From the NCBI GenBank assembly GCA_973895155.1, contig OZ316898.1, positions 21,290,022 through 21,354,021 of the forward strand: a stretch of 64,000 nt of DNA, written 5' to 3'. The stretch comes from Marsupella aquatica (Eukaryota > Plantae > Marchantiophyta). Under the pieces are notes generated by a model. That model did no database searches, was not told the origin of the DNA, and was given only the letters and a program-made list of their open reading frames with translations. Positions 1-64,000 of the stretch are shown piece after piece (position 1 is the first letter of the stretch; the number at the start of each line of letters is the position of its first letter). A program made the translations under genes and the position numbers.

Positions 1-5
1 CCAAT

Positions 6-1874
6 ATGCTCAAGGCAGGAGCAGACTTCGAACCCACACCCGAACGAGTCACAGCGGTGGTAGAATTGAAGCAGATGTTAGTAGAGGCCCCAGTCATGAT
101 AGCACCGGACTGGAACAAAGATTTTCATGTTTTTGTAGATGTCTCGGGCTTCTGTATTGGCTCAGTACTAAGTCAGTTGGATGAGAAAGGAAGGGACCAT
201 CCCATATACTTCGCAAGCCGTCAGCTTGCCGATGCCGAACGGAACTACTCTACCACGGAAAGAGAAGCATTAGGAGTCATTTATTCTTGTAAAAAGTTTA
301 GGCATTATTTACTAGGGTACAAGGTAATCTTTCATACTGATCATGAAAGTTTGAAGTACCTAGTCAATAAGCCGGACCTTACAGGCAGAGTAGCAAGATG
401 GATTTTGCTATTACAGGAGTTTGACTATGAGCTGAGGATCAAGCCGGGAAAGTTACATGCCAATGCCGACTTCTTTTCAAGGATCACAGGTAAACCTGCC
501 ACGGATTGCATCGATGATCGATTCCCCGACGAGGAGCTATTCATTGTGGAAATAGCTGATACATGGTACCCTAAGATTTTACAATTTCTCAGCACTTCCA
601 GATTACAGCCAGGATTAAGCCGAGAGCAAGCCGCAGTCTTTGTGCGGAAGGTCAGACAGTATCAGTGCATTAAAGGCATACTGCACAAGCATGGAATCAA
701 CGGCACGATTCAAAGGTGTTTGGAAAAGAGAGAGGTAAAACGAGTCCTACGGGCCATGCATGGAGAGGAGGCCAGAGGACATTCTGCCCCAGTAACCACG
801 TCTAAGAAGATATTAAATGTCGGTTACTGGTGGCCCACCTTGCACAAAGATGTCTATCAGTTTATCAAACAATGCGATCCTTGTCAACGAGCGGGAGGAC
901 CAAGGGCGTCCACCAGGCATCCACTGCACCCTATTCTACCTCTGGCACCATTCGAGAAGTGGGGTATTGATTACATTGGACCTCTGAAACCACTAACCCA
1001 CCCTCGACGGAACAAGTACATAATCCTGGCTACGGATTATGCAACTAAATGGGTAGAGGCCAGACCAACAACGAAGGATGATGCAATTACTACGGCTAGA
1101 TTCATGTATGAGCAGATCTTCACCAGGTATGGAGCACCCCTAGAATTAGTTAGTGATAGAGGAACCCATTTTTTGAATGATATAATTAGTCGTTTAAATG
1201 AGCAGTATTTAGTTAAACATAGGCCTACTACTCCCTACCATCCAAAGGCAAACGGGTTGACAGAACGAGCAAACGGAATCATAGGAAAGATATTGAACAA
1301 GACAGTAGCTCAGAACAAACTCGATTGGGATGATAAATTGTTTGCTGCTGTTTTTGCTTACAATCTTGCCTATAAATCCACTACCGGTCATACACCCTTC
1401 TTCTTAACCTTTGGACAAGAAGCCCTGGTACCCATGCAACTTGAGATACCGACATTTCAAGTTACAATTGAGGAAAGAGCCTCAGCGGAGGAGAGCCTAA
1501 AGGAGCGAGAATATAGGTTAGAAGCTTTAGAGGAAGCGAGAATGATTTCAGCCGAGAGAGTAGAATATAGACAGAATATCATGAAGCAGCAGTATGATAA
1601 AAGGTTAAAAGTAGTTAGTATTCATACCGGTGATCTTGTGCTACTTTATGACAGTAGGTATAGTAGGTTTCCAGGAAAGCTTTACACTCGCTGGTTAGGA
1701 CCCTTTAGAGTAACCATGATGTTCCCCAATGGCTCCGTACAATTGGCCAACATTACGGGAGAGGTATATCCAGTTCGCATCCATTATGACCGCCTCAAGA
1801 AATACTATATGGACGAAGATGAAGTTGTTCGCGAGGATGCTTCACAATTAAGTGGGGAGCTATGTGATGCCTAG
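6..1874 (+). CDS. pol: Pol C-terminal part: RT connection/RNase H + integrase
   Basis: RNase H motifs (VDVSGFCIGSVLSQ, ERNYSTTEREAL, TDHESLKYL); HHCC finger (H..H..CDPC); DDE core (WGIDYIG, SDRGTHF, NGLTER); GPF motif (WLGPF). Confidence 0.95.
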   Translation: MLKAGADFEPTPERVTAVVELKQMLVEAPVMIAPDWNKDFHVFVDVSGFCIGSVLSQLDEKGRDHPIYFASRQLADAERNYSTTEREALGVIYSCKKFRHYLLGYKVIFHTDHESLKYLVNKPDLTGRVARWILLLQEFDYELRIKPGKLHANADFFSRITGKPATDCIDDRFPDEELFIVEIADTWYPKILQFLSTSRLQPGLSREQAAVFVRKVRQYQCIKGILHKHGINGTIQRCLEKREVKRVLRAMHGEEARGHSAPVTTSKKILNVGYWWPTLHKDVYQFIKQCDPCQRAGGPRASTRHPLHPILPLAPFEKWGIDYIGPLKPLTHPRRNKYIILATDYATKWVEARPTTKDDAITTARFMYEQIFTRYGAPLELVSDRGTHFLNDIISRLNEQYLVKHRPTTPYHPKANGLTERANGIIGKILNKTVAQNKLDWDDKLFAAVFAYNLAYKSTTGHTPFFLTFGQEALVPMQLEIPTFQVTIEERASAEESLKEREYRLEALEEARMISAERVEYRQNIMKQQYDKRLKVVSIHTGDLVLLYDSRYSRFPGKLYTRWLGPFRVTMMFPNGSVQLANITGEVYPVRIHYDRLKKYYMDEDEVVREDASQLSGELCDA

Positions 1875-1977
1875 ACAGGAATCACTCGGCCGGTTAAGTG
1901 GGTAAAGCAGGAAGGCACCCTAGGAACACCTTAGTATAGTGACAAAACAAGGAAAATATAAACAGTTAGGGGCAACC

Positions 1978-4900
1978 ATGGAACCCGGGCCGAGGCCGGA
2001 GGTAAGGCTAAGGGTGAAAACCCGATTAGGGTTAGGGCGCGTTAAGCGTCGGCGGCTAGGAAGGATCAACGGGAAGAAGGACCGGCAGAGGAGAGGGGTA
2101 AGGAGCGCTTGCAGGAGATGGTGGCTCATTTGCGAGCACAAACTAGGCAGACGACTACGGGAGGCCAACTACTGTCAGTTGCTTAGGCAAGCACTCGGGG
2201 AGAGAGTAGATACCGACGATCGACCTAAGGAGGGTATGAGCAACGTCAATCAAGCGACACATTTCTAGGGATGCCTGTTCGAACGGGCAACTGAGTACAT
2301 CAAGACTTACGAGGACGAGGAGTCAGAAAGGGCAGCTCGAGAACGGCAGGAGCTCGCTCGATTGTGGGAGCTGCAGAAGACGGCTTTCTTAGGAGGCGAA
2401 CTCATCAAGGACGAGTTCCTGTGGACGCCTACTTCCAATCAACTCGACGATCTTCTGTTTTGCAAAGACAGCGTCGTCGGCATCCGAGAGGCCATCAAGA
2501 ACTGCAATGACATACACTGGGAATTAAAGGGTAGCACGGAAAGGTGGACCCAGGCAACGGTGCTAGGAGAAACCTCCACGGCAGCAGAGATGAAGAGGAA
2601 GGGAGCCGTCAACGATGAAGCCACCCCGGCAAAAAGAACGAGGTCGGCGGCACCAAAGAAGCCAGCCGAGCAGCAGAGCAGGAGGCAGGGAGAAGCCGAA
2701 CAGGAGGAGGTCGATCCCATCAAGGCCATTCCAACCAGGGATGACACCTGGAAGGGCTGGGCGGCAACCCTACCGGTGGAGGTGCAACTACATTTTGCAC
2801 GGGAGGAGGATGCATGCTTTACGGCCATGCAGACCAAGAAGTACCAAGGCTTCATGGCCGGATCCGGCTTGGAGGCCTTTGTAAGATTACCATGGCTGAA
2901 GCCGGAGGTACCGGAGTCAGACCTATTAGAATTCGTGGGGTCATGGGAACCCGAGACCAATTGCACGAGGATATATGGGAAGGATTTCTATCTTACTCCC
3001 AAGGTAATTGCCGAAGTGTTTGGCCTGCCGATAGGCAATAAGACCAAAGTTGATACCAGGAAGACCTTGCCTGACAAGGAGTTCTGGTCGTTCCCCGGGC
3101 CATCAACGAAGAATGGCTTCTTCCGGAACACCTGCACCAACCCGTACATAGGAGAGATGATCGACTTCTTGCGGGTGACCATGCATTGTAACTTGCCGAG
3201 GGCAGAGATCGGCAAGGCACAGGTCTATCTGGCAGAAAGGCCAAACCCAAGCCGGGACTACAACGGGTACCTCCTCAACCAATTGAAGAAGATCTTAAAG
3301 GAGGAGCAGCAGGTAATCGGCATGGGGAGCGTGTCGCGGCTTGGCTATCACATGCCGCTGTTGTGCCGGTATGCCAGAGGTCAGACTTTTGCCCCGGTAC
3401 TTCCCCTGCAGGTAAGGGCACCCGAGGAAGCTCCAACGCCGAGGCCGTTGGCTGAGAAGCCTCAACCACCTGTTAGTCCTACGATCGAGCAGGTGTTTAG
3501 GCCCAGGAAGGAAGACTTGCCGATGCAGCAACCAGGCATGCAGAGTCTGCTGAAACTACTAGAGAAAGAAAAGAAATCAGCATCGGCAACAACAACGGCA
3601 ACGGCAACAATGCAGGACACTACTACAGAGGTAGGCCTACACCGGCTCACAAGAGAAAACCCCTTTGCTGGAGACAAGGAGAGAATCAGGCCGGAATCCA
3701 AGCCAGGTGTTCGAATGTACGTGGGAACCTCAAGCTCCGAATCTGAGGCAGAATTGCCTGAAGCTCCTACCGACGAAGAGGAGAGGGAGAAGCCGGACGT
3801 CCAAGAGGTAGAGGAGGCAGTGGAGGACTGCAGCCATGATAATTCCGGCTATGGGTCGGACCATCACGTTCCAGGAGTAAGGACCTATGGCCGGTTTGTC
3901 CCCACACTTCCAAGGGTAGTGCGAGGGGACCCCAACCAGCAGAGTAGCCCTAAGTCTCCCCCACCAGATGTTGCTCCCCCGAGCTTCGACGGCATAAAAC
4001 AGACGGTGCAGGAATTTCAGGAGCGAATCAAGCAGGAGGAAGAGGCCGCCCTGGCTAAGGAAATGGATTTACCAGGAGGAGATTGGCCGGAGGACATCAG
4101 GCGGCTAACCGAAAAAGGAAGCAAACCTCTAGCCACGATTGAAGAGATCCGCAGGACGGCTTGGGAGCAGAGGCCACGATGGGCGATGCCGATCACTTCT
4201 ACTTACTCCACCTACGCTAAGAATAGAGCCATGGAGTATGGTGAGATGTGTGGGGAACTTGCGCTCGGCATCTTTGGAGAGGAGTTGGAGGAAGGACCCT
4301 TTTTCCATAGGGAGTAGTTGGAGAAGCACCAATTAGAAGAAGCGGTGGCTTTAGAGAGAAGCAAGAAGGACGAGGTCATTCGGCGGCTTAGGAGGATGGA
4401 AGCCGAGATTGAAGATCTAAGGGCGGCCAAGAAAGCCCAAGATGAACTGCGGATTAAACGACATGAGCTGAACATCATGCAGGGGCAGTTGGACACCGCG
4501 CAGGCTGATAATCAGAATATCAAGGATAAACTGACTCAGACGCAGGAAGAGTTGGCCGACACGATCAAAGAGAGGGAGAAGTGGAAGCAAGAGCTGAAGA
4601 ATACAGAGGAGGCCCACATAACAGCCAACAGCCGGGCCATGGCGGAGACCCAAAGAAAGGAATGGGCGTTGAAAGGGGAGCTCGAGAAAATCCGCGGAGC
4701 CCTTGAACAGAAGGAGGTCGAGTTAGGGAAATCCTATAAAGGGATTATGGCGCTACAGCAGGAGCTTGCGTCCCTGACGGCCAGCTTCAAGGCCGACCTA
4801 AGGGAGAAGGACGAGATGCTCGAACAGACTTACGCCAAGATGAACCAGATGGAGTTTGTCATCATTGCAGAGCTCGACAAGGAGCTAAGAGCAACCCAGG

Positions 4901-5601
4901 AGGAGAGGGCTACCTTGAAGAAGGAATTGGAGGAAGCCCACAGGGAGCAGGAGGAGGCCAAAAACGAGCTGGAGGGGGCACGTAAGGACCTGGATGAAAC
5001 CCAAGAGGAGTTGGAGGAAATCACGAGGAAGATGGAGAACCTACAGCGGCGGGCCGACAACCAAACAGAGCGGCTGAAGAAACAAGCCGCAGTATTTAAA
5101 TGCTTAGCTGCAGCAGGTCCATCTCCCGTTGGGACAAACCAGTTACCAGGGGTGGTAATTGCCGAAGGACAAGCCGCGCCAACTGCACCAGTGCCGGAAG
5201 TAAGTGGGAAGGGGAAGGGACCAGCTGCCGAGCCACCAACGAAGAAGAAGCGGAAACCTTCAGGGTCAAGGAGTAATACGACTTCACAGGCCGTGGTGAT
5301 CAAGGAGGTAGACCCAGCACCGACCCCAGACAGGGTCACGGCTAAGGATCCAACTACCCTAGGGGAAGGGGAGGCCGAAGCCGAGGGAGTGGCTGAAGCC
5401 GAAGCCGTGGGAGTGGCTGAGGCCGAAGCCGTGGGTATTGCCGAGGCCGGTGTCGAGGCTGAAGCCGAAGGTGGACCCAGTCAGGCCGATGGAGAGTTGA
5501 CTCGGTCAAGGGCAGGTAATCTGTCAGTAGGCGGGCCAACGGCAGTGGCTGAGGAGGAAGTGTTGGGGGCGTCCATTGAGGATCCACCACCGGTGTCGTG
5601 A
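1978..5601 (+). pseudogene. Accessory ORF of family A (~1200 codons): plant-transposon-protein/PMD-like segment, acidic/Pro-rich linker, long coiled coil; two in-frame TAG stops
   Basis: ORF calls 1939-2268, 2362-4317 and 4318-5601 share one frame. The TAG at 4315-4317 is CAG in copy 2. Segment GLEAFVRLPW..LLEFVGSW..IAEVFGLP. Heptad-rich stretch from ~4320-5090. Confidence 0.75.
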
Positions 5602-5637
5602 CGGTGCAAGGGCACCGTTCCTTTTAGGGAGGGCGGA

Positions 5638-6512
5638 CGTGGAGGGAGGAGGCGTGAGTGGGCAGGGCGGGCGCGGATCTCCACGTTTAGGATTAGGATC
5701 AGAACCAGGAGCGGCCCTGACACTTAGCTTAGTGGGATTGCGGTCCCACTGGTAGGAGCAACACTTGTGCTCCTGCCTTGCTGTACATAGGTAGATTCGG
5801 GCAAGTAGATTACTGTCAGGTAGATTAGGCTTACGATGCAAAGAATGGCGGATCCACTACCAGGATAAGTACCTGGGCAGCGGGGAGCTCAGGGCCTCTT
5901 CTTTAGCAAGTTTTTAGTTTGCACCAGCCGGGCTGGGATCAAGTAGTACGAGAAGCTCTCGGTTAGTCATACAGTGACCCTTGTGTATATTCATGTTTCC
6001 TCATGCCTAAGAGCTGAATAGAGTTGGCCTCACGGCTTAGTTCGCAGAACTTGTGTATGAGATGTACTGTTTGTATGGCAAGTGCATGGTATGACTCAGT
6101 CAGAATGAGTCATTTTGCTATTTGTGTGTCGCATTAACTTGTGTGAAGAGTGCCCACATCAACAGAAGGAAGGAAAGTAAGCAGGGGAGTGAGAGTTGGA
6201 TGTGTCGAGCTGAGAGAGGTCTTAGCGGCTTAACCAAGCCTATTGGGGATCATTCCGGCGGCGGAATCCAAACATACCTAACAAGACAGAGGGGAAGACA
6301 GGGGAAGGCCTATATTAGGCCGGCTACGTATCTCATGACCCGATGAAGGATCTGTCCAGTATATGTGTGTAAAATGTTAATAGTAGTAGTAGAAGGTTAG
6401 CAGCGTCCCATGCCGCTAAGCCGCGGAAACGGCCTCGCCAAGCACGAAACCTGCGGGAATCGGCTTGAGCTGGGGGGTTTCTTGGGTTTAGGGAGCCATG
6501 GGACGCACCACA
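5638..6512 (+). repeat. 3' LTR of family A copy 1 (~875 bp), CGTGG...CCACA
   Basis: Follows the PPT TTTTAGGGAGGGCGGA and ends in CA. Near-identical inverted copy at 59910-60794. The exact 5' base (5638 vs 5640) is inferred. Confidence 0.75.
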
Positions 6513-6728
6513 TGACCCATCTCTCACCCATAGGAAAACAGAAATTAAAAAAGAGAAAGAAGAAAAAAGAAGAAAAAACAAACACATTGAAAGTGAGTTA
6601 GGAGAGAATAAAGATAGAGGGAGCCATTGATGATAGTATATTGTATAATTCTATACCTAACAAGAACTAACGAGTGTTTGTAGACGGTACCCAAATAGTA
6701 TGCGGAGAAACTCAAAGTTCTACGGTAC

Positions 6729-7811
6729 CCCCACGACCGAGCTTGTATCCTCTGGGATACGGATCGGGAAGTACCGGCTAGTGTAAGGATTCGAATCAGA
6801 GCTGACATTGTAATCTGGCAACCAGTGACATTTAAAAACATTCCTTATCATTGCTTTAGGTGCAACCAAAGAGGACACCTGGCGCGCAACTGCCAAGAGA
6901 ATTTAGAGACGGCAGATAAGACTCAGAAGGAAGTTGACCCACCAGAAGAGAAGGACGATGAGCACCACTCGGAGGCTGACCCCGAGGAAATCCGAAGAGC
7001 AGAGGCTAATACTGAGGCTAGAGCGTTGTTTCGTGCTGCTAAGGTGCCCCCACCAAGGCCGGTGACTGTATCGGTTGAAGATGATAGCGAGCAGGTGGAG
7101 TTATTGCTTAATCCTGTGCCCTTAGAGACGGTGGCTCGTGACAAGGACACGGTGCAGCAAGTAGACAAGGACCCTTTGAGCATCACTACAAACGTGGATG
7201 TGGGTGTAAGTGACTTGTGCCCCCCTACGGAGACAGCTGCGTTACAGTCTGAAATGATTAGATTGGATCACCCATCTGATATGCTGAGGAATGAGTTTGA
7301 CAGGGACCCTCCTTTGGACGCGAATGCGCCCTGCTTTGGGCCGGCTCTTTCCCTCACTGTGGCTCCGATCGTGATGGCAGGATGTACCCCTACTTCCAAT
7401 CTGTGTGCTGGAGGAGACGAGACCTTCTCCTTTCATGAGGAATCGGATGCTGAGATGTCTGAGTATGAAGCGTATATCTCCCATAGTAAATTCAAGGCCA
7501 GAGCTAGGAAGCAAGAGCTACGTACCCCCCCTAATGATAAGACTGAGAAAGCCAAAGGAGAAGCAAAGAAGCAAAGATCTCTAAGGTTCTCACGTGGTTT
7601 CATGTCTGATGCAGAGGGAGAGGGAATTCCTACTCGGAGTTCGAACGAGGGGGAGACGGTGGGCCAATTGTCTGCCCTGCGTGGTAGGGAGAAGATGGAG
7701 ACTGTTTTGCGAGTTAGAGTCTCGCCTGCTCGCTCTTTAAGTGGATACATAAGTGGACCCACGGGACACCTGGGAGCGGGGATGTCTCCGGGAGGGAGAA
7801 ATAGGTTGTGA
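6729..7811 (+). pseudogene. LINE ORF1, C-terminal part (CCHC zinc knuckle), 5'-truncated
   Basis: Frame is open from the TSD (PHDRACILWD...WQPVTFKNIPYH) into CFRCNQRGHLARNC (CX2CX4HX4C). Confidence 0.85.
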
Positions 7812-10800
7812 ACTCCTTGTCACCAAGGGGAGCGGTGCTGTGCCATGAATTAAGCAAGGCTGAGTGGGAGGATGGAAGGCACTTTAAGATTAGCATCGTG
7901 GAATGTCTGCGGCCTGTGTGAGCCAAATCGTAAACATGTGATTAAAAATTGGGTGAGATCGCTGAAGACTCCCCTTGGAATTCTAGCATTACAAGAAGTG
8001 AAAGGGGATCAATTTCGACTCGACATGGCTCTCAGGGCAATTCTTCCTACGTATGAGCATTTCTCTGCAGCACCAGACGATGGACGGGGCGGAACCGCGC
8101 TACTGGTACACCCGGAGCTGAAGGTGGTGCGAATGGGGGTGTTGGACTTGGGCAGGGCGGTATGGGTGGAGGTGGAGGCGGGATCCGGGAGTTTTGGGAT
8201 TGCTAGTATCTACGCCCCCAACTCTGCACGATTAAGGGCTCTACTTTGGAATGACCTGAAAACTCTGCTCCCTCATAACGACTGGATTGTATGTGGGGAT
8301 TTTAACATGACGGAACGCAGAACTGACTCCACGGGCAATTCACCATTGATTCGAGGAAGGGAGGCGGAATTCTGGAGATTCTTTAAAATGAGATTCAATT
8401 TGATCGATGCTTGGGAGATCAGAGGTGGTGCAGTGGGCCCTCCTTTCACGTGGAGAAGAAACAGGAATGGGGAGATAGTACAATCTAGGCTCGACAGGTT
8501 CTACTTAAGTGAAATGGGATGGTGGTTGAATGAGGTAGTGGAGCTTCTACATGAGGGAGGTTCTGCGTTGTCGGATCACGACCCTGTGTTACTAAGTGTT
8601 AAGCTTGCAGGGGAAGAAGAGATGAACGAGAAAGGGAAAGTGAGACTGTTTATGGCAAACCCGGCGCTTTTGCGATGCAGAGAGGATTTGCTACTGCTTG
8701 AAGAGGCCTGGGTGGAGGGACGTGGGGACTGTGTAGAGCCTCTCAGAAGTTTTTGAAATGGGAGCTGGAAAATGCGCCACACATACAAAACTATTCAAGC
8801 CAAACCAAGGACGGCGGGGGTGGAGATGGCTTTTCTTCGGGCACGACTTTGTTCGCTCAAGTTGGCCATTTTAGAAGCTCACTCAGAAGTTGATATTGCA
8901 GATTATATGGAGGCAGAAGATACTCTACATGCAACGGAGATAGAGGAAGCTCACAGGGGTCGCAGGCTAGCCAGAATAAAGTGGTTAGGTGAGGGAGATG
9001 AATCGACTAAATTCTTCTTTGCCACTGTGAAAGCTAAGCGATCTCGTGAAGCGATGACTTCTCTGATCGGGAGGGACGGTAGATCTATCTTGGACCCCCA
9101 GTTAATCCTTAAAGAAGTTGAAGATTTTTGTGTGAACCTGTACGCACCTACTGCCTCTACAGTGGACGAGACGGAGGTGAGGAGAGCTGCCAGAGCAAGA
9201 TTGCTGAGGAATACTCAATTTGCGCTCTCTGGAGAGGAGATCCTTCAGATGGACAGGCTACCAACCTACCAAGAGATAAAGGATGTGTTGTGGCTACTAC
9301 CAAATGACAAATCCCCTGGCCCAAATGGATTGACTGCTGAGGTCTACAGAGCTTGTTGGGGATTTCTGGGACAAGACCTGGTGGATATGATTCAGGAATT
9401 TTGGCTTTCTGGGGCTCTAGATGCTGGAATTTGTGAGGGGATAATTAAATTTATACCTAAGAAACCTGATAAGCGCTTTTTAAAAGATTGGAGACCATTA
9501 ACCATGTTAAACACGATTTACAAGCTGATTGCAAAGATCCTTGCGCTGCGGTTGAAACCTATTCTTAACAGGATCATTAGCCCCCAACAGACTGGATTTA
9601 TCCCGGGGCGACATATTCTGGAGAACATCTCTCTTGCTTGGCTTACATGTGATTGGGTGCACAACCGAAAGAGAGAAGCCTTGTTCCTGAAGCTTGATTT
9701 TGAAAAGGCGTTTGACAGAGTTTGTCATGAGTACATTTGGGATTGCATGCACTTGTTAGGGATTAGTGGACGATTTATTATGCTAGTAAAAGCGTTGCTG
9801 GCACAGGCTTCTTCTCGTGCTCTGGTGAATGGCTTCCTCTCTAACTCCTTTGAGCTGAAGCGTGGTGTTCGACAGGGCTGCCCCCTGTCGCCGCTGCTGT
9901 TTGTGATTTCCACTCAGCCAACTCATGGATTTTCTTGCTGCGGAGATGGAAGGAGGACGATTAAATGGTTTGCAGATTACAGAGGATTTCAAGATTTGCT
10001 ATAGACTCTTTGCGGATGACGTGGGGATGTTTATCCCGGCTACAGAACAGGATTTTGAGGATACAAAAACTGCCCTGGAATGCTATGAGACAGCCACCGG
10101 TGCGAAGCTGAATTTGGAGAAATCAGTGGTGATTCCCTTGGCTATGGAGATTGTAACAGAGTGGCTCAGAAAAACAGGTTGCCTTATTAGCGGGAGAGGG
10201 GAGATTCAGAAGTACCTTGGTGCTCCATTGGGCGTGGGGCTGCTTACAGAGCAACTCCACAAGTTCTGCCTCGAGAAGATCAGCTCTAGGCTGTCAGCAT
10301 GGTCAAACAAATTACTCTCTTTCACCGGACGCTCCCTGCTTGTGAAGCAAGTCTTGCTTGCTATCCCTATTTATCATGTTATGTACTGCAAAGCCTCTGC
10401 TGGATTAGCAAAGAAGGTAATTGCTCTCAGCAGAGACTTTTTATGGGGTTATAATGCGGTTGGAGGCAAGAAAATTCCTCTGGTGGCTTGGGATAGGATG
10501 GCACGTCCAAGGGTGGAGGGTGGACTTGGATTCAGGGATTTTCGCAGCCACTGTGATGCTCTTCTTTCACAATGGTTCACTAAGGCACTTAACTTCCCGG
10601 AGCTGGAATGGTCTCGGATGTTGGCAGCAAACTTATCGTTGATGGGATGGATGAACTATAAGGTTATTAGAAGAAATGGCTATTCCTTCCAAGACCAGCT
10701 CTTACTCTGTTCACCTCGTTCATTTAGTGGTCTACCTTACACGACAGGTTTGTGGAAGAGTTGGGAACTGGTTAGGGCTCATCTTTCATTTGAACCTGGA

Positions 10801-11104
10801 CGAATGGGACCGCCAGCGAGATGGAGCATCTCTGACACTCTTAGATGCATGGTTGGCTTCAATTCGCTGCCCAATGCGACAATTACGACTATTGCTGCGA
10901 TTTGTGGCAGACTGGGAATGAGGACTGTTGGGGATGGATGGTCGACGGAGGACAGATGCTGGAAGGACCTTCCTTTGAGATGGCACAACATTCAAAGTAT
11001 TTCGGCTGAGCATCGGCTGTTGGCCAGGTCATTCTTGGAGCGTCTGTGGAGCACAGATTTCTGTTGTACTGAATACTTCCTGTATGCCAAGCAATGGCGC
11101 TGGA

Positions 11105-11489
11105 TGTTGAGCATAGACGACGATCGCAACGGCAAGCCCATGAACCATCCAACGCACAATAGTCGACACAAGAGATACGTGGTTCACCTCCTTGAGGCTA
11201 CGTCCACGGGAACACACAAGAGAGCTTTACTGAACTCTAAGCCCGTCGGCTATACCGAGTCTCCACAGTGTAAGCTCTCCCTATCTCTCAAGTGGCTCCA
11301 TAACAATGAGCCTTGGTTCTACCTCTCCAAGCACACATGCCTCTTATGATATAGTGTGCAACTTAGTTGTACCTAACCACATAGTTGTACCTAATCACGT
11401 AGTTGTACCTAACCACGTAGTTGTACCAACCCACGTTGTTGTACCAACCACGTCATACCTAACCTAGACGTAAGAGTAAATACCCAACA
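11105..11489 (-). repeat. Copia 3' LTR (385 bp)
   Basis: TGTTGAGC...CCCAACA on +. Adjacent purine tract on the minus strand at 11490-11500. Confidence 0.95.
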
Positions 11490-11680
11490 ATCTTCCTCTT
11501 GACTCTGGTCTAGGGGAGAGTAATACTGCCAATGTATATGATCCCTCAGCGGGAAGTTCTGGACAGAAACCAAACCGGTTTCCCTCTCTAACTAGAGCAA
11601 ACCAGAACTAAGCCGTAGCCTAATACACAGGAATGAGGAAGAGCATATATCAGTAATTACAATGAATGTTTAAGAAAACT

Positions 11681-14600
11681 CTACTTGTGATGCAATTGCA
11701 AAACCTGCAATACGTCACGGTGTCTAGAGAAACTCTCCAAAGGAATCACTTTGGTAAATGCGTCAGCCGGGTTGAGTTTACCATCAATCTTGACTAGCTC
11801 AAACAAATTATCAGACACAGTCTGCCTGATAAAATGGTACCTGACGTCAATGTGCTTCACTCTGCTGTCCATCACTTGGTTCACAGCAAGGTGGAGCGCA
11901 CTTTGACTATCACAATGGAGCTTCACATTCCCCTGTGGCAATCCCATTTCAGTGATAAGTCTATCCAACCAAATCGCTTCCTTTGCTGCTTCCGCAGCTG
12001 CAACATACTCCGCTTCTGTAGTAGACTGAGCAATACACTTCTGCAAAGTAGACCTCCAACTTATGCATCCACCGCCAAGTGTGAACACGTATCCTGTTGT
12101 TGATCTCCTTCGGTCCAAATCTTGTCCATAGTCAGAATCTACATAGCCAATCAATGATCTAGCATTCTTTGCATTCGCATCAAATAAAAGACCATGATCC
12201 ACGGTACCCTTCAAGTACCTGATAATCCACTTCACTGCTTCCCAGTGTACCTTCCCTGGATTCGACATGTACCTGCTCACCTTGCCCATAGCCATGGCAA
12301 GATCAGGTCTAGTGCAAGTCATCAAATACATGAGACTCCCCACTGCCTTGTCATATGGAACCTTTGACATCAACCCCTTCTCTGTGTCATCCGTAGGACA
12401 GAACGCTGATGATAACTTGAAGTGTGGAGCCAACGGGGTACTTACTGGCTTGCTATTCTCCATGTTGAACCTTGCAATTACCTTCCTCGCATAACTGCTC
12501 TGCGTCAACCATAGCTTGCCAGCCTCCAAGTCCCTAGTGATCTCCATACCCAAAATCCTCTTAGCTGGCCCTAAGTCTTTCATCTTAAACTCTGCACTAA
12601 GCAGTGCCTTGAGCTTAACAATCTCAGACCTATCCTTGGCTGCAATTAGCATGTCATCCACATAAAGTACTAAAACAATGAACCCAAAGACAACATTCTT
12701 CACCGGTTTCAAATACACACAAGGGTCAAATACACTTCTGTGAAAATCTTGTGACCGAATCCAATCGTCAAACCGCTTGTTCCACTGTCTTGGTGACTGC
12801 TTCAACCCATACAAGGATTTCAGCAATCTGCAAACCAATTCCTCCTGTCCTCTCTTCACAAAACCTAGCGGTTGTCTCATGAAGATCACCTCTTCCAATG
12901 TGCCATAGAGGAAAGCTGTGACAACATCCATCTGATCTAGGAGCAGACCAAACATTACAACAAGTACACACAATAGTCGTATTATAGAGTACTTAGCAAC
13001 TGGTGAGAAGACCTCATTGTAATCCACACCTTTCTCTTGTGTGAATCCCTTTGCTACCAATCTAGCCTTGTAGACCTTCGATCCACCTCCTATGGAATTA
13101 TCCTTCAGCTTGTAAATCCACTTGCTGTCCACCACTTGCTGACCCTTAGGCAGCTTAACAAGCTCCCAAGTTTTGTTGTCCTTTAGTGACTGCATCTCCG
13201 TTTGCATTGCTGCAGTCCACTTCTGCTTCTCTTTTGAAGCACTTGCCTCATGAAATGAAGAAGGTTCTCCTTCTTCCAAAATTAACGCATCACCCTCATC
13301 ATCAGCTGTAAAATCATCCTCTTGCAGTTGAGATGAATCAACCCACTGTCCATACCTTGATGGAGCGCGTACAGTGCGACCAGATGTTCTTCTAGCCGAT
13401 GACTCCGGTTGATCTGCGTGTGCTGGTACAATTTGAAGCTCAACAGCATCCACTTGTTGCTCACCAGCATCAACAAACTCCTCTGGTTCCTCTGGCATAG
13501 GAACCAGCTCCATAATTGGAGCAACTCCTTCTCTCCGGTCATGCACCTCATAACCAATCTCCCCCTCAACGAGATCCGGGATAGGAGATTTTCCTTTGTC
13601 AGTACGGGAGACCTGAGTATTCTCCCCCTCCTTCAATAATCTGGATTCATTGAAGGAAACATCCCTACTAACAACGAGCTTACAGGCAATAGGATCCCAT
13701 AGCCTATAGGCTTTCACACCACTCTGGTACCCAAGAAAAACACATTTCCTGGAGGTAGGATCCAACTTGGTCCTATTCTGCTTTGGTGTGAGAGCATATG
13801 CATCACTTCCAAAAACTACCAAGCCATGATAGTCTGCTTGCCGCTTATAGCGCATCTCAAACGGCGTTTTGAAATTGATAGCACTAGAAGGAGAAAGATT
13901 TACCAAATAAGTTGCGGTATTGACAGCTTCTGCCCAAAATTCTTGTGGTAAACCTGATTGGCTCAACATACTCCGTGACCGCTCCAACAGTGTCCGATTG
14001 AGCCTCTCAGCGACACCATTCTGCTGCGGAGTATAAACTATGGTGAGATGGCGAGTTATCCCCTGTTCTGAACAGTACTCTTCAAATTCCATTGAAGTGT
14101 ACTCCCCGCCGTTGTTTGACCTCAGACTCTTCACCCTTGTATCCAAACACTTGATCGTGTTTCCAGTCTGATTCTCCACCTAGGCCTTCCACTTCTTAAA
14201 AATGGACAAGACATCAGACTTATGCGTCATGAAATAAATCCACACAAATCTTGAGTAATCATCAATAAATGATACATAGTACAACTTTCCAGAGTATGAG
14301 GGAGTCGGGGATGGACCCCACACGTCACTATGTATGTACTCAAGAACCGCTTTGGAACGATGAGTTCCAACACCAAAAGCACGACGATGCTGCTTTCCAA
14401 GAATGCAATGCTCACAAAACTCTAATTTACAAGATTGCAAATCAGAAATGAGTCCATTCTTCCGTAAGATAGCCAAACCCTTCTCACTCATGTGGCCTAG
14501 CCGTGAATGCCACAGTTGAGTCATCTCCTCGTGAGACTTGGTTACATTGGCCTCTCCACATACAGTATTGCCCTGTAACACATACAAATTCTTTTGTCTA

Positions 14601-15988
14601 CTCCCCTTCAAAATCACTGTCTCTCCCGACCTGACTTGAAGTTCACCATCAATAACGTTCCATTGATGACCATTTGAATCCAACACACCGAGTGAAATCA
14701 GATTCTTACGCATGCCAGGTACATACCTGACTCCGGATACTGTGCGCACAGCGCCATCAAACATTTGAATCTTCACAGACCCAATTCCCTCAATTTGACA
14801 GGAGTGATCATTTCCCATCAGAACTGAACCGTTTGAAACAGAGTAAGAACTGAAAAACTCACGAATGTAACAAATATGAAAAGAGCAAGCACAATCAAGA
14901 ATCCACACATCATCTGCTCTCCTAGATGACGTGCACAGGGCATACCCCCGGCTTCATAAAACATACTCATCATTGAGTAAATCAGCTTCTCCATCAGCCA
15001 CATTTGCCGATGAAGTTTTCGCTGCCTTTCCCTTACAGTCTTGCTTGAAGTGTCCAACTTGGTTGCACTTCCAACATGTCACCTGCCTCCTCTGAGGGGA
15101 TTTACCCTTGGACTTAGATCTGGATTTAGATCTAAACTGGGTTCTACGGTCCCCAGTTGGTCGCTGCATACTCCTCCCACGGTTAACATTGAGGGCAGCA
15201 CCAGATGATGAAGGCTGTGACGTGATGTGCATCTTCTGCTGAAGATCATCACTAAGCAGAGAACTTACCACGTCATTGTATGAAATGGTATCCCTATCAC
15301 GATGCAACAACACTCGTGATAGGGACTGGTAAGATGGAGGCAATGAACTAAGAAGCTACAGAGCCTTCGTCTCATTATTCAAAGTCTCCCCAAGGTTTTC
15401 CAAGTCAACGACCATGTCGTTGAAAGCATCCACATGGTCTTGCAACTTCGTACCAGATTCCTTCATCCTGAAACTCATCAGTTTGTAGGAAGTGTAGAGC
15501 CGGTTCGACAACTCCTTGCGGTGATACTTGCTCTGCAATTCCGCAAACAAGGACATGCAATCCTTATGTGCACCTAACTGCTTGATGATGGGAGGCATGA
15601 GATAGAGTGTAACACACCACACTCCCTGCTCCTGCATGCGGTCCCATTGTTTCTCATCAACATCGTCTTCACGAGTGCTCAGCAGTTGGCCCATCCCTGA
15701 CGCATAGAGCACTCCCTTCACCTGCTTCTCCCATAGCAAGTAGTCAGAGCGCCCATCATACTTTGTCACTTCATACTTGGGTCCCCCAAGCTTGAAAGTC
15801 CCCATCTTCTTCTTTGGCACTACCGTGAGCTCCGGTAGTAGTACTGCTTCCTCCACCACACGCCGCACCGGTGATGGTATCGGTGTCACGTGCTCTTCCT
15901 CCTGCTCCTCTCTCTGCCCCTGAAACCGCCGCGGTGATCCTCGTGCTTCAAGTTCCACGTCTTCAAAAAATTCCTCCGAATCACTCAT
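11681..15988 (-). pseudogene. Copia gag-pol polyprotein, single frame with three in-frame stops (15356, 14954, 14180)
   Basis: Knuckle CWKCNQVGHFKQDC; protease WILDCAC; GAG-pre-IN WHSRLGH..CEHC; IN HSDVWGP/QQNGVAER; RT YKARLV, QMDV, LYGLKQ, LYVDDM; RH SSTTEAEY-like (QSTTEAEY), KHIDVRYHF. Confidence 0.93.
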
Positions 15989-17125
15989 ATGAGAAAATCA
16001 CAAAAATTGTTGTTTTTCACAACTTCTCAAAAAACTCGAAACTCAACACCGCCGCGTAGCCCACAAAGCTAGGAGTCCAATACTGAAAACCGAAATCAAA
16101 ATCGAAATTTGACGGAAAAGTTATTCAAATTTCGGTCGAGGTGGGTAAAACCTTGGGAAACTCCCCCGTTTTGACCACCTCAGGGAATAACCGAAATACC
16201 AAGTACAACCCGTTGTCGGAATTACGATGTGATTGGTGCGCCGCGTTGCCAACTTCAATGGCTACGACCTCGCCAAAAAATAACCAAAAAAGTTACCGTT
16301 CGACGGATGAAATCTTTGTCGGACGGTCAAAAAATAGCTCTCTGGTTTTTTGGAATATTCTATGACCCTTGTACAGGCCCTGTGGGAATTTTGGAAGAAC
16401 AATCGAGGGGCTGACATGTGTCCTCGAACCCCCAAAACCCCCTACCACCCTTCATCGTCGAAATCTGGTCGCGCGCGCAGAAAATACACACGGCAGAATG
16501 TACCTCTCGACACCAAACGCAAGATATCTCACTCGGGTTTTGACGAAATCAAGATCTGATTTCAGATTTGGAAACTAGACTTCGAGGCGGTGAAGATCGA
16601 TATAAGAAGCACCCAAAACGAGGAAAGAACAAGGGAGAAAAAAATTGGTAAAGATGACAGATTTCTCTCAATTGCCATAGCCAATTTCGAATCAGTTTTT
16701 CAAAGAGAAAAAATGGTACCTTGTCAACAACGAATGTTGATCAATTGCACTTGGTGCCGTCACCAATCCAACAAGGTAATTGATTTTGCTTAGCCTTCCT
16801 CTTTGCATCAAAGAGCCAATCCCGGACTCAAAACAATCGTCTTGCCTCAATCTCTCCGTTGAGTCAAAACACTTGACGCTTCTCCCTCCGAGTCGATTGC
16901 CAACTTTCTTCACAAAATCCAGAATGACAAAAACTTAGATCTCTTTGCACCACGAGCTCCGTTCAGCGATTTCTTCACACCGTTAGAAAGCTCTTGCCCC
17001 GATCTATCCGTTGAGCCCATAAACTCCAAGTTCCATGCGACGGAACTCCGGGAAATCCACCGACACTCAACGCTGGAAAAACCATAATGAAATCCCGTCA
17101 CGAACACACGTCACCTCCCAAGCAT

Positions 17126-17137
17126 GCTCTGATACCA
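17126..17137 (-). promoter_or_regulatory. Primer-binding site complementary to tRNA-iMet
   Basis: TGGTATCAGAGC on the minus strand, 2 nt inside the 5' LTR boundary. Confidence 0.95.
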
Positions 17138-17139
17138 AT

Positions 17140-17560
17140 TGTTGAGCATAGACGACGATCGCAACGGCAAGCCCATGAACCATCCAACGCACAATAGTCG
17201 ACACAAGAGATACGTGGTTCACCTCCTTGAGGCTACGTCCACGGGAACACACAAGAGAGCTTTACTGAACTCTAAGCCCGTCGGCTATACCGAGTCTCCA
17301 CAGTGTAAGCTCTCCCTATCTCTCAAGTGGCTCCATAACAATGAGCCTTGGTTCTACCTCTCCAAGCACACATGCCTCTTATGATATAGTGTGCAACTTA
17401 GTTGTACCTAACCACATAGTTGTACCTAATCACGTAGTTGTACCTAACCACATAGTTGTACCTAATCACGTAGTTGTACCTAACCACGTAGTTGTACCAA
17501 CCCACGTTGTTGTACCAACCACGTCATACCTAACCTAGACGTAAGAGTAAATACCCAACA
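17140..17560 (-). repeat. Copia 5' LTR (421 bp; two extra 18-bp tandem units)
   Basis: Same sequence as 11105-11489 plus 36 bp in the GTAGTTGTACCTAACCAC array. Confidence 0.95.
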
Positions 17561-20084
17561 CTGGAGTGACAATGCGGGAGCTGGTCTGAGGAACTTCAGG
17601 ATTGAGAACTGTCGAGTATATGATTTTTTGAGACCCAAAACCTCTACTCATGAGAGGCTGAACAGGATTTGGTCTCTCTCCCAACCGGAGCTGGTTTGGA
17701 ATGTGGGATGGACCAAGCTATGGAGCTCTGATTTGCCAGTCAGAGGCAAGACCTTTATATGGAGGATTATTGTAGGGGGTCTTTTCTCTGGAGAGCGTGC
17801 GCTCAGAATCGATGTAAGCAATGGAGACTGCAAACTTTGCTGCGGGGTATTGGAGACTATTCCCCATATTTTTTTCAGATGTACACATGCAGTTAGAAGC
17901 TGGAGCATATGTCAGGCCTTTCTTAGTGGATTGGGTATGCCATTCGGACAAGGTCTGAATGTCTTGTTGGAGGCTGCTTGTGGGAAAGATCAGAAACAAG
18001 TTGCACAACTTTTTGTTTTGCATCAGATTCTGTGGCGACTTTGGATGGGGCGGAACACACAAATGTTCCATTTGCATGGCAGACGCTCATTTGATTTGGG
18101 CCTGGTTCTTACTGAGGCGGCTGAGAATCTGTATGCGGTTAGTCACCGTTCTCTTCCGGGTAGGAAATGCACCAGACTTCTTAGGGCCAAAACCTGGATT
18201 GATGAGAGACGTAGGGGTTGGCTCTCTTTTGGCAGCGGCTGCATCGTCACTGGGATGTGACTGGCTGGTTGTTTGTGATGTGACTCGTAGCCCATGTGAT
18301 GAGTAGGGGGTAGATGCGGTTCTTTTTCCCTGTGCTTTTTTGTGCTTGTTGATCCTGTGCCCTTGGTCTGCCCCAACACTAGTGGGGACTGCCCTGTGGC
18401 GGGGTCTGTTGTCTGGCCGTTTTGGGCCTTCTTTGTTCGCCCTTCCCGTGGGGTTTTTCGCGGGGGAACATCAAAATTTATAAAATGATCTCTTTCAAGG
18501 AAAGTTCTACGGTAGTACAATAGTTCAGCCAATGGTCAATAAGAATAATTACTCCTCCAGTTGCACTCTGGCCTCCTTCTCCACTCTATGACTCTACAGA
18601 GTACATACTCTCCGTTGTTCAACGGGCCAACGGGTTTTTGTGCATCTCCAGAATCTCTATTCTGTGCATCATATACTGCCATTTCCCACCCTAAATCATA
18701 AATTCATGGGGTTCCGTGCAATTCGTACCCTAAACCCCGGGATAATAATTATCCGAGTCGGCGCACCAGTCCGAGTCCACCTGGGTTGTTTTAGTATATA
18801 CAAACATGCTATCATGGTTTTCGTATATTCCCACCCTGGTAACTTTGTTAAATTTAACTTCTTTATGTGAAACCCTGACGGATTTGTAAATACAAAGATA
18901 AAACCACGCGAGTATTATCAGTTTCACCATCTTCAGTGCCAAAGTAATTCAGAGTTGGTGTTTCTCATGTGGATGCATGAGAAACAAAAAAAGACAATCA
19001 AAACCAGGATGGAAGCTTCGAGTTGGTGAAGAACCGGCAAGCTTGAACGACTTTTCATATCCAGGAGGTTTGAATGTGTGTTTCTAGCATTGCCCCCGGC
19101 ATTGCCGTGTGGTTATGTTGAATGTTGTTTTACATTGCAAGTAATAGTATTGTTGCTAGTTTTGAATTAATTAAGGGCGATTAAGGGCAACATTTAGGGT
19201 AACTAATTATTAACGCAGATAAGGTGTGACATTAACCTGGCCTGTCATCGAAAATGGGTTTGCACGGTCACAATAGGATGAACTGGAAATTAAGAACAAG
19301 TATCAAAGCACTTATGTCAACAATGGGAGTGTATTGTTGGACGGTAATGGAAGAGCGTGGCTGGATTTAGGGTTTAGACCAAGAACTAGAATTTTCCAGA
19401 ATCTTAAAATTAATCATGACTTTATATGCAAAATAATGCGCAACCTTCTTAACCCTAAACCCTAAACTTCAACTTACGTTTCCATGATACTAGATTATTC
19501 TTCAAATTTTTGTTGCAAATACCTATGATAGATAAATTATATTGGATTCATGTAAGAGAGCATACCGAATTTCATTTCATTCTTTTTATGTGGGAAAAAT
19601 TTAAGAACTACAGGGTAAAGATCATTCCTGTGATCATTCGTTTACAGTAGTTTCAATGTTTGGAAAAACCATAGCAAATACAATGTAAATAATATTTTAT
19701 TGATGTCTTACGTGCATGATACTTGCAAAGTAATGCAAGTCTCATGCACAGTGATTTAGGGATTCTGGGCACATCTCAAATATGATTTTCTTGCCATTTT
19801 AGATTCTAGCGAGCGCTACCAAGTGTAGGACACTAGGAATATGAAACCAGTATGTGGGTCTAGTTGGGATGTGTTTTTAACATTGAGCTTTAATTTCCAA
19901 CCATTTTTCTATCAATTGAACTCTACCAAACGGCAAAATTTGTTTGTTGCCAAACAACCATTTCCCTATCAATTGGACTCTACCCAAAGGCAATGTTTGG
20001 TGCCAAAAAATTAGGAAATTTGTTCTTTTTTATTAATAGAAATGAAATTAAAATTGGGCAAAGTTGTTTTAAATTTTGAGGTCA

Positions 20085-23038
20085 GCTAACCATTGATTAG
20101 TTTTCCAAAGATAGTCACAAATTGGGACACAACTACCTTCTAAGCGGGAAGAAGCTTTATTTGTGTCTTTGTGGAAGAATTTGTATTTATATTTGGACTT
20201 TTCCAGTCAATGCATGGATTGTACTACTACAAATACTCTGAATAAGTCCAACTTGATTTGAAGGCACTTGTATGCTCTTGTTGTGTACTACAGCCTTAGG
20301 TCAAATGCAAGCTTGAGGGAAACCAAAAGGATAGAAATGGATACTTTGTCGATCACTATTTTGAATGTGTTAAATTATGACATTCCAACCCATTTTCCAC
20401 CGTTGATTAAGCAAAGGAACTCTGGCTAGTTTGGAATCATCCAATGGTGAACATGATCTTGTGAGTTTCTTATAATGGGATGTTTGTCACCATCCTCAGT
20501 TAGCCGATACGCTCTCCCTCCCTTGAACAGCGAACTGGGAGTGGGCCAGCCAACCAGGATTCAAATCAGGAGGGGTGGAGTGGGAGCAAAGTAAGAGACC
20601 CAATCCACTGTCAAGGGTTGGAAAGGGTGTTGCACTTACAGTAGAGGACATGGACGACAATCAAATGGAAAAACCAGGTTAGATGTTCAAGACATTCAAA
20701 ATACTTCAAGCTAACTAACTATCTATGCTAGTTTCCTTAATCAACAATGGAAGAAGATGTCAAGAAAACTGGCAAAGTATATATTTAGTTCAAGTTGAGA
20801 TGAAATCCTCAAATCAATAATAGTAGTTTTTCTTTTTTTATTTCCCTTTATTTCTCTCACTCATCTTGGAATTTTTGAGCTTGCCATCAACTTCAACACT
20901 AGTTTTCTTCATTCCCCATTTTTATTAAGAAATGGGAACAATTAAGTGTTGCAAGGATTTGGGGGGAAATCTTAGTTGAGTTTTCTTTTTTACAATGTTA
21001 TATAATCCCTATAACTAACCAGCAAGGGCTCTACAAAAATATTTGAATTTTGGGTGATTGGATATTATGCAAAACTAGCTCAATACCAATCAACCCAAAC
21101 TTCCCAAATATTCTCAAACAATGTCCAATCATCCAAAACTTCAAATACTTTTGTAGAGCCCTTTAATGGTTGATTATAGGGATTATATAACATTGTAAAT
21201 GGGTGATTGATATTGAGGTAGTTGTGCATAATATCATGTAGTGGGAGGAGTGTCTAGGTGGATCTGATGGCACCCAAAAAGTTTATTACGGGTCTAGTTA
21301 GAGACTCTTGTAATTCTGAAAATTCAGGGAATTCCACATCATCTCATAAATTCTAAACCATTGGATTTATGTACTTGGACCATCTAGATTCTTTTCATGT
21401 GTGAGCACTTGTGTGATTAGTTAGGTGGGACAAAAGTGTCACTTCAATTCTCAGCCATTGGATGTTTCTGATTGGAGCATCTAGATGCTTTGCATGTGGG
21501 ACAAAACTGAGAACTAATGTCAGATTGAGTTAGATAATGTGCATGCATTCATGTCATGCCAAAATAGCTGCAGGTATATTTCTCTCCCATTTTTCTTAAC
21601 CATACCATGCCAAAGTGAATGAGTGTACAATTAACTTTCCCCCCATTCCAAGCCTCCACATCTATTCTCCACCAAATCATCATCATCAAACACTACAATA
21701 CAACATCCCCCTCCCCCCCCCCAAAATCCCCTTTTTTCTTTAATTTTTGTCCCTTATAAAACGAGGAAAGAGTGTGAGTCAATCGTAGCCTTTCATCACA
21801 AAATAAACTTTTTTGGTGCCATCAGATCCACCTAGACACTCCTCCCACCTTCATGATGATTGGATATTATGCACAAGTACCTCAATATCAATCACCCATT
21901 TACAATGTTATATAATCCCTATAATCAACCATTTAAGGGCTCTACAAAAATATTTGAAGTTTTGGATGATTGCACATTATTTGACAATATTTGGGAAGTT
22001 TTGGTTGATTGGTATTGAGCCAGTTTTGCATAATATCAAATCACCCAAAACTTCAAATATTTTTGTAGAGCTCTTACTGGTTAATTATAGGGATTATATA
22101 ACATTGTAAAAAAACCTCAACTAAGATTTCCCCCCAAGTCCTTGCAATGCTTAATTGTTCCCATTTCTTAATAAAAATGGGGAATGAAGAAAAATAGTGT
22201 TGAACTTGATGGCAAGCTCAAAAATTCCAAGATGAGTTAGAGAGAAAAAGGGAAATAGAAAAAGAAAAACTACTATTATTGATTTGAGAATTTCATCTCA
22301 ACTTGAACTATTGAAAATTGCATAATCTAAATATATACTTTGCCAGTTTTCTTGTCATCTTCTTCCATTGTTAATTAAGGAAACTAGCTATAGTTAGCTT
22401 AAAATATTTTGAATGTCTTGAACATCTAACCTGGTTTTTCCATTGGATTGTCGTCCATGTCCTGTACTGTAAGTGCAACACCCTTTCCAACCCTTGACAG
22501 TGGATTGGGTCTCTTACTTTGCTCCCACTCCGCCCCTCCTGATTTGAATCCTGGTTGGCTGGCCCACTCCCCGTTAGCTGGTCAAGGGAGGGAGCTAGTC
22601 TAGCGTATTGGTTAACTTGAGGATGGTGACAAACATCCCATTATAAGAAACTCACAAGATGTTCACCATTGGATGATTCCAAACTAGCCAGAGTTCCTTT
22701 GCTTAATCAACTGTGGGAAATGGTTGGAATGTCATAATTTAACACAAAATAGTGACAAAGTATCCAATTCTATCCTTTTGGTGTCCCTCAAGCTTGCATT
22801 TGACTTAAGGCTGTAGTACACAACAAGAGCATACAAGAACCTTCAAATCAGGTTGGACTTATTCAGAGTATTTGTAGTAGTGCAATCCATGCACTGACTA
22901 GATAAGTCCAAATATAAATACAAATACTTCTTCCACAAATACACGAATAAAGCTTCTTCCAATCCGCTTAGTGGGCCGCTTAGAAGGCAGTTGTGTCCCA
23001 ATTTGTGACTATCTCTGGAAAACTAATCAATGGTTAGC
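20085..23038. repeat. Long inverted repeat: ~1.2-kb arms 20085-21287 and 21802-23038, ~0.5-kb spacer
   Basis: Arms can be aligned as reverse complements along their length with scattered substitutions and small indels (outer GCTAACCATTGATTAG/CTAATCAATGGTTAGC; inner GATCTGATGGCACC/GGTGCCATCAGATC). Confidence 0.9.
20989..21199. mobile_element. MITE-like hairpin element (~210 bp); second copy at 21899-22110
   Basis: Imperfect TIRs of ~60 bp: TACAATGTTATATAATCCCTATAA... / ...TTATAGGGATTATATAACATTGTA. Confidence 0.7.
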
Positions 23039-23075
23039 GTTGCATTGTTTTATTCTTGACTTTGACCTTCATTGA

Positions 23076-23404
23076 TACTAATATTTTAACAAAGTATACC
23101 AGCATTGAAGTGAATACAAACAAAGATTCCTCGCTCTTGGGCTTCTTGAGGCATGTGTGTATGAAAAATTATAATTAATATGTGTTAGCTGGCTTGAAGT
23201 AACAACTTGTTGAACTTCCTTGTGTGCAACTCTTCAGAACTTTCATATGAGAACTCTAAGTGGATTGTAGGAGTGTGATTCCCCACCAATCAAGCAAAAC
23301 TTGCTTGTGCACCAAAGATGACTAAGCCAACTTCATCATTTAGATCATATTTGTGCTTTTTAAATTTATAATCAATGCTGGCATACTTTGTTAAAATCTT
23401 AGTA
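23076..23404. mobile_element. MITE-like element with TA-bounded ~33-bp TIRs
   Basis: TACTAATATTTTAACAAAGTATACCAGCATTGA versus TCAATGCTGGCATACTTTGTTAAAATCTTAGTA. Confidence 0.6.
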
Positions 23405-23669
23405 CCCTAACAGATCCAAGCTGACCTCAAAATTTAAAACAACTTTGCCCATTTTTAATTTCTATTAATAAAAAAGGTGGGAGTTTACTATGTGAAAGTA
23501 CAGACAGAGCCCTATACTGTGGTAAAAGCTCAGTACCACTAGAGCTTGAAGTTGAAAAATAAAATAGACAAAGATAGTCATGATCAGTTTGCTGCACTGT
23601 ACACAAATGTCTTCTAAGGTGATTTATCTACCTAAGATGACTTCACCTAAGCTGACCTTAAGTCAACCT

Positions 23670-24021
23670 TGTTGAGCATAGATGACATTCACAACAATAA
23701 ACCCATGACACATCCAACGCATAAGTAGTCTACACAAGAGATACGTGGTTCACCTCCTCGAGGCTACGTCCACGGGAACACACAATAGAGCTTTATTGAA
23801 CTCTAAGCCCGTTGCTAATATTCCAAGTCTCCATAGTGTAAGCTCTTCTTATCTCTCAAGTGGCTCCCTAACAATGAGCCTTAGTTCCATTTATCCTAGC
23901 AAGCACCGCTTAGGATATAGTGTACAACTTAGTCAACCTAACCACATCATTGACTATGGTTAGCCTAACTATGTTTATATGTCATAACCCTATTGATGTT
24001 AGTAAGAGTAAATACCTAAAA
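23670..24021 (-). mobile_element. Diverged solo LTR related to the copia LTR
   Basis: Colinear with 11105-11489. TSD AACCT at 23665-23669 and 24022-24026. Confidence 0.88.
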
Positions 24022-24954
24022 AACCTGACCTAAGCAGATTTAACCTCATCCAACCTTACCTAAGCCAAATTTACCTTTGTTGATGTTACCTGCGCCGAGT
24101 TTGAAACTTAGACCGTGGTCGTGCATTTTAACTTATTTCATTTCCACTTGATTGAAATGTTGAAAGCTCTTTACAGCTCATGGAATAGACATTGTGGTAT
24201 ACGCTGATAAAATCTTAGCACCAATGGAGTATGGGGTCAACTCGGGGTCCTCACTTCTTTTCCTCCAACCCATCACGCGCAAATAAGTATGATGTTTTTT
24301 TATTGGGTTTAGTGAAAGACTTTTAAATTTTTGTTGAAGAACATTAGGGTTGGCTTAATCCAGTTTTGAGAATTATAAGAATCAAGGGGTTTTTTAAAAC
24401 CAAATGATTGAGTTAGGGTTAAAAAATTCCTCAAAAAATGTTATTGACTTAAGTTTTAGGGTGTTTATTCCCCCAAAACTTTACGGGTGATATGGGAAAC
24501 CCCTTGGATTGAGGCCCCTAAAGTCAAGAATTAAAAATAAGCCAAAGATAGTCAACATTTGATTAGTTTGTCGCAAAAGATATAATTAAATGCCTTCTAA
24601 GCTAATTTGACCTAGGCAGATCCAACCTGAGCCGACCTCACCTAAGCTGATCTGACCTAAGCTGTTCATTATGCAAGTGCTTGCGCTCTTGTTTGTTTGC
24701 GTTTGAGTGGTCTTTTCCCTCTTTCCCCCCTCTATTCTAAAACCATATTTCCCAAGAAAAAACAAAATTTAAAACAATCTATGCATCAATGTGTCATGGA
24801 AAAATTAGTAAAAAATTAAACCTAATAAATCTTTCCATGATGTGTGAAGGGTTGTGAAGTGAACATTTGTGATTCTTCACTCAACCAATAATATTTTCAT
24901 TGTCGTTTTGCGTATGGATGGACCCCGGGATGGGGCATCCTTAAATGTTAGTTA

Positions 24955-25316
24955 TGTTGAGAAAAAATTGGCCCACCATGTTGTCCCATGAAACTAGTGT
25001 ACAATATACAATCTATCTTGACATAGAGATGTTTGGTTCGCCCAGTTTAGGGTGCGTCTATGACCAAAAGAAAAAAATCACTATACACTAACACCATACA
25101 TTGGCTACGGTAGTCACAAACTGAACTCCATGACACAATATTCTTCTCTCTCTCCAGTCTCCAACTCTTGACCATTGATCTCTAGTGTGAGCACAATAAA
25201 GTGTTCCTCCAAGGTATAGGCCTTCTGCACTAGTCTAACCTAAGCAACACTTAACCATGATTAAGCTGTGCTCCAGTTAACCCCATGTAACTACTTGCTA
25301 GAGTTATGTATCAACA
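24955..25316. mobile_element. Possible old solo LTR
   Basis: TGTTGA...TCAACA termini, flanks AGTTA/AGTTG (4/5), weak internal similarity to the copia LTR. Confidence 0.45.
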
Positions 25317-25613
25317 AGTTGTTAATTTGCTGCTCTCAACAATGTTGTAATGGATGGAGCAATTGTAAAAAAGAACACACACGAACCCAAATCCTCCCCC
25401 ACTTGACCCTAAACCTACTTTCCTAATTTTGTGGCACGGTTAAACAAATTTTGCCTTGTCCAATTGATAGAAAATGGTTTTTTTGGCAACAAACAAATTT
25501 TGTCTTTTGGTAGAGTCCAATTGATAGAAAAATGGTCAGAAAATTAAAGCTCAATGTTCCTAACAGATCCCAACTAGACCCACATACTGGTTTTTTGATG
25601 AAGTGCTACCATT

Positions 25614-26112
25614 TACTCACACTCTTTCCTCATTTTATAAAGGACAAAAGTTAAAGAAAAAAGGTGGATTTAGGGGGTGGAACTTGTACTGTAGTGTTTG
25701 ATGATGATGATTTGGTGGAGAATAGATGTGGAGGCGTGGAATGGGGGGGGGGGGGAAGTTAATTGTACACTCATTCACTTTGGCATGGTATGGTTAAGAA
25801 AAATGTGAGAGAAATATACATGCATCTATTTTGGCATGACATGAATGCATGGACAAATGCAATCTGACATTAGTTCTCACTTTTGTCCCACAAGTGTTCC
25901 CACATGCAAAGCATCTAGATGCTCCAATCATAAACATCCAATGGCTGAGAATTGAAGTGACACTTTTGTCTCACCTAACTGTTCACACAAGTGCTCACAC
26001 ATGATAAGAATCTAGATGGTCCAATTACATAGATCCAATGGTTAAGAATTTATGAGATGACGTGTATTCCCTGAATTTTCAGAATTACAAGAGTCTCTAA
26101 CTAGACCCGTAA
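25614..26112. repeat. Inverted copy of the 21286-21779 spacer; partial third copy at ~28670-28815
   Basis: Reverse-complement match, e.g. TTACGGGTCTAGTTAGAGACTC / GAGTCTCTAACTAGACCCGTAA. Confidence 0.85.
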
Positions 26113-26575
26113 AAAATGGCACACTGGGCACATGTCAAACATGATTTGCTTCCTTAATCATTTTACTATAGAGTAGTACTCGTGTAATTTAGTTGAGCCT
26201 CCGCGATAGACCCTCTCGGTCATGGGCCTGGTTGATGACTTGATGATGTCCTCGTTCATGACTGATGAGGATCCCTCGCGATTCAATGGGCTTGCGCCTG
26301 TACTGCATATGGTTCATTAACGACGTACTGAGCTAGTCGGCACCCATGGACCCACCATAACCAGTGGAATAGTGGATGCGTGATTCGGTGATTGTACACC
26401 TACCATTGCGGAGAACAACAACTTACTGTGAACCTTTCAAGACCTACTCTGAAATAGATGAATAGATGAATGTACAACACAATAATCCAGTAATTTTCCC
26501 TCTAAAACACTAGAATTATTGGAGGTTTATGCTTAATAAACCCCCTTTGGACTGTTTCTTGCTTAATCGACACCA

Positions 26576-26664
26576 TATGTTCCAATCTGCCCCAATCGAC
26601 CCCCTATGTTCAAATCTGCCCCAACCGACCCCCTATGTTCAAATCTGCCCCAATCGACCCCCCA
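26576..26664. repeat. 29-bp tandem repeat x3
   Basis: Unit ATGTTCAAATCTGCCCCAATCGACCCCCT. Confidence 0.8.
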
Positions 26665-27029
26665 AAGTATGTTTGTTACACAATCAACACCCTTTGATAG
26701 TTTATGGTTCATGACATGATAATGTGTATTGCAATTGCACTCTACCTGAACCTGTCCGTGGGTGCAAGCGACTTGACCAAACCGTCAAATGCTTCATTTA
26801 GAGTCGGTCTCGCCACGACGGGACGATCAAGGATTTCAAGAATTGATGTGAAGACAAAATGTGTTATGTCTTGAGATGTTCATTATTGAATTAGCCTCAT
26901 ATAACTTGGTCCAAATGTTCATTGTTTCACATTCTGTCATGATGACTTCTGTTTGTCATGAGGTTTTGGGGGAATCTATTGTATTGAGGATGCATGACCC
27001 GTACTGAGGATCCCTCTCTTGCTCCTGAA

Positions 27030-27400
27030 TCTTTCGTAAAGAATTATCCCTCGCTCCTTGATTCAATATCAAGTGATTTTTCTTCTCACTATCTACTCCT
27101 TCAAAGCATCCACTGGCTGAGTGCGTTGGTGAAAAGCAATGTGAGCACCGAGGTTGCTTATCAATAGTATCGAACTCGATATAACCTTCTCGATAGTGTC
27201 ACTAAGACGAAAGACAATAGTTGATGTCCACACTCGCGATTTAGTTTCCACTAACACAACAAACCGGTGCTTATCAACCCCATTACACATAAATCTTTGA
27301 GTCACTTTACCAATCTTCCGAATGAACAAAAAAGTCTTCCCCAACGGATAGGATCCCCCGAATAAGCCCTGCCACATTCAAAAATGTGAAACAAAATTTT
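27030..27400 (-). pseudogene. Degenerate LINE ORF1-like remnant with zinc knuckle
   Basis: An unlisted minus frame reads IEFDTIDKQPRCSHCFSPTHSASGC (CX2CX4HX4C, 27106-27147). Upstream frameshifted part IGKV...RFVVLVET. Confidence 0.5.
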
Positions 27401-30400
27401 CACATCCGCAACACCGAACACAGGAACTACAGTAAAATACCAACAAAGAGCACTATTCCTGAAAATAGGGAAAAACACTCAACCGTTCAGCTCTGCCAAT
27501 AAAAAATCCGCCAAAATTGGCTCGTCAACAAGACCTTGTTCCACAATAATTATTTTGATGAGACGCTTTTATTCGGTTTAGGGTGTGTGAATCAGTTTGG
27601 GGTTTGAAAAGTGTCCCGAAAGTAGAAAATACGCTAGGAACAACCCCGGTGGATGCACGCCGAAGGACAGCCACTCACACGACAGTAGCGTAGAGAAAAC
27701 CGGACAAAACATAAATAACATGAAAAATTGACAATCTGTGCTTCCCAGCAGTTCATTTCCTATCCCTATACTTGTGCGTCACACTTTCCGACAAGGTGGA
27801 TTCAAACGTCGTGGGAGGATATGCATTCGGATCAATGTGTCCTACAAAAATCGGATACCAAACTGATAGTCCGGATGACGTCGTTCAGTTTCTTTGGGGT
27901 ACATATGTGATGTGATGAAATTTCTTCATGTCATCATTTGGGCATGGCAGTCATTGGGGAGGTAGCTCACACATTGTTTTCGGCAGATCCTAAACTGAAA
28001 CACCTAACTCCAAACATGAAACTTCCGAACACATCGTGCATGCCATAAACTGTGCTAAATGCTGGACTGGCCAATAACCTGGCCGATAACCTGTGATTGT
28101 GGACCGTTACAAAAAGATGGATTGCTCTCTGCTTTCATTCAGTTTAGGGTGTGTGAATCACATCAGTTCTGAAGACTGTCCGAAAAGTAAAAAATGTGCC
28201 AGAAAAAACCCGTGTGGCCATGTTTTGTAGGTCGAGGACGGATACGGTGGTGGTGGGTGTAGCCATCGCCGGGCTGCGGGATGGGAAATTGGTCCCCGGG
28301 GGGCTCAGAGCGTCCGAGTTGGAGCTCATCCGTGTCTGAGCTCACCTCAGCTGTGTTCACCTCCGCAACCACACGGCACTGAGGTGCGGATGCTATGATC
28401 CGCGTCCAAGGTTCAGGCCCAAACCTCGGTCCCTGGGAGATGGTGCTTGAACTCCTCGCCACTAATAATGGATTTGGGGTGGAGCAAAGCCCTCCATCGC
28501 AATAGAGGCTCCAATACCTCGCCTCTTGGGAGACCCCGTGAGCCTCCCTGATGCTTTGTGAGCCTCCCTGTTGGCTATCCCAATTAATTATTTTGTCACG
28601 GTGCTCTTCTGTTGCTTGCAAGTTGAGTTCTGTGTTGACCAGGCGGGGAATGTCATCGAAAGATTCCCGATGATGATGATTTGGTGGAGAATAGATGTGG
28701 AGGCGTGGAATGGGGGGAAGGTACACTCATTCACTTTGGCATGGTATTGTTGAGAAAAATGGGAGACATACATCTATTTTGGCATGACATGAATGCAAGG
28801 ACATTAGTTCTCATTTTTGAATAGGTTAGAACAGTCGAGCATTGGAATGTACTCAAAAATTCAGTGTCATCCTCAAAACTCAACCGGAACCCAAACATGG
28901 GGCTGGCCTGAAACTGAGATGGGACCCAAAAATGGGGAGATCATTCCGGTGGGATGCGGGGGAAAATCCAGGTCCATATTTGAAAGACAAAGCAGGGAAG
29001 CGTCTCCCTGAATAAGTCAAGTGACGAAGATTCGCGACTACTACTGCTGTAGATCATAGCCCATTAGCACTGGACGGCTGGACCCTGTTCGCGGTTTTTT
29101 AACTACTGACACGTACAGTGCGTAGTAAAGGGGCGTCCAACTGTGCAATAATGATAGCAACACAGCCGGAATCGGCACAATAACTATGACTATTCCACAT
29201 TATTATTAGCACGCCCAAGCTTGTCGTCTGGATTACGCGGGCTGGATTGCATTTCCCTGTCAACGTAAATGCACCGTGCTCATACACCCACCACCGTCCA
29301 CCCTGAACGGGACGTATACAGTGGGTACCCACTGTATACCATAAAGTGACCAGGGGTATCCCTTTTACGGGATATAAACGTTTAGCCGTTTAGGGTATGT
29401 GGGGAGACCTACATATATACAGGAGACTTTGTATCCCATAAAGGCATAAACCCAGGTATTTTAGTTGTTCCTTAAGGAAGGAAACACTGATTAAACAGAC
29501 TTTAGCAAGACCAAAATGCATCGTGACCGTCTGTTCAGATCTGAAGTTGTAACTTGCACGGCGCATACCCCGAGGAAAAAAGCTTAAAGACCGTATGTAT
29601 ACATACAATCTATTTTTAATGAAATATAATCAAGGCCAAAAAGGCTAACGTGGCAGCAGCCTAAAGCACCTAAATATGGAAGATAACATTGACGACCTTA
29701 ACGGACCTCTAACCTGTATACCTGGGCTACTGGTAGAGGGAAAGAATGGGGCGCCTCAGATGCCGGGTTCAAAACTCGCCCCAAGCTTTTGAATACACAA
29801 CCTCCCCAAAAGTGGGGTTCGGAGGACCCTCTGATTACACATATAGCTTTTTTTTGGTTCCAGCAGAATTTACACACGTGATCCCCAAAAGAATGGGGTC
29901 TAGGCGCCTCTAGTGACACTCAGTACTTTTTTTGATTCCAGATGCAAACCGGCTGTAGAGGTTACGGGTCAATAATCACTTACTCCAAAGGAGCTACAGA
30001 ACACGTTACTTGTACAAGTAAATTGGAAACCCTCATCCTCATCACCTGACATACTATTCATCCCCATCACACACGCACTGCACTCTATTCATCATAATAT
30101 ATTCGTCTAGTCATAACCAACGCGCAAAATAACATCTCATTAATGTATGGCAAATGAAAACAAAGACTGAGGTTTTTATTTCCAAACCATATTCGAATCA
30201 TAGAGGCAACGGGAAAATTGCCTGATTCTTGCGAGTACATACATCATTCTACAAAAAGAAGTGACCTACATGGTCGAGAAGTTGCACAATTACAAAAGTG
30301 TAGGACTCACTGGTATAGCACTCTGACGTCCCACAAGGAGTATGTGTGGAAAGCGTGATCCGGAAGGACACACCGAGGAAAACTAAACTCTCATAACTAT

Positions 30401-30514
30401 GAGGAATGAACTACATAAGTACAGTACAGTCATATAAAACTACATGAAAATTTGTTTGGATGCAAAAAAATGTTGAATTCGAGTAAAAACCAGAGCATGA
30501 AGATTGCCATGGAA

Positions 30515-32891
30515 CTACACCGCATCAGCATCGAATCCAACAACAGCGGTGCCTGACTCAAAGGTATCGAACGGAGGGGAAGCAAACGAGTTTTTGACCA
30601 GGCATTTCTCCACCAAGCCACGGATGGCAGGATCGTGAGCAGCAAACGGTAAGGAGCAAATCTGCCTCAACCGGTTCAGATCTGGCAACTCATTTTCTAT
30701 GAACATCCGATGTACTCGAGCAGCTTCCATCCAGATTCGGATCAAATCAATGCGTGAACAGGAATGATAATGATAAGAGGGGTAAGTTGTGCAAAATTTA
30801 TGTTCGTCCTTCCAAGTATCGACAAAAGGGCTAAGGGACTCCATAGTGTTCCTGTAGTGCTCGCAGTGTGCTAGCCTGCGTTGAGCAGCAATTGTACCCC
30901 ATATGGTATGCTTCTCCGTAGCAGACAGCTGAGGTGAAACCGAATGCACAGGGCCAGTAGGAATGACGACAGTAGCCTGGGCATTGGTCTGCTCCAAGAA
31001 TTCAACAATGAATTGCAGCGAGTACAAAGGCAAGTTGCCAAAGTAGGCAAAGGCAGCCTCAACCTTTACCACGGACAGATCACCGTACAACAACATAAAA
31101 GCGAGTAGAGGTCGATATTGTTTACACAATGCATGTCCAGTATCTCTCCAGATCGCAATGCTTGAGGGTGACCGAACCACCGGGAACAATGTTGAGCACC
31201 ACAAAAATCTCTAAAACACGATGGTAATAGTAGCGCCAAAACTCCAAGATCGGCATCTCAAATCGGGAAGCTTCTTGCCTGAACAAAGTGAACTTCCGCC
31301 TAAAATTCTCATCCTCCTCCTTCAATGACACACTCGCGGCCGGAAGCTTCGAAAGCTCAGCAGCAGGTGCTAGGGATGCACAGACAGAGGTAGTAGGTGA
31401 TGGTACGGAAGGTGGGCCTGTAGACATTTTTGCTGTAGACTCACATTGTGATCGGGATGAAGTAGCAGCAATCACAGCAGCAGAAAGAAAATCCAACTTC
31501 CGCTTCTTACCTAGTAGCACATCTGAATCTCCTCTCGGATCCGTACGCATGAAGTCCTTGTGCAGGTCACTCATGGCACCATAATGAACTTGAACTATAG
31601 ATGCAAAGCTGGTAGCGCATCTAAGGACTCTATCGGCTACATTGTGATCGAGCTGCATGAGTGCTTCATCAAACAACTTTGCTTTCATCAGGTCAATCGC
31701 CGGAACATCCAACAGAGGTCGCAGCTTATCTAGAGCCCGATCTAGAGTAAAAGAAACATGAGAATTCCTGGCAGTAGCACATCGTAATTTCTCTTGGAGA
31801 TCGAGGTCCTCTGCGGACAAAGCTTCCACACGAATCTGGAATTTCTCTTGGAGATCGAATTTCTCGGCAGTCAGAGTTCCCACACGTATCAGAGCATCCG
31901 ATCTGTCCTTATCTATCTTGGTAAACTCTTCAACGGAAATGAAAGAAAATTCCTGAAACTTGCTGAGCAATTGATCCGGTGGACAGCCGATGAAGCTAGT
32001 TAATTCAGACAGAATTTTTGACTGGGTCGTAGAGATTTTAGACAGCGCTTCACTTTCCTTTAGAAAGACAGCCCATCGGGGATTTTCCTGGTTCACCTCG
32101 ACTTTCGCCTTGTCCTCCGATTCACCAGGCTCGTCTTCGCTTGATTCGCCTTCCGATTCGGGCGTGGTATCCGCATCGGGATCCTTCTCTCCATTCTCCA
32201 GGTAGGCAAGATGAAGCTTCCACTCAATCAACTCGGGTGCTGTCAAACATTTCTTGTGCGCATACACATGGGAAAGGTAAACAGCAATCCAAGTGAAGGA
32301 ACCAGACCTCATTGACAACATCTGCGTCTTGATCACGGCGCAGAGCACATTCGCCCAGTTGATCACCTTCAGTCCCTTCCAGGAAGCGATGATGGTGCTG
32401 GCCAGAGCTACGGGTGCTCTATTATGACGTTCCGGATTTAAAATAGGAACCAGAAATTCCAGCAAAGGTAGGAGGTTCAATGTATCAGCACATTGTTCCA
32501 GATTCCAACCGATACGTACATTTTTCTTTCGTGCGAAGTAAGGTCCAGTCAAATCAATGCATCTCAACATACCTTCTCCTTTCGACTTCAAATCATAGAC
32601 CTCAGCAATGAGATTTTCAGTCCACTGATCAGGGTTTCCACGAATTGTTGTACCTTTGGATTCTCTTCCCATGCCTCGCATCCACACTTCCTCCATGATA
32701 GCGCTCGACTTCATGCCCCATGGCACACGAATCAAATTCACAAGGCCCATCGTGGTTAAATTTGCTCGCAACCGATCCATGGCTGCCTCTGCATGAGGTA
32801 TGCTGGCGTAGATGATTCGGCATGACGGTGGTGGTTCTTGTCTCATCTTCTTACTCGGAGCAACAGTCACCTTTTTGTTTCTGTCCATCAC
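30515..32891 (-). pseudogene. Stand-alone homologue of the family B LTR-borne ORF (frameshift near 31150)
   Basis: Shared blocks with 48693-51089: TIRG.P..WT, DL..PYF, GWN..QC, LLEFLVPIL.P, PVALA.TI, NWA, EFWRYYY, RP.LA.MLL.GD, AYFGN. Confidence 0.85.
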
Positions 32892-33726
32892 AATTTTGCA
32901 GCTCCAACGACAACCGATTACGATTGGTCGTGTACGAAGGAAGTACTGATGGTCTATGCCCTGACCTATGCATTGACTGTGTTCCTTCCTTCTGCATGTA
33001 GATGAGTATGCTCGAACCTCAGGATTGAATTTTGGCGGCTGCCTGCTCAGATGTGTATGGCGACGATTCTCTTTCCAGGTATTTGTGATCCAGAGATACG
33101 AATCATCCCGGGCGGCAGATATGGTGGCCGCTACGGATACAATAATGTTACAGGCTGGAAAGTCTGTGGGGGCTTTTATACCCCGATGCGTGGTTTAAAT
33201 GTGCCTCGGTTCTCCCCCCAGCCTAAACCCCAGCCTACCGGATTCACCGGAATGTTGCCTAAACCTAAACCCTAAACCCTAAACATTTTGGCTTACTCGA
33301 GCCTCTTCTTTCAGGGCAGACTTTCCCACACTCGCCGCCCCTGACCGACTGTGAATTACTGGGTTTCACTTGTATTTCACTTTTAGTTTTGAAATACAGT
33401 TCACGGTGTCACTGGGGACAAGATTGAACCTAAACTTGCTTGTAGACTGCTTGTAGACTGCAGATGACATCGAGAATGTGTGCTTTGATTTGATCTTTGC
33501 CGCTGTGTGTAAACAGACTTAAAAGGCAAATTACATACAGGTATACACCCCACCTCCTGACAAGACCCTGACAAGATCCTGACAAGACCGTACAAATTTC
33601 CCCCAGGATCCTTATCAGCGACTCGACAGGGCTTTGTCTCTCCAAATCATCGCAACAGGCCACCGTCATCGCCCTATTATCTCTACGTTTAATGTCTCTA
33701 GCCCCAACTACCCTCTTTACAGTATT

Positions 33727-33798
33727 TAGTCTCACACACTCTAATTAATGTGAGGTTATATTTGAGGTAAGTCATGGTAATTAGAGTGTGTGACACTA
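33727..33798. repeat. Small hairpin, 21-bp arms with 1 mismatch
   Basis: TAGTCTCACACACTCTAATTA ... TAATTAGAGTGTGTGACACTA. Confidence 0.75.
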
Positions 33799-35568
33799 AT
33801 TCTGGTCAGAAGTCAAATAGTGTCACATACACTTAAGTTAAAAAATAGAATGGACAATTCTATTCAAAATTTGCTTATAAAAGATTTAAAAACTATGCAC
33901 AATATTTAATTGCACTTTACAAAATTTACTACTCAAACATTGAGAAAACTTCAGAAACTTATAATTCCTTTCATATATTACTCAAACATTGAGCAAACTT
34001 CAAAATTTTATAATTTCTTCTCACATAACACAAAATTGTAGTTGGGGTATTCAACCACAGTGAACAAACAAGAGTTGTTTGATTCACTTCTATCAACTAC
34101 AAATAACACATGTTAACTCACATAAGCTACAAACTAACATCATTTTACTCTCTTATAACCTGTCCCTTATGTCTCATCCTTGAGACGGCATAAAGCCCCA
34201 AGAGAAGTGGGTTGAGCTGGCTCTTCACCTGGTTCACCAACATCAGGAGCCACTTCAACAGTAGCATCAATGTCAAGGCCAACTTGACTCCCTTCAAAAT
34301 TCACTCGATACTTCGCTATGCTATTCTGAAGCTCAGGTGTAAGTTGATTTTCAGAGTATACACAATTTGACATTTAGAGACAAATAGATGTTTATCATTA
34401 AATTTTGATGTATATATTCCAAAAATTCTTCCTTTCAAACCAGCTATGTATGAGCACGACCACAGAGTACAGCGGGCTCTATTTTTGATAGATTGGTTTT
34501 GTAGTAGGTAGCATTGGTGCAATATGCGCTACACTGTAAAGCTTTAGGATTTAGGCTTTAGGGTTTAGGAAAGAATGGAGGGAGTTGGCTTGTAGGGCGT
34601 GCTTTTCCCGACTATCGAGTTGGTTTTTACAATCTATGTATGACAGCGGAACTGCAGTAAGCCTCTGTATTGTTCAATGCAAAGCCTTCTCATCGGACGT
34701 CTTATAGCCATTCCAAACCCGACGACAAGAATACACCGGATTGGGTTCCGTTGAGTCAGCAGAGGCCATACTAGCAGTGCAACTGCTTCAGAAGGTAACT
34801 GAATTCATTCACCGATGTGGTAAGTGAAATAACTTGCAGCCAAAGTTAGCTCGAGTCTCAGCCGGTTAAGTACTGTTGTGTTGTGACCAGTTTTGTGTAG
34901 TCAGCTTGGCACTACAGATGGATACCAATCGAACGAACCTGAACTCACTCTGTTCCATCCACGGTCCAGAGCTACCAAATTGGCCATTGGAGACCCAATT
35001 TCAATTTGGCCACCTCTCGAACCCTAAACGAACCATCAAAACAATGACATATATTCGTTGTGACCACACACCGTGGCAACCTTCCTTCCATTTCCCCAAG
35101 CATGATAAACAAGGGGACCTCTGTTGAACATTCAATTGGGGCTGAAGAGTCTCTTCAACCAACCAACCATAAAGTCAATATGATAATGATACATCTCATT
35201 TTGTTTGACCGAAACCCAATTTTGGGAATGCTCGGCCCTCTCGTAAATATGAGGAACGTCACCGTAACCAGCTGAGTGTATCTAGAGGACAACGGTAATG
35301 TACACCCTAAAATCTCACAAATAGTGTCAGATCAAAGCTTCTCTCATAAGTCTTGGAAGAAATACAAAAAAACTTAAAAGACACATTGCTTTCAAATATG
35401 ACCCTCTAATTTGCCGCACTCGATGTCCGGCTTCAGCGGAAGTCAGCCCTGAAAACGTCCGCCACCTCGAGACCAGCGACACAATAATGGGGCAAAACAT
35501 AGTTGGATAAAAAGTGATTCGAGCAATTCGCCAAAATCATTCCGGCACCCGAACAAACGATACGAGTT

Positions 35569-37266
35569 TTGGAAATTAACTATGGTTTTGCAAAGGTGTC
35601 CTTCCGTTCGTATCATGTCGAGCAGAAAGAGGTCTTGCGCGGAGACTACTTGAAACACTGCATTTATCGATGGCTCGAAACCGTTACAATAGCGGCAGAG
35701 GCCAACATTCGGAACTCGCGAACGGACACAGCTTACATTACTCAATTTGAGAGCATCTTCCGGCATGCCAAATACCTGGGTATGGTCCGAATGGGTTGCG
35801 ATCTGACCTTGGCAGAGGCTGCATATTATCATCAAAATATACGATCAGTCTATGGTGATGCGGCGTCACTGTGCATCGAGTACGATAGGACACCGCTTAT
35901 TAGGGTGCTCAACCAAGAATTGGCCAACATGTTTGGGATTCCAGGTTTAGTTCCATCGCAGCTCCCGACAAGAGTGAAGTGCACAACTTACACTCCACGG
36001 CAGATTATTGGCTTTTTGAGGTCAGACCGTGACTTGAGATCCTCGATCCGTGCTGGGAAGATCCAATACGGGACGGTGACAAATCTGGAGGTCCGCAAGT
36101 AGATAGAGTTTTTCACCAAATGGGTGATGATAAAATCTGGTTACCATCATGGGACCATTGACCATATCATGATCGCCGCTCGAGTGCTCCAAGGCGAGCT
36201 CCACCCGTTGCAAGTGTGGAAGGCGGAGTTGCTTCAGAAACTCGGGTCCAAATCGGTTTCGCCTTATCCCTCACTTCTTGCTTACATCATTTGTGGGGTG
36301 CTAAACAAAAGATTGGTGAACCCGATCAGGGATGCCACCGCCATCCCTGATGTTGCACCGCAAAATTGCCAATGGCATAGGAGTCACCGGCAAAACATTG
36401 CTTACAGTCATGCAGTCAGGGAAAACCGGGGAACCAGTGAATCCACCTTACAACATGGGACTGCAGCTAATCCGGAACAGGAAGAAGCACGCGCTGACAA
36501 TTCAGAAGGCGAAGAAGATCGTGGAGAAGAAGCCACTCTACTGGGAGCATACATTTTGCACAACTTCAGGGCGAGCAACCACGCCTTGCAATCCTCCACG
36601 GTGGAAGGCGGTTCGGAGGACGGACGGTTGGGCGTGCATGTACAGAAACTGGAATCAGTAGATGCATCTCGATTGAAAGGTTTCGAACAGAGGGTAGCCG
36701 TCACTTCGGTAAACGAGGCAACAAAGTTTGCAGAGAGCCCCAGCCGGAACATGGGATTTCATCAGGACGCCACAGGGTCATTGCACAAATTATCCAAAGA
36801 TACATTATTACACAAGGGAACGGTACAGAGCTTGACAATCGACGGCACGGCTTTGGAACAGAGGTCAGACAAATTGGGGTCGTGTGAGCCTAGAATATGT
36901 AAGCAACTAGACGTACTGAAAGAGGAAAATGCTAGGCTCCAGCGAGAGATACAGGACGAACGGAGCCAATGCCAAAAAGTAGAAGAAGAAGTACAGGGAC
37001 TGAAGAAGCAGCTCGAAATGGATTTACAACTCCTTGACGACCTCACCCGACGTTTGCAAGAGGCAGGGAATCCCAAATTTGAGGCTAAGGAGTCCTTAAT
37101 CATAGAAGCTTCGAAGGAAAGGGAAAAAGCCATGGAATTTTATCTTCACGAGGCACTGCACAACATTGCTGGATTTGACTTGTCCACATTAAATCCATTT
37201 TCAAGAGCAGCTTATCGAGTAAAGATGGCCCTGTTTCAAGAAGAAACCGAAAAGCTGCCAAGCTAA
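35569..37266 (+). pseudogene. Plant-transposon-protein-like ORF with C-terminal coiled coil, one in-frame TAG (36100-36102)
   Basis: 35569-36102 and 36124-37266 share a frame. LANMFGIP and PYPSLLAYII resemble the accessory-ORF pattern; heptad-rich C-terminus. Family assignment is tentative. Confidence 0.5.
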
Positions 37267-39470
37267 TACAACATATGGGGCAGGAAAATCAACAACTTCG
37301 ACTGGCAAATGAGACCAATCTCCGTTACCGTTTGGATCAGGTGAGACCTGTATGCATCATCAATTCAATTACCATAAAACTGAACCCTAAAAACAACCAC
37401 TGTAGACATGGCGTAACTGATGTGACTTTTTCAGTTTCCGGGGCTATATTGTCCACCCACCTCCTGCAAAGCAGAGAGGGAGGGGGAATCAGCAGCACCC
37501 ACCAAAATTGGATACACGATCATGGCATGACTTCCCTATGCGGCCGAGGTTTACATTACCAATGTTTGTATGTATGGTCAGACACAGCTTTCTTTCAGGA
37601 TAAACAAAGAAAATTCAAATACGCTCCGAGATTCAATAGTGTGCATCCAAGTGAGTATAGACCCTCCATTCCCAGATGCAAAATTGAGTGTCAATTGCCC
37701 TAATGATGCAGGTATTGAATCGAAACACTCACGCCGCGCCACGTCACAACTCAACACAGGTGACGACTTAGGGATGTCTTGCGACTGTTGAATATCCAAA
37801 GGAGGGGAGTGCTCATCCACGATGATAAATAATTCAACAGCCAGGTGCTACTGTTGACGATTTAGAATTGGGGATTGGGTGGTATCTTCCAATATGCCAT
37901 ATCAGAAGTGCCGTGACACTAATACACAACCAAGCGGTGCTCCATAGAAAGTAGTAATGGCCTGCAATAATCGCGTTCCCGCTCGAATTGTGTTGTTTTT
38001 GAAATCCTACAAGCACAAGCAGAGGATTCAACTTCAATATAATGACCTCGTTACATTAGTTCAGAACAAAATTTATTCCTCCCTCAACATTCATTCCCAA
38101 TTTGCCTTCAATAAAGTGACCGTTACATGTCAATGCTAATTACCAGTAAGCGAATTTATAGTGAAATTCTTTTACATCGCGTCACAGAATTCTGAACCAA
38201 AGACGAACCAGATATGCAATTCCACACAAACAACTCATCGGGCCTATTGCAGAATTAAAATTGGAGAATGCTAAAATTAAGTTGCGTCTTCCCCCCTGCA
38301 CTGTCCAAGAAATATTCTATCCGAATGTCTAAACCCTGAAGCCGCGCTTTTCTCCTGCTAAAGAATCGACTGACAACAAGCCCGAAGGTTTCTTACTCTA
38401 CACCACCACTAATTGGTCTCATCTCGGAATTAATGTTGGTAAATCCTAATTTAAGAGTGGGGCAGGTATGAATAGGAAAAATAACACTAAATGTCTTTTG
38501 TATCTGTTGCCTGTATGAGGTACAGGACCTTGTCTACAAAGCAGCCCATAAGCAGCCCATGATCTACTCGATTTTAGCCATTCACTACAAGCATTTCGCA
38601 CACACCATTAAAAAAACATTCCCACCACTCACTCTCCAACAATTATTCACGCAAATCCCTTCACAACACGAATTGGTCAATTCAACATTCAAGTCATGGA
38701 GTTTGGTACAGCTTACGACTTACACCCCTATTGTACATCTTCCATCGTTTGATTGTCTACGAGGCTCAACTCTTTAAACTGCAAGTGCCTTCAAGCGTCC
38801 GGCGGTACGTTTCGACACATCCAACCTGTCACCAAAACTGGAACAACCTGAGTATACCCAGATGCATACCACGAACAGGCAAGTCTAACATTGGGACCGG
38901 TCCTCTATAGCAACATGTGTGTATACCCTAAACCCACTCACGGGCGTAGTGTATATAATCTACCCCAGTCACGGCGTAGTCCGCTCACATCCCAAATTAT
39001 TGCACTGCTGCGTTTTCTCATAGGGTTTCGGGGTTGGGTCGACATACCATGATCTTTGTGGGATAACGTTCGGAATATGTAGCCTGGCTAGACACAAATC
39101 TGCTTTTTCCCCTCGCCTAAAATGCGCGTTCATCGCAATTCAATCTTCATTTTCATTCCGCATTTCAACACTCAGCTCCCTAGCTACTTCTTCTACTACT
39201 CGGGTCGTCTTCATTGACCATACCGTGTACATCCTTTGATGCTATAATTACATAACGCCCATTGCCTCTCCTCTCTCAAACCCCTCTGTTTCTCCCTTGC
39301 AAATTTGAAAGTTTTGCACCCTAAACCCTAAATATTTTTTACCACTTCTGTACCTCTTACTTTGCTCCATCCTACCTTACCCAGACAAGCAATTTCCTGT
39401 ACCAGCCTCCCTTCTGATTCCAACTCCCTCATTGTTTGTCCTCTTACACTCCTGGGCTTATGCTGCTATG

Positions 39471-42392
39471 TGTGGACTAGCTCAAAATAGGGTATGTAAG
39501 AAACTCATCATTTTTTTGCTTTTTGTACAAGGATAGTAAGAAATACATTTTAGCATTAGTAAAGTACTTAGGGTTTGCAACCCTAAGTCATTAAGGAAGG
39601 ATAGTAGGGAATCATGGAAGGGGAAAATATGTTGTTCTAAGAAGATGTAAAGGGATAAGTGAGGTCTTTATGGTAGGGCAGCAAATATTCTTTCCTTAGT
39701 TAGGATAGGCGACTAAGTTGGGACCGGAAAATGACCCAACACCTGACATCTCATTTTTGGCTAATATTTCTCCCATGGGTGCGGGGAGGTCCCTAGGGAA
39801 CCCTAAAAAATTATGAAGTGAAGTAGGGTCTCAACCTAGGAATTGTGAGTATTTTGGCTGAACTTAAAATAACCATCTAGCGGGTCCCGGAGAAATTAGC
39901 CAAGGGGTAGATATTTTTGGTTCGAGGTTAAAATTGGGTATAGTATAGCCCATAATATCCCTTGAAAGTCTAAGAAGTAGTTTATCAACTTTGGTTAGTT
40001 TTTGGGAGCACCTCAAAGATTGGGAAAAGTAATGTAACCTATAGATATAGGCAAACTTAGGTATTTTTAGAAAAGTCAGTGCGGGGTATTTAGTGAGTTT
40101 GACAAATTCAGGATCCCATAACTATGCTCAGAAGTTCTTTTAGACCTATGGGTGATTTTTGGCATGGCTTTAAAAAGGGCTAGTACAAATTTTTCTCCCA
40201 CGAGAGAACCAAATTTTTTTCTAAGTGTGGAAACGCGACGACGCGGCTGCGACGAGGCTAGCACGAGGCAGGAAGGAGTCTAAGCACGAGGGCGGCTACG
40301 AGTTGAGTGATTAGACTATGAAATCACATGGTGAAAAATCTATGGTGGGCTATTGTTGCTCCAGCACGAGATCGGCTAACTTAGGCAATGTGAAATTGAT
40401 GCAGCAGCTGTCTAGTAAACGTGATCTCTGCCTGGATGCTGACAAATTGAGAAAGGGCAGGCACTACATAGGCTATAGAGCTTGCTGCCAAGGAAAACGT
40501 GGATGCTGCTGGCTGATTCACTCTACTGGCTGATTCAATGTGCTGGCTGATTCAATCTGCGGGTAGGTAAGCTTGTGCTGAGTAAATTCAAAAGAGAATG
40601 GCTGGCAATTGAGAATCCATGTGCTGAGCATTGACCAGCTGCTGCAATTTACAGCAGTTGTGAGCTATGGCTACTCCTGAGCAAATCAATCACAATCCAA
40701 CCCAACAATTAGAAGGGACTCAGTCATAAATCAGAGGAGAAGCTACTGCAAAAATCAGTCAAGCAATTAGTCAAGGAATCATCCTCAAATCAGCTGCACA
40801 ATCAGGCACGATGCTAAGCTCTATAGCTTCTGGAAAGACTGGACCTTATGAGGAACTCTCTCAGGTCGACACCTGGTATACACATAAGTGTAAACCGGGA
40901 CCTATGACAGTGTAATTCAGAGCCCTTTTGCACATAAGGGATTGAGAGAAGGAAAATGCCATAACTAGGGGCATCCGTTGGGGCCCATATTTTTTGTGTC
41001 GATTCAAGGAAAGGTGAAGCATCGTTGAGTGAAGGTAGAAACCCAGGAAAAGAAATACCCAGAGATATTTTAAACCGTCACCATGGGGGGTCCCACTAGC
41101 TTGCAAACGGGAGCTGCCAAGGGGGAATGAATACCAGATGTAGGGCCAAACACTTTGGGTACCCATACCACTTTAGTAAGGCTCTAGGGAAGGGTACTTA
41201 CCTTTGGTTGAAGGTGCAAGGCCATCAAGTTAATAGAAGTGAGTATAGAGGGTAGTTTGCTTAGGGTAGTATAAGGGGTACAAGTCAAATAAGGCCAACT
41301 TTGACTAGGCATAACTTTGGACTCAAGTACTCTTTTTGAGAGCTTTCAAGTGCATTGGAAAGCTGATGAAGAGGACCATAAGTGGGAGCAGGTTTGGAGG
41401 TCAAAGCATGCAACTCATATGTGGCATATTCCAGGGCTTGGAAGGAGTCAAGCAATAGGTTGTAGAGTGAGCTATGAACTATAGTTTGGACTTGGTGTGT
41501 TAGGAGGACTTGGGGGAGGTATAGTTGGACCCCAGGTCAAGCTTGGTGTGGTGTGAAAGGAGAAGAGTATATAAGGTGGAAGATTTCATTTGTTGAGGAC
41601 CAGAAGTCTCATTCTTAAGTGTAAGCTCTACCTTGCAAGTTGGGGCTAAGATTGAGAAGGGGAAGGAGGTCCATGCTTAGTGTGGAGAGTGTGTAGTGAC
41701 CTTTTATGTAAGGATTGAGTATATAATAAAAGAATTCTTCCAAACTTCATTGTGACCACTAAGTGTGACTAAATGTGAAGTGTTTGAGAGCAAGAGAAGA
41801 GTCCATGCTAGGATGCAATCTTGGTCTAATCGTGAAGGGGATGTGCTGGTACACAACCAAGGCCAGGGAGGCAAGGTTAAGGTGGAGCACTACTTTGGGG
41901 TTTAGAGAGGATTGTATCTTGAGGGTGGAAAGTACCTTGCTTTGTGTGAGAACCAAGAGGAAGAGTTCTTTGCAAGAAGAGTTTTTCTAGAGCTCAAGGG
42001 GGTGTGTGGACCCAAACCAAGGCCAGGGGGGGCAAGGTTAAGGGGTAACACTACCTTGAGGATCTTGAGGGGACTTAAGCTTGAAGAGAAGAGTACTTGG
42101 GGTTCTTGGGTGTTTGTTTTAGGGTCTACTCTAAGGTGACAGCTTGGAGTGGATATCCCCCTTGCTAATCCTTGGAGTAGAGGAGAGAGAAAGAGTGGGA
42201 GTGCAAAAGTAGTCAAGGTGACTACCTCTCTAGAAGTGGAGAGTTGAAACTACTTGTGTATGGTGTACTTAGACCTTGCATGCACATTTCAGAAGTTTTG
42301 TCAATCCTTTGTGACCCTGGTATGACATGGAGCAAGTATTAGGTAGTTTTTTAGGGGAAAAGATGCTTAAGCTCCTTGACAAGTGTTTGACA
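39471..42392 (+). mobile_element. Probable large solo LTR (~2.9 kb)
   Basis: TGT...ACA termini with 5-bp direct repeat CTATG (39466-39470, 42393-42397). TATATAA near 41568. Internal ~50-bp repeat (~41855, ~42015). No coding capacity. Confidence 0.55.
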
Positions 42393-44819
42393 CTATGATG
42401 CAGGCCAAAGTTTTTGCCATGTTCAGCTCATACCTCCAGTCACTCAACAACCCAGACAAGGGAAGAGGTCGCTCGGTGAAAGTTACTCTCTCTGTACATA
42501 TTGTTTCGGGGCAGTTTGGTCTCCATTTCCTCCTACTGATGAAAAATTAAAGGTTTCCGTTCCCACTTCCAAACCACCTTCCCTTGAGTCCGAAGGCAAC
42601 TGGATCATCCGCCTTCGGTTTTGAGGGGTACCCTAAACACCTGCCCCTCAACCGTATGAAAACGTCTCTGATACAGACTGCTTTAGAGCTATTGTCTTCC
42701 GAGTCTCCAGGTAGGTCAATCAATCTCCAAATTTGTACTTCTCAGGTTGTCGGCGGTATCCTCTTCCCTAAACGCCATGGCACTACTTCTGAATGTTCTT
42801 CTTCTCCTACACTCCAACAACCGCCTTTGCTGGTTCCATTCATCTTTGTCATCGATACCTCCGGAGTATCTTAGCTTTGTTCACATCTCCTTCGAATCAA
42901 GCCTCGTCACGATAGGCGTGACCTATATCTTGGCCGGATGAAAGTGGGCGGGGCTTCTTCCGGAATGTCAAAGGTAGCCCACCCTATCCCGACAAAAAAG
43001 CGGTAAGCTGGAACTGACCTCATTTCTCGACGAGTTCTAAAACGACTCCGCCAGGGTCAAGCCAAGATCCATACTACAGACGGTTCAAACCATCCACGCA
43101 CCTGGCTAAGTGGCATCGTTTTCTGGCCCTCAACATCAATCAATCCCCTTGCAAATTTGATGACAAGCACAATAAAGGAGATTTAGTAAGTAGGTCATTT
43201 GCGAATTTGAGGCAATGATGAAATCAGGAGCAAAAGAAGGGGAGAAAAATAAACGGGAAAACAGGGAGCGGATCAAAGCAAAAGGGGGGGGGAGTGACCT
43301 CCTCCGTTATCCACAAACTCTGTCTGCATCCTGTTTGTGAGTGACATTTGAAAGAGACTACAAGGGGCTGAACAACCGTACCGCAGACATTCATCCACGT
43401 ACGTACAAGAGATCGAGCTACAGTAGAAAGAATCATTCAGTTTAGGGCCAGCGAGATATGAGCGTGTACGTTGGGAAATTGATCTCATCAAGCCGTTCTC
43501 AAAATCAGGGCTGTGCATGATAGCCCAATTACCGGCTCGCGTGATGAGAAAGGTCTGGAGGTCAAATCTGCGGCAGATGAAGTCTACAGGCCAAGTACAC
43601 TCGTTCAGTGAAAATTTGCACGAACTGAACATGAGGGTTTAGTAGGAACCTGGGAACCCGGCTCCTGGAATGAAACCCTCACGGAGCTAATCTCATCACA
43701 AATGCCTACAACAATAGGTTGTTTTCTACATTAAAAGTTGCGTGTGGTCGCTATGGAATGGTCGTCATTGTGGTCAGGCGGTTCACAGAGGGCTACGACT
43801 TTTGATCTCAAGAAAGAGTACAGTTTGCCAAGCATTTGAGCATTTTCTTTGCAGACCATTCGCAATTTCAAAACTTGCACTTGGCCATTGCAAAAGTTTT
43901 GGCATTTACCGGGGGAATGTGTTCATTTTAGGCTTCCGTTGTAAACACACAAGGTCAAGGTCCTAATTTTGACCCAGGTTACAACAGCACCACACCTTCC
44001 CATCACCCTAAACCCCCCAATCGGGCCCTCCGCACCGCCCCCCCACCACACCCCAACCGTGCAAATCATATATCATCGATGCAAACCATATATCCATCTC
44101 TCTATCTTAATCCAACTTGGGTACAGTGCTCAGATTAGCAATAAGATGTTGGTATGGAATTTATAGGCAGAAATTTGCCAGGCCCATCCTTACATGACAG
44201 TAAAGTCCATATATAGTAGTGAGGCAAATGTTTCTTAAAAACCAAACCCTCCCGTAAATGTTGGGCTGCAAAACACCCCTCCAGCTCACAAACCTTCCTA
44301 TCCTACTTAAGTAGTATAACGTGCGGGGAGCCACAGGCTTTTCGGGCGAGCGTCGTGCAGGGTCGACAGGGTGGTTAAATAATGAGTTCATAGCAAAATG
44401 AGTTTCAGACACTGGACTCAGCGGATCGAGCAATCTTCGCTGGCCCTGGAGCCGCACACCCTGATCCTACCTTGTGCTTCATCACGACGTCCTTCCATCA
44501 TTCACCTAAATTGTCCAAGCTTCGGTGCAGCCTCATAGCTTCCAATGCTGGTGCCGGATGGAGAGCCGCTTGAATGCCTACCACAAGATTGTCCACTGCG
44601 GCCAGCTCCTCAAACCCGCCTCCGCTCCTGAAGAGAACAACACCAAACAAATGAAGCAACAATGACACTGTAAAGGCTTCAAAGGATCATCCACCCCAAA
44701 TTCTCAACCTTAAAGACGCCCAGGCGCCAGCCCTCTACTTAATTGTCACAATGCAATCGTTCATTTGCCCTCAACAAACTCCTCCACTCGCAAACCCAAC
44801 TCCTGTAACCAATTCAAAT

Positions 44820-45630
44820 CATCAATCATCAAGAACTATAATACAATGTTCCGCCTTTTCGTCTTTTGAATTTGCAGTGTCCAAAAAGTAATGAATGGAC
44901 CAAATAGAAGGAATAAACATAAATAGAATTATATTTAGTGTGAGGGAAAGGGTGACACGTTTTCCAAGTAAGAAATGAAGAGTAATGAAGTACTTCCTAG
45001 ACCATCTATGCATAATACCATCCATCCCTAGGAAGTCATCCATGCATAAGAAATACTCCTCTCCATGCCTAGACATAGATATCATTATATCAAGTACCCA
45101 CATGATCATCGGTGTCATAAGAAGAGTCATACTGATTACAAATCTACTCACTATAATATACTATCCCGCCCTTTTTGACTTATCGTCTGCTTACAAAATG
45201 CAGTTTTGGAGGGAACTCATTATGACCCTTGGATTTAAGGCCTAAATATTCATGTCCATGAGACTGGGTGCAAGGAAGAATAAAGACTCTCCCGTAGCTT
45301 GGGACACGGATGCGCTTCCACCCACACCTAGACTATGGCACTAACATCCATAAAGGAATTCTAAAATCAAGGTGACTGGAAAAATTCAAGGTGAGTTGAC
45401 ATATGGCTATAATGGGTAGGTGGGTCTATTAAGAGAATCTAAGTAGACTCACATAATTTTTGGACACATCTTTTCCCTTGACAAAGAATTCTCATCAATT
45501 TTAATGGCAAATGGAAACCAGGAAAAAAACCCATAAGTGTAGAGTCATAATAATCATGTTCAAAAGAGACTACCTTAATATAGACCACCTTCATGAGAGG
45601 AGAAACATTTGGTTTTCTTTTCTCCAAAGG
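44820..45630 (-). pseudogene. Possible very old LINE ORF2 remnant
   Basis: Faint RT-like fragments (CIL*ADD near 45190; W..KY..GKRVTL) in the expected order. Heavily decayed. Confidence 0.25.
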
Positions 45631-46084
45631 TATGTGTTACTAATCAATAAAAAGCCATAGTCTTATTTTTGTAGAGATTTTATAATAATAGAATAATTTC
45701 ATGTTTTTGTTAGTTATTTAGTCAAGGTCTAGGGTTACAACATGTAACCATCTCGGGGGGGGGGGGTGTCACTTCCACGGAAGTGGCACATCACGTGCGA
45801 CAAAGTATAGGCCCATTTAAATGGGTGTGGTTGGAGACTTCCAAAGTTTGGTGGAAGAACACATAGGGCATGTTTTATTGACTGGTCAAATTTAAATAAC
45901 ACATAGGCCTTATTAATTGTAAAAAATATTTAAACTTTTTTGGGGTTTTTTGATAAAGAATGTCAATATTTAAAGAAAGAAAAGGTTTTGCAAAAAACTA
46001 TTTTTCACTTATAAGTTAGGGGGGTCAAACCCTAAAACGTCGCCCATGATGTATGACCCTCCATGTAGTGACCCACCTGAGGTA

Positions 46085-46396
46085 ACCATAGTTAGGCTAA
46101 CTTTAGTCGGAGACATGGTTAGGTTAACTAGGATGCACACTATATGCCAAGCGCGCAGTGTTTGCTTGGATATGTGGAACTTAGGCTCATTGTTATGATG
46201 CGGCCACTTGAGAGATGAGGAGAGCTTACACTGAGACTTGGTATAGCAGCCTGGCATAGAGTTCAGTAAAGCTCTCTTGTGTGTTCCCATGGATGTAGCC
46301 TCGAGGAGGTGATCAACCCACGTATGTCTTGTGTCTACTACTTGCGCATTGGATGTGTCATGTGCTTACTGTTGCGATAGGTGTCTATGCTCAACA
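46085..46396 (+). mobile_element. Truncated copia-family LTR, inverted relative to the 11105 element
   Basis: Reverse complement of the TGTTGAGCATAGA... LTR, ending GCTCAACA at 46396. Confidence 0.8.
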
Positions 46397-46847
46397 GTTT
46401 TGAGAATAGTTGTTATTGCTTGAATGTATGAGTGACTTTGAGATAATGCTTATGATCTTTTTGGTGTGTATTCAAGGAATATTTTCTGACTAGGGCCTAC
46501 TTAGGGGGAGATAGACTCAAGTGGGATCTTTTTCTAAGACTTGTCATGGTGACTATGATCAAGGTAAGGTTTGTATCATTGCATGTTTTTTATGACTAGC
46601 ATTTGTGTTGATTTGTTTAATTTACTTGAGAAGGTACGTACTTGATATTTTGTCCATCCAATTCTTGACATGAGCAATTTTGTGTGAGTGAGTTGCCAGA
46701 CAAATGTTGGCTTCACTAAGAAACAACCCTAGTTTCATCGAGGATTCTCTCTCTTTTCCCCATTCAATTAGCGTGATTGCTAGAACTGTTCTCTTATAAA
46801 GCTAAATCAAAGCATGCAGTCTATTTTATGCTTTAAAATCTAATTTT

Positions 46848-47012
46848 TGTTGAGCATAGACGACACTCGTAACGGGAAGCACATGACACATCCACTGTGC
46901 AAGTAGTCGACACAAAGAGATACGTGGTTCACCTCCTCGAGGCTACATCCACGGCAACACACAAGAGAGCTTTACTAAACTCTAAGCCCGTCGGCTATAT
47001 CAAGTGTCCATA
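46848..47012 (-). mobile_element. Truncated copia-family LTR fragment
   Basis: TGTTGAGCATAGACGAC...CTAAGCCCGTCGGCTATA matches the first ~165 bp of 11105-11489. Confidence 0.85.
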
Positions 47013-47509
47013 ATATTGTTTATTTTAAAACAAATGATCAAAAAGGTTTAAATATAGCATTGTACCCGAGAACCCTCACTTCTTTTCTTCCTACCCATCA
47101 AGCGCGAATGTAGAAGGATTTTTTATTGGGTTTAGTGAAATACGGGGTGAAATACTTTTAAATTTTTGTTCCAGAACATTAGGGTTATTTTAATCCAATA
47201 TTCAGATTTCTAAGAATCATAGGGTTTAGGGTTTGGGGTAAAAAATTTAAGTTAGGGGTTTAGGGTTTAGGGTAGACGAAAGTGAGACGCGCAGTAGGCA
47301 GAGTGCTAGTGAAGCAGAGATGCAGGGCCAGAGCGTCACGGAGGGAGATGTGTGCAAGCATGTGGAGACCGGGTCGTCCGATGACAAGGAGCATTCAGAT
47401 GGACGTTTGTGTGGGGAAAGATCTGGGCATACCACGCAAACCATTCACTACGATCAGGCGGCCAGTTCGCTGTCAATGGGCAGCAGGATGCCAGACTGCA
47501 TGCGAGTTG

Positions 47510-50500
47510 TGTAGTTTGCCATAGAGAACCAAAAATCACATTTTAAAGTCTCCAAACTCGGTATTCGTTCCCTTTAAGAACAAGATGGGGTTGGTTTGAT
47601 GTAATAAACTAAAAACAAAGCTTTAAGCTCTTGTGTCACACATAGTAATCAATCTTGACTACTTTAATCAGGTACTTTGAAGATCGCTCCACAGCGGTGA
47701 GTAGTTTTTGATGATAACTCAACATCAGATAACCTTCAATTAAGCAAAAGATTGCAATTAACAAAACACAAGGAAAAATCTCTCAGAGTATGCTTAAGGG
47801 AGTCTGGAATAGACCAAGGTTACTCCTTAGACATAAGTAATAATGGAATGACTTTAAAGGGAATCCAAATCCACACGGCTTTTCAGATCTAAACTGCATA
47901 CTAGAGTATCCTTTTAAAATGCCGGCAACATGTCTTGACCTTTCTTCCTAAGTGATACTTAGTCAAGATCTAAAAGGATAAATACTTCAGCATTTAGATG
48001 GTACTAAGCAACATGAAGGTGAAAACATCATTTCCAATGTAACTTAAACTCAATGAGTTAACTCTAAGAACTTGTGAGATTACAATGTGTCACCAAAGCG
48101 GAATCTGACATTATAATTCACGAGATTCATAACTGAGGTTTTACTTCAAGTATTTGGGTTCCAAAATACAAGAAGGAGGTAAGTCTCTCCAAATGTTAAA
48201 CCTGATCTCGAACTCATAGATTCATGATCAACTAGTTTAACACAAGGGAGAGGCAAAACTGCAAAACTTAACCATCTCTCTACACTAGGGGAAGAGGTAT
48301 AAATAGTGATGAACTACAGAATAAGAGGTCACAGGGTCGAAGAGACATGCCTCTTCATAACCCTCAAAAAGTCAAAACGACGATTCAATAAGTGGAAAGC
48401 CGAAAAAAAATGGCTAAGTATGAACTCTTAAACTCTTAAAAACTTAAACTCTTAAAAACGTAAAAACTTAAACTCTTAAACTCTTAATTTCGGTATACTA
48501 AAAATTGAGTAGATTCAACTATTTTTAACTTTCTACTCCTGGTTCGGAAAACTCTGAAATTTTTCCAGCAGGGTTTCCTAGGTACAGACTACAGCCTAAA
48601 GAAGTCTCATAGCTTTTAAAGCTCTACAACACATTTAGAAAAATTGGTAAAAGTACTATACTTTTCAATACTAGCTAAAAATATAGTCTCCTTCAAGCTT
48701 GTTGTCGAATATCATCGGGTTCGAGCAGCTCCACGTAGGTGACAGTCCGATTCTGTGTTACCTCCATCAGCTCAGTCTGACGTGGTGATCCTCGAGAGTA
48801 GGGTAGGCACCTTAGTTGTCTCTCAGGATACATCAAAGGCATTCGCTTCATCAAATAACAGGAATTTATACGAAGAGCTTCTCTGTATATCCCTAGTACA
48901 TCATAGTTGTTGCAGGTGGCAGCATATACTTGGGGATAGTGATGCAGAAACTCATCACTATTCATCATCCTGGAATAGAAGGGTCGAAGTCTCCATCTGA
49001 CATCCTTAAAATATCGGTTGAAATGAGCCAGGGTCTGAGTAGTGACATTATTCCAGATCCTCTGTTTCTCAGCTAGGGAACTGGTGGAAACAAGGACAAC
49101 CTTCGGCTCTCGTGGGATGTAAGAGTTCTGGTGAGAAGTGGATTTCTTACTCTGCATGAGAAAAGAAATCACAAAGTCCAGAGCGTAAGCTGCAAAATTC
49201 CCGAAATAGGCCAAAACCAAATCTGGATCTTCTACTTCTACATCCCCTTGAAGTAGCATCATAGCAAGGATGGGTCGGAAGTAGATTGAGTCAGCCCAGA
49301 ACTCATCAAATTGAGCTATCTCCACTCTTGAAGTTCCGAAACTTCTGAGGTCAAATATGTAACTGGCCTCAGTCTTCTTAAGGTAGTAGTATCTCCAAAA
49401 CTCTCCAATTGGGAGTCTGTTGGCCTGCATTATCTTACAAGTCTCCACGTACCTCTGCACTTGAGACTCTGGATGTCGTGTATATCTTTTCTCAATGACA
49501 GAATACCGGGGTGTTTGAGTAGAGGAGGTGACAACTGCCACTAAATTTGGATCAGATCTTAAGGTAGTGTCAACATCCTCAAATCCTTGCCTTGGTGACG
49601 ACTCGACAGAGTTGTCATAAGATCGGATGGAATCAAAATCAGAGGGTGGATCAGAATCCTCAGGAAGATCCTGTCTAACAGAAGGATGTTCATACTGTGG
49701 TTGGGTATAAATAGGTCCCTCGGTTGGCTCATAATTGGAATCTGGACTATAAATGCAGTCACCCGGGTTGGAAGGGCCTTTGAATTCTGTGTACTTCGGA
49801 ATTAAGTCACTAACCACAGAGATTATCTCCTCAGGTTCACACTGAAGCAATTCCAGTAGGTCAGTTACAATTGCAATACAACTTGTGTTTCCTATCCTTG
49901 AGACAGGTTCACTTGGCTCTGGAGGTAGATTCTGTGGGACAGTAGGAGTGAGAGCAACAAATTCTTCTGGTGCTGACCTCTCAATGGGAGAAGCGGTCCT
50001 GACAGGGGTTAGCTGATCTGGAAATGGAGAGGATAAGCTAACTGCCTCGGATCTCAAATCACAGACAACATCGTAGAGTTCAACATCACTGCAACCGAAG
50101 AGAGAGATTAACTTATCAATAAGCTGTTGATTTGACTCTGCTTTCGAAAAAGGGGGCATGGTGACTCCTCGTATGGCAGTAATAGTTGGTTCAACCACGA
50201 CTTCTTGTTGCTCAGGAAAAATCTCGTCTCCTTCAGCTTCAAGTTGATCTGCTCCACTGATTTCTCTTGGAGAGTATAAAATGACCTCCATGTTGTGTTC
50301 AGGGGGAAATTCCGAACCATCTATCGAGACATCCTCCATATTAACATCCTGATCAGTGGAATTCAGCAGAATGTCCTGTTCTGATTCTGCTACACTAATT
50401 TCTTCCTCAATGTCCAACTCGATCAGAAGTAATCCCCTTTCTGTTTTCTCCTCCGGATGTAAACAGTCATGTGCTTGATACAGCTGAGATAGATAGACTT

Positions 50501-51577
50501 GTAGACAAGTAGGTCTGCCTGCCTTCATACTTCTCACCTGATCGTGCATCACATTGAAAAGTAACAACGCCCAATTTACTTGAATAGCTCCACTGTGAGA
50601 AGCTACGATAGTATTCGCCAATGCCACAGGGCAGATAGTTGGTCTCTTCGGATGGAGAATGGGCACTAGAAATTCTAAAAGAATCCTCAAATCCGGATAG
50701 GTACATTGTGTCACATTCCAGCCATTGGTAGGATGGCGAATCCCTGAAAAGTAAGGAGTGGACAAATCTTTTTTCTTTGAATATAATCCTTCTCCATCTA
50801 AGGGACAGCGGAAGGCATGAGCTACTTGCTCAACTGTCCATAAACTTGGCCGAGCTCGAATGGTTTGTCGAAATTCAGGGGCAATCAGTGATCCTCTCAC
50901 AAAATCCTATAAATAAGAGTCGAGCTCCACATTCCAAGGGATTGCGAGTAGATGTTCCAATCCGAGCTGCTGTAACGATGTTCTCAAATTTTCACAACTG
51001 TCGGGCGCCAAAGGAATTCGAGCGACCACACTCTTAGGAATTGCCAGAGTTTGAACACGATACTGTGCATCAGCGTTCAAGTCAGCCATAGCTCAAATTC
51101 TGCTCACTGAGCTACGCGAAGAATTGTTTGGAGTCGAGAGCGATGAAAGATGCAGCGGAAGAGAAGTCAGGAGTGAGCGCCTATGTTCTGGATTCCTCCC
51201 CCTTCAAGGCCTGCTCCTCGTTTTGTTGCAAAGTCCCGTTGGAGTTAGCCGTAGCCTGTCACAATCGCGGGGCTCGCCAGTTCGCAAGTCGCAACTCTTA
51301 AAGTCGTAAAGTCTTAAAGTAGGGTTTACTCGTAAACCCTTAAACTCTTAAACTATTAAACACTTCAACTCTTCAACTCTTAAACTCTTAAACTATTAAA
51401 GTAGGGTTTACTCGTAAACCCGTAAACTCTTAAACACTTCAACTCTTCAACTCTTAAACTCTTAATCTTCGGCAGAGTTTAGTTTACTCGAGTTATCAGC
51501 AAATATAGTTTAACTACTTCAAAAATTTAAAAATTTTCCGGTTTTCTTCATGACTTTGGAATTACTGCCTATCTACA
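47510..51577 (-). repeat. 3' LTR of family B (~4068 bp) containing a long ORF
   Basis: Starts TGTAG directly after the PPT TTTGAGGAGAGGGCTA (51578-51593) and ends CTACA at the TSD. AACTCTTAA arrays at ~48420-48490 and ~51290-51465. Confidence 0.8.
48693..51089 (-). pseudogene. ~798-codon accessory ORF of unknown function inside the family B LTR, one in-frame TAG (50907-50909)
   Basis: 50907-51089 and 48693-50900 share a frame. Homologous to 30515-32891. Confidence 0.85.
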
Positions 51578-51606
51578 TAGCCCTCTCCTCAAACGGCGCC
51601 GTGCCC

Positions 51607-53013
51607 TCACAAGCCATTGGAGTGGGGTATATAATATTTCTTCACTCTGGATCCATTGATTCTGGTATCAAGAGGTTCTCCATTCAAGGTTTCCAAAGTT
51701 AAAGACCCATTAGGCCATACGGTAACAACTCTGTAAGGGCCGATCCAGTGAGTGTGAAGCTTCCCAGGGAAGAACATATACCTAGAGTCATACACAAGCG
51801 CCAAATCTCCTGGCTGTAGTGTCGGTATTTTTAACCTCTTATCATAGGCCATCTTCCGTTTATCCTGTTGTTGTATGGTATGCTGTAACGCTAGAAGTCT
51901 ATGTTCTTCTAATTCATCCAGAACTTCCAACCTAGTGTGGAAACTATCAAGTTCAGGTAACCTCTCAGAGATCAGAAACCGTTCAGTAGGTAGTTCAAAT
52001 TCAATGGGGGTAACACTATGCATACCAAAAGTTAAGTAGAAGGGCGTTCTCAAGGTAGTAATCTTTTCTGCAGTTCTGTAAGCCCATAAAGCAGAGTGGA
52101 GTTTGATGTCCCAATCCGTTTTATGTGCTTCCACCATTTTATTCAATATTTTTCCCATTAACCCATTAGCTCTTTCAGTCAATCCGTTAGCTCGGGGATT
52201 ATAAGGGGTGGTCTTTCGATGCTTAATCAGATATTTCTCAGTGATGAGCTCAATTGTCTCATTAAGGAAGTGCAGGCCTCGATCACTTACCAATTCCAAG
52301 GGACAGCCATACCGGGTAATAATGTTTTCAAATAAGAAATTGGCGGCTGTGGCAGCGTCATTCTTCCTAGTATGCTTAGCCTCCACCCATTTGGTGAGGT
52401 AGTCCGTAGCAAGAATGATATATCTGCTTCTACTTCGTCTAGCAGCAGGGGAAATGGGGCCAATAAAGTCTATCCCCCATTTCTCAAATGGAGATAGAGG
52501 CAAAATGGGAGTTAGAGGCCATTTTGATGTTGCAGTAGGCTTCCCTATTCGCTGACAAGGGTCACAGCTTTGAATGTAGTTATAAGTGTCCTTATGCATG
52601 GTAGGCCACCAAAATCCAGCGTCCTTAATTTTCTTAACAGTTGTATTTACGGCATAGTGTCCACCGGAGGCTTCAGTGTGTAAGGCTGAAATGACCTTTG
52701 GAACTTCTTGAGCTTCCAAGCAACGGTGAAGTCTCTGATTTGGCAATAATTTAAATAGAACACCCCTCACAATAGTATATGGTCCTACTTTGTAGAGGAA
52801 AACAGCTTTTTCTTCTGCATTCAACCCTGGTGGATAAATTCCGTGAGTAAGCATCTGAACAATGTCAAAGTACCTTGATTCCTCTCCTTCCAAATGCCAT
52901 AGCTGTTCGTCCGGAAATTGATCAGACAAAGGTTCGGCACTAGGATCTCCAGGCAATCGTGATAGGAAATCTGCATTCTCATGGTGTTTCCCGGCTCAAA
53001 CTTGTACCTCGTA
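51607..53013 (-). pseudogene. pol: Integrase of family B (plus last RNase H residues)
   Basis: YEVQV*AGKHHENADFLSR; HHCC; WGIDFIG, SDRGLHF, NGLTER; WIGPY. Clearly similar to 6-1874. Confidence 0.93.
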
Positions 53014-53469
53014 AACCCTTAAACTCTTAAACTATTAAACACTTCAACTCTTCAACTCTTAAACTCTTAAACTATTAAAGTAGGGTTTACTCGTAAACCC
53101 GTAAACTCTTAAACACTTCAACTCTTCAACTCTTAAACTCTTAATCTTCGGCAGAGTTTAGTTTACTCGAGTTATCAGCAAATATAGTTTAACTACTTCA
53201 AAAATTTAAAAATTTTCCGGTTTTCTTCATGACTTTGGAATTACTGCCTATCTACAAGTTGTCTACGATCAAATAAAACAAATTCAAGATTGCAGTGGAG
53301 TGTTTGCTTTCAAATTGGAGCAGCAACAAAGAACATGGTCGGACATGTGCTTGCGGAGGTTGGACATGTGCTCACGGAATGCAAGTTGGTGCTGAATGAA
53401 ACTGCCGTGTTCCATGTCAGTGCCGAGGGCCCGTGCGTGGGCCTTCTTTCGACCAGACAATAAAACAAA

Positions 53470-54151
53470 TTCAAGATTGCAGTGGACTGCCTGGAGAAAG
53501 CTGGCATCCAGTACAGGAGGTTTCATGGGTCCTTGGGGCCACTGGGGCATGCCGCGCTGATGGAGGAGTTCAGGACGTGCCCGGAGGTGTGTACGTAGGG
53601 CAACTACACCACCTTGCTTCAGGGTTTAGGGTCGTTCAAATGAACTATCAAACCAACTCAATTGACCTGCCTGTTTCTTACATGTTTCTTTGCTGTGCAG
53701 GTGAGTGTCATTCTGATGTCCTTGCTTTCACGCGGCGTTGGGCTAAACATCGAATACGCCAATCATGTTTTTTTCTTGGACTCTTGGTGGAATCCAGCAA
53801 TGGAAGACCAGGCCATTGGTCGAGCACATCGAATAGGACATAAGAAAAAAGTGTATGTGACACGAATCATTCTAGAGGAGTCGGTTGAGGAGTCGGTTTT
53901 GGAGCTGCAGGTACGTACCGGTTTCTTAAGAAGCTTTCTTCAACAATATGCTAGCTTGTATACATAGTTTGCCGAAACCGTGAACCCTTCAAACTCTCTA
54001 CCTTATTGTCCCACTGTTTTGACTGTAGGATATGAAGCGTAACATGGCTCAACAGCTCTACGAAGGAGGTGGGGCCGCATTCAGACCTAGTACACAATCT
54101 GACAGCAGTGTTTCGAGAGATATTGAGTACATATTTCGCCAGTCTTGCTAA
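53470..54151 (+). pseudogene. RAD5/RAD16-like SNF2 helicase C-terminal fragment; exons ~53470-53586, 53701-53910, 54029-54151
   Basis: Spliced: CLEKAGIQYRRFHGSL...EEFRTCPE|VSVILMSL..GVGLNI..ANHVFFLDSWWNPAMEDQAIGRAHRIG..VEESVLELQ|DMKRNM. GT-AG introns 53587-53700 and 53911-54028. No N-terminal ATPase lobe seen. Confidence 0.85.
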
Positions 54152-55251
54152 TCACCGACGGGCTTTGGAGTCAGTTGGCCGTGCACTCGCAATATCACTT
54201 GAACTGTAAAAGCTGCTGCTTGCACAATCAGGCCACAGATTAATCCCTGGCTGTGTTGGTCTTATCGATGGTTCTTTGCTCCCCTTACCTAGACGTCGTT
54301 TTGCTAATGGGGAATGCTACTGTGGGGAAAGAGTAGATACTCAGTCAATGTGCAGGTGGTCTGTGAAATGAAATGTTTGCCTTTTTCCCATTTTCCAGGA
54401 ATGCCTGGCTTAAGGAAATGACCTCTTTGGAAGTTCTGCACAGATGTAAATAGTAAAATCTGGTGGGTGACACCGAGTACCAGGCTTTACCTCATGTAGT
54501 TTGTGCATTCAAGAGAGCAGACATGGTACATGACAAAGAGGATTTCAACACTTGGTGTGGCAGAGTGCCGTGGTACATGACAAAGAGGATTCCTCCCCTG
54601 ATTTCATCTGTCCACGGTTAGATTAGATATTCAGCGACTGGAGACATCCAGACAATTGACAATTTGGAAGAAGTAAGATGTGCTTAGACATCCTTGCCTC
54701 TCTACTCTCGCACTTCGACACGGAAACTTACGACTGCTTTGTTGCAGATGTTCCGAGAGGGAAGAAGCAGTAGTAGAGCCAAGGCTAGAAAGAGCTACGG
54801 TGGCATTTTTAGATTGCAGTAAGGAGAGGAGTAAGAGGACGGCCCCTTTATGTTTTGGGTTTTTTTGGGTGCTTTTGTTCCAATGTGCTATAAAGCCCAT
54901 TTCAATTAATCTAAAAAAAATTCAATTAATTGAAAAATACCTCATGGCCTTTTGGTATACATGCCCCCATTTGCTTGTAGACGGGCTACCGTAGTATCCT
55001 TCAATTCTGCCTTGTTGGGAGTCTGTTTCCATGCTTCGCTGTCCGTATACTGCGCGACTCTCGTGTAGAGCCTTAAATAAATCTTTACTGTGAAAGCGAT
55101 ATGAAAACATAATTCTACAATAATCATGCCGGAACACGGCACGTGACTGGACACTGTTCCCGGTGCACACTTGGCCACACGTTTGGACTAACACAATAAA
55201 GTTTTCCGTGAAAGCACACTTAGGGGGTGAGAAGCAGGGCAAAGCCTAAGT

Positions 55252-55668
55252 CACCCTGTAATCTTCATGTGGGCAGCCCCATTGAGCTTTGGAGAGGGAG
55301 AGCAGCAACGCCAAGTTGAGGTCGTGGAGAGGGAGAGCGCATCGTCGAGCTTGGAGAGGAAGAGTGCAAGGTCTTTCACTAGCAGGGGTGCAACTAGCAG
55401 TGGACAACAGCGATTACAACTTCGTGTAGGCAGCGATTTCGATCAGCAACAACAGCGATTAGAGCAACAATAGCATAGATTTATATATATCAGCGATTAC
55501 AACAGCGAGTAGCGAGCAATGTCAGAAATGCTCACACTGTGGAAAGTGTGAGGGGATGTCAGAAATGCTCACGGATCATTAGCTATAGGATTTCACCTTG
55601 AGTTTTTGACAAAAATGTCTTTTTATGCTCTACTTTCACGGTAACTACTCTTTTAGAATTACAGGGTG
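55252..55668. mobile_element. Non-autonomous CACTA/CMC-like element (417 bp)
   Basis: 11-bp TIR CACCCTGTAAT/ATTACAGGGTG with 3-bp TSD AGT (55249-55251, 55669-55671). Confidence 0.65.
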
Positions 55669-56083
55669 AGTGGCCCATCTTTTCATGGGCTGCTTTTACG
55701 GAAAACTCTATTATAGACGCATCCGGTTATCAACTTCTATGACCTCTGTGCCCTCTGTAGCCTGTATACACTCTGTACCCTCGGAGTTTTTGCATCCTTT
55801 GTATCCTCTTCCAACTGCCAAACCCAGGTTTTCTTATGATGCAAGTTTGGCTATTCGGTTAAATCAACTAACTCCTACATGGAAGCTGGCCCCCTGTCTC
55901 GTTGGCAAACCCAGAGCTGAGTTGCTTGCTCCCCCGCTTTGAACCCTGTGGTTCTGATTCTTCTACGCGGTAGCTGAAGGAAGGAAAATACGATACTTCT
56001 ACACGGTGGTCCACAGAACAAATCCAAGCCACACAATGTACTACGATTCCCAAAACTCAAACTGTCAAAGTCTACATCAATAT

Positions 56084-59000
56084 TCAGACAATCGATTTCC
56101 TAAATAGGCTCACAACAATTCTTCTCCTAGCGGAATCCATGTCCTGAGCCGTGAAATCAAAAACCATGTCTAAACTACGGTACTCAGCAAATTTCATGAC
56201 AAATACGCCACAGTTGTAGTTGTCGGTTTGGCGAGGAATGTCCTTGCGTGCGTGCCTGGGCCACTCACGAGCCCAAAGGTGCTTCTGATTTTTGGTTCTC
56301 AATTCGTCATCCATGTATTTCGCCAAATTTTTCAGAACATCCGGCTCTTCACCGTGAAGGGAATCCAGATACTCTAGGCATTTCTCGTTCTTGTCAATGA
56401 CGACCAACGCCCAATGGCTTCCGCCATGGACGTTAATAGGGACAAAAATACGATCACAATCAAGCAAGAAATACGTCAATTTTGAGGTCCATGACTCCAC
56501 CGCCGCATAATTATAACCATTCCTTGTGAGTACCGAGTAGAACCAGGTATCAAAGAAATGGCACTTGAAGACTCTCATCCATGATCTGTCTTCCATCGCT
56601 TTGATGAGACCGAAATACGCGTTCATAACCTCGGAAGTTATCCATTCTCCTGGAGAGAGGCATCTCATTTCTTTCCAGGTTATGACGCAACCATTAGCGG
56701 TGCTCACTAAAACTGCGTCTTGATCCAAGTCAGGGCTCAGGCAGAAGTCTATGACGCCGTCGTCGTCCACCTGGTCCGATGGAGGGTTTTCTTTTGGTGA
56801 CTCATTGACAGTAGTAATGGATTTAGTTTTTTGGACCCGGGCACCTCTTTGAATCGCAGGCTCCACGATAGTGCTATCCGATACTCCTCCTGGATGATGA
56901 ACATGAGCCGCGACGACGGACTTTTGACCCCAAACTGGGGTGCTATTATTATTATCATTGGAAAGACAATAATGCGGAAGATCGATATCGCGGACGATCG
57001 ATACTTGCGATTCTCTTAACAAGGACTGTCCGGATAATAGACCCGCCGGCACTACTGCCCCATCAAACAACTGAGGCACGTGGCGGTCATGACCGGCTTG
57101 CACCGCACACGAGAGCGAAGGCAGAACCGCTGCCAAACTGCCCCGCACGTCTGTGTCTCCTTGGAGACCCTTGTCCACAGCGCTGTCCATTCGCATACTC
57201 GCAGGATAGTGACCACTGGCTGCCCTGGCATTCAAATCTTGTGTGGAGCAGCCCGGTGGTCTCCACAATGACTTTGCAAAGCTCGACACCTTGTCGAGAG
57301 ACTTCATGTTCTCGGCATACGCCGTGAGGTCCATGACGTCCTCCCTGTCGGAGCAGAATGAGAAGCACTCACGTTCCAAGAGTAGTGCATGCTTCAGAAC
57401 CTGCCCCCTTGTAAAGAAATTGAGCACTATTTCCTCTTTTTTTGAGAAAGCTTCTATTATAGCTTGGATTATTCGCCCGGGCTTGATATTGGTAGTGAAG
57501 GAGCGGCCGCTGGGCGATCTGAACGGAACCCAATTTTCCAGCCTAACTTTCATCGCCGCTTCTTTGATGCTAGCCATCTCCCCATTGGGACGGTCCGTCG
57601 ATTGTTCCTTGCTTGCCTTGTGGAGCTCCACTCGGTCTCCGTCTTCGAAGCTGAAATGGCCAGTGAAATTCTTGAAATGGGCTTCCCAATCCGGTTCCCT
57701 GTCTTGGGAAACGCCGAGAAAAATCACAGTTTCCACCACACCTCTCATGTGCTGCCGCGGGAGAAGCTCAAAGGCATTCTTGAAATAGGTGCCATATTCA
57801 AGATGGGCATTATAGTTATCGGGGAGACATCGCGCCGCCTCAATGATCCGTGCTAGAAGTATTCCCGGATGCACGAAAAAGACGAGGGTCAGTGACTCAT
57901 TGGCCGAAACATTGACGACAATTTTCAGAAAATTCAATATTTCTGATTGTGTCCACGTATTGCCCTCGGTGTGTGTCAAGTCCACGATCGCAAGAGATGC
58001 CACAATACTCTCACTACAGCTAGAGCAATCGAACGGCGGCTCGGCCAAAGCGAGAAAATTTCCAGTGTAGAAAATTCTATAGGGATCCATCCTCGACCGA
58101 ATATGTCCGCCAAACTTCTTCAGATACAGATTTCGTAGCCTATTTTTCAAAGCCTCCGGCATGTCGGCCCTCTCGGACACCTTCACCAGGCTCCTGAAAT
58201 ATCCGGCATCGACCAATGCGCAACAGCGATCGAGTTCATCATTCATAAAATCAAACGTCCGAACGACGTCCACCTAGAGAGCACCGGCCGAAAACAATCG
58301 GTCATAGTTTGCGCGATAGAATCGTAGGATTGCGCCTTTCAGTTTGTCCGTATACTTTGCCTTTGCTGCCAGGTCGGACATAGTCGGCATATCAGTTAAA
58401 GCGTGTTTCTGTCTAATCAACAACACATCACCCGAAAGGACTTTCATGAAGACGTCGGTGATGTTGGATTCTCGTGCGCCCTCGAACACTTGGAACGTAC
58501 TTCTGTTTAACCTCTTTGCTTCCTTTGGTTTGTAAGTAACCTCTCCAATGTTGTCGGGCAAATGTCCTTTCAACCAATTGTTGCAAACCGCTCTCCACAG
58601 TTTGTACAGGTCTTCCGAGGTGAACAGGATCCAGTTGTACTCGCTGATGGTACTCACCTGCAGCGTGAGTTTTGCAAGCGCCTCGTATTCCTGATCATTA
58701 TCAATCATAAATATGTGAATCAAAGAATTACACACGCTGTGTACACTACATACCCTGCATACCCATTCACTAAAACACTTAAAAATGTAGTAATGATTTT
58801 CTGCCCACCCATCATATACATAAACACAAAATCCTCCATATACTACCTGGAATTCGGTGGACTTCCGCCCAGAAGGAAGTGGACGAGCTGGACGACCCAT
58901 TTTGCTGTACTGCAACCGGGCATGCTCCACCTGATCGATGAATGGAGATGAAAACCTGTGTGCTTCGGCTTGCATGTTGTTTGCATGGGAAATCTCCACC

Positions 59001-59863
59001 AGAACTTGTGCAGGGGTCGAACCCTTCAAGATTCGAGCCCGTCAATATTTCAATAACTTGGCAGTTTGCATCAACGCCGGTTGGGTTTGCGCACTCCTAA
59101 TTATCCTCTTTGCAGCCATTGCCGAGTGTTGTCCACTGATTGCAAAATATTTTAATTCGGACAACTTGTCGGAATCAGAATCTAAAACAGATAGGTCGAT
59201 GAGTTTGTAAGCCCCGTCGATGCCAATGCTGTAGGCAACCAGATCTGCAGGTAGTGGCTCCTGACCAGCGTTGGTAATCATGAGTTCGACGAGGCGATTG
59301 ACGTGATCGTCATTCAGTAAACGCTCGTTCATCTTGGCTGGCGGAGTGTGGATATTGTCCACTGGAACCGCGCAAAGCGTAGATAGTCCAAAGGAATACC
59401 AACACTCTTACAACTGCAAAGTCCTCTCTGCATTTTTGAGACGAGAATGATCGACCAACAATGTTGAACTATCATCCACATTCAACTTGACGGTGTTGAT
59501 CGACACCCTTTTCTTCTTCTCGACCCTGCTCGTGTCCCCTTCCTCTGTCTTTGTTTTCGCTCCACATGCTTGTTCAATGTTCTCCCCTTTGCTTCTTTTC
59601 CCCGTTTTTTTTGGCATCGCCTGAGGTTTCTGTTTTCCCGATGCCTCCCCTTTTTGTGCTTCCTTTCCTTCTTCCCTGGCTGCTGCTGCTGCTCTCTCTC
59701 TCGTGACGACCTTTCTTTTGGCTGCTTTCCTAGACGTCTCATTCTCCGGCCCGGTCTTCATTTGGGGTTCCTTGTCTTCGCTCCTTTCAACTTGCTGCCT
59801 CCCTCGTGTGCTTGGCACCGTCAACTGTTTATCGTCCCTATTTCTCTTTTTGTGATTTATGAA
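56084..59863 (-). pseudogene. ParB/DGQHR-like + beta-class N4/N6 DNA methyltransferase-like + Ulp1 (C48) protease fusion, downstream part
   Basis: Four ORF calls in one frame, separated by single stops (59408, 59042, 58274). Probable 156-nt GT-AG intron 58691-58846. YFAISGQHS; KPGRIIQAIIEAFSKKEEIVLNFFTRG; HWALVVID, YLDSL, QTDNYNCGVFV. Ulp1 call is strong; ParB and MTase calls are moderate. Confidence 0.75.
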
Positions 59864-62800
59864 CTTAGCTTAGTGGGATTGCGGTTCCACTGGTAGGAGC
59901 AACACTTGTTGTGGTGCGTCCCATGGCTCCCTAAACCCAAGAAACCCCCCAGCTCAAGCCGATTCCCGCAGGTTTCGTGCTTGGCGAGGCCGTTTCCGCG
60001 GCTTAGCGGCATGGGACGCTGCTAACCTTCTACTACTACTATTAACATTTTACACACATATACTGGACAGATCCTTCATCGGGTCATGAGATACGTAGCC
60101 GGCCTAATATAGGCCTTCCCCTGTCTTCCCTTGTCTTCCCCTCCGTCTTGTTAGGTATGTTTGGATTCCGCCGCCGGAATGATCCCCAATAGGCTTGGTT
60201 AAGCCGCTAAGACCTCTCTCAGCTCGACACATCCAACTATCACTCCCCTGCTTACTTTCCTTCCTTCTGTTGTTGTGGGCACTCTTCACACAAGTTAATG
60301 CGACACACAAATAGCAAAATGACTCATTCTGACTGAGTCATACCATGCACTTGCCATACAAACAGTACATCTCATACACAAGTTCTGCGAACTAAGCCGT
60401 GAGGCCAACTCTATTCAGCTCTTAGGCATGAGGAAACATGAATATACACAAGGGTCACTGTATGACTAACCGAGAGCTTCTCGTACTACTTGATCCCAGC
60501 CCGGCTGGTGCAAACTAAAAACTTGCTAAAGAAGAGGCCCTGAGCTCCCCGCTGCCCAGGTACTTATCCTGGTAGTGGATCCGCCATTCTTTGCATCGTA
60601 AGCCTAATCTACCTGACAGTAATCTACTTGCCCGAATCTACCTATGTACAGCAAGGCAGGAGCACAAGTGTTGCTCCTACCAGTGGAACCGCAATCCCAC
60701 TAAGCTAAGTGTCAGGGCCGCTCCTGGTTCTGATCCTAATCCTAAACGTGGAGATCCGCGCCCGCCCTGCCCACTCATGCCTCCTCCCTCCACGTCCGCC
60801 CTCCCTAAAAGGAACGGCGCCCTTGCACCGTCACGACACCGGTGGTGGATCCTCAATGGACGCCCCCAACACTTCCTCCTCAGCCACTGTCGTTGGCCCG
60901 CCTACTGACAGATTACCTGCCCTTGACCGAGTCAACTCTCCATCGGCCTGACTGGGTCCACCTTCGGCTTCAGCCTCGACACCGGCCTCGGCAATACCCA
61001 TGGCTTCGGCCTCAGCCACTCCCACGGCTTCGGCTTCAGCCACTCCCTCGGCTTCGGCCTCCCCTTCCCCTAGGGTAGTTGGATCCTTAGCCGTGACCCT
61101 GTCTGGGGTCGGTGCTGGGTCTACCTCCTTGATCACCACGGCCTGTGAAGTCGTATTACTCCTTGACCCTGAAGGTTTCCGCTTCTTCTTCGTTGGTGGC
61201 TCGGCAGCTGGTCCCTTCCCCTTCCCACTTACTTCCGGCACTGGTGCAGTTGACGCGGCTTGTCCTTCGGCAATTACCACCCCTGGTAACTGGTTTGTCC
61301 CAACGGGAGATGGACCTGCTGCAGCTAAGCATTTAAATACTGCGGCTTGTTTCTTCAGCCGCTCTGTTTGGTTGTCGGCCCGCCGCTGTAGGTTCTCCAT
61401 CTTCCTCGTGATTTCCTCCAACTCCTCTTGGGTTTCATCCAGGTCCTTATGTGCCCCCTCCAGCTCGTTTTTGGCCTCCTCCTGCTCCCTGTGGGCTTCC
61501 TCCAATTCCTTCTTCAAGGTAGCCCTCTCCTCCTGGGTTGCTCTTAGCTCCTTGTCGAGCTCTGCAATGATGACAGACTCCATCTGGTTCATCTTGGCGT
61601 AAGTCTGTTCGAGCATCTCGTCCTTCTCCCTTAGGTCGGCCTTGAAGCTGGCCGTCAGGGACGCAAGCTCCTGCTGCAGCGCCATAATCCCTTGATAGGA
61701 TTTCCCTAACTCGACCTCCTTCTGCTCAAGGGCTCCGCGGATTTTCTCGAGCTCCCCTTTCAACGCCCATTCCTTTCTTTGGGTCTCCGCCATGGCCCGG
61801 CTGTTGGCTGTTATGTGGGCCTCCTCTGTATTCTTCAGCTCTTGCTTCCACTTCTCCCTCTCTTTGATCGTGTCGGCCAACTCTTCCTGCGTCTGAGTCA
61901 GTTTATCCTTGATATTCTGATTATCAGCCTGCGCGGCGTCCAATTGCCCCTGCATGATGTTCAGCTCATGTCGTTTAATCCGCAGTTCATCTTGGGCTTT
62001 CTTGGCCGCCCTTAGATCTTCAATCTCGGCTTCCATCCTCCTAAGCCGCCGAATGACCTCGTCCTTCTTGCTTCTCTCTAAAGCCACCATTTCTTCTAAT
62101 TGGTGCTTCTCCAACTGCTCCCTATGGAAAAAGGGTCCTACCTCCAACTCCTCTCCAAAGATGCCGAGCGCAAGTTCCCCACACATCTCACCATACTCCA
62201 TGGCTCTATTCTTAGCGTAGGTGGAGTAAGTAGAAGTGATCGGCATCGCCCATCGTGGCCTCTGCTCCCAAGCCGTCCTGCGGATCTCTTCAATCGTGGC
62301 TAGAGGTTTGCTTCCTTTTTCGGCTAGCCGCCTGATGTCCTCCGGCCAATCTCCTCCTGGTAAATCCTTTTCCTTAGCCAGGGCGGCCTCTTCCTCCTGC
62401 TTGATTCGCTCCTGAAATTCCTGCACCGTCTGTTTTATGCCGTCAAAGCTCGGGGGAGCAACATCTGGTGGGGGAGACTCAGGGCTACTCTGCTGGTTGG
62501 GGTCCCCTCGCACTACCCTTGGAAGTGTGGGGACAAACCGGCCATAGGTCCTTACTCCTGGAACGTGATGGTCCGACCCATAGCCGGAATTATCATGGCT
62601 GCAGTCCTCCACTGCCTCCTCTACCTCTTGGACGTCCGGCTTCTCCCTCTCCTCTTCCTCGGTAGGAGCTTCAGGCAATTCTGCCTCAGATTCGGAGCTT
62701 GAGGTTCCCACGTACATTCGAACACCTGGCTTGGATTCCGGCCTGATTCTCTCCTTGTCTCCAGCAAAGGGGTTTTCTCTTGTGAGCCGGTGTAGGCCTA

Positions 62801-63155
62801 CCTCTGTAGTAGTGTCCTGCATTGTTGCCGTTGCCGTTGTTGTTGCCGATGCCGATTTCTTTTCTTTCTCCAGTAGTTTCAGCAGACTCTGCATGCCTGG
62901 TTGCTGCATCGGCTCCTTACCCCTCTCCTCTGCCGGTCCTTCTTCCCGTTGATCCTTCCTAGCCGCCGACGCTTAACGCGCCCTAACCCTAATCGGGTTT
63001 TCACCCTCAGCCTTACCTCCGGCCTCGGCCCGGGTTCCATGGTTGCCCCTAATTGTTTATATTTTCCTGGTTTTGTCCCTATACTAAGGTGTTCCTAGGG
63101 TGCCTTCCTGCTTTACCCACTTAACCGGTCGAGTGATTCCTGTCTAGGCATCACA
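59864..63155 (-). mobile_element. Rearranged fragment of Ty3/gypsy family A (copy 2): last codons of pol, deleted accessory ORF, 3' LTR, plus a short inverted LTR piece
   Basis: Near-identical to 1863-6512 minus 2107-3520. LTR 59910-60794. 59863-59909 is the exact reverse complement of 60664-60710. Confidence 0.92.
60831..62909 (-). CDS. C-terminal 692 aa of the family A accessory ORF (coiled coil), uninterrupted in this copy
   Basis: Matches 3523-5601 with few substitutions and no internal stop. Confidence 0.7.
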   Translation of the reverse strand: MQQPGMQSLLKLLEKEKKSASATTTATATMQDTTTEVGLHRLTRENPFAGDKERIRPESKPGVRMYVGTSSSESEAELPEAPTEEEEREKPDVQEVEEAVEDCSHDNSGYGSDHHVPGVRTYGRFVPTLPRVVRGDPNQQSSPESPPPDVAPPSFDGIKQTVQEFQERIKQEEEAALAKEKDLPGGDWPEDIRRLAEKGSKPLATIEEIRRTAWEQRPRWAMPITSTYSTYAKNRAMEYGEMCGELALGIFGEELEVGPFFHREQLEKHQLEEMVALERSKKDEVIRRLRRMEAEIEDLRAAKKAQDELRIKRHELNIMQGQLDAAQADNQNIKDKLTQTQEELADTIKEREKWKQELKNTEEAHITANSRAMAETQRKEWALKGELEKIRGALEQKEVELGKSYQGIMALQQELASLTASFKADLREKDEMLEQTYAKMNQMESVIIAELDKELRATQEERATLKKELEEAHREQEEAKNELEGAHKDLDETQEELEEITRKMENLQRRADNQTERLKKQAAVFKCLAAAGPSPVGTNQLPGVVIAEGQAASTAPVPEVSGKGKGPAAEPPTKKKRKPSGSRSNTTSQAVVIKEVDPAPTPDRVTAKDPTTLGEGEAEAEGVAEAEAVGVAEAEAMGIAEAGVEAEAEGGPSQADGELTRSRAGNLSVGGPTTVAEEEVLGASIEDPPPVS

Positions 63156-63881
63156 CACTTCAAGCATTTCCTCTAGCACGTTGCATCTACCTTCCACACC
63201 CCCATTACCCCCGAATCTGCCTAAATGAGATGGATGACAAGGTTCCAGCTTCCTTGTTTTTGGCCCTGATTTGGACAAACGTCCAGCTTGACGAAGAACT
63301 GGATGCTTACGGATCCAAGTTTTTACAGAATCGCGACTGAATTCGTTTGTGAAAATTATAGCTTTGTCGATAGTTATCCTCTCGCAAAGCTCATCGTCAC
63401 CTATGGTACGCGCCATGATGTGTGCCATCTCTCTGGTTCGGGACAGGAAAAGTCCATGTCTGTGATTCAATAAGAAGTTTACCCTACCAAGCCCGTAAAG
63501 TATATCATCACAACATATGTCACGATCCTCATCCATGAACGACTCACAAGTGGGATCAAAGAATCCGTGCGATGTGATGTTCATCCGGACATCGTACGGT
63601 TTGAGGCAATGTGCACAGCAGAATCTTCCAGCAAGTGCGACAAATTGCTTGAAACTCAAACCTTCAAGATCCTCCACTGTTATGATGAGCTGCCTCTCTC
63701 CCGGCCATCGCTTGGGATCGGCAGTTACACAACAGTCCGCGACTGCACCAAAAGTGACCCAGCGTTTCTGCTCCTTCTTGGTTGCTATGCCTCGAAGGAC
63801 ACACCGCCACACGCCCATCACTTGCATCAATTCAAAAGACCATGATGGAACCGATTCAGAGATACGAGCATATCCCTTCAC
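63156..63881 (-). pseudogene. Cys-rich ORF of unknown function, probably the upstream part of the 56084-59863 gene
   Basis: Its final CDA* (63144-63155) comes from the inserted element. Joining 63156 to 59863 gives in-frame EEMLEV|FINHKKRNRDD. Confidence 0.55.
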
Positions 63882-64000
63882 TTTAGGTGTCTATAGCGGC
63901 AGATGGCTCAAATCGCAGAGAAGCGGTTCAACTCCTACGATCGAGCAACAAGCAAAGTATTTAGATTTTAGCACCACAAGAACACGGACGAAGGTGTTTC

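Follow-up and report, generated by a model that had tools for sequence, protein, structure and literature searches.

We asked whether the interval 56084-63881 of the window (the entire 64,000-nt stretch of Marsupella aquatica contig OZ316898.1 that was analysed) holds a single gene, and what that gene would encode. The original prediction was of a hidden gene joining ParB/DGQHR-like, DNA methyltransferase-like and Ulp1 domains. Our results indicate that the interval is probably one copy, now a pseudogene, of a multi-copy gene in which a Cys-rich region, linker, N-terminal module, middle region, methylase-like domain and Ulp1 domain follow one another (Table 1); several diverged contigs of this gene were present in each of four sequencing runs.

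Table 1. Features of the gene copy and of the insertion that interrupts it (window coordinates)
Feature	Position	Strand	Basis
Upstream open segment, 242 codons, 12 Cys	63156..63881	-	ORF listing, translation
Solo LTR of a Ty3/gypsy-type retrotransposon, TG..CA, interrupting the gene	59910..63155	-	identity to 1863-6512
47-nt perfect inverted copy of LTR-internal 60664-60710	59863..59909	.	lies between LTR end and gene
K/R-rich linker	59411..59862	-	24% K+R over 138 codons at 59411-59824
In-frame stop 1, TAA	59408..59410	-	sense codon in other copies from public runs, 59408 T>G
Conserved N-terminal module, YSFG...PV.NI..P...R..N..HV...SGQHS..A	59045..59407	-	six-sequence alignment, BLASTP
In-frame stop 2, TGA	59042..59044	-	aligned to Arg in P0039
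End of exon 1, GSTPAQVLVEISHANN...RFSSPFIDQVEHARLQY	58847..59041	-	conserved with homologues
GT-AG intron, 156 nt, 33% GC	58691..58846	-	base composition, BLASTP gap, other runs
Middle region opening exon 2, NWILFTSEDLYKLWRAVCNNW...FEG...	58277..58690	-	BLASTP to P0039 E 3e-31, alignments
In-frame stop 3, TAG	58274..58276	-	aligned to family-conserved Trp
DNA-methyltransferase-like domain, beta-class N6A/N4C fold	57239..58273	-	relatives, profile, AF2, Foldseek
Non-conserved spacer, methylase-like domain to Ulp1	56654..57238	-	alignments
Ulp1/SENP (peptidase C48) catalytic domain	56087..56653	-	Pfam E 1e-34, 120.7 bits

Reading frame and intron

Translation of the minus strand of 56084-59863 gave a single frame of 1260 codons, with three internal stops ahead of the natural stop at 56086-56084. 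Shuffled sequences of the same base composition contained a mean of 57 stops and a minimum of 35, and the remaining five frames of the interval contain 31-67 each, indicating one frame broken by stops, as predicted. All three internal stops lie within blocks that can be aligned to intact homologues. The motif coordinates reported earlier were also correct when checked on the minus-strand translation.

The frame contains an AT-rich GT-AG segment at 58691-58846, the flanking exons of which have a GC content of 48-53%. This segment is absent from homologues, and its limits are precisely those of the gap left when the intronless homologue P0039 is aligned by BLASTP; two other homologue contigs show a gap of approximately 112 nt at the equivalent protein position. 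Judged from its composition and alignment, the predicted intron is real. Its in-frame length was not upheld as a feature of the gene: the intron is one base shorter (at 58828) in all four aligned runs, indicating that the multiple-of-three length in this copy is accidental.

Interruption by a retrotransposon LTR

The insert of about 3.25 kb postulated upstream of the linker is real and is a retrotransposon LTR. The segment 59910-63155 is 98.8% identical to 6512-3519 and 98.0% identical to 2106-1863 of the same window, and lacks 1412 bp present in the copy at 1863-6512, which is a TG..CA 3' LTR downstream of an RNaseH-integrase ORF, with its ends and polypurine tract found. The solo LTR contains a 692-codon coiled-coil ORF (60831-62909), and the very high depth of the LTR contig indicates a high-copy repeat. 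No target-site duplication was found at the insertion; the 47-nt inverted copy beside the LTR stands in place of 16 nt of the empty site.

The uninterrupted site is present in contigs from other sequencing runs, and the frame continues across it. A 1430-nt contig of run X3 links 59865 to 63156 via 16 letters (the letters are given for run X1). Relative to the join proposed originally, the empty-site sequence adds 18 nt, or six codons, and the lack of a stop among these codons indicates that the frames at 59863 and 63156 connect. Before the LTR insertion, the segment 63156-63881 probably formed the N-terminal end of the gene, and other copies show it joined directly to the linker.

This Cys-rich segment has neither a Pfam domain nor a relative among the homologue contigs and loci, its first ATG is internal and an upstream stop lies at the window edge, as might be expected of a separate upstream gene or an untranslated leader that is in frame by chance. 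We consider this unlikely, however, since the segment is open for 242 codons and, in the uninterrupted copy, runs through the six extra codons into the linker with no stop or frameshift; its tie to the remainder is this continuous frame, seen in one further copy. The linker itself looks like a nuclear localisation signal in its sequence.

Ulp1 domain and its fusion

The C-terminal domain was aligned with SENP2 at E 3e-31, with all four catalytic residues in register: His in GSHWALVVID (56393-56422), Asp in YLDSL (56357-56371), and Gln and Cys in RQTDNYNCGVF (56201-56233). At the level of sequence, its identity as a Ulp1/SENP domain, as originally proposed, is certain. The methylase-like part and Ulp1 lie within one uninterrupted 729-codon ORF, indicating a single long gene rather than juxtaposed genes. 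Non-liverwort relatives carry another C-terminal module (SHYVWVEGP...EYGSFV) and no Ulp1, which would fit the accidental fusion of two genes, in this copy alone, by deletion or read-through; that so long an ORF should span the core part and Ulp1 in a copy otherwise gathering stops makes such an accident very improbable.

The capture of Ulp1 by plant transposons is known, and the KAONASHI-type Mutator-like elements of Arabidopsis are an example. As in those elements, the C48 protease domain is found here in a repeat-family gene of a plant, but it shares a single ORF with a methylase-derived module and retains intact catalytic residues.

Methylase-like domain

The search yielded 36 relatives at E<=1e-3; Pfam N6_N4_Mtase exceeds its cut-off in relatives P0004 and P0015, and the family profile matched M.RsrI at E 6.6e-7. 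The AF2 model of the window's own domain (pLDDT 76, pTM 0.72) retrieved HpyAVI, CcrM, RsrI, MboIIA and PvuII in Foldseek at E of about 1e-7 and probability 1.0. On this profile and model evidence, the domain is of beta-class amino-methyltransferase ancestry with motif I last, in agreement with the original prediction. M.RsrI, CcrM, M1.HpyAVI, M.MboIIA and M.PvuII (PF01555) resemble it in fold, in SAM-motif-last order and in the sequence of motif X/I, which reads KPGRII...IVLNFFTRG (57356-57484) here. Unlike these enzymes, this copy has N-F-F-T-R-G (57404-57421) for D-x-F-x-G-x-G and lacks (D/N/S)PP(Y/F/W), and the domain lies within an intron-bearing eukaryotic gene of about 1400 codons. No prokaryotic relative was recovered, so the prokaryotic derivation put forward earlier is one that we infer from the fold.

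The (D/N/S)PP(Y/F/W) motif of amino-methyltransferases holds the target amino group. It is absent from every aligned family member, and AIVDF-S/A/G-R or a similar sequence is present instead (consensus AIVDF-S/A-R at the motif-IV-equivalent site). This indicates that the catalytic motif was lost family-wide rather than through a defect of this copy; of the degeneracy originally described, the decay of the SAM motif in this copy is supported. The AEPPF sequence of the original motif list is not the catalytic motif: the family does not conserve that position, and the structural equivalent is LAIVDL (57977-57994), which has no PP-aromatic signature.

A working DNA methyltransferase that modifies N4-cytosine or N6-adenine and so marks its own element, with this copy as a broken example, would agree with the clearly beta-class fold and motif X/motif I region, and with the invariance of DFFSGG, VN..K and RE in nine diverged relatives, which suggests that SAM binding may be kept in the family. 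Epigenetic self-modification has also been proposed by the authors describing a ParB-methylase protein of Ectocarpus (PMC12477816). This reading is nevertheless improbable, given the replacement of (D/N/S)PP(Y/F/W) in all aligned members, the change of the motif-I Asp to Asn in both liverwort-like sequences (the window and P0001) and the absence from the family of the TSPPY found in active Marchantia 4mC enzymes (bioRxiv 10.1101/2021.02.12.428880). The copy in the window is dead, as had been supposed: three nonsense codons break its frame, its SAM motif has decayed, and a solo LTR separates the Cys-rich region from the linker.

N-terminal module and middle region

The N-terminal module has 13 invariant columns in an alignment of six sequences (29-72% identical to the first), including the SGQHS motif (59123-59137), and matches P0039 at E 2e-10 in BLASTP. 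The ParB/DGQHR label originally given to it was not confirmed: Pfam, NCBIfam and PHROGs yielded no such match, a PDB profile search yielded no ParB, and hhalign comparisons with F-plasmid YubM and SopB returned no match. A Pfam DndB match over the SGQHS stretch was obtained in one of six relatives (E 0.0098; 13 bits, below the cut-off of 29), and the AF2 model (pLDDT 40) was unusable. DndB is a DGQHR-domain protein of the ParB superfamily (PMC10853773). Its D-G-Q-H-R position is occupied by S-G-Q-H-S in the module, with the Asp and Arg replaced and no Dnd context; from sequence, the module is possibly ParB/DndB-like. The middle region was helical in an unreliable model.

Algal counterparts and proposed role

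The Ectocarpus element Sola1-1_Ec32 encodes a 1104-aa accessory protein with ParB-like and DNA-methyltransferase parts, and similar proteins of green and red algae are cited in the same work (PMC12477816). In red algal Plavaka elements, PAG2 combines a PF01555 methylase with SET and PAG3 a ParB-like module with a 2OG oxygenase; both are proposed to target the inverted-repeat arrays of the element itself, and the ParB assignment is itself weak (HHpred E 0.29) (bioRxiv 10.1101/2025.02.11.637652). The stretch from the N-terminal to the methylase-like module fits how the algal accessory proteins have been described. As in the Sola1-1_Ec32 protein, a "ParB-like" part is followed by a PF01555-type methylase in a long, multi-copy, repeat-associated eukaryotic protein; compared by description, the present gene differs in lacking the catalytic motif and in its added Ulp1 domain and Cys-rich N-terminus, and has no visible transposase in this copy. 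The transposon-borne modules of Plavaka are likewise similar, but are divided between two proteins with SET and oxygenase effectors, compared with one protein with a protease effector here. The gene is a land-plant variant of these "ParB-like plus methylase" helper genes. The three-domain fusion, described originally as unrecognised, thus has a two-domain core already published for algal transposons, and differs from it in the Ulp1 and Cys-rich additions.

A tentative role, which we hold to be possible but more doubtful than not, is that of a non-methylating protein that delivers a SUMO protease to its own element against silencing. The working protein would not methylate DNA; its N-terminal module and dead methylase scaffold would bind DNA, most likely that of its own element, and would bring the SUMO protease, or elsewhere a phosphatase partner, to the element's chromatin, where it could counter silencing or promote the element's transcription.

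Genomic context

The N-terminal, middle and methylase-like modules are intact in environmental eukaryote-like contigs, usually adjoining a NIF/FCP1-type phosphatase gene, which neighbours the homologues in four independent contigs; together these modules make up a eukaryotic gene family of old origin. In the visible flanks of the present copy, the upstream one being the 119 nt to the window end, we found neither a transposase nor terminal repeats, and neither a palindrome array nor a phosphatase gene; the transposon-borne state originally suggested was therefore not seen at this copy. Downstream, at a distance of 2 kb, is a fragment of a host-like SNF2 helicase. Both this fragment and the absence of an adjoining transposase, TIR or palindromes would suit a host gene in decay, or a transposon gene that has been domesticated, rather than transposon cargo. 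We give this explanation little credence, because several diverged copies occur per genome in the four runs, the published relatives are carried by transposons, and the region surrounding the gene is a nest of retroelements.

The damaged reading frame

The gene at this locus is a repeated one, and the present copy is dead and interrupted by a putative solo LTR. It joins three parts: an N-terminal module that is conserved, a domain derived from a methylase but lacking its catalytic motif, and a SUMO protease that appears competent. On translation, the minus strand of 56084-59863 formed a single frame of 1260 codons broken by only three internal stops, as the original prediction had proposed; base-shuffled controls of the same segment contained a mean of 57 stops (minimum 35), and the remaining five frames 31-67 stops each. 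The motif positions assigned in that prediction were all correct when re-checked on the translation. Protein searches were run with the separate exons or the pieces between stops.

All three internal stops sit inside blocks that can be aligned to intact relatives. Directly behind the first comes YSFG...PV.NI, a stretch that all six assembled N-terminal modules conserve, and position 59408 is G, not T, in contigs from three public sequencing runs that carry other copies of the gene, giving a sense codon at this stop. P0039, an intact homologue, has an Arg where the second stop aligns, and the third stop falls at a Trp conserved throughout the family. Judged from these alignments, the internal stops are recent damage within real coding sequence. 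The locus itself adds little beyond a well-documented dead copy.

Coordinates of stop codons and retroelements in the window and of phosphatase genes in homologue contigs
Sequence	Feature	Positions	Strand
Window	Internal stop 1, TAA	59410-59408	minus
Window	Internal stop 2, TGA	59044-59042	minus
Window	Internal stop 3, TAG	58276-58274	minus
Window	Natural stop	56086-56084	minus
Window	LINE-like run (zinc knuckle, endonuclease, RVT_1)	6825-11349	plus
Window	Copia-type element	11681-15988	minus
Window	zf-RVT fragment	17628-18260	
Contig L001	Phosphatase gene	3572-4510	
Contig L004	Phosphatase gene	3339-4154	
Contig L007	Phosphatase gene	4520-5605	
Contig L008	Phosphatase gene	4374-5483	

The predicted intron

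The in-frame, AT-rich GT-AG intron proposed at 58691-58846 agrees with two further observations: its GC content is 33%, compared with 48-53% in the flanking exons, and it coincides exactly with the sole large gap in the BLASTP alignment to the intronless P0039. Splicing is thus predicted here, and the run search found the sequence in no RNA run. The intron was one base shorter (at 58828) in all four runs compared on this region, indicating that its divisibility by three in the window copy is a coincidence and that the stretch is non-coding. The intron separates the N-terminal module from the middle region; P0039 and P0042, another intact homologue, have none. In two homologue contigs, L009 (926/1039) and L002 (95/208), a gap of roughly 112 nt lies at the corresponding place in the protein, indicating that the intron position is common to distant relatives, as the locus also shows.

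The LTR insert and the uninterrupted site

The insert at 59910-63155 was 98.8% identical to window positions 6512-3519 and 98.0% identical to 2106-1863. The reference copy, 1863-6512, starts with TG, ends with CA and is preceded by a polypurine tract and an RNaseH/integrase ORF, which together indicate the 3' LTR of a Ty3/gypsy-type element. On this similarity the insert is identified as a putative solo LTR in the orientation opposite to 1863-6512 and 1412 bp short relative to that copy, and the 692-codon coiled-coil ORF that it contains is part of the LTR, not of the gene. At the junction of LTR and gene, 59863-59909 is a 47-nt perfect inverted copy of the LTR-internal segment 60664-60710.

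An uninterrupted copy was found in a 1430-nt contig of public sequencing run X3, which reads 59443-59865, then 16 other letters, and then 63156 to past 64000; the 16 letters themselves were reported for run X1. Together with 59864-59865 they make six added codons without a stop, indicating that the ORF at 63156-63881 (242 codons) and the rest of the gene form one continuous frame in the uninterrupted copy. The original prediction, that this ORF joins in frame once the insert is removed, was right about the connection of the frames, but its join was short by six codons. No target-site duplication was found at the insert, and the window copy has lost 16 nt of the empty site. Since these two features are not those of a simple integration, the junction is an irregular insertion or a rearrangement.

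The ORF restored by this join bears on the Cys-rich N-terminus, which the locus shows in the same frame as the rest. Neither this N-terminus nor the K/R-rich linker had a relative outside the lineage in Pfam or among the homologue contigs. For the Cys-rich ORF this might be expected if it were separate from the gene; set beside the continuous frame of the uninterrupted copy, such a separation seems rather unlikely.

The methylase-like domain

The original prediction of a methyltransferase match for this segment was borne out at the level of fold. The window copy itself scored below the Pfam cut-off for N6_N4_Mtase PF01555 (E 0.045, 14.1 bits; cut-off 26.7), which was passed by the relatives P0004 (29.2) and P0015 (27.6). 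Of 1.84 billion representatives searched exhaustively with HMMER, 36 were relatives, two of them above the Pfam cut-off, and a profile of nine relatives matched M.RsrI over the motif X/motif I region (E 6.6e-7). An AF2 model of window 57239-58273 (345 residues, 22-sequence alignment) had a pLDDT of 76 and a pTM of 0.72. The top 30 Foldseek matches of this model in the PDB were beta-class DNA methylases (lowest E 8.8e-8, probability 1.0); the best were the N6-adenine or N4-cytosine DNA methylases M1.HpyAVI, CcrM, M.RsrI, M.MboIIA, M.BceJIV and M.PvuII. The window domain is therefore predicted, from its model, to have a beta-class Rossmann-type methylase fold.

Within the family, DFFSGG, VN..K and RE are invariant. 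At motif I (D-x-F-x-G-x-G), where the family has DFFSGG, the window copy reads NFFTRG and the closest fragment, P0001, NCFSCG, so that the motif is lost in the window copy and its Asp is Asn in both. Motif IV, (D/N/S)PP(Y/F/W), is absent: every relative has AIVDF-S/A/G-R or similar, and the window copy LAIVDL-T-H. The AEPPF sequence, a candidate in the original prediction, aligned to non-conserved residues. In amino-methyltransferases, lack of motif IV speaks against transfer of a methyl group to an exocyclic amine, and the alignments speak against such transfer by this family. An active methylase family, to which the fold and the invariant DFFSGG, VN..K and RE might point, is thus very unlikely. 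A link to the active Marchantia 4mC methylases was also considered and is not supported, as the Marchantia enzymes carry TSPPY.

The N-terminal module

Six sequences of the N-terminal module, 29-72% identical to the first, shared 13 invariant columns, including S-G-Q-H-S; the module is real and strongly constrained. Its labelling as ParB/DGQHR-like was not established by the searches. No ParBc match was found in Pfam, NCBIfam or PHROGs, a six-member profile matched no ParB structure in the PDB, and hhalign against F-plasmid YubM and SopB gave a probability below 1%. In all six members, the invariant S-G-Q-H-S has no Arg/Asp at the positions of the G-x-x-R and DGQHR motifs. A homologue search with the ParB domain of F-plasmid YubM returned near-identical sequences only and no usable ParB profile, and the AF2 model of the module (six-sequence alignment) had a mean pLDDT of 39.8, too poor for a fold search. 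The sole ParB-superfamily signal was a Pfam DndB match over the motif stretch in one relative (E 0.0098, 13 bits); DndB is a member of this superfamily (PMC10853773). Because DndB is a family named beforehand in the original prediction, the match appears to be more than noise, and we treat it as a lead, not a result.

The Ulp1 domain

The Ulp1 domain matched Peptidase_C48 PF02902 over profile positions 1-208 of 217 (E 1e-34, 120.7 bits; Pfam cut-off 20.7) and human SENP2 with E 3e-31. In the SENP2 alignment, the His lies in SHW (VHW in SENP2), the Asp in YLDS (YLDS), and the Gln and Cys in RQTDNYNCG (QQLNGSDCG); the catalytic triad and the oxyanion Gln, all originally predicted to be present, are thus aligned. 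The longest open piece of the gene, the 729-codon ORF at 56084-58273, covers both the methylase-like part and Ulp1, and the locus confirms that the two lie in one ORF. An accidental fusion of Ulp1, which relatives without this domain might suggest, is extremely improbable beside this shared ORF.

Relatives and the phosphatase partner

Two intact, full-length relatives, P0039 (1009 aa, intronless) and P0042 (1219 aa), come from environmental assemblies. In both, the methylase-like domain is preceded by the N-terminal module and the middle region and followed by a different conserved C-terminal module, with no Ulp1, indicating that the core is older and that Ulp1 and the Cys-rich region were added to it in this lineage. 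A NIF/FCP1-type phosphatase gene (PF03031) comes next on the same strand in four independent environmental contigs, and these phosphatases are 34-60% identical among themselves. From its recurrence in these contigs, the gene with its phosphatase is judged a conserved two-gene arrangement; no phosphatase gene was found in the window.

The homologous-protein search with the 729-aa ORF gave nothing at E<=1e-5, and that with P0039 residues 60-420 gave two close relatives only. The family pattern had no match in 185,579 bacterial and archaeal genomes, and no relative was found in viral contigs; metagenome contigs yielded one short relative, and in tblastn against phages the matches were short and confined to motif I of phage adenine methylases. 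Thirty loci matched a degenerate DNA pattern for F-x-A-[IV]-S-G-Q-H-S-x-x-A, each of them by chance and in an unrelated protein.

Proposed function

The working protein may be a DNA-targeting scaffold that would bring a protein-modifying effector to the chromatin of its element, the effector being Ulp1 here and the phosphatase partner elsewhere; we propose this tentatively, as possible rather than probable. A bolder reading, which we consider quite unlikely, is that liverwort DNA transposons carry a DNA-guided deSUMOylase. A catalytically dead methylase of bacterial type and a diverged ParB/DndB-like module would then serve only to recognize the element's own DNA, where the fused Ulp1 would remove SUMO from silencing factors or chromatin; in other eukaryotes the effector would be the neighbouring FCP1-like phosphatase. 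The element would in this way encode an anti-silencing system of its own, without relation to the VANDAL VANC proteins.

Comparable combinations are on record. In the Bostrychia genome preprint, Plavaka accessory genes include PF01555 with SET and ParB-like with 2OG oxygenase, beside inverted-repeat arrays (10.1101/2025.02.11.637652), and a catalogue by Iyer and colleagues lists eukaryotic methylases that stem from ParB-terminase loci of phages, together with ParB-type HTH fusions (PMC4738411). In a limited literature search, no paper came up that reports this family, or its three-part fusion, from land plants. Should the family function as proposed, plant transposons would have a second, independently evolved means of acting on their own chromatin. 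It would also be a clear case in which a bacterial-type DNA-methylase fold serves anew as a scaffold for DNA recognition, without catalysis and with exchangeable effectors: a SUMO protease in liverworts and, elsewhere, the product of an adjoining CTD-type phosphatase gene.

Genomic surroundings

The neighbourhood of the gene consists of a retroelement nest and an SNF2 helicase gene fragment. For an accessory gene of the algal ParB-methylase type, a place within a DNA transposon, beside a transposase and inverted repeats specific to the element, would be expected. No transposase domain was found in the neighbouring ORFs, and no recurring palindrome or palindrome family within 53000-64000; on the upstream side these negative results reach only to the window end, 119 nt from the ORF. 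They would suit a host gene rather than transposon cargo, but the present gene is a repeated one, and we regard a host gene as highly doubtful. Ulp1 capture is known for plant Mutator-like elements.

The helicase fragment, at 53662-53967 on the plus strand, is isolated and codes for the C-terminal helicase domain of a SNF2-type ATPase (Helicase_C, E 5e-10); a host gene has probably left this exon behind. At 52975-53163 an 8-nt unit (CTTAAACT and variants) is repeated in tandem, and the array adjoins a retrotransposon integrase ORF at 51607-52956 on the minus strand. Further retroelements occupy 6825-18260, and the whole window is a repeat nest. Window 1-6512 is the 3' part of the Ty3/gypsy-type element, with an RNaseH-integrase ORF at 6-1871; its LTR, 1863-6512, is unusually long (4.65 kb), and within it 2362-5601 is a coiled-coil ORF of some 1078 codons with one stop.
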